From a virus, in the IMG/VR virus record IMGVR_UViG_3300037493_004064, positions 1-64,000 of that record: a stretch of 64,000 nucleotides of DNA. One strand, written 5' to 3'. Positions 1 through 64,000 of the stretch are shown piece after piece. The position numbers and the translations under genes were made by a program. Below the pieces are notes generated by a model. It made no database searches. It saw nothing but the letters and a program-made list of their open reading frames with translations, and was not told the origin of the DNA. Every line of letters starts with the position of its first letter. Positions within the stretch are counted from its first letter, which is position 1.

Positions 1-3000
1 CCAGATGTACCACTAAATCCTGAGTATCCGCTGATTCCAGATGTTCCAGACCAACCAGAGATACCTGAGTAGCCACTGATACCAGATGTACCACTAAATC
101 CTGAGTATCCGCTGATACCTGAGTATCCCGATTTGCCTGATGTTCCACTGAATCCTGAGTATCCACTGATTCCAGATGTACCACTAAATCCTGAGTATCC
201 ACTGATTCCAGATGTACCACTAAATCCTGAGTATCCACTGATACCGGATGTTCCGCTAAATCCTGAGTATCCCGATGTACCAGACCAACCAGAGATGCCT
301 GAGTATCCGCTGATGCCGGATGTACCAGACCAACCAGAGATGCCTGAGTAGCCACTGATGCCAGATGTTCCAGACCAACCAGAGATACCTGAGTAGCCAC
401 TGATACCAGATGTACCACTAAATCCTGAGTATCCACTGATACCGGATGTTCCGCTAAATCCTGAGTATCCCGATGTACCAGACCAACCAGAGATGCCTGA
501 ATAGCCACTGATACCAGATGTACCAGACCAACCAGAGATGCCTGAGTATCCGCTGATTCCAGATGTTCCAGACCAACCAGAGATACCTGAGTAGCCACTG
601 ATACCAGATGTACCACTAAATCCTGAGTATCCGCTGATACCTGAGTATCCCGATTTGCCTGATGTTCCACTGAATCCTGAGTATCCACTGATTCCAGATG
701 TACCACTAAATCCTGAGTATCCACTGATACCGGATGTTCCGCTAAATCCTGAGTATCCCGATGTACCAGACCAACCAGAGATGCCTGAATAGCCACTGAT
801 ACCAGATGTACCTGACCATCCACTTATTCCCGATGTTCCAGACCAACCAGACACACCTGATGTTCCACTGAATCCTGAATAGCCACTGATTCCAGATGTT
901 CCTGACCAACCAGAGATTCCTGAATAGCCACTGATTCCAGATGTTCCTGACCAACCAGAGATGCCTGAGTATCCGCTGATTCCAGATGTTCCTGACCAAC
1001 CAGAGATACCTGAGTATCCGCTGATTCCAGATGTTCCTGACCAACCAGAGATACCTGAGTAGCCACTGATTCCAGATGTACCACTAAATCCTGAGTATCC
1101 GCTTACACCTGATGTTCCTGACCAGCCACTTATTCCTGAGTAGCCGGATGCTCCTGACCAACCACTAAATCCTGAGTATCCACTGATGCCTGATGTGCCA
1201 CTAAATCCTGAGTAGCCACTGATGCCCGAGTATCCACTGATGCCAGATGTACCTGACCAACCGCTTACACCGCTTGTGCCCGACCAACCAGACACACCAG
1301 ATGTACCACTGAATCCTGAGTAGCCAGATGTTCCTGACCAACCAGAGATTCCTGAATAGCCACTGATGCCTGATGTTCCTGACCAGCCACTGATACCTGA
1401 GTATCCACTGATGCCAGATATACCGGACCATCCACTGATGCCCGAAGTGCCACTGATACCTGAGTATCCACTGATGCCCGAAGTGCCACTGATACCTGAG
1501 TATCCGCTTACACCCGATGTGCCTGACCATCCACTGATACCTGAGTATCCGCTTACACCCGATGTGCCTGACCAACCGCTTATTCCTGAGTAACCCGATG
1601 TTCCTGACCATCCAGATATACCTGATGTGCCTGACCATCCGCTGATACCTGATGTTCCGCTAAATCCTGAGTATCCACTGATACCGGATGTTCCGCTAAA
1701 TCCTGAGTAGCCCGATGTGCCCGATGTGCCACTCCAGCCACTGATGCCTGAGTACCCACTGATGCCAGATGTACCTGAGTAGCCGCTGATACCAGATGTT
1801 CCACTGTTGCCAGATGTTCCTGACCAACCAGAGACACCAGATGTTCCACTGAATCCCGAGTAGCCAGATGTACCCGATGTGCCCGAGAATCCCGAGTAGC
1901 CAGATGTGCCTGATGTGCCCGAGAATCCCGAGTAGCCAGATGTACCCGATGTGCCCAAGAATCCCGAGTAGCCAGATGTTCCACTTAAGCCCGAGTAACC
2001 AGATGTACCAGATGTTCCACTGAAGCCCGAGTATCCAGAAGTGCCAGATGTACCTGAGAAGCCCGAGTATCCAGAAGTGCCAGATGTACCTGAGAAGCCC
2101 GAGTATCCAGAAGTGCCTGATGTACCAGATGTTCCACTGAAGCCCGAGTAGCCAGATGTACCAGATGTTCCACTGAAGCCCGAGTAGCCAGATGTACCAG
2201 ATGTACCGGAGATGCCTGACCAGCCAGATGTTCCGGAGATACCAGACCAACCAGATGTGCCACTGAGACCAGATGTTCCCGATTGACCTGAGTAACCCGA
2301 GGTGCCATCGATGCCTGAGTAACCACTGACACCTGAGTAGCCCGAGGTGCCTGATTGACCTGAGTAACCCGAGGTGCCTGATTGACCCGAGTAGCCAGAT
2401 GCACCAGATGTTCCACTGAATCCCGAGTATCCACTGACGCCAGATGTTCCACTGAATCCCGAGTAACCAGATGTGCCCGAGAATCCAGAGTAACCAGATG
2501 TGCCTGATGTTCCACTGATTCCCGATGTACCTGACCATCCACTGACGCCCGATGTTCCTGATTCACCGCTTGTACCTGACCAACCAGAAGTTCCTGATGT
2601 ACCGGAGAAGCCCGAGTAGCCACTGAGTCCTGAAGTACCTGACCATCCACTGACGCCTGACTCACCAGATGTGCCACTCCAACCGCTGATACCTGAGTAT
2701 CCACTGATTCCCGAGTAACCACTGACGCCTGACTCACCAGAGGTGCCACTCCAACCGCTGATACCTGAGTATCCACTAATACCGGATGTTCCGCTAAACC
2801 CCGAGTAACCACTGATACCAGATGTACCTGACCAACCAGAGATTCCTGAATAGCCACTGATGCCTGATGTGCCGGACCAACCAGAAGTTCCTGATTCACC
2901 TGAAGTACCTGACCAACCAGAGATTCCTGAATAGCCACTGATGCCTGATGTTCCTGACCAACCTGATTCACCTGAAGTACCTGACCAACCGGATAACCCT

Positions 3001-5612
3001 GAGTATCCGCTGATGCCAGATGTACCACTGAACCCTGAGTAGCCACTGATGCCCGATTCTCCTGAAGTACCCGACCATCCACTGAATCCCGAGTAGCCAC
3101 TGATGCCTGAGTAACCACTGACACCCGAGTAGCCACTGATGCCTGATGTGCCGGACCAACCAGAAGTTCCTGATTCGCCGCTTGTACCCGACCATCCACT
3201 GATGCCCGAGTATCCTGATGTGCTTGCTCCCGAAACACCACTTATTCCCGAGTAACCACTTTCACCTGATGTGCCTGACCATCCACTTATACCGCTTGTA
3301 CCGGACCAGCCGGATATTCCTGACTCTCCTGATGTGCCGGACCAACCGCTTATTCCTGAGTATCCAGATGTACCTTGTATAGGACCAACATCTGTCCAAT
3401 TATTTGCGCCGTCAGATACAGCACCATCACCAGCATCAAATCCGCCGCCGGCGTGTGTTACGACATATAGATCACCTGCTGCTGCGCCGAGAGGCAAGAA
3501 TGAGTAATCGTATACTGCACCCTTAAGAGCAACTGAGTCCCCAGAATGTCCTGATGTACCTGACCAGCCACTGACGCCTGACCAGCCACTGACGCCCGAC
3601 GTTCCACTGAATCCCGAGTAGCCACTGATGCCTGATGTTCCAGACCAACCAGAAGTTCCTGATTCACCAGATGTGCCGGACCAGCCACTGACGCCTGAGT
3701 ATCCACTGATGCCTGAAGTACCTGACCATCCAGAAGTTCCTGATTCACCTGATGTGCCGGACCAACCTGATACACCTGAGTATCCACTGATGCCTGAAGT
3801 ACCTGACCAACCAGAAGTTCCTGATGTGCCTGATGTGCCGGACCAACCAGAAGTTCCTGATTCACCAGATGTGCCGGACCAGCCACTGACGCCTGAGTAG
3901 CCACTGATGCCTGAAGTACCTGACCAACCAGAAGTTCCTGATTCACCAGATGTGCCGGACCATCCACTGATGCCTGAGTATCCACTGATGCCTGAGTATC
4001 CACTGATGCCTGAGGTGCCTGATTCACCAGATGTGCCGGACCAACCAGAAGTACCTGACTCACCTGAAGTACCTGACCAACCAGAGATTCCTGAATATCC
4101 GCTGATACCAGATGTTCCTGACCAGCCACTTATTCCTGATGTGCCTGATGTGCCGGACCAACCAGAAGTTCCTGATTCACCTGAAGTACCTGACCAACCA
4201 GAAGTTCCTGAATAGCCACTGATGCCTGATGTTCCTGACCAACCAGAAGTTCCTGATTCACCAGAAGTACCTGACCATCCACTGACGCCCGAGTAGCCAC
4301 TAATGCCTGAAGTACCTGAGTATCCACTGATGCCTGATGTGCCGGACCAACCAGAATTACCTGACTCACCTGAAGTACCTGACCAACCAGAGATTCCTGA
4401 ATATCCGCTGATACCAGATGTTCCTGACCAGCCACTTATTCCTGATGTGCCTGATGTGCCGGACCAACCAGAAGTTCCTGATTCACCTGAAGTACCTGAC
4501 CAGCCACTGACGCCTGAGTATCCACTTATTCCTGATGTGCCTGATGTTCCTGACCAACCAGAAGTACCTGACTCACCTGAAGTACCTGACCAGCCAGAGA
4601 TTCCTGAGTATCCACTGATGCCTGAATTACCTGAGTAGCCACTGATGCCTGATGTGCCTGATGTGCCGGACCAACCAGAAGTTCCTGATTCACCTGAAGT
4701 ACCTGACCAACCAGAGATTCCTGAATATCCGCTGATGCCTGAAGTACCTGAGTAGCCACTGATGCCTGATGTGCCGGACCAACCAGAAGTTCCTGATTCA
4801 CCAGATGTGCCCGACCAGCCACTGACGCCTGAGTATCCACTAATGCCTGATGTGCCGGACCAACCAGAAGTTCCTGATTCACCAGATGTGCCTGACCAAC
4901 CAGAAGTTCCAGACCATCCACTGACACCCGAGTATCCACTGATGCCTGAATTACCCGAGTAGCCACTGATGCCTGATGTGCCTGATTCACCTGAAGTACC
5001 TGACCATCCACTGATGCCTGATGTGCCGGACCAACCAGAAGTTCCTGATTCACCAGATGTGCCTGACCAACCAGAAGTTCCAGACCATCCACTGATGCCC
5101 GATGTTCCACTGACACCTGAGTATCCACTGATGCCTGATGTGCCTGATTCACCAGATGTGCCGGACCAACCAGAAGTTCCTGATTCGCCGCTTGTCCCAG
5201 ACCATCCACTGATGCCTGATGTACCAGAGAAGCCGGATGTTCCTGACCAACCAGAGATTCCCGAGTAGCCACTGATGCCAGATGTACCTGACCATCCACT
5301 GATGCCAGATGTACCTGACCAACCCGAAGTACCTGATTCGCCCGAAGTACCTGAATAGCCACTGATGCCTGACCAACCTGAAGTACCTGAAGTACCTGAC
5401 CAACCAGAAGTTCCTGATTCACCGCTTGTACCTGACCAACCTGAAGTACCTGAAGTACCTGACCAACCAGAAGTTCCTGATTCACCGCTTGTACCTGACC
5501 AACCAGAAGTTCCTGATTCGCCTGAGTATCCAGATGTTCCTGATTCACCGCTTGTACCCGAGTATCCAGAAGTTCCTGATTCGCCTGAGTATCCAGAAGT
5601 TCCTGCTGCGCC
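1..5612. repeat. 9-bp-period coding tandem repeat (Gly-X-Ser), interrupted once at about 3375-3540
   Basis: Recurring plus-strand 9-mers such as cctgatgtg, cctgagtat, cctgaccaa and ccactgatg. Larger duplications are present, e.g. 19-206 is identical to 541-728. Confidence 0.95.
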
Positions 5613-6116
5613 CGTCACCCAGGCGAGATTACCTGAGCCATCTGTTCCTAAAACATTAGTCGCGGATCCACCTGCTATATGAATATTTGACAGCGATCCT
5701 AGATTTACGTTAGGTGATGTGTCAAAGTTTACGTTACCTACGATGTTACCAGTAGATAGTGTTGGAACAGCCAATGTTCCTGTGATATTATTATAGGAGA
5801 AACCAACAGAGGCGCCGAATTCACCGGCGTCATTATATTGTACTTGTGTATTGCTTCCACCAGGTGTGCCGTTACCGCCACCACCACCACCAGTTGTCCA
5901 GGCTAAGTTGCCGGCACCATCTGTTTGGAGAACTTGTCCGTTTGTACCACCGGCGATATGGACGTTTGCAATGTTGCCGAGGTTAGCATCTGATGTTACA
6001 GTAAGATTCGCAACATTCGCCGTGTCAGTTATGACATGACCATTGGCATCAACGACTTCAACAGCAGGTATACCAACTGAAAACCCACCGATTGAATTGA
6101 ATGATTCTGCTGCCAT
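1..6116 (-). CDS. Giant collagen-like (Gly-X-Ser) fibre protein, more than 2030 aa, 3' end outside the window
   Basis: ATG at 6116 with a GGGA SD and GATAAATA upstream. It reads [26 protein letters not shown]...[18 protein letters not shown] (phage fibre-type motifs), then from about 5612 continuous [18 protein letters not shown] triplets. The frame at the left edge (codons 3-5, 6-8, 9-11 = S,T,G on minus) matches the start frame. The ORF track missed it because no stop codon lies in the window. Confidence 0.9.
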
Positions 6117-6134
6117 AATTTATTCCCTATACTT

Positions 6135-6142
6135 TATTTATC
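6135..6142 (-). promoter_or_regulatory. T4-type late promoter (GATAAATA) for the collagen-like gene
   Basis: Resembles the gp55-dependent TATAAATA box and lies 18 nt upstream of the ATG at 6116. Confidence 0.6.
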
Positions 6143-6198
6143 ATTGTTTTTATTTTCGGTATCTGAAACGCACAGAATAAAACACCCGAGTGTGCTTT

Positions 6199-6206
6199 TA
6201 TAAATA
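6199..6206 (+). promoter_or_regulatory. T4-type late promoter TATAAATA
   Basis: Perfect consensus, 4 nt before the ATG at 6211. Confidence 0.7.
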
Positions 6207-6210
6207 GTAT

Positions 6211-6537
6211 ATGCTCAGAAAACAACCGACACGGCCGCTATGCATGAACTGTAATCAAGTGCCTGCTAAACCAAATGGCATCAGCAAACTTGGATTCAAA
6301 AAGTGGCACCGATATTGTGTTGATTGTGCGAAGGCGACATACAATCCGCTGTTCGGTTATCTTCTTTCAAAGAAAAACAAATGCGAGAAATGTGGATTTG
6401 AAGCCAAAGACAAATGCCAATTGGACCTGATAAAGAAGGTGACAATGTGCGCTAACTGTAGTAGGCTTCACAGAAAAAACCAAAGAAAAAAGTCAGTGCT
6501 GGATATCACCACTGACTCTGAAGTTGGCATAAGTTAA
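6211..6537 (+). CDS. Small Cys-rich zinc-binding protein resembling a degenerate HNH endonuclease
   Basis: Four CxxC pairs (CMNC, CVDC, CEKC, CANC). CEKCGF...CQLD...CANC follows the small phage HNH layout but lacks the central His/Asn loop. Confidence 0.6.
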   Translation: MLRKQPTRPLCMNCNQVPAKPNGISKLGFKKWHRYCVDCAKATYNPLFGYLLSKKNKCEKCGFEAKDKCQLDLIKKVTMCANCSRLHRKNQRKKSVLDITTDSEVGIS

Positions 6538-6559
6538 AAAAAAGCAGACCGAAGTCTGC
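6536..6559 (-). terminator. Rho-independent terminator with a UUCG loop
   Basis: Minus strand reads GCAGAC-TTCG-GTCTGC followed by 8 T, downstream of the 6580-6909 gene. Confidence 0.85.
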
Positions 6560-6579
6560 CAAACTTCCCATCCCAAGGG

Positions 6580-6909
6580 TTATTTCTTCAGCGGAGCATT
6601 ATCTGCCGCTCTTTGTTCTTTGTTTGTTTCGTTCAATTTACGTAGGTATCTCTGATAAAGTGCCTCATCTTCCGGAGATAACTTACCTTTTTGTGCCTGC
6701 TTCTTCATATCAAGTTTGAATACTTCATCCTCTGTTCGTTCAAGTTTTAAAGAACGAATCTGTGTTTCCATTGAGCGTTGCATCACTTGAACATCCGCTG
6801 CTGATGCGTAGTGAGAGTCGATTGCCCAGAATCCACCAAGAATAGCAACTATTCCAGCGGCAGTTGAACCTAACTTAGCAAAACTGAATCCGGTTTTTTC
6901 TTCTGGCAT
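6580..6909 (-). CDS. Hypothetical single-pass membrane protein with a coiled coil
   Basis: Hydrophobic segment AAGIVAILGGFWAI followed by a charged helical tail. AGGAG SD and AATAAATA (6926-6933) upstream. Confidence 0.7.
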   Translation of the reverse strand: MPEEKTGFSFAKLGSTAAGIVAILGGFWAIDSHYASAADVQVMQRSMETQIRSLKLERTEDEVFKLDMKKQAQKGKLSPEDEALYQRYLRKLNETNKEQRAADNAPLKK

Positions 6910-6942
6910 ACGCTCTCCTTTATTCTATTTATTCTAGGCATG

Positions 6943-6967
6943 AAAAAAGGGCACCGAAGTGCCCTTT
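6943..6967 (-). terminator. Rho-independent terminator after the major capsid gene
   Basis: Minus strand reads AAAGGGCAC-TTCG-GTGCCCTTT-TTT. Confidence 0.9.
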
Positions 6968-6983
6968 GTGGTTACATCCAATT

Positions 6984-8180
6984 TTATTGGAATGTAAGAT
7001 TTGAAACCGCAATTTCCCCAACATAGTCAGCCGCGTTACCGAAGCTGGATGCAGTGTTAGTAAGCTCGATGTAACCGTAACGGGTCATAAATGACACGAC
7101 TGGTTCGAACGTAGCCGGATCCAGCACAACACCACTGCTCATCAACGGAATGTAAGGGCAATAGAATGCCGCTGCATCTGTTTCACTAGAACCCTTATAA
7201 CCAACTAGCACTGGCGTGCTATCTGGTGCATACGAGTCCACGAACACGCGCATTGCGCCGTTTAGTGTACCGACAAACTTGGTGTTTGTAGGTGCTTCGA
7301 ATGTGCCTTCTGTAGTACGAGCAAACGCAGAAGTTGTAGCCGATTGCAACACGGTTAGTGCAGCAGACGAAACAACAGCCCAGTTACCAGCGCCACGACG
7401 AGTGCGTTGAGCAATCAAGTTAGCAACACGGTTAATAAGAACAGCCAAAGCAGCATGTTCGTCACCAACGTATGTAGCGGTACCAGAAACGGTAGCCTGA
7501 TTGTATGTGTACTCAGTTGAAGCAAGAGTACGAAGTGACAGAAGAATTTCTTGGTCAATTTCAGCGGTAATTTCTTGCGCTAATGCTGCCATGATTTCTG
7601 CTTCCACATCGATACCGTGTTGGCTTTGAGCATCTTGCGCTGCTTCAAATGTCCAACGTGCTTGCAACTTACGTGACTTGGCTTCAACAGCCTGACGTAG
7701 AATTTGCACAGAGATTTGCTTACCACCATTGCCTTCAAGGGCAGCAGTATTAGCACCAGTGTACTGATCGGTAGTCGTAGCAGCATTTGGCACACGTGAA
7801 TACGCCTGAGCGATCATGAATGGGCTTAATGCTTCTTGACCAGCAGTAACTGGAGTTGCAGCAGCACTGGTATCACCCAATGACTGAGCATAACGAACAC
7901 GCAGAGTGTGAATCTGACCAACTGGTCCTGTCATTGGCTGAACGCCCACCAATTCGTTAGCAATAACGGTTGGCATGACACGACGAATCACCGGTAGAAT
8001 CACACGGTTTAACGTGGCGATGTTACCAGCAGTAGTTGTACCTACTGTAGATTCAGCAAGTAGCTGTTTCTTGGTGTTTTCTAAAATAACACCCATTGTT
8101 GAACGACGAGTTCCTTTTAAACCTTCTAACAGGGCTTCTTTGGTCTCATTCCAACGGCCTTCTAAGAGTACTTTTGACAT
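6984..8180 (-). CDS. gp23: Major capsid protein (T4 gp23-like)
   Basis: Hallmark motifs VGVQPMTGPVGQIHTLR, EAKSRKLQARWTFEAAQD, YCPYIPL and FEPVVSFMTRYG. Confidence 0.96.
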   Translation of the reverse strand: MSKVLLEGRWNETKEALLEGLKGTRRSTMGVILENTKKQLLAESTVGTTTAGNIATLNRVILPVIRRVMPTVIANELVGVQPMTGPVGQIHTLRVRYAQSLGDTSAAATPVTAGQEALSPFMIAQAYSRVPNAATTTDQYTGANTAALEGNGGKQISVQILRQAVEAKSRKLQARWTFEAAQDAQSQHGIDVEAEIMAALAQEITAEIDQEILLSLRTLASTEYTYNQATVSGTATYVGDEHAALAVLINRVANLIAQRTRRGAGNWAVVSSAALTVLQSATTSAFARTTEGTFEAPTNTKFVGTLNGAMRVFVDSYAPDSTPVLVGYKGSSETDAAAFYCPYIPLMSSGVVLDPATFEPVVSFMTRYGYIELTNTASSFGNAADYVGEIAVSNLTFQ

Positions 8181-8204
8181 GTATTTTCTCCTTTTATGTC
8201 TATT

Positions 8205-9305
8205 TTATAGCCCTGCCAAGCGTTTGATATCGATAACGTTATCACGTTGTTCCATATCAATTGGTGCTTGTTTAGCAGCTTTATCCCCGGTCACTTCCTT
8301 AACTGTTTCTCTAAGCGCAGTCTTTCCAGACTTCACAGAACCAGTGTTAAGAACTGATGGTAGATACTTGTCGAAAGATGTTTGTAACTTTACAGTCTGA
8401 ACACTTTCTAGTAAGTCCTTCATTACTACTTGCTTTTCCGCTGTTAGCGTACCTAGCAATTTCGTCATAACTTCCTTGCGGCTGTTAGACTCTTTAATGA
8501 CACGAACTTCACGTTCCTTACTTTCCACAAGAAGTTTTGCCTTCTTGGTTAGTTCGATAGATTCAGCCAGCTTCTTGTCTTTCTGTGCTAACTGGGCAAC
8601 AAGTTTACGAGTTTCCGCTTTCTCATTTAAATGAGTCACAGAAAATTCACTTGCAAACGCCTCGAACAGACGACGACCAAAACTATTTTCTCTTGCAGTC
8701 TTGATGTCCTCTCGTAATTGTCCTAATTCACCCTTGAGTTGGCTAGTTACGGCTTCGTTAATTCTCTTAGCAGATTCGGTCACGAAACGTGCCTTCAGTG
8801 CTTCAAGTTGTTTACGGCCTTCAGCAACTAATTTGACCTTTGCTTCAACAACAGCCTGTTTGTCCTGGGCGAATTCTTTAATTTCGCGGGCAAGAGCATG
8901 AACAATGAATTGCTCAAGTTTTTGCTGACTTTCGTTTTGTTGTTTACGGTCTGAACGAACTTCTTTGATTTCTTCGGATAGTTTAGTAACCATAAAATCA
9001 TTGAAGCGTGTTGCAGTCTCACGCAATTTTTGTTGTGCTTTCACACGGTCTTCGTTCATTGCTTGTCGTTCCACTTGAAATTCTTCAATCTCAGCAGTCA
9101 GACCAGATGTAACCATCTTATCAAGGGACTCTACCAACACACCACGATCATGCTCGTAGCGTTGCGCGAACTCCTCACGAAGTTCAGCACGTACCTGCTC
9201 CTTGGCCTCGACCAACTTAGATTCCCATGCTTCGTTAATAGCTTGGGAGACATCTTCGTTGATTAGTCCGCCGTCAAGTAATGGTTGTAATGCTTTATCA
9301 ATCAT
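8205..9305 (-). CDS. gp22: Prohead core scaffolding protein (gp22-like)
   Basis: Glu/Lys-rich coiled coil located between the protease and capsid genes, as in T4. Confidence 0.85.
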   Translation of the reverse strand: MIDKALQPLLDGGLINEDVSQAINEAWESKLVEAKEQVRAELREEFAQRYEHDRGVLVESLDKMVTSGLTAEIEEFQVERQAMNEDRVKAQQKLRETATRFNDFMVTKLSEEIKEVRSDRKQQNESQQKLEQFIVHALAREIKEFAQDKQAVVEAKVKLVAEGRKQLEALKARFVTESAKRINEAVTSQLKGELGQLREDIKTARENSFGRRLFEAFASEFSVTHLNEKAETRKLVAQLAQKDKKLAESIELTKKAKLLVESKEREVRVIKESNSRKEVMTKLLGTLTAEKQVVMKDLLESVQTVKLQTSFDKYLPSVLNTGSVKSGKTALRETVKEVTGDKAAKQAPIDMEQRDNVIDIKRLAGL

Positions 9306-9316
9306 TAACTTCCCCT

Positions 9317-9949
9317 TTATAGTTTGAGGTCTCTAATCAGACGAACCACTTCGTCCTTTAGATACTTCTGTACTTTTTTGTTGTCTTGAGCCTCTTTAGC
9401 AATCATCAAGGTTTTATGACCATATTTCATGTTCATCATACCTTCATAAATTGCCTTAGGATAAGCGTTTGGTGCGCTTGGCTGGGCAACAACATCAACA
9501 GTGATTATTTCAAAATCACTGACACGGCCATCAGCTTCGTTAACGTTTCCGCTACCTCTGCTTGATACACCTAGTTTGACACCAGACTCTAACATGGTAG
9601 TTACTAACATACCCATTGGAGTTGGTAGAATTTTAAGCTTTCCGAAACCATTCGCGCCGTCCATCCACATTTGAGTAATCATATGGGATACACGATCAAG
9701 ATTGATTTTCAGATCGTCCGGGTGATCGACTTCACCGAGGACAGAATAGCCTGTTGTAATTTGTTCATTAAGAGTTTGGACAGCCGACTCAATCTCAGAA
9801 ACGGGATAGACGCGCTCATTCGCGTTCTTGATCCCGCCCTGGATAAAAATCCCTTTCATATAAAGGGACTTTTTGTCGCCGTCTTCCTTAACAGATTCAA
9901 CCACGATATTAGCGCGGTCGAAAGTTAAGTTTTCCTTAAGGTAAGCCAT
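9317..9949 (-). CDS. gp21: Prohead protease (gp21-like)
   Basis: Motifs GIFIQGGIKNANERVYP, LGEVDHP, GVSSRGSG and DVVAQPSAPNAY. Confidence 0.95.
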   Translation of the reverse strand: MAYLKENLTFDRANIVVESVKEDGDKKSLYMKGIFIQGGIKNANERVYPVSEIESAVQTLNEQITTGYSVLGEVDHPDDLKINLDRVSHMITQMWMDGANGFGKLKILPTPMGMLVTTMLESGVKLGVSSRGSGNVNEADGRVSDFEIITVDVVAQPSAPNAYPKAIYEGMMNMKYGHKTLMIAKEAQDNKKVQKYLKDEVVRLIRDLKL

Positions 9950-9958
9950 TACACTTAA

Positions 9959-10825
9959 TTATTTACGTTTACGGGATTCAACAATGCTCTTGTTGTTTGT
10001 ACCCGATGCTTGACTTGTAGTTGGCTTTGGCGCCGCTTCACCGTCTTGCTTCTTCTGACCCGGGGAGTTCTTGAAAGAACCAGCACCCTTAACAGATGTT
10101 TCACCCTTGGTGTAAGCATTGCTAGGAGCCTTAGGGGCAGTAGGAACTGCTTCTGGAGAACCAGTTACGTTGACTGGCTTAGCACCAGTTGAAACTACTT
10201 TTGGTTTTGTCAGAGCAATGCTCTTTGCGTTTGAACCGTTGTCGCCGCCGATTTTAGAACCGTAAAGTCCCTTGACGTTTTGTAGAGCAACTGCTTCTGC
10301 AAGTGGTTCTTCTTCGTCACCGAATTCGTCAGCACCTTCTTCATCGCCCATGTCCATGTCGTCAGCGCCTTCAATAGAACCGTCACCTTCTTCGTCACCG
10401 AAGTCACCACCGTGTTCTGCTTCGCCTTCTTCGTCTGCCATGAGTTCTTCAAACTCAGCCATTAGTTCGTCTAATTTATCTTCAAGAGAAACTACACGAT
10501 CTTCCAATCCTTCTTCGCCCTCAATTCCGCCTTCGTCACCGAAGTCTTCGTCGCCGTCAAGTGAAATTTCACCTTCGTCACCGAAATCTTCTTCTCCACC
10601 GAAATCGTCCAGGTCTTCATCTTCTTCAGAGATACCTTCTTCTTCAACATTGATTTCGTCTAACAGATCACCGACTTGACCACCCATTTGACCCTCGTCG
10701 TCCATCATGCCTTCATAAATTTCGCGTGATTTCTCCACGACGATATCATGAAATAATGCACGGGCTTGTTCTTCGTTTTCGTTAGTGATCAGGTTGATCA
10801 ACTGTTCAAATTTCTTATTGTCCAT
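9959..10825 (-). CDS. Highly acidic prohead core / internal head protein
   Basis: D/E/G-rich middle and a basic Pro-rich tail. Lies between portal and protease, where T4 has gp67/gp68. Confidence 0.65.
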   Translation of the reverse strand: MDNKKFEQLINLITNENEEQARALFHDIVVEKSREIYEGMMDDEGQMGGQVGDLLDEINVEEEGISEEDEDLDDFGGEEDFGDEGEISLDGDEDFGDEGGIEGEEGLEDRVVSLEDKLDELMAEFEELMADEEGEAEHGGDFGDEEGDGSIEGADDMDMGDEEGADEFGDEEEPLAEAVALQNVKGLYGSKIGGDNGSNAKSIALTKPKVVSTGAKPVNVTGSPEAVPTAPKAPSNAYTKGETSVKGAGSFKNSPGQKKQDGEAAPKPTTSQASGTNNKSIVESRKRK

Positions 10826-10855
10826 TGGAATCTCCTTGTGTTAATGGCTATACTA

Positions 10856-10863
10856 TATTTATA
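10856..10863 (-). promoter_or_regulatory. T4-type late promoter TATAAATA for the head operon
   Basis: Perfect consensus upstream of 10825, followed by an AGGAG SD. Confidence 0.75.
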
Positions 10864-10926
10864 ACATAGTCACCAAACTAACGTATTATGTGCTACTTTT
10901 TAGCACTTTTGAAGGAGATATAGGAA

Positions 10927-11166
10927 TTACATCGCTGGCATTGCGCCTTCAGCACCTGGTTCAACCGGAGTTGAGTACTGAGCATGAACTCTTTTTAGAT
11001 TTTGCTTTGCTTCGTAGTTACGAACATCAAGCATTTTACGCAGTTTTCGGATCTGCCTTAGGGTGAGTTTAGTCTTACGGGATTCTTTCCACTTAGGCTT
11101 AGAGTTATCAGATCCAAGGTCCTGATAACCATCAATTGCTGCGTCAAACATTTCCAGTAATTTCAT
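10927..11166 (-). CDS. Small basic head-module protein
   Basis: 79 aa containing RKTKLTLRQIRKLRKM. GATAAATA at 11171-11178. Confidence 0.7.
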   Translation of the reverse strand: MKLLEMFDAAIDGYQDLGSDNSKPKWKESRKTKLTLRQIRKLRKMLDVRNYEAKQNLKRVHAQYSTPVEPGAEGAMPAM

Positions 11167-11180
11167 ATGGTATTTATCTT

Positions 11181-12965
11181 TTACATGCCGTTGCCGCCCG
11201 GGGCGCCACCAGCCATTGGTGCTCCTGGCATCGGGGCTGCTACTGAACCGGCAACCTCTGCTCCTGGCATCTCGCCTTCTGGGTTGTCCATGTCATCAGC
11301 AGTTTGTTCATCTGATTCCATGTCACCAACTGAAACACCGATGGAACGCAAATCGGATCCTTGTGGATTAATATCCTCATCCTTATTATTTTCTTCACGC
11401 CATAGTTTCTCGTTCTTGACGATTTCTTCTTCTGTAAGACCAAGGAAACGTTCAAGGGCAAATCGTTTAGAGATATACGGATACGCTTCAACAGTAGAAA
11501 AGGTATTTACCCGTGATGTGTCTAATTCAGACTGACGGTAAGACGCAAAGTTTTGGGGTGCATTGAACTTCAGCACGAATAATCCGCTGTCAATGTTCAG
11601 ACCGCGCCATCTTAGGAATAGTTTGAACTCCTCGTCAAGTTTCTGACTGATGTATTTTTGCAGACGTTCACAGTATTGATTAAAACGGAACTCTTGAATC
11701 ATTGCCGTTCCTACTTTACCGTCACCCATGAGGCGTTCACTGTCGTCAGGGCCTGTAGGCAAATAACTACTTGGAATACGAAGTCCACGTGCCAGACGAT
11801 TATTAAAGTAACGCAGATCGTCAATCTCACCGAGATTTTGACCACCAGGTAATGTAGTTACATCTGAACCACGGCCATCTGCTGTAGTCGGGAAGAAATA
11901 ATCTTCATTCATGCTCATCGGATTATATGTGGCATCAAGAACTGACTGACCACCATGAACAGATGGGATTCGTCGTTGATGGATTTCATTTTTGATGCGT
12001 TCAACAAATGCCATGGCCATGTGACTCGGCATGTTACCAACGTCAATCTTGAACACTCTACGTTCAGGGGCACGTTGTACACGGTAGATAAGAACGGCGT
12101 CTTCCAACAGTTCCTTTTGCTTATATACCTTGAAGATGTTTTCCAGGATTGATTGGCCGAAAGGCCAGAACCGATCAAGACCTTCTGTGAGACTAAGGTG
12201 AACAACGTGTTTCGCATCAATCGCCGATTCTTGAATACCAAGAGTGAAGCGACCGCTTGTAGTGGCTGTATTAGGGACGGTGTATCCGCCACTTACTGAA
12301 CCACCACCTGTTCCACCAGACCCCGTTGCTGGATTAGCAGCGAAGTCAGTATTATTCTTTTGTGCCACAGACAGATTTTGAAGATTTACATTGATGTCTT
12401 TGATGACATACTGTTCGGGTAACTTACCTTCGCTTTCATTCACAATGACCTTGATAACCTTGGTCATGTCCACCCAATATAACTTGAAGTTTTCAGGATC
12501 ACGAATGAAAGCCTGATCGCCGTATTTAATGGTGTTGCGGAAAATCTTGAAGGCACGGGTGTCAAACTCATTAAGTTTGCACCATTGTTGTAATTGCTTC
12601 TTCAGTAACTCAACTTCGTGTGGAGTAGGATCTTCAGAGAACTCCAGATTGAATGGAGTCTTATTATGTTCATTTGACTGTGTACAGAACTCAGCAATGA
12701 TGTCCAGACATGCGTTAATTTCGGCATCAACGTCCATCATTTCATACTGATTATATCGTTCAATGCGATTTGGGTGACCCACATACACTTCAGGAAGTCT
12801 GCTGGCGTAGTTCTTATACCCGAACTGATCGTTGTTCCAACCACCAGTTTCTGATCCATTCTGTCCAGGACTGTTATTCCAGGCACCTTTATTGCTATTG
12901 GCGCCAGAAATCGGGCTCATTGCGCCAGTTGTGTTGACTCCGGCAAATCGTTTCTTGTAGGACAT
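11181..12965 (-). CDS. gp20: Portal vertex protein (gp20-like)
   Basis: Motifs LEDAVLIYRVQRAPERRVFKIDVGNMP, EDYFFP...GSDVTTLPGGQNLGEIDD. Confidence 0.96.
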   Translation of the reverse strand: MSYKKRFAGVNTTGAMSPISGANSNKGAWNNSPGQNGSETGGWNNDQFGYKNYASRLPEVYVGHPNRIERYNQYEMMDVDAEINACLDIIAEFCTQSNEHNKTPFNLEFSEDPTPHEVELLKKQLQQWCKLNEFDTRAFKIFRNTIKYGDQAFIRDPENFKLYWVDMTKVIKVIVNESEGKLPEQYVIKDINVNLQNLSVAQKNNTDFAANPATGSGGTGGGSVSGGYTVPNTATTSGRFTLGIQESAIDAKHVVHLSLTEGLDRFWPFGQSILENIFKVYKQKELLEDAVLIYRVQRAPERRVFKIDVGNMPSHMAMAFVERIKNEIHQRRIPSVHGGQSVLDATYNPMSMNEDYFFPTTADGRGSDVTTLPGGQNLGEIDDLRYFNNRLARGLRIPSSYLPTGPDDSERLMGDGKVGTAMIQEFRFNQYCERLQKYISQKLDEEFKLFLRWRGLNIDSGLFVLKFNAPQNFASYRQSELDTSRVNTFSTVEAYPYISKRFALERFLGLTEEEIVKNEKLWREENNKDEDINPQGSDLRSIGVSVGDMESDEQTADDMDNPEGEMPGAEVAGSVAAPMPGAPMAGGAPGGNGM

Positions 12966-12978
12966 ATTGTATTTAGTA

Positions 12979-15900
12979 TTACACGCGAGAATATTTTAAT
13001 AACTCTTCCCTGGTATCGTTACCAGACGCCATGTGATCACTGAGCGTATCCATCTTGTCTGAGAGCATTTTGAATAGTTCCAATAATACACCGGAGTCAG
13101 CATTGGCTGTCGGTGCTGCAGGGGTAGCAGTAGGCAATGGCTCTTTCTGAACAGTAGGCGCTTCGTTGCTTGCAACCAAACTATTAGGGTTTGGCATAGG
13201 TGTCACAGTTTCTCTGCCATGTAGTGTCACAGGGTATCCCGAAAGAGGTCCATTGAATAATCCACCAAACTTGGCATGTGGTGTCTTTTCTTCAACTGAT
13301 GCCACTGGTGAAAAACTGACAGACTTCATAATCCTGGCATTCACTGCTGCCTTGTATCCCTTTGGATCAGCAACAGGATCTGGCAGCGGTTCAGCCTTAG
13401 CAACTGGGCGAGGTGTGACCGCTGGCACTTTAGGTTTTGCAAACCAGTTGTCGCGTCCTGCCTTAGTCTTATCTATTTCCTCTTGGGATGATGGTTTAAA
13501 ATCGGGTTCAATGGAAGTTTGTTCAGTTTTTGCAGCAAGTGTTACAGGTGCCGCAGCAGTTGACACGGGTGTTACAGGTGCCGCAGCAGTTGACACGGGT
13601 GTTACAGGTGCCGCTGCCACTGGAGTAGGTGTTATAGGTGCCGCAGCAGTTGACACGGGTGTTACAGGTGCCGCAGCAGTTGACACGGGTGTTACAGGTG
13701 CCGCTGCCACTGGAGTAGGTGTTACAGGTGCCGCTGCCACTGGAGTAGGTGTTACAGGTGCCGCAGCAGTTGACACGGGTGTTACAGGGGTTACAGGGGT
13801 TACAGGGGTTACAGGGGTTACAGGTGCCGCTGCCACTGGAGTAGGTGTTACAGGGGTTACAGGCGCCGCTGCCACTGGAGTAGGTGTTACAGGTGTCGCA
13901 GCAGTTGACACGGGTGTTACAGGTGTTACAGGTGCCGCTGCGACTACTGGATCAGTAGATTCATTAGAATTTGCTAATCTTTCGTGAGTATTAAACTTTT
14001 CTTTTTGCATGGCAACAAATTGGACCGGGGTCTGTCCAGGTTTCATGCCATTATGCTTCATTGCCTCAATAACCTTCGGTCCTACTGGTTTACCCTTAAT
14101 TGCATCAATGACACCAGGACCAATATTATGCACCATGTATAGGTTTTCACCAGTAACAGGAACACCGGCTACTTCTAATAGTTTAGCATTATTTTTGGCA
14201 AGCAATGCGGTTGCCATCATGTTGATTCGTTGGTCTCTCCTAGGATCCTGTGGTGTTCTGAAATTTTCAGGAGTTACTGGCTTCATCCCAATTTCAATTC
14301 CCTCAAGAGTCTTGGCTAATGAATTCCAAGTTCCGTCAGGGATTGTTTTACCATCTTTGCCTAATTTTCCACCATGCCCAGCCGATGACTCAGTGAATTG
14401 CCCTATTCCTATTGCCCCTGTCGGTGACATTTCACCGGAATAGCCACCCTCCATTTTAGCGAATCCACGCATGGTTTTTTCGTCCATACCGAATTTTTTA
14501 GAGGCATCCCGTATGTTGTCGTCATTTTCTTTACCGAATCCACTAAACTTTCCCTCAGGAGAAAGTTTACTCTTTACGGCAGTTATTTTCTCAGTGCGCT
14601 CTGCTATTCCTGATTTTGTCTCGTTGATTTCTTTATCAACTTCACCAGTGCTTTGGCGACGGCGCTGAAGGAGTTCCTTTTTCTCATAAAGATCACCGAG
14701 TTTACTTTCAGCACTCTTATTTTCTGACTCTAATTCTTGCATCTCACGACGAATCTTATATTGCTTCTCCCTAAGGGCAATATCCTTTGCCACAGATGCA
14801 TTGACCTTCTTTTCATTTGCAGTGATTTCTTCCGTTATGGTGGCAAGGTTGACTTTAGCATTGTTAATCCGTTCATCTATTAGTTTTCTTTCATCGACGG
14901 TTGCACCACTTCTGATTGCTTCTGTGCGTTTTTCTTCGTCGTCAGCAATTGATTTCTCTAACGAGTCCTTACGATTTTTAAGAAGTTTAGCATTGGCGTA
15001 ATTAGTTTGTGTTTCATCTGATACATTAATGTTAGTGGTAGATTTTTCTTGTTTACTTGATTTTTCAACCTTCGGCGTTCCACCAGCAGGAGGCTTAGCC
15101 CCAACTATATTGTTAAATTTATTAACGGCTGCTTCAAACATCTCACTGGCCGCTTGGTTTATTTTTGCTGATTGATCAAAGTGTTTAATCGCACTGTCCT
15201 GCAACATAGCAGCAGCCTGTTGCGTTCTCCCTGCGCTTATATTTGCTGCCAATTGTGCGTCTGGTGTACCTTGCTTTTTCTGTTTTTCTGCCTCTAAATA
15301 TTCACCGGGATCAGAATAACCTGCTGACTTTGCAGCGGCTAACAATTTATCATATCCCTTTATCTTGTCAACACCATTAGCATAAGTCCCAGCTAACACT
15401 CCCCCTACATCTCCGCCTGCTGCCTTCGGAAGTGCCATTGCTCCAAGTGCGCCCTTCCAACCACCCATAGCAAGTGAGAGGATTTTAGTCTGGTCCCGTA
15501 GACCGGTATTCACTGCATCAAGCGCTGGCTTGAACGTCAAATACGCAGCACTTGATTTATCATCAGTTGGCCCGCCTAATGCTGCGCCACGGGCTATTCC
15601 AATGGACCCTTCAATATTTCCCTGATTTCTTATATTTCTTGCAAGAATAGCAAGAGTTTGCAATCTGTCTAACTCTCCTTTATTATTCTCTTGCTCTGCC
15701 TTAAACATAGCCGCCCGGAGTTGGTCTTCGGCTAGAACCGCATCCATCGCTAACTCTTGTTCTTTTCTGGATACACCTGTGATGGCAGCCATCTTATCCA
15801 GTTCTTCCATGTAATTTTTTGCACCAGCCACCTGTTCTAGTTGAGTTTTATTAAGTAATGTCCCCATCCTTGTTTGCTGGGCCATCCACTTCAGGTCATG

Positions 15901-18003
15901 TTCACGCTGTTCGTCTACTGTTATCCCTAATCTTTCTAATTGTTCACCTATCTCAGATTTTTTTAGTTCATTTGCAACGTTGGCAAACGCCTTGGCACCA
16001 TCAGATGCAGTTCCTCCCATCATTGCTAAATCTTTGGCATTTGCCTTTAACAATGGTCCTAGTTTTTCTATCTCTTTGACAGTCAGGCCCAATTTTTGGG
16101 TCATATCAAATAATCCGGTTAACCCTTCGGATGTAGCTAAACCAACTTGAGAAAGGTCGTTGAAGGACTTGAACAGGGCATCGTTTTGCTCGGCGCCCTT
16201 TTTTTGCGCCTCAGTGAATAATTCAAATGCGGCAGTCGCAGCCATCGTAGCAACCCCGAGAATCTTAAGGACTGGACCACCCATAAGAAATAGTGCCCCG
16301 GCTAATCCATACATAAGCGGAGTAACCTTATCTACCGCAGATGCCAATGCGTTAACACCCACTGCTGCTCCGCGCTGACCAGCATAAAGAGATGTTGACA
16401 TTGACATAAAGCCAGCGACGAGTGCTTTCCCGGCGACTGCTATAGATTCAAATGCTATTTGTGCCCCTACCCCACCGCCAGCCATTTTAATTAACCCATC
16501 TTTTCCAGACTCTAATGCACTTGATAATGATGTAATTTTCCCCCTGATGTCTTTAAAGGTATCACCAGGGTTTGCTAACTTTTGAACAGTTTGTGTGAAC
16601 TTCTCCTGTTCTTCTTTTAACCTTCTCTGTGTTTTAGCAGCGTCTACTATTTCTTTCTGTTGATCCTTACTGAGGTCTTTAAACTGAGTTACAACTCCAC
16701 CGTATGCCTGATTACCAGCACTATATAGTGCGATCTGCTCCCTGTAAACTCTATTTCGCTGAGTCTCAGCAAACGACTCCTCACCTATCTGCTTCTTAAT
16801 GCGGTCAACGACCTTCCCTTCAATAAGGTGGCGCTCATCCATTGCTTTACGAATTCCGGCATTGAGTGAATCTTCAACGCCCAGTCGTTTTTTAGTTGTC
16901 TCAGCTAGTTCTTTATTAATCTTAAATTGTTCAGGGTTTGCCAACTTCTGAACTTGTTTGGTATACTTTTCTTGTTCTACTTGTAATTCCTGTCGTAGCC
17001 TTGCTGCCTCTACGACTGCGCCTTGCTCTTGTTTACTGAGGTCATCAAACTTTATATGCGACAAAGATTGTATAGTTTGTGCTAAGTTATCCTGGCCAGT
17101 TCGCAGTTTCTTCTGAACTATGGCTGCATATACAAGTTCGTCCTGTTGCTGTTTACTGAAGTCTTTAAATTGTGTTATGACTCCGCCATACGCCAAAGTA
17201 CCGGATCTAAATTGTGCAATTTGTTCTCTGAAAACTCTGTCATGTTGAATTGCCGAAAAAGCCCGTTCCTTTTCTGCATTGTTGGCGCCCTTCATGGACT
17301 GAATGGCACGTTCAATTACTCTTCCCTCAATGAGGTGGCGCTCATCCATCGCTTTACGAATTCCGACATTCAGAGAATCTTCAATGCCTAACCGTTTCTT
17401 GGTCTCTTCTGCCAAATCTTTGTTTATTTTAAGTTGTTCAGGATTGGCCAGCTTCTGAACCTCTTTAGTGAACTTTTCTCTTTCTTCCTGCAGTTTCTTT
17501 TGTGTCTTGGCAGCATCAACTAGTTGACTTTGTTGTTGCTTATCAAGATCCTTGAACTTTGTTACAACACCACCATATGCCATATTACCGGAACTATACT
17601 GCTGTATTTGTTCTCTGAATAATTTATTTCGTTGGGTTTCATTGAACGCATCGACACCTATTCTATCTTTGGCCCTTTCAACTATTTTTTGTTCAATCTG
17701 TTGTCGTTCGTCAAGTTTTCTACTAATATCGGCATTAGCAGTATCTTCTATACCCAACCGCTTATGAAATGATCTGGCAATTTCAGAATTGTACTCTTGC
17801 TGCCGTGACAGAGAAGTATCCCGGTCTTTTCTTATCTTATCCTCAATTGTCTCCGTTCGCGCAAAGTGTTCTTCAGTGGCCTTAACTTGTTTTTCAGTTT
17901 CGTCAGCTTGGCGCTTAACTTGTTCGCCCATGGATGACATGGCATCAGCCATACTTTGTATGGATGCAAGCAGTTGTTCTTGTACTTCTTCAGGTGTTGA
18001 CAT
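12979..18003 (-). CDS. Tape-measure-like protein with a lytic transglycosylase (SLT-like) domain
   Basis: 1674 aa, largely helical, with an Ala/Gly-rich hydrophobic stretch. SLT-like motifs [11 protein letters not shown]...FAKMEGG...GAIGIGQF...[10 protein letters not shown]-terminal [23 protein letters not shown]. Confidence 0.75.
13540..13945. repeat. Coding tandem repeats (30-bp and 9-bp units) encoding a Pro/Thr/Ala/Val linker
   Basis: Units gttacaggtgccgcagcagttgacacgggt and gttacaggtgccgctgccactggagtaggt, plus (gttacaggg)n. Protein reads ([20 protein letters not shown])n. Confidence 0.95.
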
Positions 18004-18020
18004 ATTTGGGCTCTTTCAGG

Positions 18021-18074
18021 TATTTATTCATTTTTAATACCATTAAATTTACCCTATTTTTCATACACTAAATA
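18021..18074. promoter_or_regulatory. Divergent pair of late promoters (AATAAATA minus 18021-18028; ACTAAATA plus 18067-18074)
   Basis: AT-rich gap between the divergent tape-measure and gp26-like genes, with one TAAATA box on each strand. Confidence 0.6.
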
Positions 18075-18100
18075 CATCACTGTTTACCCAAGGAACAAAA

Positions 18101-18928
18101 ATGATTGAAAACAACCCGCTAAGACAATATTTTCGCCGCCCATCAATTTACATCAAATTACCAAGCGGGTATAAAAATTACCCCGAAGGAGTCATTGATG
18201 TGCCAGAGGCAGGAGAACTGCCGGTCTTTCCGATGACTGCCATTGACGAAATTACAGTGAACACACCAGATGCATTGTTCAATGGTACTGCCATCGTTGA
18301 AATTATCACAAGTTGTGTTCCAAGCATCAAGGATCCGTGGAGACTATCCAGCGTTGACCTTGATACCGTGCTGTTGGCAATCAAGTCAGCATCCGGTGGT
18401 AACGACATGGAAATTGAAACGACATGCCCGGCTTGCCAAGAAGCATCTACGTATGGTGTGAATCTTGTAGGACTGTTAACCTCAATCAAATCAGGTGATT
18501 ATGACACTGAACTTGCGGTGAACGATCTGCTGATTAAACTACGTCCGCTTACTTACAAAGAAATGACTGAAGTAGGACTTGGTCAGTTTGAACTACAGAA
18601 GATGTTTGCAGCAATTGACACGCTGGAAAATCTCACTGAAAAAACTAATAAGCAGCGCGAGGCTCTGAAAACCATCACTGATATCACCATGACTCTTCTG
18701 GCGAAGACCATTGAATATATCAAAACACCCAGTTCATACGTGGATCAGAAGGATTTCATTCTCGATTTTCTGAAGAACTGCGACAAGGGCATGTTTGAAT
18801 CAATTAGAAACCATAATACCAGTCTGAAAACAAAGTCTGAGGTGAAACCACTTCCGGTGAAATGCATTCACTGCCAGCATGAGTACTCACAACCTTTCTC
18901 AATAAACGCCGCTGATTTTTTCGGGTAA
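18101..18928 (+). CDS. gp26: Baseplate hub assembly protein / tail assembly chaperone (gp26-like)
   Basis: N-terminal RRPSIYIKLPS...PMTAIDE, two CxxC pairs (CPAC, CIHC) and a C-terminal DFFG, all typical of gp26-family proteins. Confidence 0.8.
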   Translation: MIENNPLRQYFRRPSIYIKLPSGYKNYPEGVIDVPEAGELPVFPMTAIDEITVNTPDALFNGTAIVEIITSCVPSIKDPWRLSSVDLDTVLLAIKSASGGNDMEIETTCPACQEASTYGVNLVGLLTSIKSGDYDTELAVNDLLIKLRPLTYKEMTEVGLGQFELQKMFAAIDTLENLTEKTNKQREALKTITDITMTLLAKTIEYIKTPSSYVDQKDFILDFLKNCDKGMFESIRNHNTSLKTKSEVKPLPVKCIHCQHEYSQPFSINAADFFG

Positions 18929-18963
18929 GGCTTCTACACCTTGACCCCGAAGGTGTACAGAAG
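18916..18963 (+). promoter_or_regulatory. Putative -1 programmed ribosomal frameshift signal
   Basis: Slippery heptamer T TTT TTC (18916-18922) in frame at the end of the gp26-like gene, a 7-nt spacer, then the hairpin GCTTCT-ACACCTT-gaccccg-AAGGTGT-ac-AGAAGC. The -1 frame is open to 19152. Confidence 0.7.
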
Positions 18964-18975
18964 CTATTAGATGAT

Positions 18976-19152
18976 ATGGAAGATGAGTGTACTGCAATTA
19001 AGAAAAATGCTCTTACTTGCTCTTGGTACATGCGGGGTGGAGTATCCTATGAGGATGTGTTGAACATGTCTATGGAGGAACGAAACCAAATAAATCAGAT
19101 CATATCTGATAACCTCAAGACCACGAAAGAAAGCAAACTACCATTCTTTTAG
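18976..19152 (+). CDS. Small gp51-like hub-assembly protein, or the C-terminal extension of the frameshift product
   Basis: MEDECTAIKKNALTCSWYMRGGVSYEDVLNMSMEERNQINQIISDNLKTTKESKLPFF (58 aa, absent from the ORF track). It lies in the -1 frame of the upstream gene, and that frame is open from 18916. Confidence 0.75.
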   Translation: MEDECTAIKKNALTCSWYMRGGVSYEDVLNMSMEERNQINQIISDNLKTTKESKLPFF

Positions 19153-19174
19153 ACACCACGGTGTCTTTTCTTTT
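19151..19174 (+). terminator. Probable terminator of the gp26/gp51-like unit
   Basis: AGACAC-CACG-GTGTCT followed by TTTCTTTT. Confidence 0.6.
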
Positions 19175-19299
19175 GGCATTCCATTCCATTATTTGTCATT
19201 TATATTTTGCTCTCTTTAGAGATGTGCTACGCACATCTGATCCCTTCGCTTCGCTCGGTATCACTCTAATTCTTTTTTATTCTACTCTCTATTTGCTTA

Positions 19300-19756
19300 T
19301 CGGATATCCACTTCACCTTGGAGCCATGGTAGTGCCAATTCAGCACTACCAAATGGAAAGTTTCACCCTATCCCCTCTGTTGTCTCTATCCCAGATAATT
19401 AGGCGTCTACTACTATCTGCTACCGGTTGCTCTGTAAAGTTGTTATGGATCTGTAGTTGAGACAATATGGCTTAAACTTCACCATACCTCCCAGCAACGC
19501 ATGTTCTGTACCATCACGACAAAGTAGGCACAGACTCATTCAGGGTTCACATTTCTACCATGGTGAGAGCCCTGTCGGTATTCCCCTGGTATTATTAGCG
19601 CAATACCAAGGCTATACTCCAGTATCTGACGGCACAGCACAATCTGTACAACCTCAAGGAGAGTCGGGCGTCCCGACTAGACGAATTAGGCTAAGGCTTT
19701 GTGCCAGTGTTTGGTGTCAGGCTAGTGACGGGGAATTTGATTTGACCTGGTGTCTG
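19300..19756 (-). ncRNA. Putative large structured non-coding RNA (about 450-600 nt), family unassigned
   Basis: No credible ORF. At least 8 helices, and the non-Watson-Crick pairs inside them are G-U on the minus strand. A late promoter GCTAAATA sits at 19759-19766 (minus). The ends are approximate. Confidence 0.65.
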
Positions 19757-19758
19757 TT

Positions 19759-19766
19759 TATTTAGC
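19759..19766 (-). promoter_or_regulatory. Late promoter (GCTAAATA) pointing into the non-coding region
   Basis: Same octamer as the box before the 20254 gene (20261-20268). No ORF follows it. Confidence 0.55.
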
Positions 19767-19810
19767 AAGTATAACACGTTCCGTACGAAAATTATACTGT
19801 ATTTGGGTAA

Positions 19811-20254
19811 CTATCTTTTCATTTTTGCCTCTTCGGCCGTTTCCTCTGGAGGAAGAAACTTGATGCCTGAGATAAGGCCGTTGTAGCTTTTCCGTGCGCC
19901 GTTAGGTAGTTTTGTTCGTAGAACATCTTCCATAATTTGAAGTTTTACTTCTGCATAGACGAGCGATGCGCGTGTCTTATGCAGGGAAATAATCTCAAAG
20001 CGATAGTTGTCTTTGCCATTGGTGGCAATCGAGGTGTTGAGTCTGACTGAAGAACCCATATAGGTTTTCCAATCAGACTCCTTGATCACCTTCTTCTTAT
20101 TTTTTCTGCCCTTGACTGTTTTTCTTAGATGCTGATGCAGTTGCTTCTTGCCGACGTATTCCATTCCGGTGCTTATCTCTGTAATTCGGTAAAGAAAACC
20201 GAACCAGTCGTCAATCTCAAAAACGTGTGGGAACTCCCAATGACCTGTATCCAT
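19811..20254 (-). CDS. GIY-YIG-superfamily nuclease-like protein
   Basis: GFLYRIT...EYVGKK corresponds to the GIY...YIG pair. Also ESDWKTYMGSS, a conserved Glu (YAEV) and Asn (SYNG), and a basic insert RKTVKGRKNKKK. Confidence 0.75.
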   Translation of the reverse strand: MDTGHWEFPHVFEIDDWFGFLYRITEISTGMEYVGKKQLHQHLRKTVKGRKNKKKVIKESDWKTYMGSSVRLNTSIATNGKDNYRFEIISLHKTRASLVYAEVKLQIMEDVLRTKLPNGARKSYNGLISGIKFLPPEETAEEAKMKR

Positions 20255-20270
20255 GCGAGATATTTAGCCA

Positions 20271-22352
20271 TTAGTCCATCTCCGTAGAAGTATTGTACGA
20301 GGTGAATCCACCTTCTTTTACGACCTTCAGGACACTCGGTACTCGCCCTGCAAGTTCTTCTCGGTGAGAGACAAGCCAGATAGATTTCTGACGACGACGG
20401 CTCATATCCTTGAGAATAGCAATGGCGTTTTCTACACCCATCGTGTCAAGTCCGGAGTCAATCAACTCGTCAATGAATAAAGTATTGACTGGCTTGTATA
20501 GGTTTTCCCAAACATCACGGAAAGCAAACGACAAACCAAGAATCAGTCTGTTGCGCTCACCACGGGACAGGTTATCAAAGTCAAGTTCACGCCCCAACTC
20601 AGTAATCTCCACATTCAGATCGTTTTGGAAGACAACCTGATGTGGCAGACCGATCTTGTCAAGGTAGTGTGTCAACCTGGCATTCAAAAATGACAGATTT
20701 TGATCAATGATCTTCTTACGAACAAACGAATCCTTGCTGGTCAATAGTTCCAACAGGAACTTCTGGTGATCCATGGTCTTTGTCAGTGAGTTGATCATGT
20801 CAAAGTTCGTTACCTGTAGAGCCCTCTGCTCCATGTCAACGATTTGTTCCTCATAAGGATCAACCTCTGCGCTCTTGTTTTCCATTTGCGTCAGCAGATT
20901 AGCCATGGTTGAACTATGCGTCACCGCTTCGGCCTCAGTGTCATAAACGGTAACAGGTGGCTTGGATAAAGTTGTTACGCTATTGAGCAGTTCGTTGGCT
21001 TGCTCGGCATATGGGTCAGACTCATTCTCTTTATCTGTGATCTTGTGATTGATGCTTTCCAGTTCGCTGGAGTGTTTGAACGCTTCTTCTTCTGTTTTGT
21101 ATAGAGTTGATGGCATCTTACCAAGAGAAATCTTATTTTCTCCTAGATGGATGAGGAGGTCAAGAGAGGTGTTGTGGCTGCTTATTGCCAGAACCAACGC
21201 CTCTTCTTTCGCATCAAGGACAACGGTGTGTTGCTCATCATGTAACTCCTGCCCACAGGCATAACACTTATGATCATGAAGTTGGGCAATCTCTGCCTCA
21301 AGTTTTTTGATTTCCTTATCATGCCTGACACAATCACCGGTTGCCCGTTTGATATCAGCGTCTTGTGTTGCCTTATCCTTGACACGTTGGTTGTACTCGG
21401 CGACCTGTCGGTGCTTTTGTAGTTCCTTGACGATATCAATGGAGTTCTTTTTGTCGTAAGCCTTCTGAAACTCCGCGACTTCTCGTTTATTCTTATCAAA
21501 CCATGCAGTAGAGCGGGCTGTCAGCGACATATAACTCTGGTTTACTTCTTTGTTCTTGTTGTAGACCACAAGGTCTTTATGCGCCTGTAGTTCTGCCACG
21601 ATATCTATTTTGGACAGGGCATCATACGATTCCACATAGGCAGCAAGGTCAGACTCCTTCTTGGAAACCCATAACCGCTGTCGCCGCTTCAACCCATCAA
21701 TCTGTTCAAGGATACGTTTGTTTGCCTCTTCTACTGCTTTGATACGGAACTCTTCGGTTCGTATGGCATCTTTACTGGTGGTAAGCAGTTCTTTTACCGT
21801 CTCGGCTTTCTCGCTGAGGATTGTGATTCCCAATAACTGCTCAATGATTGCTCGTTGATCACTGTTCTTCAGGGCAAGAAACGGTTCGGAATAGGTATTC
21901 AGTGCCACGATGTGTTTGAACATGTCAGCAGACATGTTGATTACTCGCTCAATGGCTGCTTGAGTTTCTTTGTTCTCGCCTTGGGCATCATCCTGTTGCT
22001 TTTGTAGAGTGTTGTTCACGTAGAACTTCAACAGATTAGGCTTGCGTCCTCGCTCAATCTTGTACTCCACTCCATCAACACTGAAAGTCAGAGTGACCAG
22101 CATGTTCTTGCCGTTGGTGCGATTGACCAGGTTGTCTTTTCGGATGCTATTGATAGGCACACCGAACAAAGCATAAGAAAGACCTTGGATCAACGATGTC
22201 TTGCCGGTACCATTTCGTGCCCCATCACCACCAAGATCAAGATTCTCTCCGAGGATCAGTGTTAAGTCAGTCCGGTCAAAGTTGACTGCTTGGGTGACAG
22301 CACCGATAGATAGGAAGTTGCGAATTGTAATGTCTTTGAGGATGATGGTCAT
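20271..22352 (-). CDS. gp46: Recombination endonuclease ATPase subunit (gp46/SbcC/Rad50-like)
   Basis: Walker A RNGTGKTS, zinc hook CYAC, signature LSRGE, Walker B LFIDELIDSGLD, H-loop VSH. Confidence 0.95.
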   Translation of the reverse strand: MTIILKDITIRNFLSIGAVTQAVNFDRTDLTLILGENLDLGGDGARNGTGKTSLIQGLSYALFGVPINSIRKDNLVNRTNGKNMLVTLTFSVDGVEYKIERGRKPNLLKFYVNNTLQKQQDDAQGENKETQAAIERVINMSADMFKHIVALNTYSEPFLALKNSDQRAIIEQLLGITILSEKAETVKELLTTSKDAIRTEEFRIKAVEEANKRILEQIDGLKRRQRLWVSKKESDLAAYVESYDALSKIDIVAELQAHKDLVVYNKNKEVNQSYMSLTARSTAWFDKNKREVAEFQKAYDKKNSIDIVKELQKHRQVAEYNQRVKDKATQDADIKRATGDCVRHDKEIKKLEAEIAQLHDHKCYACGQELHDEQHTVVLDAKEEALVLAISSHNTSLDLLIHLGENKISLGKMPSTLYKTEEEAFKHSSELESINHKITDKENESDPYAEQANELLNSVTTLSKPPVTVYDTEAEAVTHSSTMANLLTQMENKSAEVDPYEEQIVDMEQRALQVTNFDMINSLTKTMDHQKFLLELLTSKDSFVRKKIIDQNLSFLNARLTHYLDKIGLPHQVVFQNDLNVEITELGRELDFDNLSRGERNRLILGLSFAFRDVWENLYKPVNTLFIDELIDSGLDTMGVENAIAILKDMSRRRQKSIWLVSHREELAGRVPSVLKVVKEGGFTSYNTSTEMD

Positions 22353-23365
22353 ATTGCGTGATAGATTTCCAGTAGAACTTTCTTGTCGTATGTCTTGGAT
22401 TCAATGGCGTTGATCTGATCCAGAACAATCTGATCTACCGATTCAAACTTTATCTCTCCGGATTCAGCGCCAGCGGCTTGTTGCTCTACTCGCATAGGAA
22501 TCAGTGCCATCTCTCGCAGAGAGTAGTCAGGGATGAGAGTTTCCCGGATGAAGTTCGCTTCCTCGTAGGAAATGTCAATGTCAAGATGAACACGAACATG
22601 AGAATCAGGCAGCAATAACTCTTTGGTCTTCTCCAGAATGTCGCTCAGTTTATGAACGCGATACTTGGGTTGTCCTGGCCATGAATAGAACTCTGGAGTT
22701 TGTCCCCAGGCTAGTATCATCATACCGCGGGCATCGTCTCCGGCGTCAGCATAGTTATGTGGGAACGCATTGCCGATATACCAGATGTTCTTCTTGGCCT
22801 GTCGTTTGTGAAAATGTCCACTGAATACGGTGCCAGTGGAACCGAAATCGTCAAGACTGATCAGACCGTGATCGGGCATTTCAATCTGGGCATTCATCAG
22901 AAAGTAGGGCAGTTCAAAATGCCCAAAAGTGTACGTGGACTTGATCTTCTTGATCGCGGCATGGTCGTCACCTACCATCCATGGGCAAAGAGTGACGTTG
23001 CCCTCAGTAAACGGATCATTGATAATAGTTACATTGGGTAGGTATCCTGCCCAAGCAACCGAATGAATGTCCCGTTTTTCTCGGTAGTAAAGATCGTGGT
23101 TACCCGTGATGAAGAACACTTGAGAGAAGTTGGCATTAAGCATCTCCAAACATTTCATGGAGTAGTGTAAACTCAGCACGTTGATACTGGCGCGATGATT
23201 GTGCCAGTCTCCACAAACAATAACGGTATCACACTTTTCCTCTTTAGCCTTGGCCACAAACCATGTGACGAAGTTCACGCAATCCTCGTTGTGAACCAAA
23301 CTGTTACTCTTGAGCCCAAGATGTAGATCCGTTAGGACCGCTGCTTTTGTAAATAAATTTGCCAT
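22349..23365 (-). CDS. gp47: Recombination endonuclease nuclease subunit (gp47/SbcD/Mre11-like)
   Basis: Metallophosphoesterase motifs DLH, GD, GNHD, GHFE and GHFH. Overlaps the gp46 start. Confidence 0.95.
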   Translation of the reverse strand: MANLFTKAAVLTDLHLGLKSNSLVHNEDCVNFVTWFVAKAKEEKCDTVIVCGDWHNHRASINVLSLHYSMKCLEMLNANFSQVFFITGNHDLYYREKRDIHSVAWAGYLPNVTIINDPFTEGNVTLCPWMVGDDHAAIKKIKSTYTFGHFELPYFLMNAQIEMPDHGLISLDDFGSTGTVFSGHFHKRQAKKNIWYIGNAFPHNYADAGDDARGMMILAWGQTPEFYSWPGQPKYRVHKLSDILEKTKELLLPDSHVRVHLDIDISYEEANFIRETLIPDYSLREMALIPMRVEQQAAGAESGEIKFESVDQIVLDQINAIESKTYDKKVLLEIYHAI

Positions 23366-23370
23366 ATTGT

Positions 23371-23399
23371 ATGATACACTGACGGCCAGAGACCGTCAA
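23371..23399 (-). promoter_or_regulatory. Sigma70-type promoter for gp47/gp46
   Basis: TTGACG, 17 bp, TATCAT. The ATG lies 5 nt after the -10 box. Confidence 0.7.
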
Positions 23400-23413
23400 T
23401 GCCTATGGAGAAA

Positions 23414-24319
23414 TCACTCCTCGTAGTGAGTAGTGCTATTAGATTGCCTGGACCAACTTGGGTTCAACCCGTTTATTTCCAGAATGTCATCACGAATGTT
23501 TTGGTTTCGCTTCTCTGTATTTAGAACGCGACAGAACGAGTTAGTGATGACTGCGGTGTAGAACGCAAATGGGTTTGCTGATTTGGCTTCGTTAAATCGG
23601 AGTCCGACGTAAGTAAGTTGAAGGATTGCGGAGTTACGCATCTCGTCGTTGTAAGTGTACCCGCGCCAGTTGTACTTCATGGCATATTTTTCACACATCA
23701 TAATGTACATGCGGGCCAGCTTGTTAGTGGCTTGCCCGTGGTCTTTATTGAACACCCCACTTTCTAAATCACCCTGCCAGTGAGACTTGCCAACGCAGAA
23801 GAATGTGTTATTTTGGTCAATTTTATAGTGTTGAAACGGTGGGAAGTTTACCTTTACATGAACCATGTCATCTACTTCTGCTTTGGTCACGTTGTCTTCC
23901 AGATCAGCAAACTTCTCATCAGGGTCAGCCTCTTCAAACTCAAATATGTCCTTGGCCGTTTTCTTTTTTACCGTTTTCCTGGGTTGTTTTGGTGCCACTG
24001 GGACATGGGTCCAAGTCATCACCCTAAATACTAAGTCAGTCGTTAGAATATCTGCTGCCTTGACTGAATCTTTGACTCCGGCTTCCTGGCTCAGACGGAT
24101 TGCCCGGTTTTCTTTGGCCAACTGAATACTTTCGGGACGAAACGCATACGCCAAACTTTCATCAAGTGGCGCCTGGGGCATATCCACAATCATATCATAC
24201 CGATGGACTTCCGGGTCCGTGAAGTGACAGTAGGTGTTTTTGCTGGTATGTATTTCTTTCAGAATATCACGATTATTCAGATAATTGACTGGTTTCCTTG
24301 GTGCTGGTAGTAGTGACAT
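23414..24319 (-). CDS. gp55: Late-transcription sigma factor (gp55-like)
   Basis: NYLNNRDIL...NWRGYTYNDEM...FNEAKSANPFAFYTAVITNSFCRVLNTEK. Upstream of gp47/gp46 as in T4-like phages. Confidence 0.9.
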   Translation of the reverse strand: MSLLPAPRKPVNYLNNRDILKEIHTSKNTYCHFTDPEVHRYDMIVDMPQAPLDESLAYAFRPESIQLAKENRAIRLSQEAGVKDSVKAADILTTDLVFRVMTWTHVPVAPKQPRKTVKKKTAKDIFEFEEADPDEKFADLEDNVTKAEVDDMVHVKVNFPPFQHYKIDQNNTFFCVGKSHWQGDLESGVFNKDHGQATNKLARMYIMMCEKYAMKYNWRGYTYNDEMRNSAILQLTYVGLRFNEAKSANPFAFYTAVITNSFCRVLNTEKRNQNIRDDILEINGLNPSWSRQSNSTTHYEE

Positions 24320-24345
24320 AGTTTTCCTTATTATTATGCCATGTT

Positions 24346-24374
24346 ATTATAGCATACTCCAAACCAGAAAGCAA
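24346..24374 (-). promoter_or_regulatory. Sigma70-type promoter for the gp55-like gene
   Basis: TTGCTT, 17 bp, TATAAT with an extended -10 TG. AAGGA SD before the ATG at 24319. Confidence 0.75.
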
Positions 24375-24405
24375 GCCTTCAGTAAAAATAGTGGTATTTT
24401 CCGCT

Positions 24406-24413
24406 GATAAATA
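24406..24413 (+). promoter_or_regulatory. Late promoter (GATAAATA) for the baseplate operon
   Basis: TAAATA box followed by an AGGA SD and the ATG at 24432. Confidence 0.65.
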
Positions 24414-24431
24414 CTAATAGGAAACATTATC

Positions 24432-26138
24432 ATGGCAACCGCACCGACAATCCAACTAACATCATTGCCGTTCCCGCAGCAAGTAGTCATAGCTACAAAC
24501 GGCACTTTGACCACGTTCGGAGTAACGCCAACTGCTAAGACTGCATTTATAAATGCCGCTATCGACCGGTTTAACGCAATGATATCTTCATTTTCAGTTC
24601 TCACCGCAGCCGGAATAAGTTTTGATTCCACTATAAACGCTGAAACAGCGGCATCAATCCTCAAGTATCTACCCCCGGGGTATTCGGTTAATACTGCTAC
24701 TTATCGGCAGGTCCTTGAGGTATCACAACAAGTTTTGGTAAACCTACAGCAGTATAAGGCAAATCCGGCATCAATACCCAATCTGGTCACGGTCACTGCT
24801 GTGCCTGCTCCCACTTTCGTGGCAGTATCAGCGCCGGCGCCAGTATCATCTAACAACACTCTGTCAACCGTATTGGGAGTCGGAGCAGCAGCACTCGGCG
24901 CTATAGCATTAGTTAAAGCCTTTACCCCGCAGGCGGCGCCTGCAGAAGTTGCTCCAGCATCTGATCCGGCAGTTAATCAGTATATTCCGGTTGACAATGA
25001 AGATATACCAATAGATCAAGCACAAGCAGAAGATTTCGGCGGAACTGATGAAGCAATAGCGGAACAAGAGCGAATTCAATCTTTTGAACCAGCGCCCACA
25101 GACGAAGAAATACAAGCGGCAGATATAGCGATGGATGAGGCAATTCAGGCCCAACAGGAAGCAGATCAAGATTATGCCTTCAGCACTGGATACGATAACG
25201 TCCAAGATCAAAAAGATGCCGAGAATCAACGGGCCCTTGACCAAATAGAAGCGGAACAGATTGCAGCGGATGAACAGGCTGTTAGAGAAGCCGATTCGGA
25301 ATTGCTCAGAGAAAGTCGTCGTGGCCTAACATCTGAAAAGGCCGAAACTCAGGCAACTGCCAATGCACAAGATGCCACTAACTTCCAAGCAAAAGAAGAC
25401 TGGCGAGTTCGGTTGAGTTTATCACCCGGCGCCAACTATCTTTATAAGGCAAAGGGTGCCGAAGGAATTCTGTTACCGCTTGTTGCCACTGACGGTGTCA
25501 TCTTCCCGTATACTCCTAATATTGTAGTGGTGTACGCCGCCCACTACGAGCCGACTACGCTGACTCACTCCAACTATAAGATATTCCAATATGGTTCAAG
25601 TAGTGTGGATAATGTGACGATCACTGCGGAATTTACTGCTCAAGATACATTTGAGGCAAACTATCTACTGGCAGTCATTCACTTTTTCAGGTCAGTGACT
25701 AAGATGTTCTACGGTAATGATACGGATCCGCTGAATGGCACACCACCTCCGCTTTGTTATCTATCAGGTTTAGGTGAATATCAATTTGATGCCCACCCGT
25801 TGGTCATTACATCTTTCAACTACACCCTGCCGACTGACGTTGATTATGTAAGAGCGGGTGTTGGTAGTGCCGCATCGCCGGCTAAAGTCAACAATATATC
25901 AGCATCAACTACTCGCCTTGGTCCGAACCTAACTCCCGGTGGGCTTTCTGCCCCACCTGCATTTAGTTCATCAACTCCTTATACCAAGCCAACTTATGTC
26001 CCGACTAAAATGCAAATATCTATTTCGGCATACCCAGTCGTAACACGAAGCGACATCAGCAATAACTTTAGCCTGACGAAATATGCCACAGGCGAGTTGC
26101 TACAAGGAACAAAACGTAAAGGTGGAGGTATTTGGTAA
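24432..26138 (+). CDS. Baseplate / tail-tube initiator-like protein with a long N-terminal extension
   Basis: The C-terminal domain (DWRVRLSL...GVIFPYTP...GTPPPLCYLSGLG...PLVITSFNYTLPTDVDY) resembles tube-fold baseplate proteins of contractile tails. It precedes the gp53-like gene. Confidence 0.6.
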   Translation: MATAPTIQLTSLPFPQQVVIATNGTLTTFGVTPTAKTAFINAAIDRFNAMISSFSVLTAAGISFDSTINAETAASILKYLPPGYSVNTATYRQVLEVSQQVLVNLQQYKANPASIPNLVTVTAVPAPTFVAVSAPAPVSSNNTLSTVLGVGAAALGAIALVKAFTPQAAPAEVAPASDPAVNQYIPVDNEDIPIDQAQAEDFGGTDEAIAEQERIQSFEPAPTDEEIQAADIAMDEAIQAQQEADQDYAFSTGYDNVQDQKDAENQRALDQIEAEQIAADEQAVREADSELLRESRRGLTSEKAETQATANAQDATNFQAKEDWRVRLSLSPGANYLYKAKGAEGILLPLVATDGVIFPYTPNIVVVYAAHYEPTTLTHSNYKIFQYGSSSVDNVTITAEFTAQDTFEANYLLAVIHFFRSVTKMFYGNDTDPLNGTPPPLCYLSGLGEYQFDAHPLVITSFNYTLPTDVDYVRAGVGSAASPAKVNNISASTTRLGPNLTPGGLSAPPAFSSSTPYTKPTYVPTKMQISISAYPVVTRSDISNNFSLTKYATGELLQGTKRKGGGIW

Positions 26139-26437
26139 TGTCATATCCAGCAACAAGCCCGTATTATCTCACTGATGTAACTAATGGCAACTATTTAGAT
26201 GTCATGCAGAATCGTCCGATACCAAGTCAACCAGGAGATGTATACTGGGAGATTACTCCGGTTTATAATTTGCGTCCTGATCTGCTGGCATATGACCTAT
26301 ACACAGATTCCAGACTATGGTGGGTATTTGGAAGCAGAAATCCAAATAGACTTGCCGATCCGTTTTTTGATTTTGTCACTGGAGTTGGCATCTATCTACC
26401 AACCTCTACTACACTCCAGACTGCATTAGGATTCTAA
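26138..26437 (+). CDS. gp53: Baseplate wedge protein with a LysM-like fold (gp53-like)
   Basis: RPDLLAYDLYTDSRLWWVF...NP motif. Start moved to the ATG in the TAATG overlap at 26138. Confidence 0.8.
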   Translation: MSYPATSPYYLTDVTNGNYLDVMQNRPIPSQPGDVYWEITPVYNLRPDLLAYDLYTDSRLWWVFGSRNPNRLADPFFDFVTGVGIYLPTSTTLQTALGF

Positions 26438-26438
26438 A

Positions 26439-28694
26439 ATGCCTGACCAACTTATCGGTGCAGCAGACGGAGATAAAGGTGGAGATAAAGGCGGAAGTGC
26501 ATTTACCACCAATGTAACTCCTGTAACCAGCACAACTACGTTTGCCCCGGTGACTATTGTAGGCAAGCGACTACCTAAACGACCTAATAATCCACTTAGT
26601 AATTTCTCAAGTTCAACGTATCACCTGACTTTATACATGGTGTCACCGGACGCATATAATGCCTTCGTTCAATCCGGCCGAAAGAATATAAATGCCAAGA
26701 CGCCCGGGGCATATATCATTGCCCAGAGCGGTGGCACACCAAAATCAGACCCATCAACTAGAGCATCCGGATTTGAATTAGATTTCTACCTGGACAACCT
26801 AAAAATAACCACAGTGCTTCCTGCAGCAAGCCCGACTACAACCGCTCTATCATTCAGCATCACAGAACCGTATGGGTTCTCGTTCATCACCAAATTAAAT
26901 CAGGCACTGGCCACGATACGAAATGTTTCAACAATACCAGGATACAGCACATCAACTGCCACATTCAATCCGACTCGGCAGTTTTTCATCCTGACAGTTG
27001 GTTTCAGGGGATACAATTCCAATGGTAAGGTAATGACCAATTCAGATATTGCCAGTCAAAACGCATTGACTACTGAATCAGGGGCTGTGTTCGATCACTT
27101 CTATGAGATAATTATTACTTCAATGAAGTTTAAGTTGGACGGCAAAGAGACAAAGTATGATATAACCGCAGCAACTCTGGCGCCTACAACATCGTTTGGT
27201 ATCAACAGGGGAACAGTGGCCGAAGATATCACCGTTGTTGCCGAGTATGTTGCTGATGCCATTGGTGGGAATATAGATTCAGATAATGATCCACCAGGAA
27301 TCCATGGGTTGCTGACACAGATCAATGATGCTCAGAAAAAACTGCTTAATCCACCAGTTGATGTGAAAAACAATAAGTCAGACGCCTCAAAACCTAAACT
27401 AACTTACCCTAATATTTACAAAGTTAAATGGGCCGGTAGCGACACTGATCAGGCAACATTCAAAAAAGCCACACTGAAAAGCCCAGCCGATACATCTAAA
27501 GAAAATTCACCCGGAGTCACAATTAGTAACTCATCGGGGTCAACTGAGAAAGCAGCACAAAAAGCCGCACTGAATGTCAATGTTAAGAACGTCATGATCA
27601 GAAGTGGAACCTCTATTATTGCTGCAATAACGCAGATTATGAAGTTCAGTTCTTGGGTTGAAGATTCGTTAAAGATTATACAAGCAAGCAAGCCGGAACA
27701 AGATTCTGAAACTGAAAATGCCGAAACAATCACTGCAAAAGCAGAGTATAAGTGGTTTAACATAAGTTCCGACGTTGAAATAATCGGATGGAATGATCAG
27801 CAGAATGACTTCGCCTATAAAATAACTTACACCATCGGGCCGTACGCCATTCCAGCAACGGCGACATCATTCTCTAAAGCACCTAAAAAATATTACGGGG
27901 CCTACAAAAGATATGACTATTGGCTCACCGGAAAAAATTCCGAAGTGATAAAAATTGAACAGCAATTTGACAATGCTTATTTTAACACTATGTTTATGGG
28001 CGAGGGTGGCAACGACGGTGTCAGTAATAATCCAAACTTTAAAACTAATGTGGAGCAACAGGGACGAGAGGGAGTCGGAACCGTAAACGTAGATGCCACT
28101 ATAACCAGGCTGAGAGACCCTAATGCCTACACCAAAACAAAGATACAAATTCTTGGCGACCCTGATTATCTGATGCCTGATTCATCCCAGTCCTCTGGTT
28201 ACTATACTGAGGATGGCTACACCCTAAACCCATCGGGTGGTCAGCAGTTCATTGAGATTTCGTATAAAGAGGCGCAAGATTATATGAACAGCACAGGAAC
28301 TTTGAAAGTTAACGGCAATATTGAATTTTTCCCATACTCAAAAGCCGTTCGTGATGAACTCAAAGGAGCAATGAGTTACATGTTAGTGAGTGTTGTAAGC
28401 ACCTTTAGTAAAGGTTCTTTCACGCAGGATCTAACCACCGCAATTAATACATTTCCTAACTACGCTTCTGCTGCCCTTACGACACCTGAACGCGGAGCAA
28501 GTTCTGAGGGGGACACTGGAGGAGAAGCAGCAGCAAAAGCCAACATGACCGGAACCACATTAAATAGTGCATTGACGAGTAATGTGCAAGCAGTAGTTGA
28601 TAAAGTTTCCTCGGTGACAATACCTACACAGACTGGTCAGGTCGCGGACGATGATGCGGCCCCGTCACAGGCAGACAATGCCGGAGCATATTAA
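26439..28694 (+). CDS. Baseplate hub protein (gp27/gpD-like)
   Basis: Between the gp53-like and gp5-like genes. C-terminal KIQILGDP...VVSTFSKGSFTQDL is typical of hub proteins. Confidence 0.6.
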   Translation: MPDQLIGAADGDKGGDKGGSAFTTNVTPVTSTTTFAPVTIVGKRLPKRPNNPLSNFSSSTYHLTLYMVSPDAYNAFVQSGRKNINAKTPGAYIIAQSGGTPKSDPSTRASGFELDFYLDNLKITTVLPAASPTTTALSFSITEPYGFSFITKLNQALATIRNVSTIPGYSTSTATFNPTRQFFILTVGFRGYNSNGKVMTNSDIASQNALTTESGAVFDHFYEIIITSMKFKLDGKETKYDITAATLAPTTSFGINRGTVAEDITVVAEYVADAIGGNIDSDNDPPGIHGLLTQINDAQKKLLNPPVDVKNNKSDASKPKLTYPNIYKVKWAGSDTDQATFKKATLKSPADTSKENSPGVTISNSSGSTEKAAQKAALNVNVKNVMIRSGTSIIAAITQIMKFSSWVEDSLKIIQASKPEQDSETENAETITAKAEYKWFNISSDVEIIGWNDQQNDFAYKITYTIGPYAIPATATSFSKAPKKYYGAYKRYDYWLTGKNSEVIKIEQQFDNAYFNTMFMGEGGNDGVSNNPNFKTNVEQQGREGVGTVNVDATITRLRDPNAYTKTKIQILGDPDYLMPDSSQSSGYYTEDGYTLNPSGGQQFIEISYKEAQDYMNSTGTLKVNGNIEFFPYSKAVRDELKGAMSYMLVSVVSTFSKGSFTQDLTTAINTFPNYASAALTTPERGASSEGDTGGEAAAKANMTGTTLNSALTSNVQAVVDKVSSVTIPTQTGQVADDDAAPSQADNAGAY

Positions 28695-30197
28695 ATGGCA
28701 ACTAACATAATTAAACCACAGGGCGTCCCAAAAGCCTTTACACCAGAAGCAGGCGGCGCCAACCCACGCATGGCCCCGTTGATCGGCATTGTAAAGGACA
28801 ACATTGATCCTATACGCGCAGGAAGAATATGGGTTTACCTATCTGAGTTCGGTGGCAAAGATCCAAACGACAGCAGGTCCTGGACTCCAGTAAGTTACAT
28901 GAGTCCCTTCTACGGACTTACGAAGGCTACTGGCCCATCCTCTCCGGAGTCATATGGAGACTACAAAAAGAATCCGGTGTCGTATGGTATGTGGACCAGC
29001 CCACCTGATATCGGAACTCAAGTAATTTGTCTTTTCATCAAGGGCGACCCGAACTATGGCTACTACATTGGGTGTATTCCAGAGGCAGAGGCTCTACACA
29101 TGGTTCCTGCTATTGGTGGCAGCACTAAAGTCACGATGAATCCTGGTGAGGCAAAGAGTTACGGCGGCGCCACTGTGCTACCGGTGACTAATATGAATAC
29201 AAATAACTTGACAAAGTCAAATTCATCTGAGTTCCTCAAGACACCAAAACCCGTTCATAGTTACGTTGCTGCTGCTCTTGCACAACAGGGACTAATAAGA
29301 GACCCTATCCGCGGCGTCATAGGAAGTTCATCTCAGCGAGAATCCCCATCGAGGGTGGGTTGGGGAGTTAGCACTCCTGGCAGACCAATTTATCAAGGTG
29401 GATTCACTGATGAATCAATTCTAAGTTCTGCTGCAACCGCACAGGACACTGATCTTGCAGTCGTTTCTCGTCGGGCAGGACACACCCTGGTCATGGACGA
29501 TGGTGACATTCAAGGAAGAGACCAACTCATCAGAATACGAACCTCACTTGGTCATCAGATATTGATGAGCGATGACGGTCAGTGCCTTTTCATTGCCCAT
29601 GCCAATGGGCAGACATGGATTGAGTTAGGCAAAGAAGGCACCATTGATATGTATGCCAGCAACAGCGTAAACATCAGAACACAGGGTGATTTGAATCTTC
29701 ATGCTGACAACAACATAAACATAAATGCCGCCAAAGGATTAAATGTATCGGCTGAAACAATCAGGGTTGAATCATCCAAAGAAACTACACAAAAAGTAGG
29801 AACAGATTTTAGTTTTTACTCCACTGGTAAATATACCGTAAAGGTAGGAGCCGGAATGAGTATGGCCTCGTCCGGTGAGGCATCATATCTTAGTAACTCA
29901 ACTACTTACATCAATGGCTCCAATGTCAATCTAAATACTGGCGCCGCCGGACTTGTCCCGCAAGATGTAAAACCCATAAAAATACTGGCACATACTGATA
30001 CCCTATATGATGATGCCAAAGGATTTGCTGCGGCTCCTGGTAAACTAAAGAGCATTGTATCTCGGGCACCTGCTCATTCACCATGGGCAAGTGCAGGACA
30101 AGGGGTCGATGTTAAAGTTAACTTCAGTTCCGGTGATTCTCTCCCTGGCGAACCATCTCCGGCGACAGTAGATGCGAATAAGGCGGCAGGACTATGA
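28695..30197 (+). CDS. gp5: Baseplate central spike protein (gp5/VgrG-like)
   Basis: OB-fold GIVKDNIDPIRAGRIWV...PPDIGTQVICLF, then GHTLVMDD / GHQILMSDD repeats and a beta-helix-like tail. Confidence 0.8.
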   Translation: MATNIIKPQGVPKAFTPEAGGANPRMAPLIGIVKDNIDPIRAGRIWVYLSEFGGKDPNDSRSWTPVSYMSPFYGLTKATGPSSPESYGDYKKNPVSYGMWTSPPDIGTQVICLFIKGDPNYGYYIGCIPEAEALHMVPAIGGSTKVTMNPGEAKSYGGATVLPVTNMNTNNLTKSNSSEFLKTPKPVHSYVAAALAQQGLIRDPIRGVIGSSSQRESPSRVGWGVSTPGRPIYQGGFTDESILSSAATAQDTDLAVVSRRAGHTLVMDDGDIQGRDQLIRIRTSLGHQILMSDDGQCLFIAHANGQTWIELGKEGTIDMYASNSVNIRTQGDLNLHADNNININAAKGLNVSAETIRVESSKETTQKVGTDFSFYSTGKYTVKVGAGMSMASSGEASYLSNSTTYINGSNVNLNTGAAGLVPQDVKPIKILAHTDTLYDDAKGFAAAPGKLKSIVSRAPAHSPWASAGQGVDVKVNFSSGDSLPGEPSPATVDANKAAGL

Positions 30198-30892
30198 CCC
30201 GTGTAACAACTGCTGTAATTGCCACTGCACCATCATTGGAGCCGGTGAGTGACTCCATTGACCGAAATACCACCTCAGCATTAGTGGCGTCTGTATCTAC
30301 TATCATCGGGCAAAATCCGCTCCTTACTACTCAATATCCAAACTGGCAGAATCTTGGATATCAAACTATCTCTCTAAATGGATCGGGCAGTGCCCCATAT
30401 ACCGTAGTTGTTGGTAAGTTCGGACTGAGTCCGGCCCAACTTGAAAATGCCGGTATACTAAAGTTCGGGTCAGCCGCTCTTATTATAAAGTTGGTGAATG
30501 CCGGAAAAGCAGTTGACAAAGTAATGACACCCAACATGTTCACTGGAAAGGGCGGGGTGCATTCCCTTCTGGCTCTGGTAAATAGTATATCAGCACAAAC
30601 TATGGTTATGGTTGCAAACCTTAGACAGTCTCAGTCAGCACTCGCATCTGCTGGAGTATTAACTGGGGGAGAAGACCCGACTCAAATATCCGGTCTGGTA
30701 ATGTCCGGTGCCACAGTTGGTGTTGCTGCCACAGTTGATTTCGTCAAGAACTCCACTAAACCATCTGCTCTTGCAACGATAACGCAGACACTCGGGCAGA
30801 CGATTAATAGAAATCTACTCGCTACTTTTCCGAGCACTGGGCGAGCATTTGGTGGAACATCTTCTACTGGAATAGGGAGTAACTCAGGATAA
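30194..30892 (+). CDS. Hypothetical virion-associated protein
   Basis: 232 aa coupled to gp5 by an ATGA overlap. Contains VGKFGLSPAQLENAGILK. Confidence 0.65.
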   Translation: MTRVTTAVIATAPSLEPVSDSIDRNTTSALVASVSTIIGQNPLLTTQYPNWQNLGYQTISLNGSGSAPYTVVVGKFGLSPAQLENAGILKFGSAALIIKLVNAGKAVDKVMTPNMFTGKGGVHSLLALVNSISAQTMVMVANLRQSQSALASAGVLTGGEDPTQISGLVMSGATVGVAATVDFVKNSTKPSALATITQTLGQTINRNLLATFPSTGRAFGGTSSTGIGSNSG

Positions 30893-32094
30893 TGCCAACT
30901 ATGCCCACACTTAACTCATTAGTCGGTAGCGCAGCCACCGCAATCTCTTCTGGTTCATACGCAGGCGTCACGGCAGCGGTTGTCACAGGTGGAGTTGGTT
31001 CCATTGCCGCAGGCGTTGGTGCCCTTAGTTCTTCGCTGAAAATACCATCACTACCAGGATTACCGTCCATGCCAGGTTTGCCAACGCTGCCAGGATTACC
31101 ATCTTTGCCGAGTATACCCGGCCTGCCATCTATGCCATCTCTTGATCTAAAGCAGGGAGTAACCGGTGCTGCATTTTCATCAATTTTAACTAATTGGGGA
31201 GAGTTTAAACCTGGAGTAGTCCAAGATTTAGAGAAAATTGCAGCCGATAAGACAGCGGCTATGACAAAAGCCGATGGGTCCCTCTCTGGTGCCGCAGGGG
31301 GATTGGTCGGATCAGTTACTGGTGCAGTCAGCGGTGCAGTTAAATCAGTGACAGGCGCCATTAGTGGAATTGCTTCTAAAGTAACAGGTGCCGCAACAGC
31401 ATCTGGTTCGTTTGCGTCAGGTATTGCCAGTGGAATAAATGCTATCCCTGGTGGTCAAAAAGCCATTTCAATCTCGGTAAACAATGCCGTGGGTGCTCTG
31501 AATAACATTCCTGGGACAGCCGGAATAACTGCTGCCATTGGAAATCCTACTGCCACTGCTGACCTGTTGGCAAGTGTTAAGGCAAGCGGCAGCACATTAT
31601 CAGCAGCGGCTCTAACTGGAAAATTTTCTTTACCAACTCTTCCTAACCTATCGCAGGGTCTACCACAGGGCATGTCAGCATCAGCCATGACAGCATTAAC
31701 GGCGTCTTTTGGTAGTTCAGGTTTAATTGGGTTGCCAAAGACTGCATTTGACACCGCCGCAACTAGAGGAGCCATAGCGGCCGCTATGGGAGGTCAGTTA
31801 GGACCGGGCATTCAAGTGCCTAACTACTCTGGCAATCCAGCAACATTCATGAAAATGCCGTCCGATGAGGAAGCCAAGAAGTATAACGAGAACAAAGAAC
31901 TCATTGCCCAGGCAACTGATGAGGCGTTTGCTCAGGCCGTGGTGATGCGTAATGCTCTTGCTGCATACGAAAAGGCAAAGAATGAACTCCCTCAGGGAGA
32001 TGCACAAATTGATGCAGATAAGGCAACTTGGCTTGCGGAAATGGCAAAACTAACTGCCCTTGAGAAGAAGGTTGCTGATTTACGAGCAGCATAA
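30892..32094 (+). CDS. Hypothetical Ala/Gly/Ser-rich protein with (L/M/I)-P-X repeats
   Basis: 400 aa, TAATG-coupled. Contains IPSLPGLPSMPGLPTLPGLPSLPSIPGLPSMPS and a C-terminal coiled coil. Confidence 0.7.
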   Translation: MPTMPTLNSLVGSAATAISSGSYAGVTAAVVTGGVGSIAAGVGALSSSLKIPSLPGLPSMPGLPTLPGLPSLPSIPGLPSMPSLDLKQGVTGAAFSSILTNWGEFKPGVVQDLEKIAADKTAAMTKADGSLSGAAGGLVGSVTGAVSGAVKSVTGAISGIASKVTGAATASGSFASGIASGINAIPGGQKAISISVNNAVGALNNIPGTAGITAAIGNPTATADLLASVKASGSTLSAAALTGKFSLPTLPNLSQGLPQGMSASAMTALTASFGSSGLIGLPKTAFDTAATRGAIAAAMGGQLGPGIQVPNYSGNPATFMKMPSDEEAKKYNENKELIAQATDEAFAQAVVMRNALAAYEKAKNELPQGDAQIDADKATWLAEMAKLTALEKKVADLRAA

Positions 32095-32101
32095 ATACCA
32101 T

Positions 32102-32551
32102 ATGCCTACATTCATTGGATTTTCTACTATCAACGCCAACAAACCGCGTTCAACATATCTTCAACCAGGTCCCGCTGGTGGTACTGGTAGTGTTGTGGCG
32201 CCAATAATCTATGGCAAAAAGACCACTCTGGTAGATGAAAAACTAGTCATCCAAGATTTTGTAAATGCGCTAAATATACCTCAGGGACAAAAAGTAGGTA
32301 ATCCTGCGTATGGAACCACTCTTTGGACGTTTGTGTTTGAACCCAATACCGCTGATGTTCAGTTTCAACTTGAGAACGAATTGCGCCGTGTGGCAAACCT
32401 TGACTCTCGGCTCATCTTAAATTCCATAAATGCTTACACTCAGGAAAACGGTATTCTACTTGAAGTAGAACTTGCTGTGGCGCCCTTTAATAATGCTCAG
32501 TCAGTGAGTATTTTCTTCAACAATTTCGACAACACGGCCTCAATTCAATAA
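32102..32551 (+). CDS. gp25: Baseplate wedge subunit (gp25-like)
   Basis: LVIQDFVNALNIPQGQKVGNPAYGTTLWTFVFEP...DSRL. Start set at ATG 32102, just after CATAAATA (32090-32097). Confidence 0.85.
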   Translation: MPTFIGFSTINANKPRSTYLQPGPAGGTGSVVAPIIYGKKTTLVDEKLVIQDFVNALNIPQGQKVGNPAYGTTLWTFVFEPNTADVQFQLENELRRVANLDSRLILNSINAYTQENGILLEVELAVAPFNNAQSVSIFFNNFDNTASIQ

Positions 32552-32573
32552 CCAAACGGGGTTTTTGGTTTAG

Positions 32574-32581
32574 TATAAATA
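32574..32581 (+). promoter_or_regulatory. T4-type late promoter TATAAATA
   Basis: Perfect consensus upstream of the gp6-like gene. Confidence 0.7.
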
Positions 32582-32600
32582 CTCTATTACAAGAGAAAAC

Positions 32601-32714
32601 TTCAATATAGGACCACAATCATCCGCTATTTGTCCGTATTGTGAAAAAGAAGGTGGAGTATCAAACATGAAACGATATCATTTCAATAACTGCAAGCAGA
32701 AAGTAGGAGTATAA
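32601..32714 (+). pseudogene. Remnant 3' end of a homing-endonuclease-like gene
   Basis: Start-less frame ...GPQSSAICPYCEKEGGVSNMKRYHFNNCKQKVGV*. Its TAA overlaps the gp6 ATG. Confidence 0.6.
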
Positions 32715-35700
32715 TGGCGACCTCCAGCAGACAATCCTCATTATTCGGTGTAAATGACTGGAAGGCCATTTACCAGACGTTTCGTGAAGCAGATTTTCGT
32801 TCGTATGATTACGAAACGCTGCGTAAGAGTTTCATTGACTATCTTCGCGCTTATTATCCGGAGACATTCAACGACTATATTGAGAGTTCTGAGTTCATTG
32901 CCCTACTTGATGTCATGGCATTCATGGGTCAAGGGCTGGCATTTAGAAACGATCTGAACACCCGTGAAAATTTCATTGATACTGCGGAACGCCGAGATTC
33001 AGTTGTCAAGCTGGCCAATCTTGTAAGTTACACCTCCAAGAGAAATCTAGCCGGTCAAGGCTACCTAAAGGTCACCAGCATAAAGACCACACAGAACATC
33101 AATGACCTCAATGGATTGAACCTGTCAAATCTTCCTATTCTATGGAACGATCCTGCTAACCCTAACTGGCTTGCACAATACAACACAGTTGTTAACGCCG
33201 CGCTGACAAATACTCAGCGTGTTGGTCACCCTGGTAACTCGGCGCAACTTCTTGGAATTAAGACCGATGAGTATGCCATCAGCATCCCGTCAACTACACA
33301 ACCAGTCGTCCCGTTCACATCCTCAATCAACGGCACCACGATGAACTTTGAGTTATGTAGTGTGACCAGTGTAGGAACTGACTATGTGTATGAACTACCA
33401 CCTGGACCAACCAGCCAGTTCAACATGCTCTATCGCAACGACAAGTTAGGATACGGCAGCCCTAACACCGGCTTCTTCTTCTACTTCAAGCAGGGTCAAC
33501 TACAGAACTACACGTTCAATCTGGCCCAACAGATTTCCAACCAGGTTGTTGACATTGACATTCAGGGCATCAACAATACTGATACATGGCTATATCAACT
33601 TAGTTCTTCAAACGGTGCTCCGACTCTATGGAAGCAAGTTGAGAATGTATATGCCGATGCCTATCTCCAGACAGAATCAAGCATCCGGAGGATCTTCTCT
33701 GTAGTTTCCAGATTCAATGATCAGGTAAGTTACACATTTGGTGACGGAGTATTCTCGGTCATCCCAGTTGGCACCTTCCGCGCGTATGTTCGTGCAGGTA
33801 ATGCCCTGACGTACACCATTGACCCTACTGAGATGCAGGGCATCAGCGTCAATATTCCATACACAAGTCGCGTTGGTCGACAAGAAACGTTGACGATGAC
33901 CTTGGCGCTTACGTCACCGGTTTCAAACGCCCTTGCCAGAGAATCTATTGCTGATATCAAGCAACGTGCCCCGACTCGTTACTATACACAGAACCGTATG
34001 GTCAACGGCGAAGATTACAACAACTTCCCGTATACCCTTTATAGTTCCATTATCAAGAGTAAGGCAGTGAACCGCAGTTCAGTTGGTGTCTCCAGGAACT
34101 TTGACTTATTGGATCCTACTGGTAAGTATTCCAGCACCAACTCATTTGCCAATGACGGCGGCATATATCAGAACGGTGCTGACGGAACTGAACTGCTAAG
34201 AGTATCAAACAGTGGTGACATTCGCGCCTTCCTTTCAAATAAACTAACAGTTATCCTCGGTGGTAACAGAGCCACACAATACTATCTACAGAATTTTCCG
34301 AGATATAGCATCAACTCTGCATCCGGTGATGGCACCGTATATTGGCAAGGATGCACTGTGGACGCAAATAGTTTAACTGGATATTTCTATAACATCAATA
34401 TAAGCGGAAACGTTCCAATTGCCACCGGTGTGTTCTCCACTCATAACATCAAGTATCTGACTAAGGGCGCCATGATAAAGTTTGAGGCGCCACCTGGCAA
34501 ATACTTTGACAAGAATAACCGCCTTGTTTCAGGGATTGCCTCCCCGTCAGACACCACGCTTATTTGGATTACCGTGTTAAATGTAATCGGAGATGGATAC
34601 AATAATGGCGACGGGGCATTTACCAATGGCACCGGTCCGATCACTCTTAATGGATACGTGCCCACTGGTGCTGTCCTCACCCAAGTTATACCGTCGTTTG
34701 ACAATACACTGCCGGATTCCTTGATTCAAGAATGTGTGACCAGAATGGAACTTCAACAGAACTTCTCTCTGTTATTCAACAACGCCCTGACCATTGCACA
34801 AGACCGTTGGAGCATAGATACATATGACGCCACTGGATGGTTCGTAAACTTCCAGGCTAAGTCGGGTACCAATGAATACACCATATATTATCACAGCCTG
34901 GCATATTTCTTTGGTAGTGTCGCAGATACTCGATTCTCCTTTGAAACCGGTAAACTTGTGTTTGATCCGGTAAGCGGACGAATTCTTCAGGACTTTGTTA
35001 AGGTGCTTACCTCAAATACACAACCAACTTCTAACTATCCACTGAGTGCTGATATCATGGCAAGTATCATTGGTCAGACTGTTGAGGCCGATGGATATGT
35101 AAATGACTTTCAAGTTGAGATTGCAAGCATCGATGTCAATGACAGAACCGTGGTGACCAATCCGGATTTCTTTAATGTAATCACCGGATATCAAGTTGGT
35201 AATACAAATATTGGTGTGTATGCCTTCTTCATAACAATTGAAGATGCCATTAAACTCACCAGAGAACAACTGATTGCTTCTTCCTCAGTTAGTTATCAAT
35301 ACGCCACATCAAATCAAATAGAAGTGGTGAAATATGATTACCCAGTGGGGCAGTTATTCTATGCCTATTCGGATAATAAGTTTTATGCATCAGTGCAGGA
35401 TCATACCGTGCTTACTCCGTACTATACTTTAGTGGAGCAACCACAATACTCAATGAAGGCAGGTCGACAGGGTCTGGCTTTCCAGTATAGACATAACTCT
35501 AACAACACCACCCGTATTGACCCAGCGACTACGAACATCATTGATTTGTATGTGGTTACACAAGCATACTATACTGCTTATCGTAATTGGATTCAGGATA
35601 CAACAAATACGGTGATCAAACCGAATCGACCAACAATAAACGAGTTGAATCAGGCATATAGCAAAGTGCAGGACTATAAGATGTTGAGTGATTCAGTCAT

Positions 35701-36088
35701 TCTAAATAGTGTGACGTTTAAGCCATTGTTCGGTAATAAAGCGGATCCGGCTCTTCGCGCCACTATCAAAGTTATCAAGGCGCAAAAGACTGACGCCAGC
35801 GACAGCGAAATAAGAAGCGCCACACTGACAGCAATGAATACCTATTTTGACATCAATAACTGGAACTTCGGAGATACTTTTTACTTCTCCGAACTTAGCG
35901 CATACCTACACGATCAGGTGGGTGAACTCGTCAGTTCAGTTGTATTGGTACCAAACGATCCTACAATGTCGTTCGGTGATCTGTACGAAATAAAATCGTC
36001 TCCATATGAAATATTTGTTAACGGAGCCACAGCATCTAATATTGTTGTGATTGCAGCGTTGACACCGGTCGAACTACAAATAAGATGA
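32714..36088 (+). CDS. gp6: Baseplate wedge protein (gp6-like)
   Basis: DYETLRKSFIDYLR...FNDYIESSEFIALLD...ENFIDTAERRDSVVKLA, FGDG and QNRMVNGEDY. Confidence 0.9.
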   Translation: MATSSRQSSLFGVNDWKAIYQTFREADFRSYDYETLRKSFIDYLRAYYPETFNDYIESSEFIALLDVMAFMGQGLAFRNDLNTRENFIDTAERRDSVVKLANLVSYTSKRNLAGQGYLKVTSIKTTQNINDLNGLNLSNLPILWNDPANPNWLAQYNTVVNAALTNTQRVGHPGNSAQLLGIKTDEYAISIPSTTQPVVPFTSSINGTTMNFELCSVTSVGTDYVYELPPGPTSQFNMLYRNDKLGYGSPNTGFFFYFKQGQLQNYTFNLAQQISNQVVDIDIQGINNTDTWLYQLSSSNGAPTLWKQVENVYADAYLQTESSIRRIFSVVSRFNDQVSYTFGDGVFSVIPVGTFRAYVRAGNALTYTIDPTEMQGISVNIPYTSRVGRQETLTMTLALTSPVSNALARESIADIKQRAPTRYYTQNRMVNGEDYNNFPYTLYSSIIKSKAVNRSSVGVSRNFDLLDPTGKYSSTNSFANDGGIYQNGADGTELLRVSNSGDIRAFLSNKLTVILGGNRATQYYLQNFPRYSINSASGDGTVYWQGCTVDANSLTGYFYNINISGNVPIATGVFSTHNIKYLTKGAMIKFEAPPGKYFDKNNRLVSGIASPSDTTLIWITVLNVIGDGYNNGDGAFTNGTGPITLNGYVPTGAVLTQVIPSFDNTLPDSLIQECVTRMELQQNFSLLFNNALTIAQDRWSIDTYDATGWFVNFQAKSGTNEYTIYYHSLAYFFGSVADTRFSFETGKLVFDPVSGRILQDFVKVLTSNTQPTSNYPLSADIMASIIGQTVEADGYVNDFQVEIASIDVNDRTVVTNPDFFNVITGYQVGNTNIGVYAFFITIEDAIKLTREQLIASSSVSYQYATSNQIEVVKYDYPVGQLFYAYSDNKFYASVQDHTVLTPYYTLVEQPQYSMKAGRQGLAFQYRHNSNNTTRIDPATTNIIDLYVVTQAYYTAYRNWIQDTTNTVIKPNRPTINELNQAYSKVQDYKMLSDSVILNSVTFKPLFGNKADPALRATIKVIKAQKTDASDSEIRSATLTAMNTYFDINNWNFGDTFYFSELSAYLHDQVGELVSSVVLVPNDPTMSFGDLYEIKSSPYEIFVNGATASNIVVIAALTPVELQIR

Positions 36089-36095
36089 GATAAAC

Positions 36096-39000
36096 ATGGC
36101 ACCAAGAATCAGGACATTAAACTTTCTTCCGGATATTTTCAGAACACCGACGAACTCGCAATTCCTACGCGCAACATTGGATCAGGTTGTTGACCAACCT
36201 AACATTCAACGAGTTGAAGGATACATAGGTAGCAAGTTGGGATACGGTATTAATGCCAAGGACAAGTATGTAACGGAACCAACTAAGGTTCGCACAGATT
36301 ATCAACTGGCACCTGGCGTCACCTTCCTGAAAAATAACACTAGCACTGCTCAGGACTTCATCAGTTATCCTGGTATCATTGATGCAATCAAAGTGGAAGG
36401 AGGGCTAACCAATGACAACTCACGATTATTCACCGGTGAGTTTTATTCATGGGACTCTTTCACAAATCTTGACAAGATCATAAACTTCAATCAATATTAC
36501 TGGTTGCCAACTGGTCCGCAGGCCGTGATCATTGATGCTGCCACAGTATATTCCGCCACAGACTACATTGTTGACAGTGTGGTAAATGGGTATAACATTT
36601 ATTCCGGTACTGGCTCGCATGGAGCAACAAATCCAACTCTTACCCTGTTGCGCGGTGGCACTTACACTTTTGCTGTAAATCAGAATAGTCAGTTCTGGAT
36701 TCAGGGCGAACCTGGTATTACTGGCTTCTCGCACACACAACCTAATATGCAGACAAGAGATGTATATGGTGTGTCAAACAATGGAGCCGAGACTGGTGTT
36801 GTCACCTTTACTGTCCCGAGTAAAACGGCTCAGGACTACTACAACTTTCCAGGAAATAACCTTGTTGATGTGGTATCTACATTAGGATTTGGGCAGGTCA
36901 ACGGTCGCCGTCTATCTGAGATAGGCGGGAGCATAGACGGCATCACCTCATTGGATGGGCTGACATTGATGTTCTATAATGGTCTGTCAGACGAGATTGC
37001 TAATTTCGGTGCATACGATGTACAGGAATTTGATCAAAACAATATTTGGATGAATGTAAGTTTTGATGATGATGGAATGATTTACCAACCAGTGAGTAGT
37101 TGGTTCTTTCAAATTCACTTCCTGTCGAACCCAGAAAATCCAAGTGATCCAATTATTCAACTTGTTCCTGTGTCGTCTATTCCTACTGACGAAAAGATTA
37201 CTGCAACGTATGGAACTCAATGGGTAAATAGGAACTTCTTCAGAGACACATACGGATACATTGAATTGATCCCTTATATCAGTGCTCCGTTGAACACACT
37301 CTACTACCAAGACGGCACCACCGGCAATAAGGTCGGTGTCATCAAATTGATTGAGAGCAACACCACAAATACTCTTAACATATTGGATATTATAGGTAAA
37401 AAGACCTACACTTCGCCGAGCGGCGTGGTGTTCACCAATGGACTAAAGGTTATGTTCCAAGGTGCCATATACCCGACCAGTTACAAGAACAATGAATACT
37501 ATGTTGAGGGAGTTGGAACTGCCATTGAATTAATACTGGTGAATGACCTTGTGGTCCCGGAATTGTTCTCTGCTGGATCGTATATTCCGTATGATTCAAC
37601 TGCGTATGACATTGGTAACTTTGACAGTCAACTATACGTGCCTGTTGACCAAGACTATATTACAATCTCACGAAACGCCATTAACAAGAATGCATGGTCC
37701 AGAAGCAACAGGTGGTTCCACATTGATGTGATTAATGCCACAGCAGTTTACAACAATGATCCTGCTTTGGCAAATGTTGCCACACACGAAAACAAAGCGA
37801 AACGCCCGATCATCGAGTTCTATCCTAACCTTGCCATGTTTGATGCCGGCACATTTGGAAAGAACCCAATTGATTTCTTTGACTTCAGAACAACGGATGC
37901 TCTCACTTATGTCTCCGGACAACAACAATACTATCCTGACGTTGAAGTATACACGGACTATACTGGTGTAATTGCAGCAGTTACTGGAACATCAACTACT
38001 ATTACGTTGGATAATAGTGCAATTCACGGAACCTTAGTCATTGGGCAATATGTTGCCGATTCAGAATCTGTTCTTCCTGAAAATACGCAGATTTCTTTAG
38101 TCGAAGTGTTAGGCCCAACAACAACAATCACATTGGAATGGGAGACATCAACTACCGTTTTGACAACATCCGGTGTCTCTCTAATTGCGACCACTACCAC
38201 GGTGGATAACTACGCTCTATTCGACGGAGCCCGAGTGGTGTTCGCCGCCGATACAAACTTGACAGTGAGAAATAAGATTTTCGTGGCAAACTTCTCAACT
38301 GTCTCCGGAACTACCCCAGTTATTACTTTGACTGAGGCAGAAGACGGTGCCGTGATCGCCAGTGAACAAACTGTGGCATATCGTGGATACAATTATGCCG
38401 GGGAAACGTTCTTCTTCAATGGCCTCTCTTGGGAATACGGTCAGCAGAAGATAAGCGTCAATCAACCACCATTGTTTGATGTGTTCGATGGGAATGACCT
38501 TAGTTTTTCCGATCAAACAATTTATCTTGGGTCGTCGTTCAAGGGTTCTAAGTTATTTTCTTATAGGCTTGGATCCGGACTCAACGACTCTGTATTGGGC
38601 TTCCCAGTAAGATATAGTTCAGTTGATAACATCGGTGATATAAGTTTTGATGTGAGCATCAATCTTGATTCCTTTTCGTATGTTGCCGGAACCACACCTG
38701 AAACAAAGAAAGTTAATACAGGGTATGTGTTTAACTACTCATCACCATCTGCACATGTTCGCCAGTTAGGTTGGCATACTGCCATTGCACCGAGCGTTCA
38801 ATATCAGGCGTTTGAGTTTGCTTACTCTGCCCAGACACCAACTACCACATACATTTGCGACATACCAATGACAGCACAGACTGCCAACTCGTGGCCGTCG
38901 ATACAAGTATATCTGAACAATGTTTTCCAAGTTGATTCGGCTTACTCGGTCGTGGTGACGGATGTTACCACTGTTACTTTTGTAAACCCTGAACCATTGA

Positions 39001-42000
39001 TTGACAACGTAATCCAGATTCTGCTGCTGAGTGATCAAGTAAGTGCCAATGCCTACTACACTCTTCCTATCAATCTAAGCAACAATCCGCTGAACGCAGA
39101 TGTTACCGTGGTAAACATCGGTGACATTCGTGGTCAATATCAGAGTATCTTCTACAATGCCCCGGGCCTTACTGGCTTAGTATTCGGATCTAACAACTAC
39201 CGAGACTCCGGAGATTTAGTTCCATACGGTTCCTCTATTATTCAGAATAGCGCGTCACTGGTGCTCCCAGGAACGTTCCTTCGTAAGCAGAATCATAATC
39301 TATTCCATGCGTTGATGTTCAACAGCCGAGAGTATATCACTTACAAAACACTATTAGTTGATACCATTAACAATACAGAATATTCTGTGTTCCAATCAGC
39401 GGCCGCGATGCTCGATGACGCATTTGATCAGATCACCGCAGTTAAGTCCGGAACCGATACTTTCTTCTGGAGCGATATGCTTCCGGCGAAGGCATCCTAT
39501 ATATCAAACACTTATCTCTTTGCAAACTCACTTGATGTAAGTATCTACCCTCTGAGCAGGATCTATGACTTTACCAAGGCCAACTACTACGGTGTTCTTG
39601 TCTACCTGAAAAGGACCATCGGCGGGTTCCTACAGACAATTCAGTTAATTAAGGGGACTGATTATTCAGTGTCAACAGATACACCGTCATTAACTATAAC
39701 TCTGGACCTGGCACCAGGTGACGAGATTGTAATCAAAGAATACACACAAACATATGGCAGTTATGTTCCTAATACTCCAACTAAGTTGGGGCTGTATCCT
39801 GCCACTATTCCGACAGTTTATTTGGATACCTCATATACCACGCCGACATACTTCATCGTCGGTCACGACGGATCTTACAATAAGTTATACGGTGACTATG
39901 ACGAAAACACCGGTCGTCTGATTGATTTCAGAGACCAGGTTCTATTGGAGTTTGAGAAGCGCATCTATAACAACCTGAAACTGAGCAATGTCATACCTAT
40001 TCAGGAATATGAGGTCTTGCCTGGATTCTTCCGTGATACCGGATATAGTTACTCGGAAATCCTACAGATTTACTCAGAGAGTTTCCTAAACTGGGTCGGT
40101 CAAAACAGGATCGATTACAAAACTCAGCACTACATGGCCAACGATGAGTTCACGTATAACTACCGTAACTCCGGCAACAAGATAAACAATGCTCCGATTG
40201 AGCAAGGTTTTTGGCGCGGGGCTTATGAGTATTTTTACGACACAAGTTCTCCTGAGTTAACTCCTTGGGAAATGCTCGGCTTCACCAGCCAACCATCATG
40301 GTGGGAAACTCGCTATGGCCCGATGCCATACACCAGCGACAATTTGGTTCTATGGGGCGACCTTGCCCAAGGTATAAACTGGAACAACGGCGACCCAGTA
40401 GTGATTCCTCAGGCAGTGCGTCCTGAGTTACTACAGGTTCTGCCAGTTGACACTGCTGGCAATCTTGTTTCTCCATTTGTCTCATTAGTTGGTAACTACA
40501 CTAACCAGACGTTCATTCACGATTGGGCAGTTGGTGATGTTGGGCCGGCAGAGTTTAGTTATCGCCGTAGTAGTTCATGGCCGTTTGATCTGATGCGTAT
40601 TCTGGCCCTGACAAAACCGGCAGCGTTCTTCAATCTTGCTGTGGACGTTGACAACTACAAATACAATGCAGAATTCGACCAGTATCTGGTCAATGATCGT
40701 AGTCACCTTGTAATCAGTGACGTTGAAATATATGGATCCGGTACACCAAAAACAAGTTATATCAACTGGGTCGTTGATTATGAGAAGCAACTTGGAATAG
40801 ACGCCACTCAACAAATCACTGACCTGTTGAGCAATCTTGATGTCAGGTTGGTCTATCGTGTCGCCGGATTCAGTGATAAGAACATGTTGAAGTTCTATGT
40901 GGAGAAGGGAACACCGAATAGCAACAATAGTTCATTGTTGATCCCTGATGAAAGTTACGCTGTGCTGCTTTACGACAACCAACCGTTCAATCGGGTTGTT
41001 TACAGTAGCGTGGCCATCCAGATTATACCACGCGGTGGATACAAGATTTTTGGTAACTCCCAGACAAACGCATACTTCAGCGTGATCAAACCTAAGATCA
41101 ATGGGAACTACGAACAGGTTCAGATTGACAATCTTAGTGTTCAAGTGGCAAACGACTATTATGACACAGAAATGGTAATACCTTACGGCACAGAGTTTTA
41201 CTCTGTCCAAGAGGTTGCCCAGTTCCTTGCAAGTTATGGACGATATCTCCAATCTCAGGGTATGGTCTTCGACAAGATTGAAAATGGACTGGAGATCACC
41301 TGGGTTCAGATGGTTTCCGAGTTTCTATACTGGGCACAAACTGGTTGGGAAGCCGGCAGCATCATCAACGTCAATCCAGCTGCTAAACTTCTGACCATTA
41401 ATAAGGACAGTAATATTGTTCAGCCGCTTACTCTGCAACAACAGAACTTTGTGTTGAATCAAAATCTGTATCCAATCCAGTCAATTGATCTGGCTGTGGT
41501 GCGAGACGGGACTCTGTTCTCTGCTGAACCATTGAACGAGGGCGATACCATCTCCTATGGCACCTTCAACATCAGCAACATTGAACATGGCATTGTATTT
41601 GATAATGTAACAGTGTTTAATGATGTCATCTATAATCTGACAACTGGACTGCGACAAGACCGAATCATAGTTCGTGGTAGCAAGACCGCCGACTGGACCG
41701 GTGTAATCGACGCCCAAGGCTTCATACTCAATCAGGACAACATCGCTGATTGGAGCAATACAACTAAGTATACTACTGGATCTATTGTAAAATACAAGAA
41801 CAAATACTGGATTGCCATTGAGATTGTTCAGGCACAAGAGAAGTTTGACGAAACGCAATGGAAGCGCACTGACTACAATGAGATTCAGAAGGGCCTGCTG
41901 CCTAACTCCAGCACACGCTCATATGAGAGCACCCTGTATTACAATATCAACGTTGCCAATCTGGAAAAAGATGCCGATTTACTGAGTTTCTCCCTCATTG

Positions 42001-45000
42001 GGTTCCGACCACGTGACTATCTGGCAGTGGCTGATCTAACTGATATTACACAGATCAATGTTTACAGAAACATGATCAAGAACAAGGGCACCAGAAATGC
42101 CGTGAATGCCTTTAAGGGTGCCACGCTGTCACAAGGTGGTATTGACTATAACATCTATGAAAACTGGGCCATTAAATCTGCTGAATACGGCGGCACCCTC
42201 AATAGCAACTTCATTGAACTACGATTGAATGAAGGTGACCTTACTGGTAATCCAAGTATTGTTGGGCTGACCCGTGGCACTCCAACTGTTGGTGTCCAAC
42301 AAGAAGTTCAAACATATTCACTGTTCAACTACGGCAGAGCAATCACCTCCCCTGATGTTCTACCACTGCTTGATAGTAATACACCATCAACACTTTACCC
42401 GGACGCAGGATATGCCAACTTCAATGATGTGAAGATGTCATCTTACTTCTACTCTGGTATGTCAACGGCGGTTGATTCCTCAGGAGTCATTGTTCCTTTG
42501 AACGAACTGTATGTCAGAGATTATGTGTGGATTGCCAATCAGTTAGGCACCTGGCAGACATATACTCCGGTATCACTGGGTCAGATTACGAATGCCGCTA
42601 ACAATCGCAATGGCACAGTAACAATAACCTTCAATCAACTACATGGTTTGACCAAGTATCAGTCCCTGGCTATTACTAACTTCAATGCCGATGTTGACGG
42701 TTACTATATTGCCACAACTATCGTTGACCCGTTCAGAATCACTATCAATCTGATGCTGAATCCTACGATTGCTAATATCAGCGGTATCGGTATCGGGTTC
42801 CGTTTCCAATCTCAGCGGGTAGATCAACCAAGCGACATCATCAACCTGCCACTGCTTGATAGTGAATTCACCAAGAACACTGTATGGGTTGACACTAATA
42901 CCGACGGTGAGTGGGCCGTATATCGCAAAGGCATCAACTACACTCATGCCCCTGAAATCACAAAAGACGGTTCACTGTCCTTTGGATCAGCAGTGGCATA
43001 CACCGACGCATTGGGCTATCTGATTGGTGATGCTGACGCCGGAGTAGCATACAGATACATCTACAATGCTCTCAGTAAGGACTATGTGTTGAATCAGACC
43101 ATCACCAATGGTGTATCGTTCGGCTCCACTATATCTCATGCCGATAACATCTTTGTTGTATCGCAACCAACTGGCACTTTTTACACAGACAGAAAAGTTT
43201 ATGTGTATGAACTGGTCACTACTATTCTTACCAATGAACTTCAATTGATACAAACTATAGTGGCACCAAGTGATGGCATAACATCCTGGGCCAGCGCCAC
43301 TACTATATCAGGTGATAAGAATTGGCTGTATGTATCTGATATTGCCAATAATATAGTTTATGTATATCAGTGGTCTCCTGTAACTTCTCAATATGAATAC
43401 GCCACTATCATAAATGGTTGGGATTACATTGTCACTGGAGCCGACGATCACTTCAGTTACTCTCTGTCAACTGATTACTATGGTGATACGTTGGTTGTCG
43501 GCGCACCTGATCAAAACTATGGTCCGCTTGAGAATTGGGGTTATTCTTATGTATTCGTTCGAGGCACTCAAAACTGGGAAGCAACTTATACCAGCTTATC
43601 TGCACAACAACAGTTGTTCACTTCGGCATGGACTATATCTCCTGGCACATCTACTAACGTTGTGTCAACCTCAGCAATAACAAATTATCTGACAACCTTT
43701 GTGGGTGATGAGCCTTTGGATCCGGGACAAGTCGGAGATCCGGTAATATTCTCCGGTTCATTATTCGGTAACCTTTCTCCAAATGTCGTCTATTATATTC
43801 AGTCGGTAGTTGGCGATCATACTTTTACAATTTCTACTTCTCGTGGCGGAGCAGTAATGCCTCTGCTAACTGGCTCCGGTTCAATGACATGTAACTTCCA
43901 AACTCCATTGTATGTAAGTGTAAACGGAACTCTTGTGGATGACAGCAACTATGCCGCGATCGGCACTTCTTTGGTGTATGTCGGTGGACTATCTGCTGGT
44001 GACATTGTAAACGTCGGATCGTCTGATTTTATTCTGGAACAGACACTAACCACTGAAACAACACCGAGAATCGGCGTGAAGTTTGGTAACTCAAATGACA
44101 CCACAAGATATGCCAGCGAAATTATAGTTGGCGCTCCGTTTGAACTTGACACGCAACAGATTGAAGGTGCCGTGTTCAGATTCACTAATGCCGGATGCAA
44201 ATACGGTATGATCATCGGAACCGAAGACTGCATCATCGCTTCTCCTGTGACTATTCTGCTAAACGGGTATGCTGTCACTCTACCAGTCGGTGATGCCACA
44301 ACAGCAGCGGCTGCAATAAATGGTGCCGGTATTACAAATATTCAGGCAGCAGCAGCCAGCAACAAACTGATCATTCAATTGATCAATCAGTCACTGGCTA
44401 TTCCGAACAATAAACTTACGCTGACTGCAAATGACTCCGGAGTTCTACCTCAAACTGGTATTCAAGTATACACTCAAACTCAGTTGATCATGGCTCCTCA
44501 TACAGAGAAAACATGTCAGTTCGGTTCCACAGTTAAGTTTAATGAATTCGGTTCATTTGTGGCGTCTGCACCGTCTGGAACCCGATATGAAGCAACAACG
44601 TTTGACTTCACTGATGATGAAAACGATAACGATACGGTGTTTGACAACAACACAACTCAGTGGGTTGACACATTTGCCAACGCCGGTGCTGTATACATGT
44701 TTGATTACCTTGGTAACTATGATGAAAGTCTGTCAAATATTGGTAACTTTGTATATGCACAAAGCGTCAATGATACCAATGTTGAGTATGGTGCTCAGCC
44801 AATGTATGGGCATGCTCTTGCCTTTAACAACAATGTAGTCATAGTCGGCACTCCGGGATTCAATCCAGGCTTTGTGAACGGTCAAGTAACTAAATATACC
44901 ACTACTCTCGGAACAGATTGGTCGGTTCATAGACAATCAGGGCCTATAGTTGATGTGGATCGTATACAGGACATTCAGTTGTTCAGTGCGCTTACTAATA

Positions 45001-48000
45001 CCACACTGGACAATCTTGACTTTATGGATCCGCTGCAGGGTAAGTTACTCGGTGCCATCAGAGAAAATATTGATGTCGTTTCAAATGTTGACCCTGCTGG
45101 ATATTCACGTGGTGGATTGGTGTGGGGTTCAGACAAAGTTGGACAACTTTGGTTTGACACCACGAATACTCGCTTTGTGAACTATCACCAAGATGATGTA
45201 GTTTACGACAGTAGATATTGGGGAACATTGTTCCCTGGTAGCAATGTATCCATCTATAGCTGGGTTGTAAGTAATTATCTACCAAGTCAATATCCGGGAC
45301 CTGGTGCGCCGTATGACATCAACTCATACACCACAGAACAGATTCTAAATCCTGCAGGCGTATTAGTGCCGCAATACTTCTATTGGGTGCGTAACACAAA
45401 TGTGGTGTTCACCGCAATTGGAAAAACTCTTTCTGATACCGTGCTTGAGTCATACATTACCTACCCACAGAACACCGGTATAAGTTACTTTGCTCCTGTG
45501 CGTCAGAATGTGTTTGCCATGTATAACTCCAGTGAGAATATAAACGCCAATGATTCGGTACTTCACATTGGGTATCTAACAGGAAGCAATGATGATGTAT
45601 CACATTCATTATTCAACCTGATCAGAACTGATTATGCCGATGACTTCTTGCCAGGACTACCGAATACATCATCTATTGCTATACCAGAATCTTTGTATAA
45701 TAAGATGCTTGATAGCATGTGTGGTGTTGATGATGCAGGCTCAGTAGTTCCTGATCCGTATCTGCCTTTGATGGTTCAAACCGGTATTCAATCGCGTCCT
45801 CGTCAAAGTTTCTTCTTCAACCGATTCGGTGCTTTGAAAAACTATCTGACGTATGCAAATGAAGTACTGGCACAGTATCCTATTGCTGAATCTCGCCCGG
45901 CATTCTTCCTTAAGACAGTCGGAGATGTGAACCCGTCTACTCTTAGCAATCCTGCATGGATTGGCGCTTCAGAGATATTCTTTGATACCATGAAATATTG
46001 GGAGTTCATCAACTGGTGGGCACCTGGGTATGATGACAACACCAAGGCGGCAATCCAGGTTCCTGTGTATGCTGATTTATTTGCTATAAACGCAGCAGTC
46101 GGACTAATCGTATCTGTCCAGACTAATGGTGTTGGCAAGTCCGAGACATATGTGTATACTTCCCTTGGAACATGGGAAAGAATAGGTCTGCAAAGCGGGA
46201 CGATTGCCTTCAAGGCTGCACTTTGGGATTATGAAACATACCGTCTTGGTTTTGGAGATAACTTCTTTGATACTTCGGTGTTTGATCTTTACCCGTCAGA
46301 GGAAACCCGTCAAATTATTCGTGCGCTGAATGAAGAAATATATTCTAATGAATTGCTCATTCACCGTAATAAGAGCCTGGTCCTGTTGTTTGAGTATATT
46401 CAGAGTGAGACCGGTGAAACTCAAAACTATCTTCCATGGTTGAACAAGACATCCTTAATTGATGTTGACCATACGATTCGTGAACTGCTTCCTATATCCG
46501 TTTTCCAATCAGATAATCAAGAATTCCTCACTGGGTATCTCAATGAGACTAAACCATATCACGTGGTAATCAAGGAATTTGTGTTCAAGTACACTGGATC
46601 AGAAGTTTACGGTGGAAACATCTCCGACTTTGATATCCCTGCTCAATGGACACCGTCTTTAAACCAGTTCATCTCTCCTGAATTAGTTTACTCAAACGCC
46701 AGTGGTGAAAGTGAGTATGTTCTCGGCGATCCAATCTGGCAAACGCAACCATATGCTGCCTGGTATCAAAACCGTGGCGTAAGTCTGACTGGTATTGACA
46801 ATTATCAGATAACTTTCACCACTTCATATATTGCATTGAATTCAACCTCATTCGCAGTCAACAATCCATTTGGTTTCCCAGTATCTGGTGTTGTCAGAAT
46901 TGGTACAGAGTTGATTGGCTACTCAAACGTGAACAAGTCACTGAGTACCCTTAATGGTCTGACACGCGGCGCAAACGGTACTGACATTTCTACACATCTT
47001 CCGGATGAGCAGGTATACATTGATCTACCGGCGGTGTTGTTGCTTGATGCTGGAAGAGCGTATGGTAACCCACCAAGAATTACAGCAGTCATAGACACTA
47101 CTCTTTATCCACCGCCTATTCGTGAGGCAGTATTAGTTCCGGTGATGAGCCTTGATACTATTCAGAGTGTCACTGTGGTTGATCCTGGTGAGGGATATAT
47201 GGTTCTGCCTGATATCGTCATTGAACCATCTATTGTAGTTACATTTGCATCAACAAGTGTGAATACTCTGACAAGCACCATTGAACTTTCAATGCCATTG
47301 CTTGTCACTGGTGATCTAATCAAGTTCAACGCAGTAGTTGGCACCACGGTACCAGGTGGAATTGATGATAATCAATACTACTACGTTGGTGTATTACAAA
47401 CAGTGCCAACTTTCATTGTGGCACTATACACAAACTATTCAAACTCTCTCACTGATACCGACAGAGTATCCATTTACTCTACTGGCGCCGGTGATAGTTA
47501 TCTTAATGTTACTGCCCGGGCATCATGTGTTTCTACTGCTTCTCCGATAAGAGAAAATCAGATATCCATCAAGTTTGACCGTACGAGTTATGGGTCAAAG
47601 GTCGTAGACTGGAAAGAGTCAGCATTCTATGGGTCATTCTTCGCAGGCGACTATGGTAGCGGACCGATACTGGCAAGTTCATCCCTGTTACTTGACAGTG
47701 AGTTCCCGGTCATTGATTCGGTATTGGCCAGTGCCACTGGCGCTGCATTTGAGTTAGAATCCTTTCGCGGAACAGACACGCTGACATGGTCAGGCCGAAC
47801 CAGAAACGTAATATCTACCTCCGCTACTGGAAACACAGTAACTATTATCCCATCTGATGGCGGTGCAGAGGTGACGCCATTATTTGGACCAACCCTCGGG
47901 TTCTACGTTGGTATGCCAGTCCGTTTTGACGGGGCAGTTGGAACCTCGGGACTTGTGAACGAAACTATTTACTATGTAGATTCCATTATCAACGACACTG

Positions 48001-51000
48001 ACTTCACTCTTGTAGATGGCAATGGTGTTCCAGTGGTGCTATCTGACTTGACAATAAGCGTGGCTGGATTGCTATGCTATATTGGCCAAGTTGTATACAG
48101 AACGTTCGTGACCATTGATTATCCTGGTATTTCAACGGTAACTAACTCTGCTGCCATCACCAACTATCTTACAATCCCGATGACTCCGAGTGGTAACGCC
48201 GGAACCACTGGGTTCTATCCAGGACTACCGATCTTCTTTGTCGGAACAATGATAGGTGGCATCATTGAAAATGAGCCATACTATATTACAACGGTTGTTG
48301 ATAATCAGACCATCACCGTCTCAAAGAGTGCTGCGCCAACAATACTTAACATTACCTCAGTTAACTCCGGTACAAGTCAGGTTACTGGTGACGGCACATG
48401 GGCACTGACAGTCGGTGATCCAGTCATCTTCAATGATATGGTTTCATTCGGTGTTCCTGCGAATGTGTTCGGGAATATCGTTTCGGGTGTCACCTATTAT
48501 ATTCATTCCATTGATGATTACAATCTTTTCACCTTAATGACCGTTCCTTACGGAGCAGTATTTGACCCGGGTAATGACACAGGATCATGTCACATGACTA
48601 ATCAGAGAGATGTCGTTCAACTCACCACTGACAGTGGAGCCATGACAATTAATGTTGGTCTGCCGATTAGCCCAGGACAAGTCAACGGCCAGTTGGTCTC
48701 ATTCTACCCAACATCAGCACAAAAACCAGGTCTGTCTCCATCATCAATAGGTAATCTGGTGACGAGTATTGTTCGTGCTGCTGTTTACCAGGATACTGAC
48801 GGTAATGATGTAAATCAACTGTCTATCTGGGCTGACAGCAGATGGTTATCAGACACGTATATCAATATGCCGGTGAGTTTATTGGATACTTACGGTGGAT
48901 TGACAGCCGGTGTCACTTATTACGTTTCAGAGATTGGCACTGTAAACACAATAGTTACCGCAACTGGCCCAACTGGCTTCACCTGCAATAGTACCGCTGG
49001 GTTCTATGATGGGATGCCAGTCACCTTTAGCGGATCATCATTGGGTGGCACTCAGTTAAATATTACCTATTACGTTGATACCACCATACCTCTTACTCAG
49101 ACTACGTTCAACGTACTTGGGTTCACCCCGTCCGTTGCATCTGGACTGACAACTATGACGGCCACAGGAGAAGCATACATTAAGGTAACAGATTTAATCG
49201 GCAACCCTGTGCTGACTCTATCGGATGATACGGCGCAGACGACTGTTACGCAAGTTGCTGACCCAGCATCCGCAGCACGATTCGACGTAAGCTGGATTCG
49301 CGGTGGATATCGCACAATGATAACCAATGGTGGAACAGGATTCGCTGTCGGCAATACCCTAACAATACCTGGCACTGACTTAGACGGCGTATCTCCTGAT
49401 AATGATCTGGTGCTCACAGTAAATAACATAAGCGTCATAGTAAATGCTACTGCGTCTACTGCTACTGGAAACATAATAACATGTAACACTACTACTGGGT
49501 TGGCCAATAATGATCCAGTGGTATTCAGCGGAACATCATTCGGTACAATTGTACCAGGACAAATATACTACGTCACCGTAGTAAATGGAGTTTCTATAAC
49601 CATATCAGAAACATATGGCGGGCTAACCCTTCCGTTGACAGATGATACAGGATATATGACTGTGACTGACACCGGTGTTGGTGAGTTGTACATGGCTGCT
49701 GCATCAGGAACACCAGACGAAATCGTCACCCAATACTACTTAAAGGTAGTGGCAGCAACTGAGTGCGAAATTTTCACTGACCCATTGATGACACAACCAG
49801 TGAACGTGGCATCTTTCATATACAAGGGCATTACATCTGCTACGTTAGTTAGCACTACGGCGCCATTTACCTTGTCCTTCACTGATCTTAGTGGATTCAG
49901 CGACAATGATCCGATCTTGTTTACAGGAGATGTATTCGGTGGAATAGAAGTCGGAAAAGTTTATTACATATACAACATAAACCATGGTCTGAACACCCTA
50001 AATATACTTACATCTATCAACACCCCTGGTTCAATAGTTGCGGTATCAGATGATATCGGCTCATGCACCATGGCTAAGGTAGGTGACTACATTGTTCTCC
50101 CTGAACCGTTCTACTTTGATCAGAGCATTGTCAGATATAATCATCAACTTTATCAATGTATCATCAGCAATAATGACCCGACGTTTGTCTTTGGTAAGTG
50201 GGAACTTCTACTGAGTGAGAACATAAAGATCAACGCCTTGGATCGTATATTTGGTTACTATCAGCCAACGGTGAATATGCCAGGGCTTGACTTCACACAA
50301 CTGGTCAACGGTGTCACGTATCCTAACGGCACATACTATGGTAATGCGTTTGATCCTAATGATGAATTTACTCTGGATACGATCCTGCAGGACCAACCGT
50401 TCACCACGTTGGGATCCGCTGAGTATGTTATTCAAGGCGACACGTTCACATCTGGTTATGGACCGGAAGAACTTGTTCCTGGGGTAATCAGTGATAACCT
50501 GTCTATGGTTGTGACTACACGACCAGGAACAAGTTGGTCTGCACAACAATATGCACATGTAGGGTACAACGTTGTATCCAATGAACTGGTTCCGACTACA
50601 GCATTGCAAACTTCATATAGTTTTGTTAATGTTGTTCAGGTTCCTGCTCAGGTTTCGCTTGCCATCATCAATCGTGCCACCGGTCTTGCAACCTCGCTCT
50701 ACTCCATGGATTACTCAGTAGACTGGATCAATAAGATCGTCGTGCTGAACACTCCATTGACGTATGGTGCAGAAAGTCTACGTCTTGATGTGTATGAAGT
50801 GGGCAACGGTGATCAACTTGAAAAGTCAAACACCCAGATTGATCCACTAATGATTAACACTCTAACTGGCTTCAATGAAGTTGTGCTGAACTGTAACTAT
50901 TCTGCACCTATAGCCGCTGGGTCCGGAGTAATCATGCCGGGGTCAGATCCAATTCAAGTGTTGGCAACTGCGACTGATGCAAGCCCGGACAACACCATTA

Positions 51001-53528
51001 CATGTACTGGCATTGAGAAGTTTATTCTAAACGGGCCTGTGACTTTCCAAGGCGCTGTGTTCGGGGGAGTTGCTGAGGATACCACGTATTATGTGAAGAC
51101 CATTAGTTTGGTCACACACAAGATTACGATATCCGCTTCTCAAGTATCGGGCATAGCAGGATCAACATTTGTTCTGACTGCTGACATAGGAAGCATGAGC
51201 GTCATCATCCAAATAGGAGAAGGCACTCCATGGACGACACCTATTGTCCATTGCAACGGAACACCATTGTTATTCGGCTCCTACAGCACAGTTACACAGA
51301 CTAAGGCATCAAACAATGCCGTGACATGTAATACCACCGCGGGTATGGTGGCTGGTTGCTCTGTGGTATTTGATGATAGTATATTCGGTGGTGTGATTGA
51401 CCCACATACTGTTTATGCCGTGCTTAGTATATTTGATGCCAATGAGTTCACTCTTGAGGATCCGCTTAACCCTGGCTTTGAATTGCCATTAACAAATGCA
51501 TGGGGTGGTGCTCTGGTCATTGTGAATGATTACGCCTTCGGCATTGCCGACAATGGAATATCAGCCAAGATAATCTTTGCTGCTCCGTACGATCAAACAG
51601 ATTATCTGACATACACTGTATTCGGTGAAACGACTCCGGCTCAGTATGGGTACACTCTACCAGATACTCAAACTTTCTATGGTGATAACGTGTCATTGGT
51701 ATTCCCGATAAGCGGATACGTTGATGGGGATAACCCAACGAATGCCATAGTTGAAATGAACGGACTCCGATTGGAAAGTGGATATACCATTGATCCTGCA
51801 CTTAATACAATCACGTTCTCGGGGGCACCGGCTGATACCGATCTGATTGCCATAACTACTTACAATCTGACTGATCGCCAGTATCTATATACTGACTATG
51901 GTATCGTTAGTAAGATTGTTGCAGGGCTTACCAATGTCAGCAATACTATTGCGCTGCCGATGGCCAGAACTAATGTAATCTCAACTGCCGTCGGTACCAA
52001 TTTGATAACATGTGATAGCACCGCCGGATTCATTGCTGACCAAACAGTTATCTTCCAGGTGGTTGCTGGTGGACCGACTATAGGTAACATTGATGTCACT
52101 GGGACTGTTTATTACGTGAAGAACGTTGCATCCATTAACACGTTCACCATATCTGACACCTTGGGTGGTGCTGTGTTTGCATTATCAAATAGCGCAACAC
52201 CAATGGTTGCCACAGTCGGCGGAACTCCTGCAGTAAGAATCACCACTGGTATCCCACACGGCTTTGCTGATAACGACAGTGTTATGATAGACGGTACCAT
52301 TGGATCACTTCAACTGAATAACAATGTATTCTATGCCAAGAAAATTACTGATGTGTCGTTTGATCTGTATTCTGACTGGTATTACCCTGAGTTCGGCGCA
52401 ACAAATTACCCGGTAACCGACGTTAACACATGGAGCGGCGGTGGATACACATGGCTCAACGAAACTTTCACCATGATAAACACACTCGTTACTAACACTT
52501 ACTCCAGTGGTCTCATCAAGTGCAACAGTGTTGATGGATTGGTTGTTGACACCCCTATTGTATTCACTGGCAACACCATTGGTACAATAGAAGCCGGAGT
52601 AACTTACTACATTCTAGTGATCAGTACTGGAACATCTGAAATCACAATTTCTGAGACATACCAGGGTGCTGAGTTTGCCCCAACAACAGATTCTGGAAGC
52701 ATGGGTCTTACGCAATGGGAACAGACGAATGTGGATCGTCTATGGGTAACTGTGAATGGATATAGAGTATCGTCGTCCTCGCTCCGTATCAATCCTGCAA
52801 ACAACCTAAGCATATTGACAGAGATTAACCCGTTAGATACAGTGACCATCACCAGAATGATGCCAAGTGCAACACCAAGTGAACTTGTGTATATTCAGAA
52901 TGTCACCAAGTCTGGTGTCGGGTCAGCATTTAGGGCAGGACCCGAGACACGGACCTGGTTAGTTGAACCACTTGCATTCACCAATGAAGTCATTTACGTA
53001 GATGATCTATCTAAGATCACCAACACCATTGTGCAAAATGTCACGGCACCTGCCATTGGTTTAGATGGTAATAGGGCTATTGGTTTACTTGCAGACAAGC
53101 GCATCATTTCCCAGGTCATCGTGTACAATAATACAACCAGTGCAGCACTGGATCCGACAAGTTACTTCGTGGGAACTGTAGATACTGCCCCAGTCGTTAA
53201 TATTACTGCTGAGGTGTCTACCGGCGACTCATTAACCATCACAACGATTGAGGGAAATCTGATTTATGTGTTCGGTGAGCAAATCAGGTTCACCATAGTA
53301 GATTTCGGCGCAAATTCTATCAGCGGACTTCAAAGAGGCACCAATGGCACCGGTGTTCGCACCCTGATTCCTAAGTATACAGAAGTTTACGGTGTGCTTT
53401 CTGAGAATAGAATGGCAACTCCTATATACGACAGTGCATGGAACTTCGTATCCGGTGAGCCGGCGTTACCACTGCAAATCAGCGATACAACCGGAGCCGT
53501 TTTCCTAAGAACGAGTAATAACCAATGA
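36096..53528 (+). CDS. Giant (5810 aa) baseplate wedge / fibre-like structural protein
   Basis: Single 17.4-kb ORF after gp6, in the gp7 position. Contains ETKPYHVVIKEF, FG-GAP-like repeats (FGSAVA, LVVGAP, IIVGAP) and many G-x-P-V-x-F-x-G...YYV beta-repeats. Confidence 0.8.
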   Translation: MAPRIRTLNFLPDIFRTPTNSQFLRATLDQVVDQPNIQRVEGYIGSKLGYGINAKDKYVTEPTKVRTDYQLAPGVTFLKNNTSTAQDFISYPGIIDAIKVEGGLTNDNSRLFTGEFYSWDSFTNLDKIINFNQYYWLPTGPQAVIIDAATVYSATDYIVDSVVNGYNIYSGTGSHGATNPTLTLLRGGTYTFAVNQNSQFWIQGEPGITGFSHTQPNMQTRDVYGVSNNGAETGVVTFTVPSKTAQDYYNFPGNNLVDVVSTLGFGQVNGRRLSEIGGSIDGITSLDGLTLMFYNGLSDEIANFGAYDVQEFDQNNIWMNVSFDDDGMIYQPVSSWFFQIHFLSNPENPSDPIIQLVPVSSIPTDEKITATYGTQWVNRNFFRDTYGYIELIPYISAPLNTLYYQDGTTGNKVGVIKLIESNTTNTLNILDIIGKKTYTSPSGVVFTNGLKVMFQGAIYPTSYKNNEYYVEGVGTAIELILVNDLVVPELFSAGSYIPYDSTAYDIGNFDSQLYVPVDQDYITISRNAINKNAWSRSNRWFHIDVINATAVYNNDPALANVATHENKAKRPIIEFYPNLAMFDAGTFGKNPIDFFDFRTTDALTYVSGQQQYYPDVEVYTDYTGVIAAVTGTSTTITLDNSAIHGTLVIGQYVADSESVLPENTQISLVEVLGPTTTITLEWETSTTVLTTSGVSLIATTTTVDNYALFDGARVVFAADTNLTVRNKIFVANFSTVSGTTPVITLTEAEDGAVIASEQTVAYRGYNYAGETFFFNGLSWEYGQQKISVNQPPLFDVFDGNDLSFSDQTIYLGSSFKGSKLFSYRLGSGLNDSVLGFPVRYSSVDNIGDISFDVSINLDSFSYVAGTTPETKKVNTGYVFNYSSPSAHVRQLGWHTAIAPSVQYQAFEFAYSAQTPTTTYICDIPMTAQTANSWPSIQVYLNNVFQVDSAYSVVVTDVTTVTFVNPEPLIDNVIQILLLSDQVSANAYYTLPINLSNNPLNADVTVVNIGDIRGQYQSIFYNAPGLTGLVFGSNNYRDSGDLVPYGSSIIQNSASLVLPGTFLRKQNHNLFHALMFNSREYITYKTLLVDTINNTEYSVFQSAAAMLDDAFDQITAVKSGTDTFFWSDMLPAKASYISNTYLFANSLDVSIYPLSRIYDFTKANYYGVLVYLKRTIGGFLQTIQLIKGTDYSVSTDTPSLTITLDLAPGDEIVIKEYTQTYGSYVPNTPTKLGLYPATIPTVYLDTSYTTPTYFIVGHDGSYNKLYGDYDENTGRLIDFRDQVLLEFEKRIYNNLKLSNVIPIQEYEVLPGFFRDTGYSYSEILQIYSESFLNWVGQNRIDYKTQHYMANDEFTYNYRNSGNKINNAPIEQGFWRGAYEYFYDTSSPELTPWEMLGFTSQPSWWETRYGPMPYTSDNLVLWGDLAQGINWNNGDPVVIPQAVRPELLQVLPVDTAGNLVSPFVSLVGNYTNQTFIHDWAVGDVGPAEFSYRRSSSWPFDLMRILALTKPAAFFNLAVDVDNYKYNAEFDQYLVNDRSHLVISDVEIYGSGTPKTSYINWVVDYEKQLGIDATQQITDLLSNLDVRLVYRVAGFSDKNMLKFYVEKGTPNSNNSSLLIPDESYAVLLYDNQPFNRVVYSSVAIQIIPRGGYKIFGNSQTNAYFSVIKPKINGNYEQVQIDNLSVQVANDYYDTEMVIPYGTEFYSVQEVAQFLASYGRYLQSQGMVFDKIENGLEITWVQMVSEFLYWAQTGWEAGSIINVNPAAKLLTINKDSNIVQPLTLQQQNFVLNQNLYPIQSIDLAVVRDGTLFSAEPLNEGDTISYGTFNISNIEHGIVFDNVTVFNDVIYNLTTGLRQDRIIVRGSKTADWTGVIDAQGFILNQDNIADWSNTTKYTTGSIVKYKNKYWIAIEIVQAQEKFDETQWKRTDYNEIQKGLLPNSSTRSYESTLYYNINVANLEKDADLLSFSLIGFRPRDYLAVADLTDITQINVYRNMIKNKGTRNAVNAFKGATLSQGGIDYNIYENWAIKSAEYGGTLNSNFIELRLNEGDLTGNPSIVGLTRGTPTVGVQQEVQTYSLFNYGRAITSPDVLPLLDSNTPSTLYPDAGYANFNDVKMSSYFYSGMSTAVDSSGVIVPLNELYVRDYVWIANQLGTWQTYTPVSLGQITNAANNRNGTVTITFNQLHGLTKYQSLAITNFNADVDGYYIATTIVDPFRITINLMLNPTIANISGIGIGFRFQSQRVDQPSDIINLPLLDSEFTKNTVWVDTNTDGEWAVYRKGINYTHAPEITKDGSLSFGSAVAYTDALGYLIGDADAGVAYRYIYNALSKDYVLNQTITNGVSFGSTISHADNIFVVSQPTGTFYTDRKVYVYELVTTILTNELQLIQTIVAPSDGITSWASATTISGDKNWLYVSDIANNIVYVYQWSPVTSQYEYATIINGWDYIVTGADDHFSYSLSTDYYGDTLVVGAPDQNYGPLENWGYSYVFVRGTQNWEATYTSLSAQQQLFTSAWTISPGTSTNVVSTSAITNYLTTFVGDEPLDPGQVGDPVIFSGSLFGNLSPNVVYYIQSVVGDHTFTISTSRGGAVMPLLTGSGSMTCNFQTPLYVSVNGTLVDDSNYAAIGTSLVYVGGLSAGDIVNVGSSDFILEQTLTTETTPRIGVKFGNSNDTTRYASEIIVGAPFELDTQQIEGAVFRFTNAGCKYGMIIGTEDCIIASPVTILLNGYAVTLPVGDATTAAAAINGAGITNIQAAAASNKLIIQLINQSLAIPNNKLTLTANDSGVLPQTGIQVYTQTQLIMAPHTEKTCQFGSTVKFNEFGSFVASAPSGTRYEATTFDFTDDENDNDTVFDNNTTQWVDTFANAGAVYMFDYLGNYDESLSNIGNFVYAQSVNDTNVEYGAQPMYGHALAFNNNVVIVGTPGFNPGFVNGQVTKYTTTLGTDWSVHRQSGPIVDVDRIQDIQLFSALTNTTLDNLDFMDPLQGKLLGAIRENIDVVSNVDPAGYSRGGLVWGSDKVGQLWFDTTNTRFVNYHQDDVVYDSRYWGTLFPGSNVSIYSWVVSNYLPSQYPGPGAPYDINSYTTEQILNPAGVLVPQYFYWVRNTNVVFTAIGKTLSDTVLESYITYPQNTGISYFAPVRQNVFAMYNSSENINANDSVLHIGYLTGSNDDVSHSLFNLIRTDYADDFLPGLPNTSSIAIPESLYNKMLDSMCGVDDAGSVVPDPYLPLMVQTGIQSRPRQSFFFNRFGALKNYLTYANEVLAQYPIAESRPAFFLKTVGDVNPSTLSNPAWIGASEIFFDTMKYWEFINWWAPGYDDNTKAAIQVPVYADLFAINAAVGLIVSVQTNGVGKSETYVYTSLGTWERIGLQSGTIAFKAALWDYETYRLGFGDNFFDTSVFDLYPSEETRQIIRALNEEIYSNELLIHRNKSLVLLFEYIQSETGETQNYLPWLNKTSLIDVDHTIRELLPISVFQSDNQEFLTGYLNETKPYHVVIKEFVFKYTGSEVYGGNISDFDIPAQWTPSLNQFISPELVYSNASGESEYVLGDPIWQTQPYAAWYQNRGVSLTGIDNYQITFTTSYIALNSTSFAVNNPFGFPVSGVVRIGTELIGYSNVNKSLSTLNGLTRGANGTDISTHLPDEQVYIDLPAVLLLDAGRAYGNPPRITAVIDTTLYPPPIREAVLVPVMSLDTIQSVTVVDPGEGYMVLPDIVIEPSIVVTFASTSVNTLTSTIELSMPLLVTGDLIKFNAVVGTTVPGGIDDNQYYYVGVLQTVPTFIVALYTNYSNSLTDTDRVSIYSTGAGDSYLNVTARASCVSTASPIRENQISIKFDRTSYGSKVVDWKESAFYGSFFAGDYGSGPILASSSLLLDSEFPVIDSVLASATGAAFELESFRGTDTLTWSGRTRNVISTSATGNTVTIIPSDGGAEVTPLFGPTLGFYVGMPVRFDGAVGTSGLVNETIYYVDSIINDTDFTLVDGNGVPVVLSDLTISVAGLLCYIGQVVYRTFVTIDYPGISTVTNSAAITNYLTIPMTPSGNAGTTGFYPGLPIFFVGTMIGGIIENEPYYITTVVDNQTITVSKSAAPTILNITSVNSGTSQVTGDGTWALTVGDPVIFNDMVSFGVPANVFGNIVSGVTYYIHSIDDYNLFTLMTVPYGAVFDPGNDTGSCHMTNQRDVVQLTTDSGAMTINVGLPISPGQVNGQLVSFYPTSAQKPGLSPSSIGNLVTSIVRAAVYQDTDGNDVNQLSIWADSRWLSDTYINMPVSLLDTYGGLTAGVTYYVSEIGTVNTIVTATGPTGFTCNSTAGFYDGMPVTFSGSSLGGTQLNITYYVDTTIPLTQTTFNVLGFTPSVASGLTTMTATGEAYIKVTDLIGNPVLTLSDDTAQTTVTQVADPASAARFDVSWIRGGYRTMITNGGTGFAVGNTLTIPGTDLDGVSPDNDLVLTVNNISVIVNATASTATGNIITCNTTTGLANNDPVVFSGTSFGTIVPGQIYYVTVVNGVSITISETYGGLTLPLTDDTGYMTVTDTGVGELYMAAASGTPDEIVTQYYLKVVAATECEIFTDPLMTQPVNVASFIYKGITSATLVSTTAPFTLSFTDLSGFSDNDPILFTGDVFGGIEVGKVYYIYNINHGLNTLNILTSINTPGSIVAVSDDIGSCTMAKVGDYIVLPEPFYFDQSIVRYNHQLYQCIISNNDPTFVFGKWELLLSENIKINALDRIFGYYQPTVNMPGLDFTQLVNGVTYPNGTYYGNAFDPNDEFTLDTILQDQPFTTLGSAEYVIQGDTFTSGYGPEELVPGVISDNLSMVVTTRPGTSWSAQQYAHVGYNVVSNELVPTTALQTSYSFVNVVQVPAQVSLAIINRATGLATSLYSMDYSVDWINKIVVLNTPLTYGAESLRLDVYEVGNGDQLEKSNTQIDPLMINTLTGFNEVVLNCNYSAPIAAGSGVIMPGSDPIQVLATATDASPDNTITCTGIEKFILNGPVTFQGAVFGGVAEDTTYYVKTISLVTHKITISASQVSGIAGSTFVLTADIGSMSVIIQIGEGTPWTTPIVHCNGTPLLFGSYSTVTQTKASNNAVTCNTTAGMVAGCSVVFDDSIFGGVIDPHTVYAVLSIFDANEFTLEDPLNPGFELPLTNAWGGALVIVNDYAFGIADNGISAKIIFAAPYDQTDYLTYTVFGETTPAQYGYTLPDTQTFYGDNVSLVFPISGYVDGDNPTNAIVEMNGLRLESGYTIDPALNTITFSGAPADTDLIAITTYNLTDRQYLYTDYGIVSKIVAGLTNVSNTIALPMARTNVISTAVGTNLITCDSTAGFIADQTVIFQVVAGGPTIGNIDVTGTVYYVKNVASINTFTISDTLGGAVFALSNSATPMVATVGGTPAVRITTGIPHGFADNDSVMIDGTIGSLQLNNNVFYAKKITDVSFDLYSDWYYPEFGATNYPVTDVNTWSGGGYTWLNETFTMINTLVTNTYSSGLIKCNSVDGLVVDTPIVFTGNTIGTIEAGVTYYILVISTGTSEITISETYQGAEFAPTTDSGSMGLTQWEQTNVDRLWVTVNGYRVSSSSLRINPANNLSILTEINPLDTVTITRMMPSATPSELVYIQNVTKSGVGSAFRAGPETRTWLVEPLAFTNEVIYVDDLSKITNTIVQNVTAPAIGLDGNRAIGLLADKRIISQVIVYNNTTSAALDPTSYFVGTVDTAPVVNITAEVSTGDSLTITTIEGNLIYVFGEQIRFTIVDFGANSISGLQRGTNGTGVRTLIPKYTEVYGVLSENRMATPIYDSAWNFVSGEPALPLQISDTTGAVFLRTSNNQ

Positions 53529-53539
53529 TAAATAAAGAT

Positions 53540-53671
53540 ATGAACACGGATGAGCCTAAAGAGCAGCCAGAAGTGACCCCGGATGAATACGGCGGGTTTT
53601 ACTTTTCGTCTTTTCTGAAGATAACTGATCCTGAAACCAAAGAAATTTTAGTACAAACACGGGGCGATTAA
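53540..53671 (+). CDS. Small hypothetical protein (43 aa)
   Basis: MNTDEPKEQPEVTPDEYGGFYFSSFLKITDPETKEILVQTRGD. Lies 5 nt after GATAAATA (53527-53534) and is TAATG-coupled to the next gene. Absent from the ORF track. Confidence 0.7.
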   Translation: MNTDEPKEQPEVTPDEYGGFYFSSFLKITDPETKEILVQTRGD

Positions 53672-54285
53672 TGATAACTTTAACATATTCAATAGAAGGC
53701 TTTATTAAAATATATGACCCCAATACCGGTGAAGTTTTTGAGGAAAAGAAGAATGCCATCAACTACGAAACCATGTCTGAGGCTCTGGCAGATACACTTA
53801 GTAGCCGTGGTTACGGAGAAATCTATCAAATGGCATTCGGTAACGGCGGAGCGTCAGTGGCAGAAACGGGCGTCATTACATATCTGCCCCCGAATACCAC
53901 TGGCCAAAACGCCGCTCTTTACAATCAGACATATGAAAAAATCGTAGACGACACCAGCGTTTTCAACCTGGATCCTACTAGAAACAAAATGACAGTGACA
54001 CACACCACAAGCAAGGTGTACACTGACATTCTGGTTCAATGTCTGTTAGATTATGGTGAACCGTCGGGACAGGCAGCGTTTGATAACAGCACCCAGACCG
54101 ATTCCACGTATGTTTTTGATGAATTGGGGCTTCTGGCGAACTACGGCACAGATTCCAGCGGTAACATCATAACCCGGCTACTCACTCACGTTATTTTTCA
54201 CCCTGTTCAAAAGAGTTTGAATAGACAAATCCAGATAGATTATACTGTGCGTATCCAGGCGTTAACTAATATGGTTACTATCTAG
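53671..54285 (+). CDS. Baseplate/tail structural protein
   Basis: MAFGNGG...FDELGL...LLTHVIFHPVQKSLNRQIQIDYTVRI resembles tail-collar/fibre attachment domains. Confidence 0.65.
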   Translation: MITLTYSIEGFIKIYDPNTGEVFEEKKNAINYETMSEALADTLSSRGYGEIYQMAFGNGGASVAETGVITYLPPNTTGQNAALYNQTYEKIVDDTSVFNLDPTRNKMTVTHTTSKVYTDILVQCLLDYGEPSGQAAFDNSTQTDSTYVFDELGLLANYGTDSSGNIITRLLTHVIFHPVQKSLNRQIQIDYTVRIQALTNMVTI

Positions 54286-54311
54286 ATAAATACAATATCG
54301 GAAAGAATAAA

Positions 54312-55514
54312 ATGGCATATACAATTGTTAAAAGTGACGGAACAGTACTGACTACTATCGCAGATGGTACTATTAACACCACTAGCACAACTCAGGGACT
54401 TCCGGGTAGAAATTATGCAGGTTACGGGGCTACATTGGACACGAACATTGTCCACCAACTTGAAAATTTTGCCTACACATCACCTCCGGCAAACCCAATT
54501 CGCGGTCAACTATGGTATAACACAAACGCCAATGCGCTATGTGTCTGCCCTGCTGACGGAACAACCAACCCGGCATCATGGTTGACTCTGGCTCAATCTG
54601 GCAGTTCAGGGACAACAACATTCGGTGCAGTTACAGTAACCGGTGATCTTCAGGCAAATAACGTCATTGCCACTAACAACGTATCTGGTGCCAATGGCAC
54701 CTTTACTAATTTATCGGTGACCGCAGTAGCAACTATTGCCACTGCAAATGTCACCACGCTCAACGTAGGAACTGCAAATACACGAATTATTACAACTGGC
54801 GCCGCAGGAACAACTGGGGCCATGACAGGAACATGGACAGTCACAGGAACAGGAAATGCGTTTACTGTTGCCGGTGGTAACCTTAGCACAGTTGGTATCA
54901 GAACTGACAACTATTTCTATGCAAACGGAGACCCTGTGTCGTTCGCCGGAACGTATGATGATGCGAATGTGGGCGCGTATCTACCAACTTATACTGGTAC
55001 AGTCGGTGCTGCATCGGGTGTAGTCATCTTCCGTGGAGGAAACTTAACATCTGGTGGCACAGCCAACGTGGGCGCCATTACTGGTAACTGGACATTAACT
55101 GCAGGCTCAAAATTTAATGCAACTTACGCTGACTTGGCTGAAAGATTTGCCGCTGATGCTGAATATGAAGCAGGAACCGTTGTGGAAATCGGTGGTTCAG
55201 CAGAGATTACCGCAGTGAAGGATGCATTGAGTGAAAATGTGCTCGGTGTCATCAGTACAAATGCTGCATATCTAATGAACGCTGGGGCCGGTGATGACAA
55301 AACTCATCCGGCTGTGGCGATTGGTGGACGGGTGCCAGTTAAGGTATTGGGTCTGGTAAGAAAAGGTGACAGATTAGTAAGTGCCGGAGATGGTGTTGCG
55401 ATGGCAGCCGGGCAAGGCGAGGCATCTGCGTTTAATACAATTGGACGATCACTTGAAGATAAGTATACAACTGATTTAGGCACTGTCGTAGCAATCGTAA
55501 CAATTAAAGGATAA
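54312..55514 (+). CDS. Tail fibre-like protein with a C-terminal intramolecular chaperone-like domain
   Basis: N-terminal GRNYAGYG...LENFA...GQLWYN, a Thr/Gly/Asn-rich shaft, and C-terminal YADLAERF...GTVV...GRVPVKV..GDRLVS. GATAAATA at 54285-54292. Confidence 0.75.
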   Translation: MAYTIVKSDGTVLTTIADGTINTTSTTQGLPGRNYAGYGATLDTNIVHQLENFAYTSPPANPIRGQLWYNTNANALCVCPADGTTNPASWLTLAQSGSSGTTTFGAVTVTGDLQANNVIATNNVSGANGTFTNLSVTAVATIATANVTTLNVGTANTRIITTGAAGTTGAMTGTWTVTGTGNAFTVAGGNLSTVGIRTDNYFYANGDPVSFAGTYDDANVGAYLPTYTGTVGAASGVVIFRGGNLTSGGTANVGAITGNWTLTAGSKFNATYADLAERFAADAEYEAGTVVEIGGSAEITAVKDALSENVLGVISTNAAYLMNAGAGDDKTHPAVAIGGRVPVKVLGLVRKGDRLVSAGDGVAMAAGQGEASAFNTIGRSLEDKYTTDLGTVVAIVTIKG

Positions 55515-55517
55515 AAA

Positions 55518-56471
55518 ATGACTTGGGCACAATATGGATTAGTACAATCTACCGACTTTAATACAATGGTTGGTGGTAACCCAACAACTACGGCCAACGT
55601 GCTAAACACAGTCTGGGCAACAGGTGGGACAAAGAATGGTTACGGACAAACTGCAATCGCAAACGTGGCTGTTGGTCAATCAGTCGGTGCCACTGAGTGG
55701 AGCAACCTAACTGGTAAAACATCCAACTGTGGCTCACACCAAGGTTCTTCGTTGAGCAGCATTACGACTCCGGTTGTCGGTGGGACAGTTACTTATCAGG
55801 CTAACATTCAGACCAACTTAAATACAATTTATTCCAACAAATTAAACGCCGCCACACAAGGAACTACCTCTTCTAACACCGCAACATACGCAAGTACTTG
55901 GGTAAATGCAATTACTTTCGTTCATACAGCGACATTTGCCAACGGCGATGCTGCTCGGTATTTCTTTAATTCAGGTGGCCAACTCTCACTGACATGTTCA
56001 CACCCAGCTGGTACCGGGATAAACCTGTTACTAAATGGTTTGGCATCTAATATCGGCACACTTACTATGAGCGCACCCACTTCTGAAACTATCACTGTGG
56101 TTGGTGGCTCGTACACAGGCCTAACTAGAGTCGGCGGTGGTGGCACTTCTCCGACAGTGTATGTCACTGGATCCGGATACTTCGCTCAGACAATTACGAA
56201 TGCCAACGTATACTTCCAGACGGCTTCGACTGGCCCTGGAGCATATCTCGGCACGTTCATTAACCTACTGACTAAGTCCAATGGTACCCAAGGTGGTAAC
56301 GGAGATGCCGGAAGTATTATTACCTTCTATACTGTTTGGGATGAAATTCCAAACGGCCTTACTGTGTCAGCCGGCTCAGCGACAACCCTCACAGTGAAAC
56401 CACCGGAACTAACATATCTGGCAAACACCTGGGGTACAATTACCCTAGCTGGTTCAGTTTCGGGTAGTTAA
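55518..56471 (+). CDS. Thr/Gly/Ser-rich virion structural protein
   Basis: 317 aa with almost no charged residues and the motif ARYFFNSGG. Follows the fibre gene. Confidence 0.65.
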   Translation: MTWAQYGLVQSTDFNTMVGGNPTTTANVLNTVWATGGTKNGYGQTAIANVAVGQSVGATEWSNLTGKTSNCGSHQGSSLSSITTPVVGGTVTYQANIQTNLNTIYSNKLNAATQGTTSSNTATYASTWVNAITFVHTATFANGDAARYFFNSGGQLSLTCSHPAGTGINLLLNGLASNIGTLTMSAPTSETITVVGGSYTGLTRVGGGGTSPTVYVTGSGYFAQTITNANVYFQTASTGPGAYLGTFINLLTKSNGTQGGNGDAGSIITFYTVWDEIPNGLTVSAGSATTLTVKPPELTYLANTWGTITLAGSVSGS

Positions 56472-56495
56472 TTAATTTCGCCCCCCTCAAATCCA

Positions 56496-56503
56496 TCTAA
56501 ATA
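56496..56503 (+). promoter_or_regulatory. Late promoter (TCTAAATA) heading the enzyme operon
   Basis: TAAATA box, then an AGGAG SD, then the ATG at 56520. Confidence 0.55.
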
Positions 56504-56519
56504 CTCATAGGAGTGATAG

Positions 56520-56837
56520 ATGGATACCACACAATTAATCGCCGATGTGAAGGCGCGTTTCGCCCACAACTCAGCCAAAGCCTATCTCAAAGACAAATAC
56601 GCCAGCAAACTAATAGTTGCCGAACAGGGTGGTCTTTGGACTGCTGGCCCCGAGTTAATAGCATTTCTTGCCGCCCAGAGTGACTTCACCATAGACGACA
56701 CCGTAATTCTTATTGACAATTTTGATAATCCGGTACAGGTTAATGGCCCATCTCTATTGGCCATTCTTCAGAAAACGTATAACACGGTGATGAACGCCTG
56801 GTACGCCGAGTGGAAAGAACTTGAGAGCAAGAGATGA
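56520..56837 (+). CDS. Hypothetical protein, possibly a fibre-assembly chaperone
   Basis: 105 aa with a strong SD. First gene of the overlapping operon. Confidence 0.7.
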   Translation: MDTTQLIADVKARFAHNSAKAYLKDKYASKLIVAEQGGLWTAGPELIAFLAAQSDFTIDDTVILIDNFDNPVQVNGPSLLAILQKTYNTVMNAWYAEWKELESKR

Positions 56838-57631
56838 GTCGAGGAGTACTGCTTTTTGCGTTTAACAACGAAAAGTTCAACTACTATGACATGGCCGTGG
56901 CAACGGCGAAGCGTGTAAATCACTTTCTTAATCTGCCTGTTACCATAGTAACGGATACAGAGTCATCGCGCCGGTGCATTCCGGTTTTTGATCAGACATT
57001 ATTGGTACCGGCCGACAAGAGTAACCGACGAGACTATTCAACCTGGATTAATAAGGGTCGCTATCGTGCATATGCTCTTAGTCCGTATGATGAAACGATC
57101 CTGTTGGATACTGACTACATGATCAACTCCGATACTCTGTTGAAAACATTTGACTTCTGTGATGATTTCTGTTGCCACGATACCACCAGTTTTTTGATGC
57201 ACCCGGGTGTTCCTCAGGAAGTTCTCAGTGCCTATTCCCTTAACACTCTGTGGGCAACTGTGGTAACCTTTAGGAAAACAAGAAGGGCCGAACAAATATT
57301 TGGTTGTCTGGAAATGGTTCAGAAGAACTACGACCATTACGCAAACATTCATAACTTCGTCGGCGGGGTATTTCGTAATGACTATGCCCTGACTCTGGCC
57401 CTACGGATAGTTAACGGACACTCCGAAAATAAGCAAGATATCATCCCTTGGAATCTTGTTCATGTTGGCAAGAACACTTCAATATTTAGAAATTCCGATG
57501 ATGAACTCAACACTGAATATACTGTTATTTTTGACAGCTGGAAACGAGCCAAGATAAAGAAGGAGTATATCACTCTGAAGGATATGGACTTTCATTGTAT
57601 GAACAAGGCTAACTTTATGGAGTTGATATGA
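56834..57631 (+). CDS. GT-A fold glycosyltransferase-like protein (GT8-like)
   Basis: SPYDETILLDTD (DxD), RNDYAL and a terminal HxxNK. Confidence 0.75.
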   Translation: MSRGVLLFAFNNEKFNYYDMAVATAKRVNHFLNLPVTIVTDTESSRRCIPVFDQTLLVPADKSNRRDYSTWINKGRYRAYALSPYDETILLDTDYMINSDTLLKTFDFCDDFCCHDTTSFLMHPGVPQEVLSAYSLNTLWATVVTFRKTRRAEQIFGCLEMVQKNYDHYANIHNFVGGVFRNDYALTLALRIVNGHSENKQDIIPWNLVHVGKNTSIFRNSDDELNTEYTVIFDSWKRAKIKKEYITLKDMDFHCMNKANFMELI

Positions 57632-58413
57632 CCCGCGGCTTTGTAATCCTGGCAGTTGATGCCGGCGGCACTGACTATCTGAAGTGCGCCCGAACGTTGG
57701 CCAAGTCAATTAGAACTTGTATGCCGAATGAATCTATTACTCTCATATCTGATCATACTGAACCCGATGAATTGTTTGATACCGTTGTCCAATTACCACA
57801 TGGTGACCTTGCCCCAAAGAGCGCATGGAAACTCATCAACGATTGGCAAGTGTATGAAGCCAGCCCGTATGATTACACCATAAAACTTGAAGCCGACATG
57901 ATTATCCCACGGTCCATTGAATACTGGTGGGACGTTTTATGTGGGCGTGACCTTGTTGTGAGTTCCACCATTAGAAACTTCAAAGGAGAGATATCAGATT
58001 GCAGGGTATACAGACGATTCATTGATGACAATAAGTTACCTGATGCATATAACTCCATAACCTATTTTAAAAAATCAGATGTGGCCAAGAAGTTCTTTGA
58101 AATTGTCCGTGATATATTTGAAAACTGGACGGACTATCGCGCCTTGATGAAATGTTCCTCACAGGAAGAAGCCACTACTGACTGGGTGTATGCCATTGCC
58201 TGCCACATAATGGGCATGGAGAAAACAATGTTACCAACCTTCACAGAAATGAGCATGGTTCATATGAAGCAATATGTTAACGGACTGCCACACGAAGACT
58301 GGACTAAGGTGTTGGTCACTGAGTTTCGCCCTATGCGTGTCAACTCATACATTCAGTTGCACCCGTTCCACTATCATCAGAAGTCATTTTCTGATACAAT
58401 AGATCATGGATGA
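57628..58413 (+). CDS. GT-A fold glycosyltransferase-like protein, paralog of the upstream gene
   Basis: SPYDYTIKLEAD (ExD variant), TTDWVYA, VHMK and FHYH. Confidence 0.7.
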   Translation: MTRGFVILAVDAGGTDYLKCARTLAKSIRTCMPNESITLISDHTEPDELFDTVVQLPHGDLAPKSAWKLINDWQVYEASPYDYTIKLEADMIIPRSIEYWWDVLCGRDLVVSSTIRNFKGEISDCRVYRRFIDDNKLPDAYNSITYFKKSDVAKKFFEIVRDIFENWTDYRALMKCSSQEEATTDWVYAIACHIMGMEKTMLPTFTEMSMVHMKQYVNGLPHEDWTKVLVTEFRPMRVNSYIQLHPFHYHQKSFSDTIDHG

Positions 58414-58744
58414 AAATAACTTTACTATAATCTGGGAAGCACCTAAAATCGTAAAACCCGAGTTTCGTTTATACTACGATGAAGCCGGTAAGGTGATTTG
58501 TTATACATGCGACACCACGTTGCCCGGTAACTTTGTCGTGGTAGATTCCTCAACTTTTGCCCAAAGTCGCCCTGATCTAAGAGTAGTCAATGGTAAACTA
58601 GTAGAGGGCATCTCGGCAGTTGTCGTCTCCAGATTAGTTCCGGGCCCGGGTATTAGGTGTGCCGCAGAAGATTTTAACATCGTCGTTGGTGATGATTACC
58701 AAGGCGAAACAATAACATGGAAATTACAAACGTATGAACTCTGA
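58406..58744 (+). CDS. Hypothetical protein
   Basis: 112 aa, overlapping both neighbours in the operon. Confidence 0.7.
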   Translation: MDENNFTIIWEAPKIVKPEFRLYYDEAGKVICYTCDTTLPGNFVVVDSSTFAQSRPDLRVVNGKLVEGISAVVVSRLVPGPGIRCAAEDFNIVVGDDYQGETITWKLQTYEL

Positions 58745-59687
58745 TATAGTTGATGTTGCTGATTTAGATTGCGTATACCTAAGTTATGACGAGCCGCAGA
58801 AAGAAGAATTCTGGCTGAGAATTAAGAATATGGTGCCGTGGGCAAAGAGAGTTGATAATGTCAAAGGCTCTGATGCAGCACACAAGGCAGCAGGGGAAGC
58901 AAGCGACACAGAACGATTCATCCTGATCGACGGTGACAACATGCCCGACGAGTCCTTCTTCAACATTCAACTGGATTTCACTGGTAAGGATGACACGTTT
59001 AAACTTGGGCAATTCCGTTGGAAAGCCATCAATAGCATCAACGGGCTGCGTTACGGCAACGGGGGCATGTCCTCTTGGACAAAGACGTATGTACGCGAGA
59101 TGAAAACTCACGAACATCAGGATGAGGGTGATGTATCCAGGATTGCTGATTTCTGTCTGGACAGCAAAGACAATCTTTACTGGGCCATGAACGACTGCTA
59201 CTCCACAACATACCCGAACCACACCCCGTTTCAGGCATGGCGTGCCGGCTTCAGAGAAGGTGTCAAGATGTGTCTGGTCAAAGGCGCCCGTCCTACAGTA
59301 GACGAATTTAAGGATAACGTGGCCAGTCGCAACCTGAACAATTTGACTATTTGGCATAACGTCGGTGCAGATGTGGAGAACGGTTACTATGCGATGTACG
59401 GGGCACAGTATGGGACATACATGACTTTGCTCACCAATTGGAATCCGCATGATGTGCAATGGTTTGATAATTACCCCATACTATGGGAAGATTTCCAGAA
59501 AACCAAATACAACGATGAATTTTTGTATCAGATGAGTGAGTCACTGAAAGATAAACTTGGACTGCCCATATGCACTTTGAATCCGGAGCAAAGCAAATTC
59601 TTTAAGCGACACTATAATGCTGATAAGTACAACATGGGTCCTCTGGTCAGAGAGATGGACGTAATAAGAAAGCACGAAGGTTGGTAA
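58734..59687 (+). CDS. Glycosyltransferase-like (GT-A / nucleotide-diphospho-sugar transferase) protein
   Basis: YLSYDEP...VKGSDAAHKAA...FILIDGDN (DxD)...YGNGG...AWRAGFREGVK. Confidence 0.65.
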   Translation: MNSDIVDVADLDCVYLSYDEPQKEEFWLRIKNMVPWAKRVDNVKGSDAAHKAAGEASDTERFILIDGDNMPDESFFNIQLDFTGKDDTFKLGQFRWKAINSINGLRYGNGGMSSWTKTYVREMKTHEHQDEGDVSRIADFCLDSKDNLYWAMNDCYSTTYPNHTPFQAWRAGFREGVKMCLVKGARPTVDEFKDNVASRNLNNLTIWHNVGADVENGYYAMYGAQYGTYMTLLTNWNPHDVQWFDNYPILWEDFQKTKYNDEFLYQMSESLKDKLGLPICTLNPEQSKFFKRHYNADKYNMGPLVREMDVIRKHEGW

Positions 59688-61270
59688 TGCAAAAACAAGT
59701 AAAAGACATAATTTGGTTAACAGATATCGGGTCAGATAGGATTCAGAATAACCCGGTAAATATTGACAAGGCAAAAGACCTACTGAATAGCACCGGCCCT
59801 GGATTTTGTCTGGCAAAGTTTACACAGGTAACGATGCACCTGGGCACTGGTATGACTCATGCGTGTCACCATCCTAGTCCACATGCTATTCCTCTTGAAG
59901 AAATAGAAAATAACCCTGCGGCTTTGTTTAACACGAAGCATTTGAAACAAGCAAGGAAGGAAATGCTTGCTGGTGGGAAACCGGCAGAGTGTGATTACTG
60001 TTGGCGGATTGAAAATAATAAGAGCCCTAGTGACCGATACTTTAAAAGTCTGGAGCCATGGGCACTGTCAAAGCACGACGAGATTCAAGCCAGTGACCCT
60101 GAATCGGACTTTTTCCCAACGTATCTTGAGGTAGATTTCAGTAATGTATGTAACTTCAAATGTGTGTACTGTGGACCTGAGTATAGCACCAAGTGGGTTG
60201 AGGATCTGAAACAGCATGGTCCAATAAAGTTGTTGGAGAACACACACCATGTTCAATGGGCACAGGGTTACCAAAAAAATCTTGATGATCTTGCATATAA
60301 GAACAGCGAGTTTAATCCTTACCTTGATGCATTCTGGAAATGGTTTCCTGAGGCATATAAACATCTCAAGGTGTATCGTATAACTGGTGGAGAACCGCTG
60401 CTGACTAAAGAAACATTTAGGAGTATGGATTGGTTCATTGAGAACCCTAATAAGGATCTGGAATTCAACATCAATACTAACCTAAGCGCCCCTGATAAAC
60501 TATGGGATGCATTTGTCAGCAAGATAAAGGTGATATCAAGTAACCAATGTGTAAAGAAATTTACTGTTTTCACTAGTGTAGATGGATGGGGGAAGCGCGC
60601 CGAATATGCCAGACCCGGGTTAGATTTTGGGGTGTTGCAGGACCGCGTCGAGCAACTGTTGAAAATCGGTAACATTCGCGTTACCATAATGTGTACGTTT
60701 AACATTTTTAGCATTTCCAGTATTAAGGAATTATTGGAATGGCAAGTAGGACTAAAGAGACAATACAACAACAATGCACAGGGCGCAGATTGGGAAGTGG
60801 AAATGGGATTCAATTTAAATGGCACCGGTGATCCCTTTGCCATACGAAAGATGAAAAATCCTGACCATTACGCAACTGTTGGTATAGACACACCATACTT
60901 ACGTAGCCCGACATGCCTTGATGCCCAGTACATCGACCACAGTATCATACAAAAGTATCTGATACCGGCAATGAATTATGTAGCTGAAAACACAGCAACG
61001 CATACATGGAATAGCCATCAAGGATTTGAAGATTACGAACTGGAAAAGTTCAAACGAATATGCCTACAGATAATGGGACACGATAAAAATAATGTGCAGA
61101 ACGGAGACACCCGGGACACCATAGTAAACCGTGCTAAGTTCTTTGACTTCGTAAACGAGATTGACCGTCGCCACGGCACTGATTTCTTAGTGACTTTTCC
61201 TGAAATGACAGACTTCTATGAGTTGTGTGAACGAATGAACAAAGAAGTCCGGGAAGGAAAACATGTCTGA
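59687..61270 (+). CDS. Radical SAM protein with an N-terminal twitch/SPASM-like Fe-S domain
   Basis: CNFKCVYC (CxxxCxxC), ITGGEPL, NTN, and an N-terminal C...CHH...CDYC. Start at the TAATG overlap, 59687. Confidence 0.9.
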   Translation: MQKQVKDIIWLTDIGSDRIQNNPVNIDKAKDLLNSTGPGFCLAKFTQVTMHLGTGMTHACHHPSPHAIPLEEIENNPAALFNTKHLKQARKEMLAGGKPAECDYCWRIENNKSPSDRYFKSLEPWALSKHDEIQASDPESDFFPTYLEVDFSNVCNFKCVYCGPEYSTKWVEDLKQHGPIKLLENTHHVQWAQGYQKNLDDLAYKNSEFNPYLDAFWKWFPEAYKHLKVYRITGGEPLLTKETFRSMDWFIENPNKDLEFNINTNLSAPDKLWDAFVSKIKVISSNQCVKKFTVFTSVDGWGKRAEYARPGLDFGVLQDRVEQLLKIGNIRVTIMCTFNIFSISSIKELLEWQVGLKRQYNNNAQGADWEVEMGFNLNGTGDPFAIRKMKNPDHYATVGIDTPYLRSPTCLDAQYIDHSIIQKYLIPAMNYVAENTATHTWNSHQGFEDYELEKFKRICLQIMGHDKNNVQNGDTRDTIVNRAKFFDFVNEIDRRHGTDFLVTFPEMTDFYELCERMNKEVREGKHV

Positions 61271-62696
61271 ACATCTAATAACCTGGAGAGATGAGCAACT
61301 TAACACCATAAGCAAAAGTTTCTGTCCGGCTAAATGGTATAATGCAAGTATCTACTTGGGTTTTGGATACACTGGCTCATGCCACCATCCCCTGCCACAC
61401 CCAATTAACAAGGAAGAAATTTTAATCAATCCCAAGGCCATTCACAATACTGCACACAAGAAGGAAGTCAGAAAGATGATGCTTGAGGGTATCCGGCCCG
61501 CAGAATGCGCCTATTGCTGGAAAGTAGAAGGCATGGGAAGAAATAACGTCAGTGACCGAGTGTACAAGAGCATAATTTATGATAACAATGATATAAAGGC
61601 CATTAAGGATATGCCATGGGATGCCGACGTTGAACTTAAAACGTTGGAGATTAGTTTTGATCGCCAATGCAACTTTGCATGTAGCTATTGCAATGCCGGC
61701 TATAGTTCAACATGGTCTCAGGACTTACAGACAAATGGAGCATATCAAAACTTCATTGCTCCTGGTGGCGGTGGCGGTGCATATCAAACTGATGGAAGCT
61801 GGGCAGAAGCAAATGGTAGACATCTTGACGATAATCCATACACAGATGCCTTTTTTAAATGGTGGCCTGAGTTGTCAAAGAGTTTAGATGAAATCCGGAT
61901 TACCGGCGGTGAAGCCACTGTCAGTCAAAACTTCTGGCGGTTCGTTGATATTATGCACCAATCCGAGTCACCAAATATGCGCTTTGCTGTCAATTCTAAT
62001 TTAGGGATGAGTGAAAAGGCCCTTGAGAAACTTATTAAAATTACCCACACCTTACCAGTAAAGGAGTTTGACTTATTTACCAGCAATGAATGTTACGGGG
62101 CACATGCTGAATATGTGCGAGATGGTCTTAATTACAAGCAGTGGAGAACCAATATGGTGACCTTCATGGATAATGCCAAATTTAGATCACTGACTATTAT
62201 GATGACTATAAACAATCTTACGCTGTTCAGTTTAACTGATTTCATTGATGATATGATTGAGTTAAAGAAGAAATACGGAGTAGGTAGGCCTCTGATGGAT
62301 TTGAACATTCTGCGATGGCCCAATTATATGAGCGTCCTTGTTCTCCCTGATGACATTAAGAGTGAATGCCATGCACAGATTAAGAATTGGTTTGCCGATG
62401 AGCAAAATACCAAGTACCTGGAGCCGAACGAAAGGGCCAGTATTCAACGATTAATCGATTATATTGAGGTAGTCGATAAGGCACACATAAATACCACTGA
62501 TGACAAGTCTCTGTTATTTCATGATTTTAAAAGTTTTTATACCCAGTATGACACCCGCAGAAGTAAAAATCTAATGGAGACTTTTCCTAGGTTAGCCGAT
62601 TGGTATGAGAAAATAGAACTGAAAAAGATATTTGAAATAAAACCGTTAAACCAGACTGGAATAACACAGTATGAATTAGGAGAGTACAAGGGATGA
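61263..62696 (+). CDS. Radical SAM protein with an N-terminal twitch-like domain (paralog)
   Basis: CNFACSYC, ITGGEAT, NSN, and an N-terminal CPAKW...SCHH...CAYCW. Confidence 0.9.
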   Translation: MSEHLITWRDEQLNTISKSFCPAKWYNASIYLGFGYTGSCHHPLPHPINKEEILINPKAIHNTAHKKEVRKMMLEGIRPAECAYCWKVEGMGRNNVSDRVYKSIIYDNNDIKAIKDMPWDADVELKTLEISFDRQCNFACSYCNAGYSSTWSQDLQTNGAYQNFIAPGGGGGAYQTDGSWAEANGRHLDDNPYTDAFFKWWPELSKSLDEIRITGGEATVSQNFWRFVDIMHQSESPNMRFAVNSNLGMSEKALEKLIKITHTLPVKEFDLFTSNECYGAHAEYVRDGLNYKQWRTNMVTFMDNAKFRSLTIMMTINNLTLFSLTDFIDDMIELKKKYGVGRPLMDLNILRWPNYMSVLVLPDDIKSECHAQIKNWFADEQNTKYLEPNERASIQRLIDYIEVVDKAHINTTDDKSLLFHDFKSFYTQYDTRRSKNLMETFPRLADWYEKIELKKIFEIKPLNQTGITQYELGEYKG

Positions 62697-63352
62697 TTGA
62701 AAAAGTAGTTGGATATGGGTGCAGTTTTATGCAAGGAGACTCAGTTGCTCCGGAACTGACATGGGCTGCATTACTGGCAAAGAAATTTAAAGTCCCATTG
62801 CGGAATAGAGGCCAAAATGCAGGGTCAAACAAATTGGCCATGATTTACCTATTTGAGGATATATGCAAGGGCGATTACAGCAATACTCTGGTATTGTTTT
62901 CATGGACAGGAATACAACGGTCTACTTTTTGGTGCGAACAAAAAGATTACAAGAAATGGATTCCGGTATTACCGGGGCATGAATCACCTGACAAGATCAT
63001 TGCAAACATGAACTCGGCATACTATGCTGATCTGTATTCGGATTATGAGGCGCTGCACACCTCTTATATGCAAAAGTTGTCAGTTCAGGCTTTGCTGAAG
63101 GCAAAGAACATACCATATATGTTTGTAAATTCATTTACCGAAGATTTTATCCTTTACAATGATGATACCATGAAATCCTTTGCTGAAAACTTAGACACAG
63201 ACAACTTTTTATTTGGGTACGAGGATTCGATTTACCAGCACGTTTGTTTAAATCTGAAGATGGTTGCTGAGGATAATTTCCATCCAAGTATTATGGGCCA
63301 TGAATATGTGGCAGATGCAGCGCATAAGTTCCTACTTAGGAAAAAAAGATGA
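62693..63352 (+). CDS. SGNH/GDSL-fold hydrolase or acyltransferase-like protein
   Basis: Block I GCSFMQG, block II NRGQNAGSN, and C-terminal DNFHP (DxxH). Confidence 0.75.
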   Translation: MIEKVVGYGCSFMQGDSVAPELTWAALLAKKFKVPLRNRGQNAGSNKLAMIYLFEDICKGDYSNTLVLFSWTGIQRSTFWCEQKDYKKWIPVLPGHESPDKIIANMNSAYYADLYSDYEALHTSYMQKLSVQALLKAKNIPYMFVNSFTEDFILYNDDTMKSFAENLDTDNFLFGYEDSIYQHVCLNLKMVAEDNFHPSIMGHEYVADAAHKFLLRKKR

Positions 63353-64000
63353 AACGATTTTTTGCTTTCGGGTGCAGTCTGACCAGGTATGCTTATGCAA
63401 CTTGGGCAGATTTGGCCGCCGCCAACTTTGACGAGTACTATAATTACGCCAAGGGCGGTGGTTCTAATACATTGATGATGGGCAGGCTGATAGAGGCTGA
63501 TAATTATTTTGATTTTAATAAAGATACTGATACTGTTTACGTGATGCTCTCCGGAATAGGAAGATATAGTTATTACACATACGATAGGGGATGGATTACC
63601 AATGGTGATTTATATTCTTACCTGAGCAAAAACAACAATAAGGATATGGAATTTTTAGTAAAAAATATCTATAACGATAAGGGGGCAATTTACCAATCCT
63701 GGTTAGCGGCACACCTAATGAAGAAGTTGCTTGTCTCAAAAGGTATACCACATAAGATATTATATGGAATTAATAACAGTAACTATTTGGTTCAGAATGA
63801 ATTCAACGATGAAGAATCTATTAGGAAAGTTATGGACATTGAGTCAATAGTAGATATAAAAACACCATTCAATGATTGGTTTAGATGTCCCGAGAACCTA
63901 AGGGCCGGGCCAGTTACTCCTAATTACACCGATGCTAATACTTTTGACGGGCACCCTTCACAGTTATTGCACTATAAGTTTCTGAAGAATTTTCTGCCTG
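63349..64000 (+). CDS. SGNH/GDSL-fold protein, truncated by the window edge
   Basis: ATGA overlap at 63349. Reads MKRFFAFGCSLT...NYAKGGGSN...FDGHPSQLLHYKF and is open to the end of the window. Confidence 0.75.
   Translation, partial: MKRFFAFGCSLTRYAYATWADLAAANFDEYYNYAKGGGSNTLMMGRLIEADNYFDFNKDTDTVYVMLSGIGRYSYYTYDRGWITNGDLYSYLSKNNNKDMEFLVKNIYNDKGAIYQSWLAAHLMKKLLVSKGIPHKILYGINNSNYLVQNEFNDEESIRKVMDIESIVDIKTPFNDWFRCPENLRAGPVTPNYTDANTFDGHPSQLLHYKFLKNFLP

What the first reader, a model, noticed from the sequence alone, without database searches (positions are those of the whole stretch)
19151..20268. Large, ornate non-coding RNA with its own late promoter, directly downstream of a GIY-YIG nuclease gene
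Seen in sequence: about 600 nt without a credible ORF in an otherwise gene-dense genome. Minus-strand helices are AGTCGGG/CCCGACT (19678-19662), CCTTGGTATTG/TAATACCAGGG (19611-19584), CAGGG..TCAC/GTGA.CCCTG (19574-19541), TCTGTGCC/GGTACAGA (19534-19505), GGTATGGT/GCCATATT (19488-19464), GTTGCT/AGCAAC (19498-19493 with 19431-19426), CAGATAGT/ATTATCTG (19419-19392) and TGGTAGTGCT/GGCACTACCA (19351-19327). A long-range pairing CCTTGAG/CTCCAAGG (19659-19653 with 19323-19316) could close the domain. The 8 non-Watson-Crick pairs in these stems are all G-U on the minus strand (A-C on plus), which points to a functional minus-strand RNA. A GCTAAATA late-promoter box (19759-19766) fires into it, identical to the box in front of the co-oriented GIY-YIG gene. 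I could not match it to tRNA, tmRNA, RNase P or group I/II intron cores. Inference: this is a phage large ncRNA (in the spirit of GOLLD/ROOL, or new) that may form a ribonucleoprotein with the GIY-YIG protein. That protein has a very basic insert (RKTVKGRKNKKKVIK) and no separate DNA-binding domain. The unstructured ~75-nt 5' segment (19755-19680) could be a variable leader or guide, but that is speculation.
Basis: partly seen in the sequence, partly recalled or inferred. Interest (0 to 1): 0.88.

Follow-up and report, generated by a model that had tools for sequence, protein, structure and literature searches.

The report
Uncatalogued knotted RNA of lake jumbo phages
The gene-free gap encodes a real, intricately folded non-coding RNA shared by many uncultured freshwater giant phages, but it is tied to a different small nuclease gene that this phage has lost, not to the GIY-YIG gene beside it, and its job is still unknown.

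Summary
Window 19678-19324 (minus strand) is the ~355-nt core of a structured RNA, with a 5' leader from about 19754 and two tail hairpins down to 19220.

On 56 relatives below 84% identity, 95.6% of base-pair cells are paired (81.9% when shuffled, 31-42% when slid). 51 of 79 pairs show compensatory changes. G-U cells outnumber A-C cells 166 to 13 on this strand.

No Rfam family matches, and ARAGORN finds no tRNA or tmRNA. There is no match in GenBank phages or in the prokaryote genomes scanned.

The RNP idea fails. In 124 of 127 loci where an upstream ORF was called, that gene is a PD-(D/E)xK nuclease (PF24608). A GIY-YIG gene sits directly upstream only in this phage and two fetches of one near-identical contig. 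This phage has lost the nuclease gene yet keeps 71 of 74 pairs.

The window's odd 3' domain carries the family's twin box: GGTGAA written twice.

This scan has found the same family several times before on other DNA. Function is unknown. My best guess is a trans-acting RNA particle.

The parts
19324..19678 (-). Core of the structured RNA, about 355 nt, from hairpin H1 to the end of hairpin P10 and its CCA/UGG extension
   Evidence: Covariation count on A4. The window forms 71 of 74 family pairs. Coordinates.
19662..19678 (-). H1 hairpin AGTCGGG/CCCGACT
   Evidence: A hairpin of at least 5 bp in 56 of 56 members, with different sequences. Compensatory changes are visible.
19617..19661 (-). P2 (CTCC 19661-19658 with GGAG 19620-19617) enclosing hairpin P2a (19649-19644 with 19637-19632)
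   Evidence: P2 is 99.6% paired and changes to CUCU/AGAG in 3 members. In other members P2a is replaced by other stems with GNRA-type loops.
19584..19611 (-). P3 variable hairpin
   Evidence: 5 of 5 pairs change on both sides (helix 4).
19421..19580 (-). P4 (TACCG 19580-19576 with CGGTA 19425-19421), closing the central domain that holds P5, P6, P7 and P8
Evidence: 98.6% paired; 3 of 5 pairs covary (helix 5).
19541..19574 (-). P5 hairpin. The window copy has an extra ~8 nt in the loop.
   Evidence: 100% paired; 4 of 5 pairs covary (helices 6-7).
19501..19539 (-). P6 hairpin. Its loop makes pseudoknot PK1.
   Evidence: 99.2% paired; 10 of 11 pairs covary (helix 8).
19518..19522 (-). PK1 5' strand TTGTC, in the P6 loop; pairs with GACAA at 19384-19380
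   Evidence: 100% paired; 5 of 5 pairs covary (helix 9). First seen.
19380..19384 (-). PK1 3' strand GACAA
   Evidence: helix 9.
19426..19498 (-). P7 (GTTGCT 19498-19493 with AGCAAC 19431-19426), enclosing variable hairpin P8 and the conserved ACTACAG...TTTACAG strand
   Evidence: 96.1% paired; 4 of 6 pairs covary (helix 10).
19447..19450 (-). PK3 5' strand ATCC; pairs with GGAT at 19391-19388
   Evidence: 98.1% paired; 4 of 4 pairs covary (helix 11).
19388..19391 (-). PK3 3' strand GGAT
   Evidence: helix 11.
19393..19418 (-). P9 hairpin
   Evidence: 9 of 10 pairs covary (helices 12-13).
19327..19351 (-). P10 hairpin TGGTAGTGC/GCACTACCA, the most conserved element
   Evidence: Invariant in 56 members, but the members were found with this hairpin as the search pattern, so the invariance is partly by construction.
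19362..19367 (-). Twin box A, GGTGAA
   Evidence: The same word as box B. In the family the two boxes change together.
19312..19317 (-). Twin box B, GGTGAA, just 3' of P10
19744..19754 (-). Leader box GACACCAGGTC. Family consensus is GACAC(C/A)A(N)GTC(A).
   Evidence: Present in 53 of 56 members, 32-132 nt before the core. It occurs once, or twice in tandem, per locus and only at this place. In the window, similarity to relatives begins here.
19679..19743 (-). Variable leader between the box and H1
   Evidence: Variable in length and sequence. In relatives it overlaps the 3' end of the nuclease ORF. It has no other match in the record.
19759..19765 (-). CTAAATA late-promoter-like box, 4 nt before the leader box
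   Evidence: 15 sites in the window against 7.6 expected; 0 of 100 shuffles reach 15. Its function was not tested.
19220..19262 (-). Two tail hairpins: T1 at 19262-19239 with a GAGCGAAGCGAA loop, and T2 at 19238-19220. No U tract follows them.
   Evidence: T2 covaries in 25 members (pairs 588-595 with 600-607). T1 was read and not counted.
19811..20254 (-). SegE-type GIY-YIG nuclease gene, 147 aa. It is a neighbour, not part of the RNA unit.
   Evidence: PF19835, E = 7e-33. It sits directly upstream of the RNA in only 3 of 147 RNA loci.

Best explanation
This is one copy of a large, uncatalogued family of non-coding RNAs carried by uncultured freshwater jumbo myoviruses. The family is distantly related to T4. 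The nearest cultured relatives by portal protein are XaC1, Atu_ph07 and 121Q.

Shown:
- The minus strand folds into a ~355-nt core of ten helices held together by two covarying pseudoknots, PK1 and PK3.
- A variable leader precedes the core and starts with a conserved GACAC..GTC box. Two hairpins follow the core.
- The RNA is single-copy. It lies at the end of the leftward gp55-gp47-gp46 gene block, convergent with the gp26-like baseplate hub gene.
- In nearly all relatives the RNA starts just after a PD-(D/E)xK nuclease gene (PF24608).
- In this phage that gene is gone. Similarity to relatives resumes exactly at the leader box, and a SegE-type GIY-YIG gene occupies the place. The closest relatives (L002/L003) show an intermediate state: the GIY-YIG gene plus an N-terminally truncated nuclease ORF.

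Inferred:
- The GIY-YIG gene is a mobile invader of the locus, so its adjacency to the RNA is incidental.
- The RNA does not need the nuclease gene in cis. It keeps 71 of 74 pairs, and 13 pairs differ from L002 by compensatory changes.

Mechanism, inferred at about 25-30% odds: the RNA is made late. It is either read through from the upstream genes or started at the CTAAATA box. It acts in trans as a compact particle. The two identical single-stranded boxes flanking P10 would bind two copies of one partner, which could be a dimeric protein or a repeated nucleic-acid word.
For: Structure: one search counted 56 members.
- 95.6% of cells are paired, against 81.9% when shuffled and 31-42% when slid.
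- 51 of 79 pairs change on both sides; 0 of 500 shuffles reach the observed values.
- (25 members): 35 of 70 predicted pairs change on both sides.

Strand: 166 G-U against 13 A-C cells.

No ORF is conserved.

Size of the family: 31 and then 120 or more viral contigs matched two patterns. 147 loci hold the RNA, 77 of them below 92% identity.

Context: 124 of 127 loci with a called upstream ORF have the nuclease gene; 172 gp26-like ORFs were called among the three nearest downstream ORFs, 116 of them as the first. The nuclease is PF24608, E = 2.5e-24.

Loss in this phage:
- No nuclease match in the 87.7-kb record.
- The L003 ORF lacks the first ~50 residues and the E-x-K motif.
- The alignment shows that homology starts at the leader box.

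Integrity of the window copy.

Twin box.

Expression, weak: metatranscriptome contigs cover 19039-19379 at depth 9.8 and 19080-19507 at depth 15.6. Other pieces of the same runs have depth 2-9.
Against: - No transcript end or strand was seen. The RNA-library evidence is unstranded contigs, which may contain DNA and which run on into the convergent ORF.
- The G-U asymmetry would also fit a folded single DNA strand.
- The record is estimated to be only 21% complete, so the nuclease gene may lie elsewhere in the genome.
- Near-universal adjacency to the nuclease gene could mean a functional tie that this lineage has only recently lost.
- No partner for the twin boxes was found in cis. The trans-acting mechanism is a guess.
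- The 147 loci include repeat fetches of some contigs, so the counts are of loci, not of genomes.
- All members were found with two conserved words, so more distant relatives were not sampled.
Confidence: 0.85

Rival explanations
1. The RNA is the partner of the PD-(D/E)xK nuclease encoded just upstream in relatives, as a ribonucleoprotein or an RNA-directed or RNA-regulated nuclease. The window copy would then be an orphan that still works with a nuclease gene elsewhere in the genome, or one that is on its way out.
For: The nuclease gene is the immediate co-oriented neighbour in 124 of 127 loci with a called upstream ORF. The RNA leader overlaps the 3' end of that gene. In L002/L003 the ORF keeps its C-terminal two thirds although the catalytic N-terminus is lost. 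The record is only 21% complete.
Against: The window and its near-identical relative keep the RNA without the gene. The fold is intact and shows compensatory changes against the nearest relatives. Three cultured jumbo phages have nuclease homologues but no RNA within 2.5 kb by nhmmer at E up to 10. The core has no hypervariable unpaired segment that would look like a guide; the variable parts are paired stems.
Confidence: 0.2
2. It is a cis-acting 3' element of the leftward operon. It would stabilise or end the transcripts at the convergent junction and have no role of its own.
For: It always lies at the 3' end of the gene block, facing convergent genes. The tail hairpins lack a U tract. RNA-library contigs run across the junction.
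Against: Ten helices and two pseudoknots with near-invariant junction strands are far more than a terminator or stabiliser needs. The element is kept although the gene upstream of it has been exchanged.
Confidence: 0.1
3. The RNA assembles with copies of itself into an RNA-only multimer, as reported for GOLLD and ROOL.
For: Its size, ornateness and phage origin resemble those RNAs. I saw only the listing and abstract of 10.1101/2024.12.08.627333. Two identical exposed boxes per molecule could serve symmetric contacts.
Against: No match to the GOLLD or ROOL models. The boxes are not self-complementary. There is no evidence about oligomeric state.
Confidence: 0.12
4. The folded molecule is single-stranded DNA, for example an origin or a packaging signal, and not RNA.
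For: G-T wobble is tolerated in DNA hairpins too. The tail carries GCGAAGC-type mini-hairpins, which I recall as being stable in DNA; the first-reader note e1-6126457 says the same and is unchecked.
Against: The pseudoknotted multi-helix architecture, with conserved unpaired junctions, is typical of RNA. RNA-library contigs cover it at higher depth than most other pieces of the same runs.
Confidence: 0.03
5. One reading: the RNA forms an RNP with the GIY-YIG protein.
For: They are adjacent and co-oriented in the window, L001 and L002/L003.
Against: The RNA is present in only 3 of 18 GIY-YIG loci. Relatives at 59-64% identity (L005-L008) have no RNA downstream. The GIY-YIG gene is directly upstream in only 3 of 147 RNA loci.
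Confidence: 0.02

Closest known systems
GOLLD (RF01998) and ROOL (RF03087) large ornate RNAs
   Same: They are large, highly structured, often phage- or prophage-borne non-coding RNAs found by comparative genomics, with no established function. GOLLD was first seen in lake metagenomes; that point is recalled. For 10.1101/2024.12.08.627333 I saw only the listing and abstract.
   Different: There is no sequence or structure match (cmscan). The core is about 355 nt, against about 580-800 nt (recalled). No tRNA gene is nearby. The locus is fixed behind a nuclease gene. The RNA has two covarying pseudoknots and a twin box.
Polynucleobacter-1 motif (RF01718; Weinberg et al. 2010, PMC2864571)
   Same: It is a fresh-water and estuary-derived candidate RNA (passage from a table of the paper). 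Earlier notes of this scan named it as the closest known family.
   Different: No cmscan match at E up to 10 on the window stretch or up to 5 on six members. I did not see its structure.
Bacterial RNase P RNA and tmRNA
   Same: Similar length (about 350-400 nt) and use of long-range pairings and pseudoknots. A few short words resemble RNase P conserved regions; that comparison is from recall.
   Different: No Rfam match and no ARAGORN tmRNA. The order of helices does not fit RNase P as I recall it: here P9, P10 and both pseudoknot 3' strands follow the closing helix P4.
T4 SegE and other free-standing GIY-YIG homing endonucleases (for the neighbouring gene)
   Same: The SegE_GIY-YIG domain matches at E = 7e-33. 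The gene is patchily distributed, in different contexts, among related phages.
   Different: It has only 147 aa and no extra DNA-binding domain. Homing activity was not tested.

Membership tests
Uncatalogued jumbo-phage pseudoknotted RNA family (defined here and in earlier notes of this scan) | Core helices P2-P10 at homologous positions | tested here: met
   The window forms 71 of 74 family pairs.
Uncatalogued jumbo-phage pseudoknotted RNA family (defined here and in earlier notes of this scan) | Pseudoknots PK1 (P6 loop) and PK3 | tested here: met
   TTGTC with GACAA and ATCC with GGAT in the window. 5 of 5 and 4 of 4 pairs covary.
Uncatalogued jumbo-phage pseudoknotted RNA family (defined here and in earlier notes of this scan) | Twin box: the same word before and after P10 | tested here: met
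   GGTGAA at 19367-19362 and 19317-19312. This word occurs in 0 of 55 other members' box-A regions.
Uncatalogued jumbo-phage pseudoknotted RNA family (defined here and in earlier notes of this scan) | Position directly behind a PF24608 PD-(D/E)xK nuclease gene | tested here: not met
   The gene is absent from the window and from the 87.7-kb record. This is a feature of the context, not of the RNA. The leader box that lies inside the gene's 3' end in relatives is kept.
Uncatalogued jumbo-phage pseudoknotted RNA family (defined here and in earlier notes of this scan) | Convergent with the small ORF and the gp26-like baseplate hub gene | tested here: met
GOLLD / ROOL | Match to the Rfam covariance model | tested here: not met
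   No hit at the gathering score, at E up to 10, or on six members at E up to 5.
RNase P RNA | Match to the Rfam models and the order of helices | tested here: not met
   The comparison of helix order is from recall.
tmRNA / tRNA | tRNA-like domain found by ARAGORN | tested here: not met
   0 genes in the window.
Group I or II intron | Rfam match and an interrupted host gene | tested here: not met
   No Rfam hit. The element lies between convergent, complete genes.
Polynucleobacter-1 (RF01718) | Match to the Rfam covariance model | tested here: not met
   3 of 18 GIY-YIG loci hold the RNA. 3 of 147 RNA loci have the GIY-YIG gene directly upstream.

The most novel reading that the evidence does not exclude
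The RNA is a programmable recognition module. Its two identical single-stranded boxes, which change together between phages, would base-pair with a word that occurs twice, or with a two-fold symmetric target, in DNA or RNA. That would direct or license the neighbouring PD-(D/E)xK junction nuclease, or another recombination or packaging factor, during late replication. This would be an RNA-guided structure-specific nuclease system of jumbo phages.
Probability: 0.06. Interest if true: 0.95.

Novelty: new variant of a known kind. Interest (0 to 1): 0.72.

Why it matters
Large, ornately folded RNAs of unknown function are rare. Past examples turned out to be ribozymes, riboswitches, guide RNAs or RNA-only cages. 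This family is abundant in lake jumbo phages and is absent from Rfam 15. My three paper searches did not find it.

It has two unusual features. It has a doubly pseudoknotted core. It also carries a pair of boxes that stay identical to each other while they change between phages.

This window adds a natural experiment. The usual upstream nuclease gene has been lost after invasion by a GIY-YIG gene, yet the RNA is still under structural selection. That argues the RNA has a role of its own.

Tried and rejected
- Single-sequence folding gave no signal: z = -1.24 on the minus strand and -0.05 on the plus strand.
- Rfam found nothing at the gathering score or by E-value.
- ARAGORN found no tRNA or tmRNA.
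- blastn of the window RNA and of a typical member against 50,697 GenBank phage records gave no match.
- An exact scan for the P10 hairpin pattern in 185,579 prokaryote genomes gave 0 matches.
- An nhmmer profile of the family found nothing at E up to 10 around the nuclease homologues of the cultured phages PA5oct, Phosso and SCTP-2.
- The profile also found nothing downstream of the more distant GIY-YIG homologues (for all 18 GIY-YIG loci at E up to 1e-3; for L004, L005, L006, L009 and L010, where the only match was E = 3.2).
- A second possible pseudoknot, GGAGU with the 5' half of the P6 loop, overlaps both P2 and PK1. I dropped it without counting it separately.
- I looked for a cis partner complementary to the twin boxes and found no consistent site.
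- Mutual information between the leader box and the core columns was only at background level.
- My first automatic twin-box test picked consensus-like words and was uninformative. The strict 6-mer test gave 4 of 10 in a member's own box A against 5 of 550 in others. The free-register comparison gave 8 of these 10 sharing a word of 6 nt or more.
- The internal loop between P2 and P2a showed linked changes that I could not turn into pairs.
- I did not build a covariance model.
- The L006 189-aa ORF next to the gp26 block is not PF24608, so it says nothing about relatives that lack the RNA.
- In the sequencing runs, parts of the stretch without cover in X19 and X20, and the empty run X21, show nothing.
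- Supplementary files of the papers were not opened. Those of PMC2864571 may hold the Polynucleobacter-1 alignment.
Full report
**What is in the window.** The window is a fragment of a T4-like myovirus. It has a T4-type portal, a gp55-like late sigma factor, SbcD/gp47- and SbcC/gp46-like nucleases and a gp26-like baseplate hub.

Its portal protein is closest, at 47-51% identity, to those of the cultured jumbo phages XaC1, Atu_ph07 and 121Q. The record is 87.7 kb and is estimated to be 21% complete.

On the minus strand the genes run in this order: gp55-like (24319-23414), gp47-like (23365-22349), gp46-like (22352-20271), then a 147-aa SegE-type GIY-YIG gene (20254-19811). On the plus strand the gp26-like gene (18101-18928) and a 58-aa ORF (18976-19152) run towards them. 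The gap 19153-19810 lies between these convergent genes.

Folding one sequence is not convincing: z = -1.24 on the minus strand and -0.05 on the plus strand.

Comparison is convincing. Relatives of the GIY-YIG protein led to two contigs, L002 and L003, in which about 530 nt of the gap are 68% identical to the window and the stems carry compensatory changes.

A 26-base word of the RNA then found 31 viral contigs. With a relaxed expression, 147 loci, the window included, hold the element. 103 of them are distinct and full-length, and 77 are below 92% identity. Apart from a 99% twin, the window is 57-70% identical to the rest.

RNAalifold on 25 members predicted 70 pairs, 35 of them with changes on both sides.

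I then wrote a structure with pseudoknots and counted it on 56 members below 84% identity:
- 95.6% of 4384 cells are standard pairs, against 81.9% after shuffling and 31-42% when the 3' partner is slid by 1-3 columns.
- 51 of 79 pairs change on both sides.
- None of 500 shuffles reaches any of the observed measures.

The strand is the window's minus strand: the pairs hold 166 G-U cells and 13 A-C cells. No reading frame is kept.

**Anatomy in window coordinates, minus strand.**
- H1: 19678-19662.
- P2: 19661-19658 with 19620-19617, enclosing hairpin P2a.
- P3: 19611-19584.
- P4: 19580-19576 with 19425-19421. It closes a domain that holds P5, P6, P7 and P8.
- P5: 19574-19541.
- P6: 19539-19501.
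- P7: 19498-19493 with 19431-19426, with the variable hairpin P8 inside.
- P9: 19418-19393.
- P10: 19351-19327.

Two pseudoknots tie the fold together. PK1 joins the P6 loop (19522-19518) to 19384-19380. It is 100% paired and 5 of 5 pairs covary. PK3 joins 19450-19447 to 19391-19388, and 4 of 4 pairs covary.

P10 is invariant, but I searched with it. In some members the 26-base word of P2a is replaced by other hairpins.

Behind the core come an A-rich linker and two tail hairpins (19262-19220). The second tail hairpin covaries. No U tract follows them.

**What the RNA is linked to.** I called the nearest ORFs around all 147 loci and clustered them.
- In 124 of the 127 loci where an upstream ORF could be called, the immediate upstream, co-oriented gene is a ~189-aa protein.
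- That protein belongs to Pfam PF24608, 'Phage putative PDDEXK endonuclease' (E = 2.5e-24). Annotators of cultured phages call it a resolvase.
- Downstream, the gp26-like gene is the first or second convergent neighbour in most loci.
- The GIY-YIG gene is the direct neighbour in 3 loci only: the window and two fetches of one 99%-identical contig.
- These counts are of loci. Some contigs were fetched twice.

Conversely, of 18 loci with relatives of the GIY-YIG protein, only L001-L003 hold the RNA. Relatives at 59-64% identity sit behind gp46 as well but have other genes downstream.

**What happened in this phage.** The 87.7-kb record has no PF24608 match.

In L002/L003 the order is gp46, a radical-SAM gene, the GIY-YIG gene, a 151-aa ORF and then the RNA. 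The 151-aa ORF aligns with the last two thirds of the nuclease. It lacks the first ~50 residues, and N-Y-K stands in place of the E-x-K motif.

In the window, similarity to these relatives starts at a 12-nt box, GACACCAGGTCA (19754-19743). In relatives this box lies inside the 3' end of the nuclease ORF. It is present in 53 of 56 members, 32-132 nt before the core. It occurs once, or twice in tandem, per locus and only at this place.

I infer that a mobile GIY-YIG gene entered the locus and that the nuclease gene then decayed. The surviving unit, from the box to the tail, marks what selection keeps.

The RNA itself is intact. It forms 71 of 74 pairs. Against L002, 13 pairs differ on both sides and stay paired.

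A CTAAATA word lies 4 nt before the box. It occurs 15 times in the window against 7.6 expected. It may be a late promoter, but relatives have coding sequence at that position, so the start of the RNA is open.

**The twin box.** Earlier notes of this scan on other genomes said that the family carries a short word written twice that changes in both places together. I tested this here.

The stretch before P10 and the stretch just after it share GGCAA in most members. When the word departs from that consensus, the two copies usually depart together:
- GGTGAA in the window (19367-19362 and 19317-19312)
- AGCAAG in L002
- GCAAGTA in L023
- CGGTAA in L051
- AGTAAT in L064
- AGCAAT in L080
- AAGCAG in L099
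- AGCAGA in L146

L061 and L069 do not share a word.

In a strict test, 4 of 10 deviant 6-mers recur in the member's own box A, against 5 of 550 in other members' box A.

This explains why the window's 3' domain looked deviant. It is not decayed; both boxes have changed. I found no complementary partner in cis.

**Expression.** Two metatranscriptome runs of one study hold contigs over 19039-19379 (depth 9.8) and 19080-19507 (depth 15.6). Other pieces of these runs on the 3-kb stretch have depth 2-9, and the DNA run of the same sample has about 4. Contigs show no strand, may include DNA, and run on into the convergent ORF. This is a weak hint only.

**Comparison with what is known.** Rfam 15 has no match at the gathering score on the window, at E up to 10 on 18900-20300, or over the RNA in six typical members at E up to 5. 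That covers GOLLD, ROOL, RNase P, tmRNA, the group I and II introns and Polynucleobacter-1.

GenBank phages hold nothing similar. The scanned prokaryote genomes have no P10 pattern. Cultured jumbo phages with a nuclease homologue have no such RNA nearby.

Three paper searches found no description of the family. I saw only listings and abstracts, plus two passages of PMC2864571.

By kind, the closest are the orphan large ornate RNAs GOLLD and ROOL. By homology, nothing is close.

**Verdict.** The RNA is real, and as far as I could search it is uncatalogued. This scan has met the same family several times before on other DNA.

The conserved neighbour is a PD-(D/E)xK nuclease gene, which this phage has lost.

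The function is unknown. My best guess, at about one chance in four, is a trans-acting particle that presents two identical boxes to a two-fold partner. A tie to the nuclease stands at about one in five. A purely cis role or a single-stranded DNA role seems unlikely.

Noticed in passing
window 36096-53528 (+): One open reading frame of 5810 aa. This fits a jumbo phage. I did not examine it.
   Followed up: no
window 12979-18003 (-): A 1674-aa protein with long internal repeats and a proline/valine/threonine-rich repeat tract (TPVTPV...). It lies next to the portal gene.
   Followed up: no
window 19151-19166 (+): A terminator-like hairpin of the plus-strand genes, AGACACCACGGTGTCT followed by a T run. 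Its first half resembles the leader box of the RNA (GACACCA.G).
   Followed up: partly
window 19477-19483 (-): A third copy of the window's twin-box word (GGTGAAG) lies in the P8 loop. I cannot tell chance from meaning.
   Followed up: no
window 19239-19262 (-) and relatives: The loop of tail hairpin T1 is itself a short direct repeat: GAGCGA then AGCGA in many members, GCGAA twice in the window. Another first-reader note (e1-6126457) covers these mini-hairpins.
   Followed up: partly
L003 3050-3954 and L002: A radical-SAM gene (PF04055) and a small ORF are inserted between gp46 and the GIY-YIG gene. A similar ~293-aa gene sits upstream of the nuclease gene as the second or third ORF, 32 ORFs in all, so this junction is a hot spot for insertions.
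   Followed up: partly
window 12970-12976, 18068-18074, 20261-20267, 56497-56503: CTAAATA words lie 5-27 nt before gene starts on the coding strand. This is a candidate late-promoter word for this phage.
   Followed up: partly
L165 (Pseudomonas phage PA5oct) 1-5378: The cultured jumbo phage PA5oct keeps the same neighbourhood (baseplate hub, resolvase-like nuclease, recombination endonuclease) in another arrangement, with a 660-nt stretch that holds only tiny ORFs.
   Followed up: partly
many loci, just before H1: An A/T-rich word such as TATAAAAATT, followed by AATTNG, directly precedes H1 in many members but not in the window. It could be a late promoter for an RNA that starts at H1.
   Followed up: no
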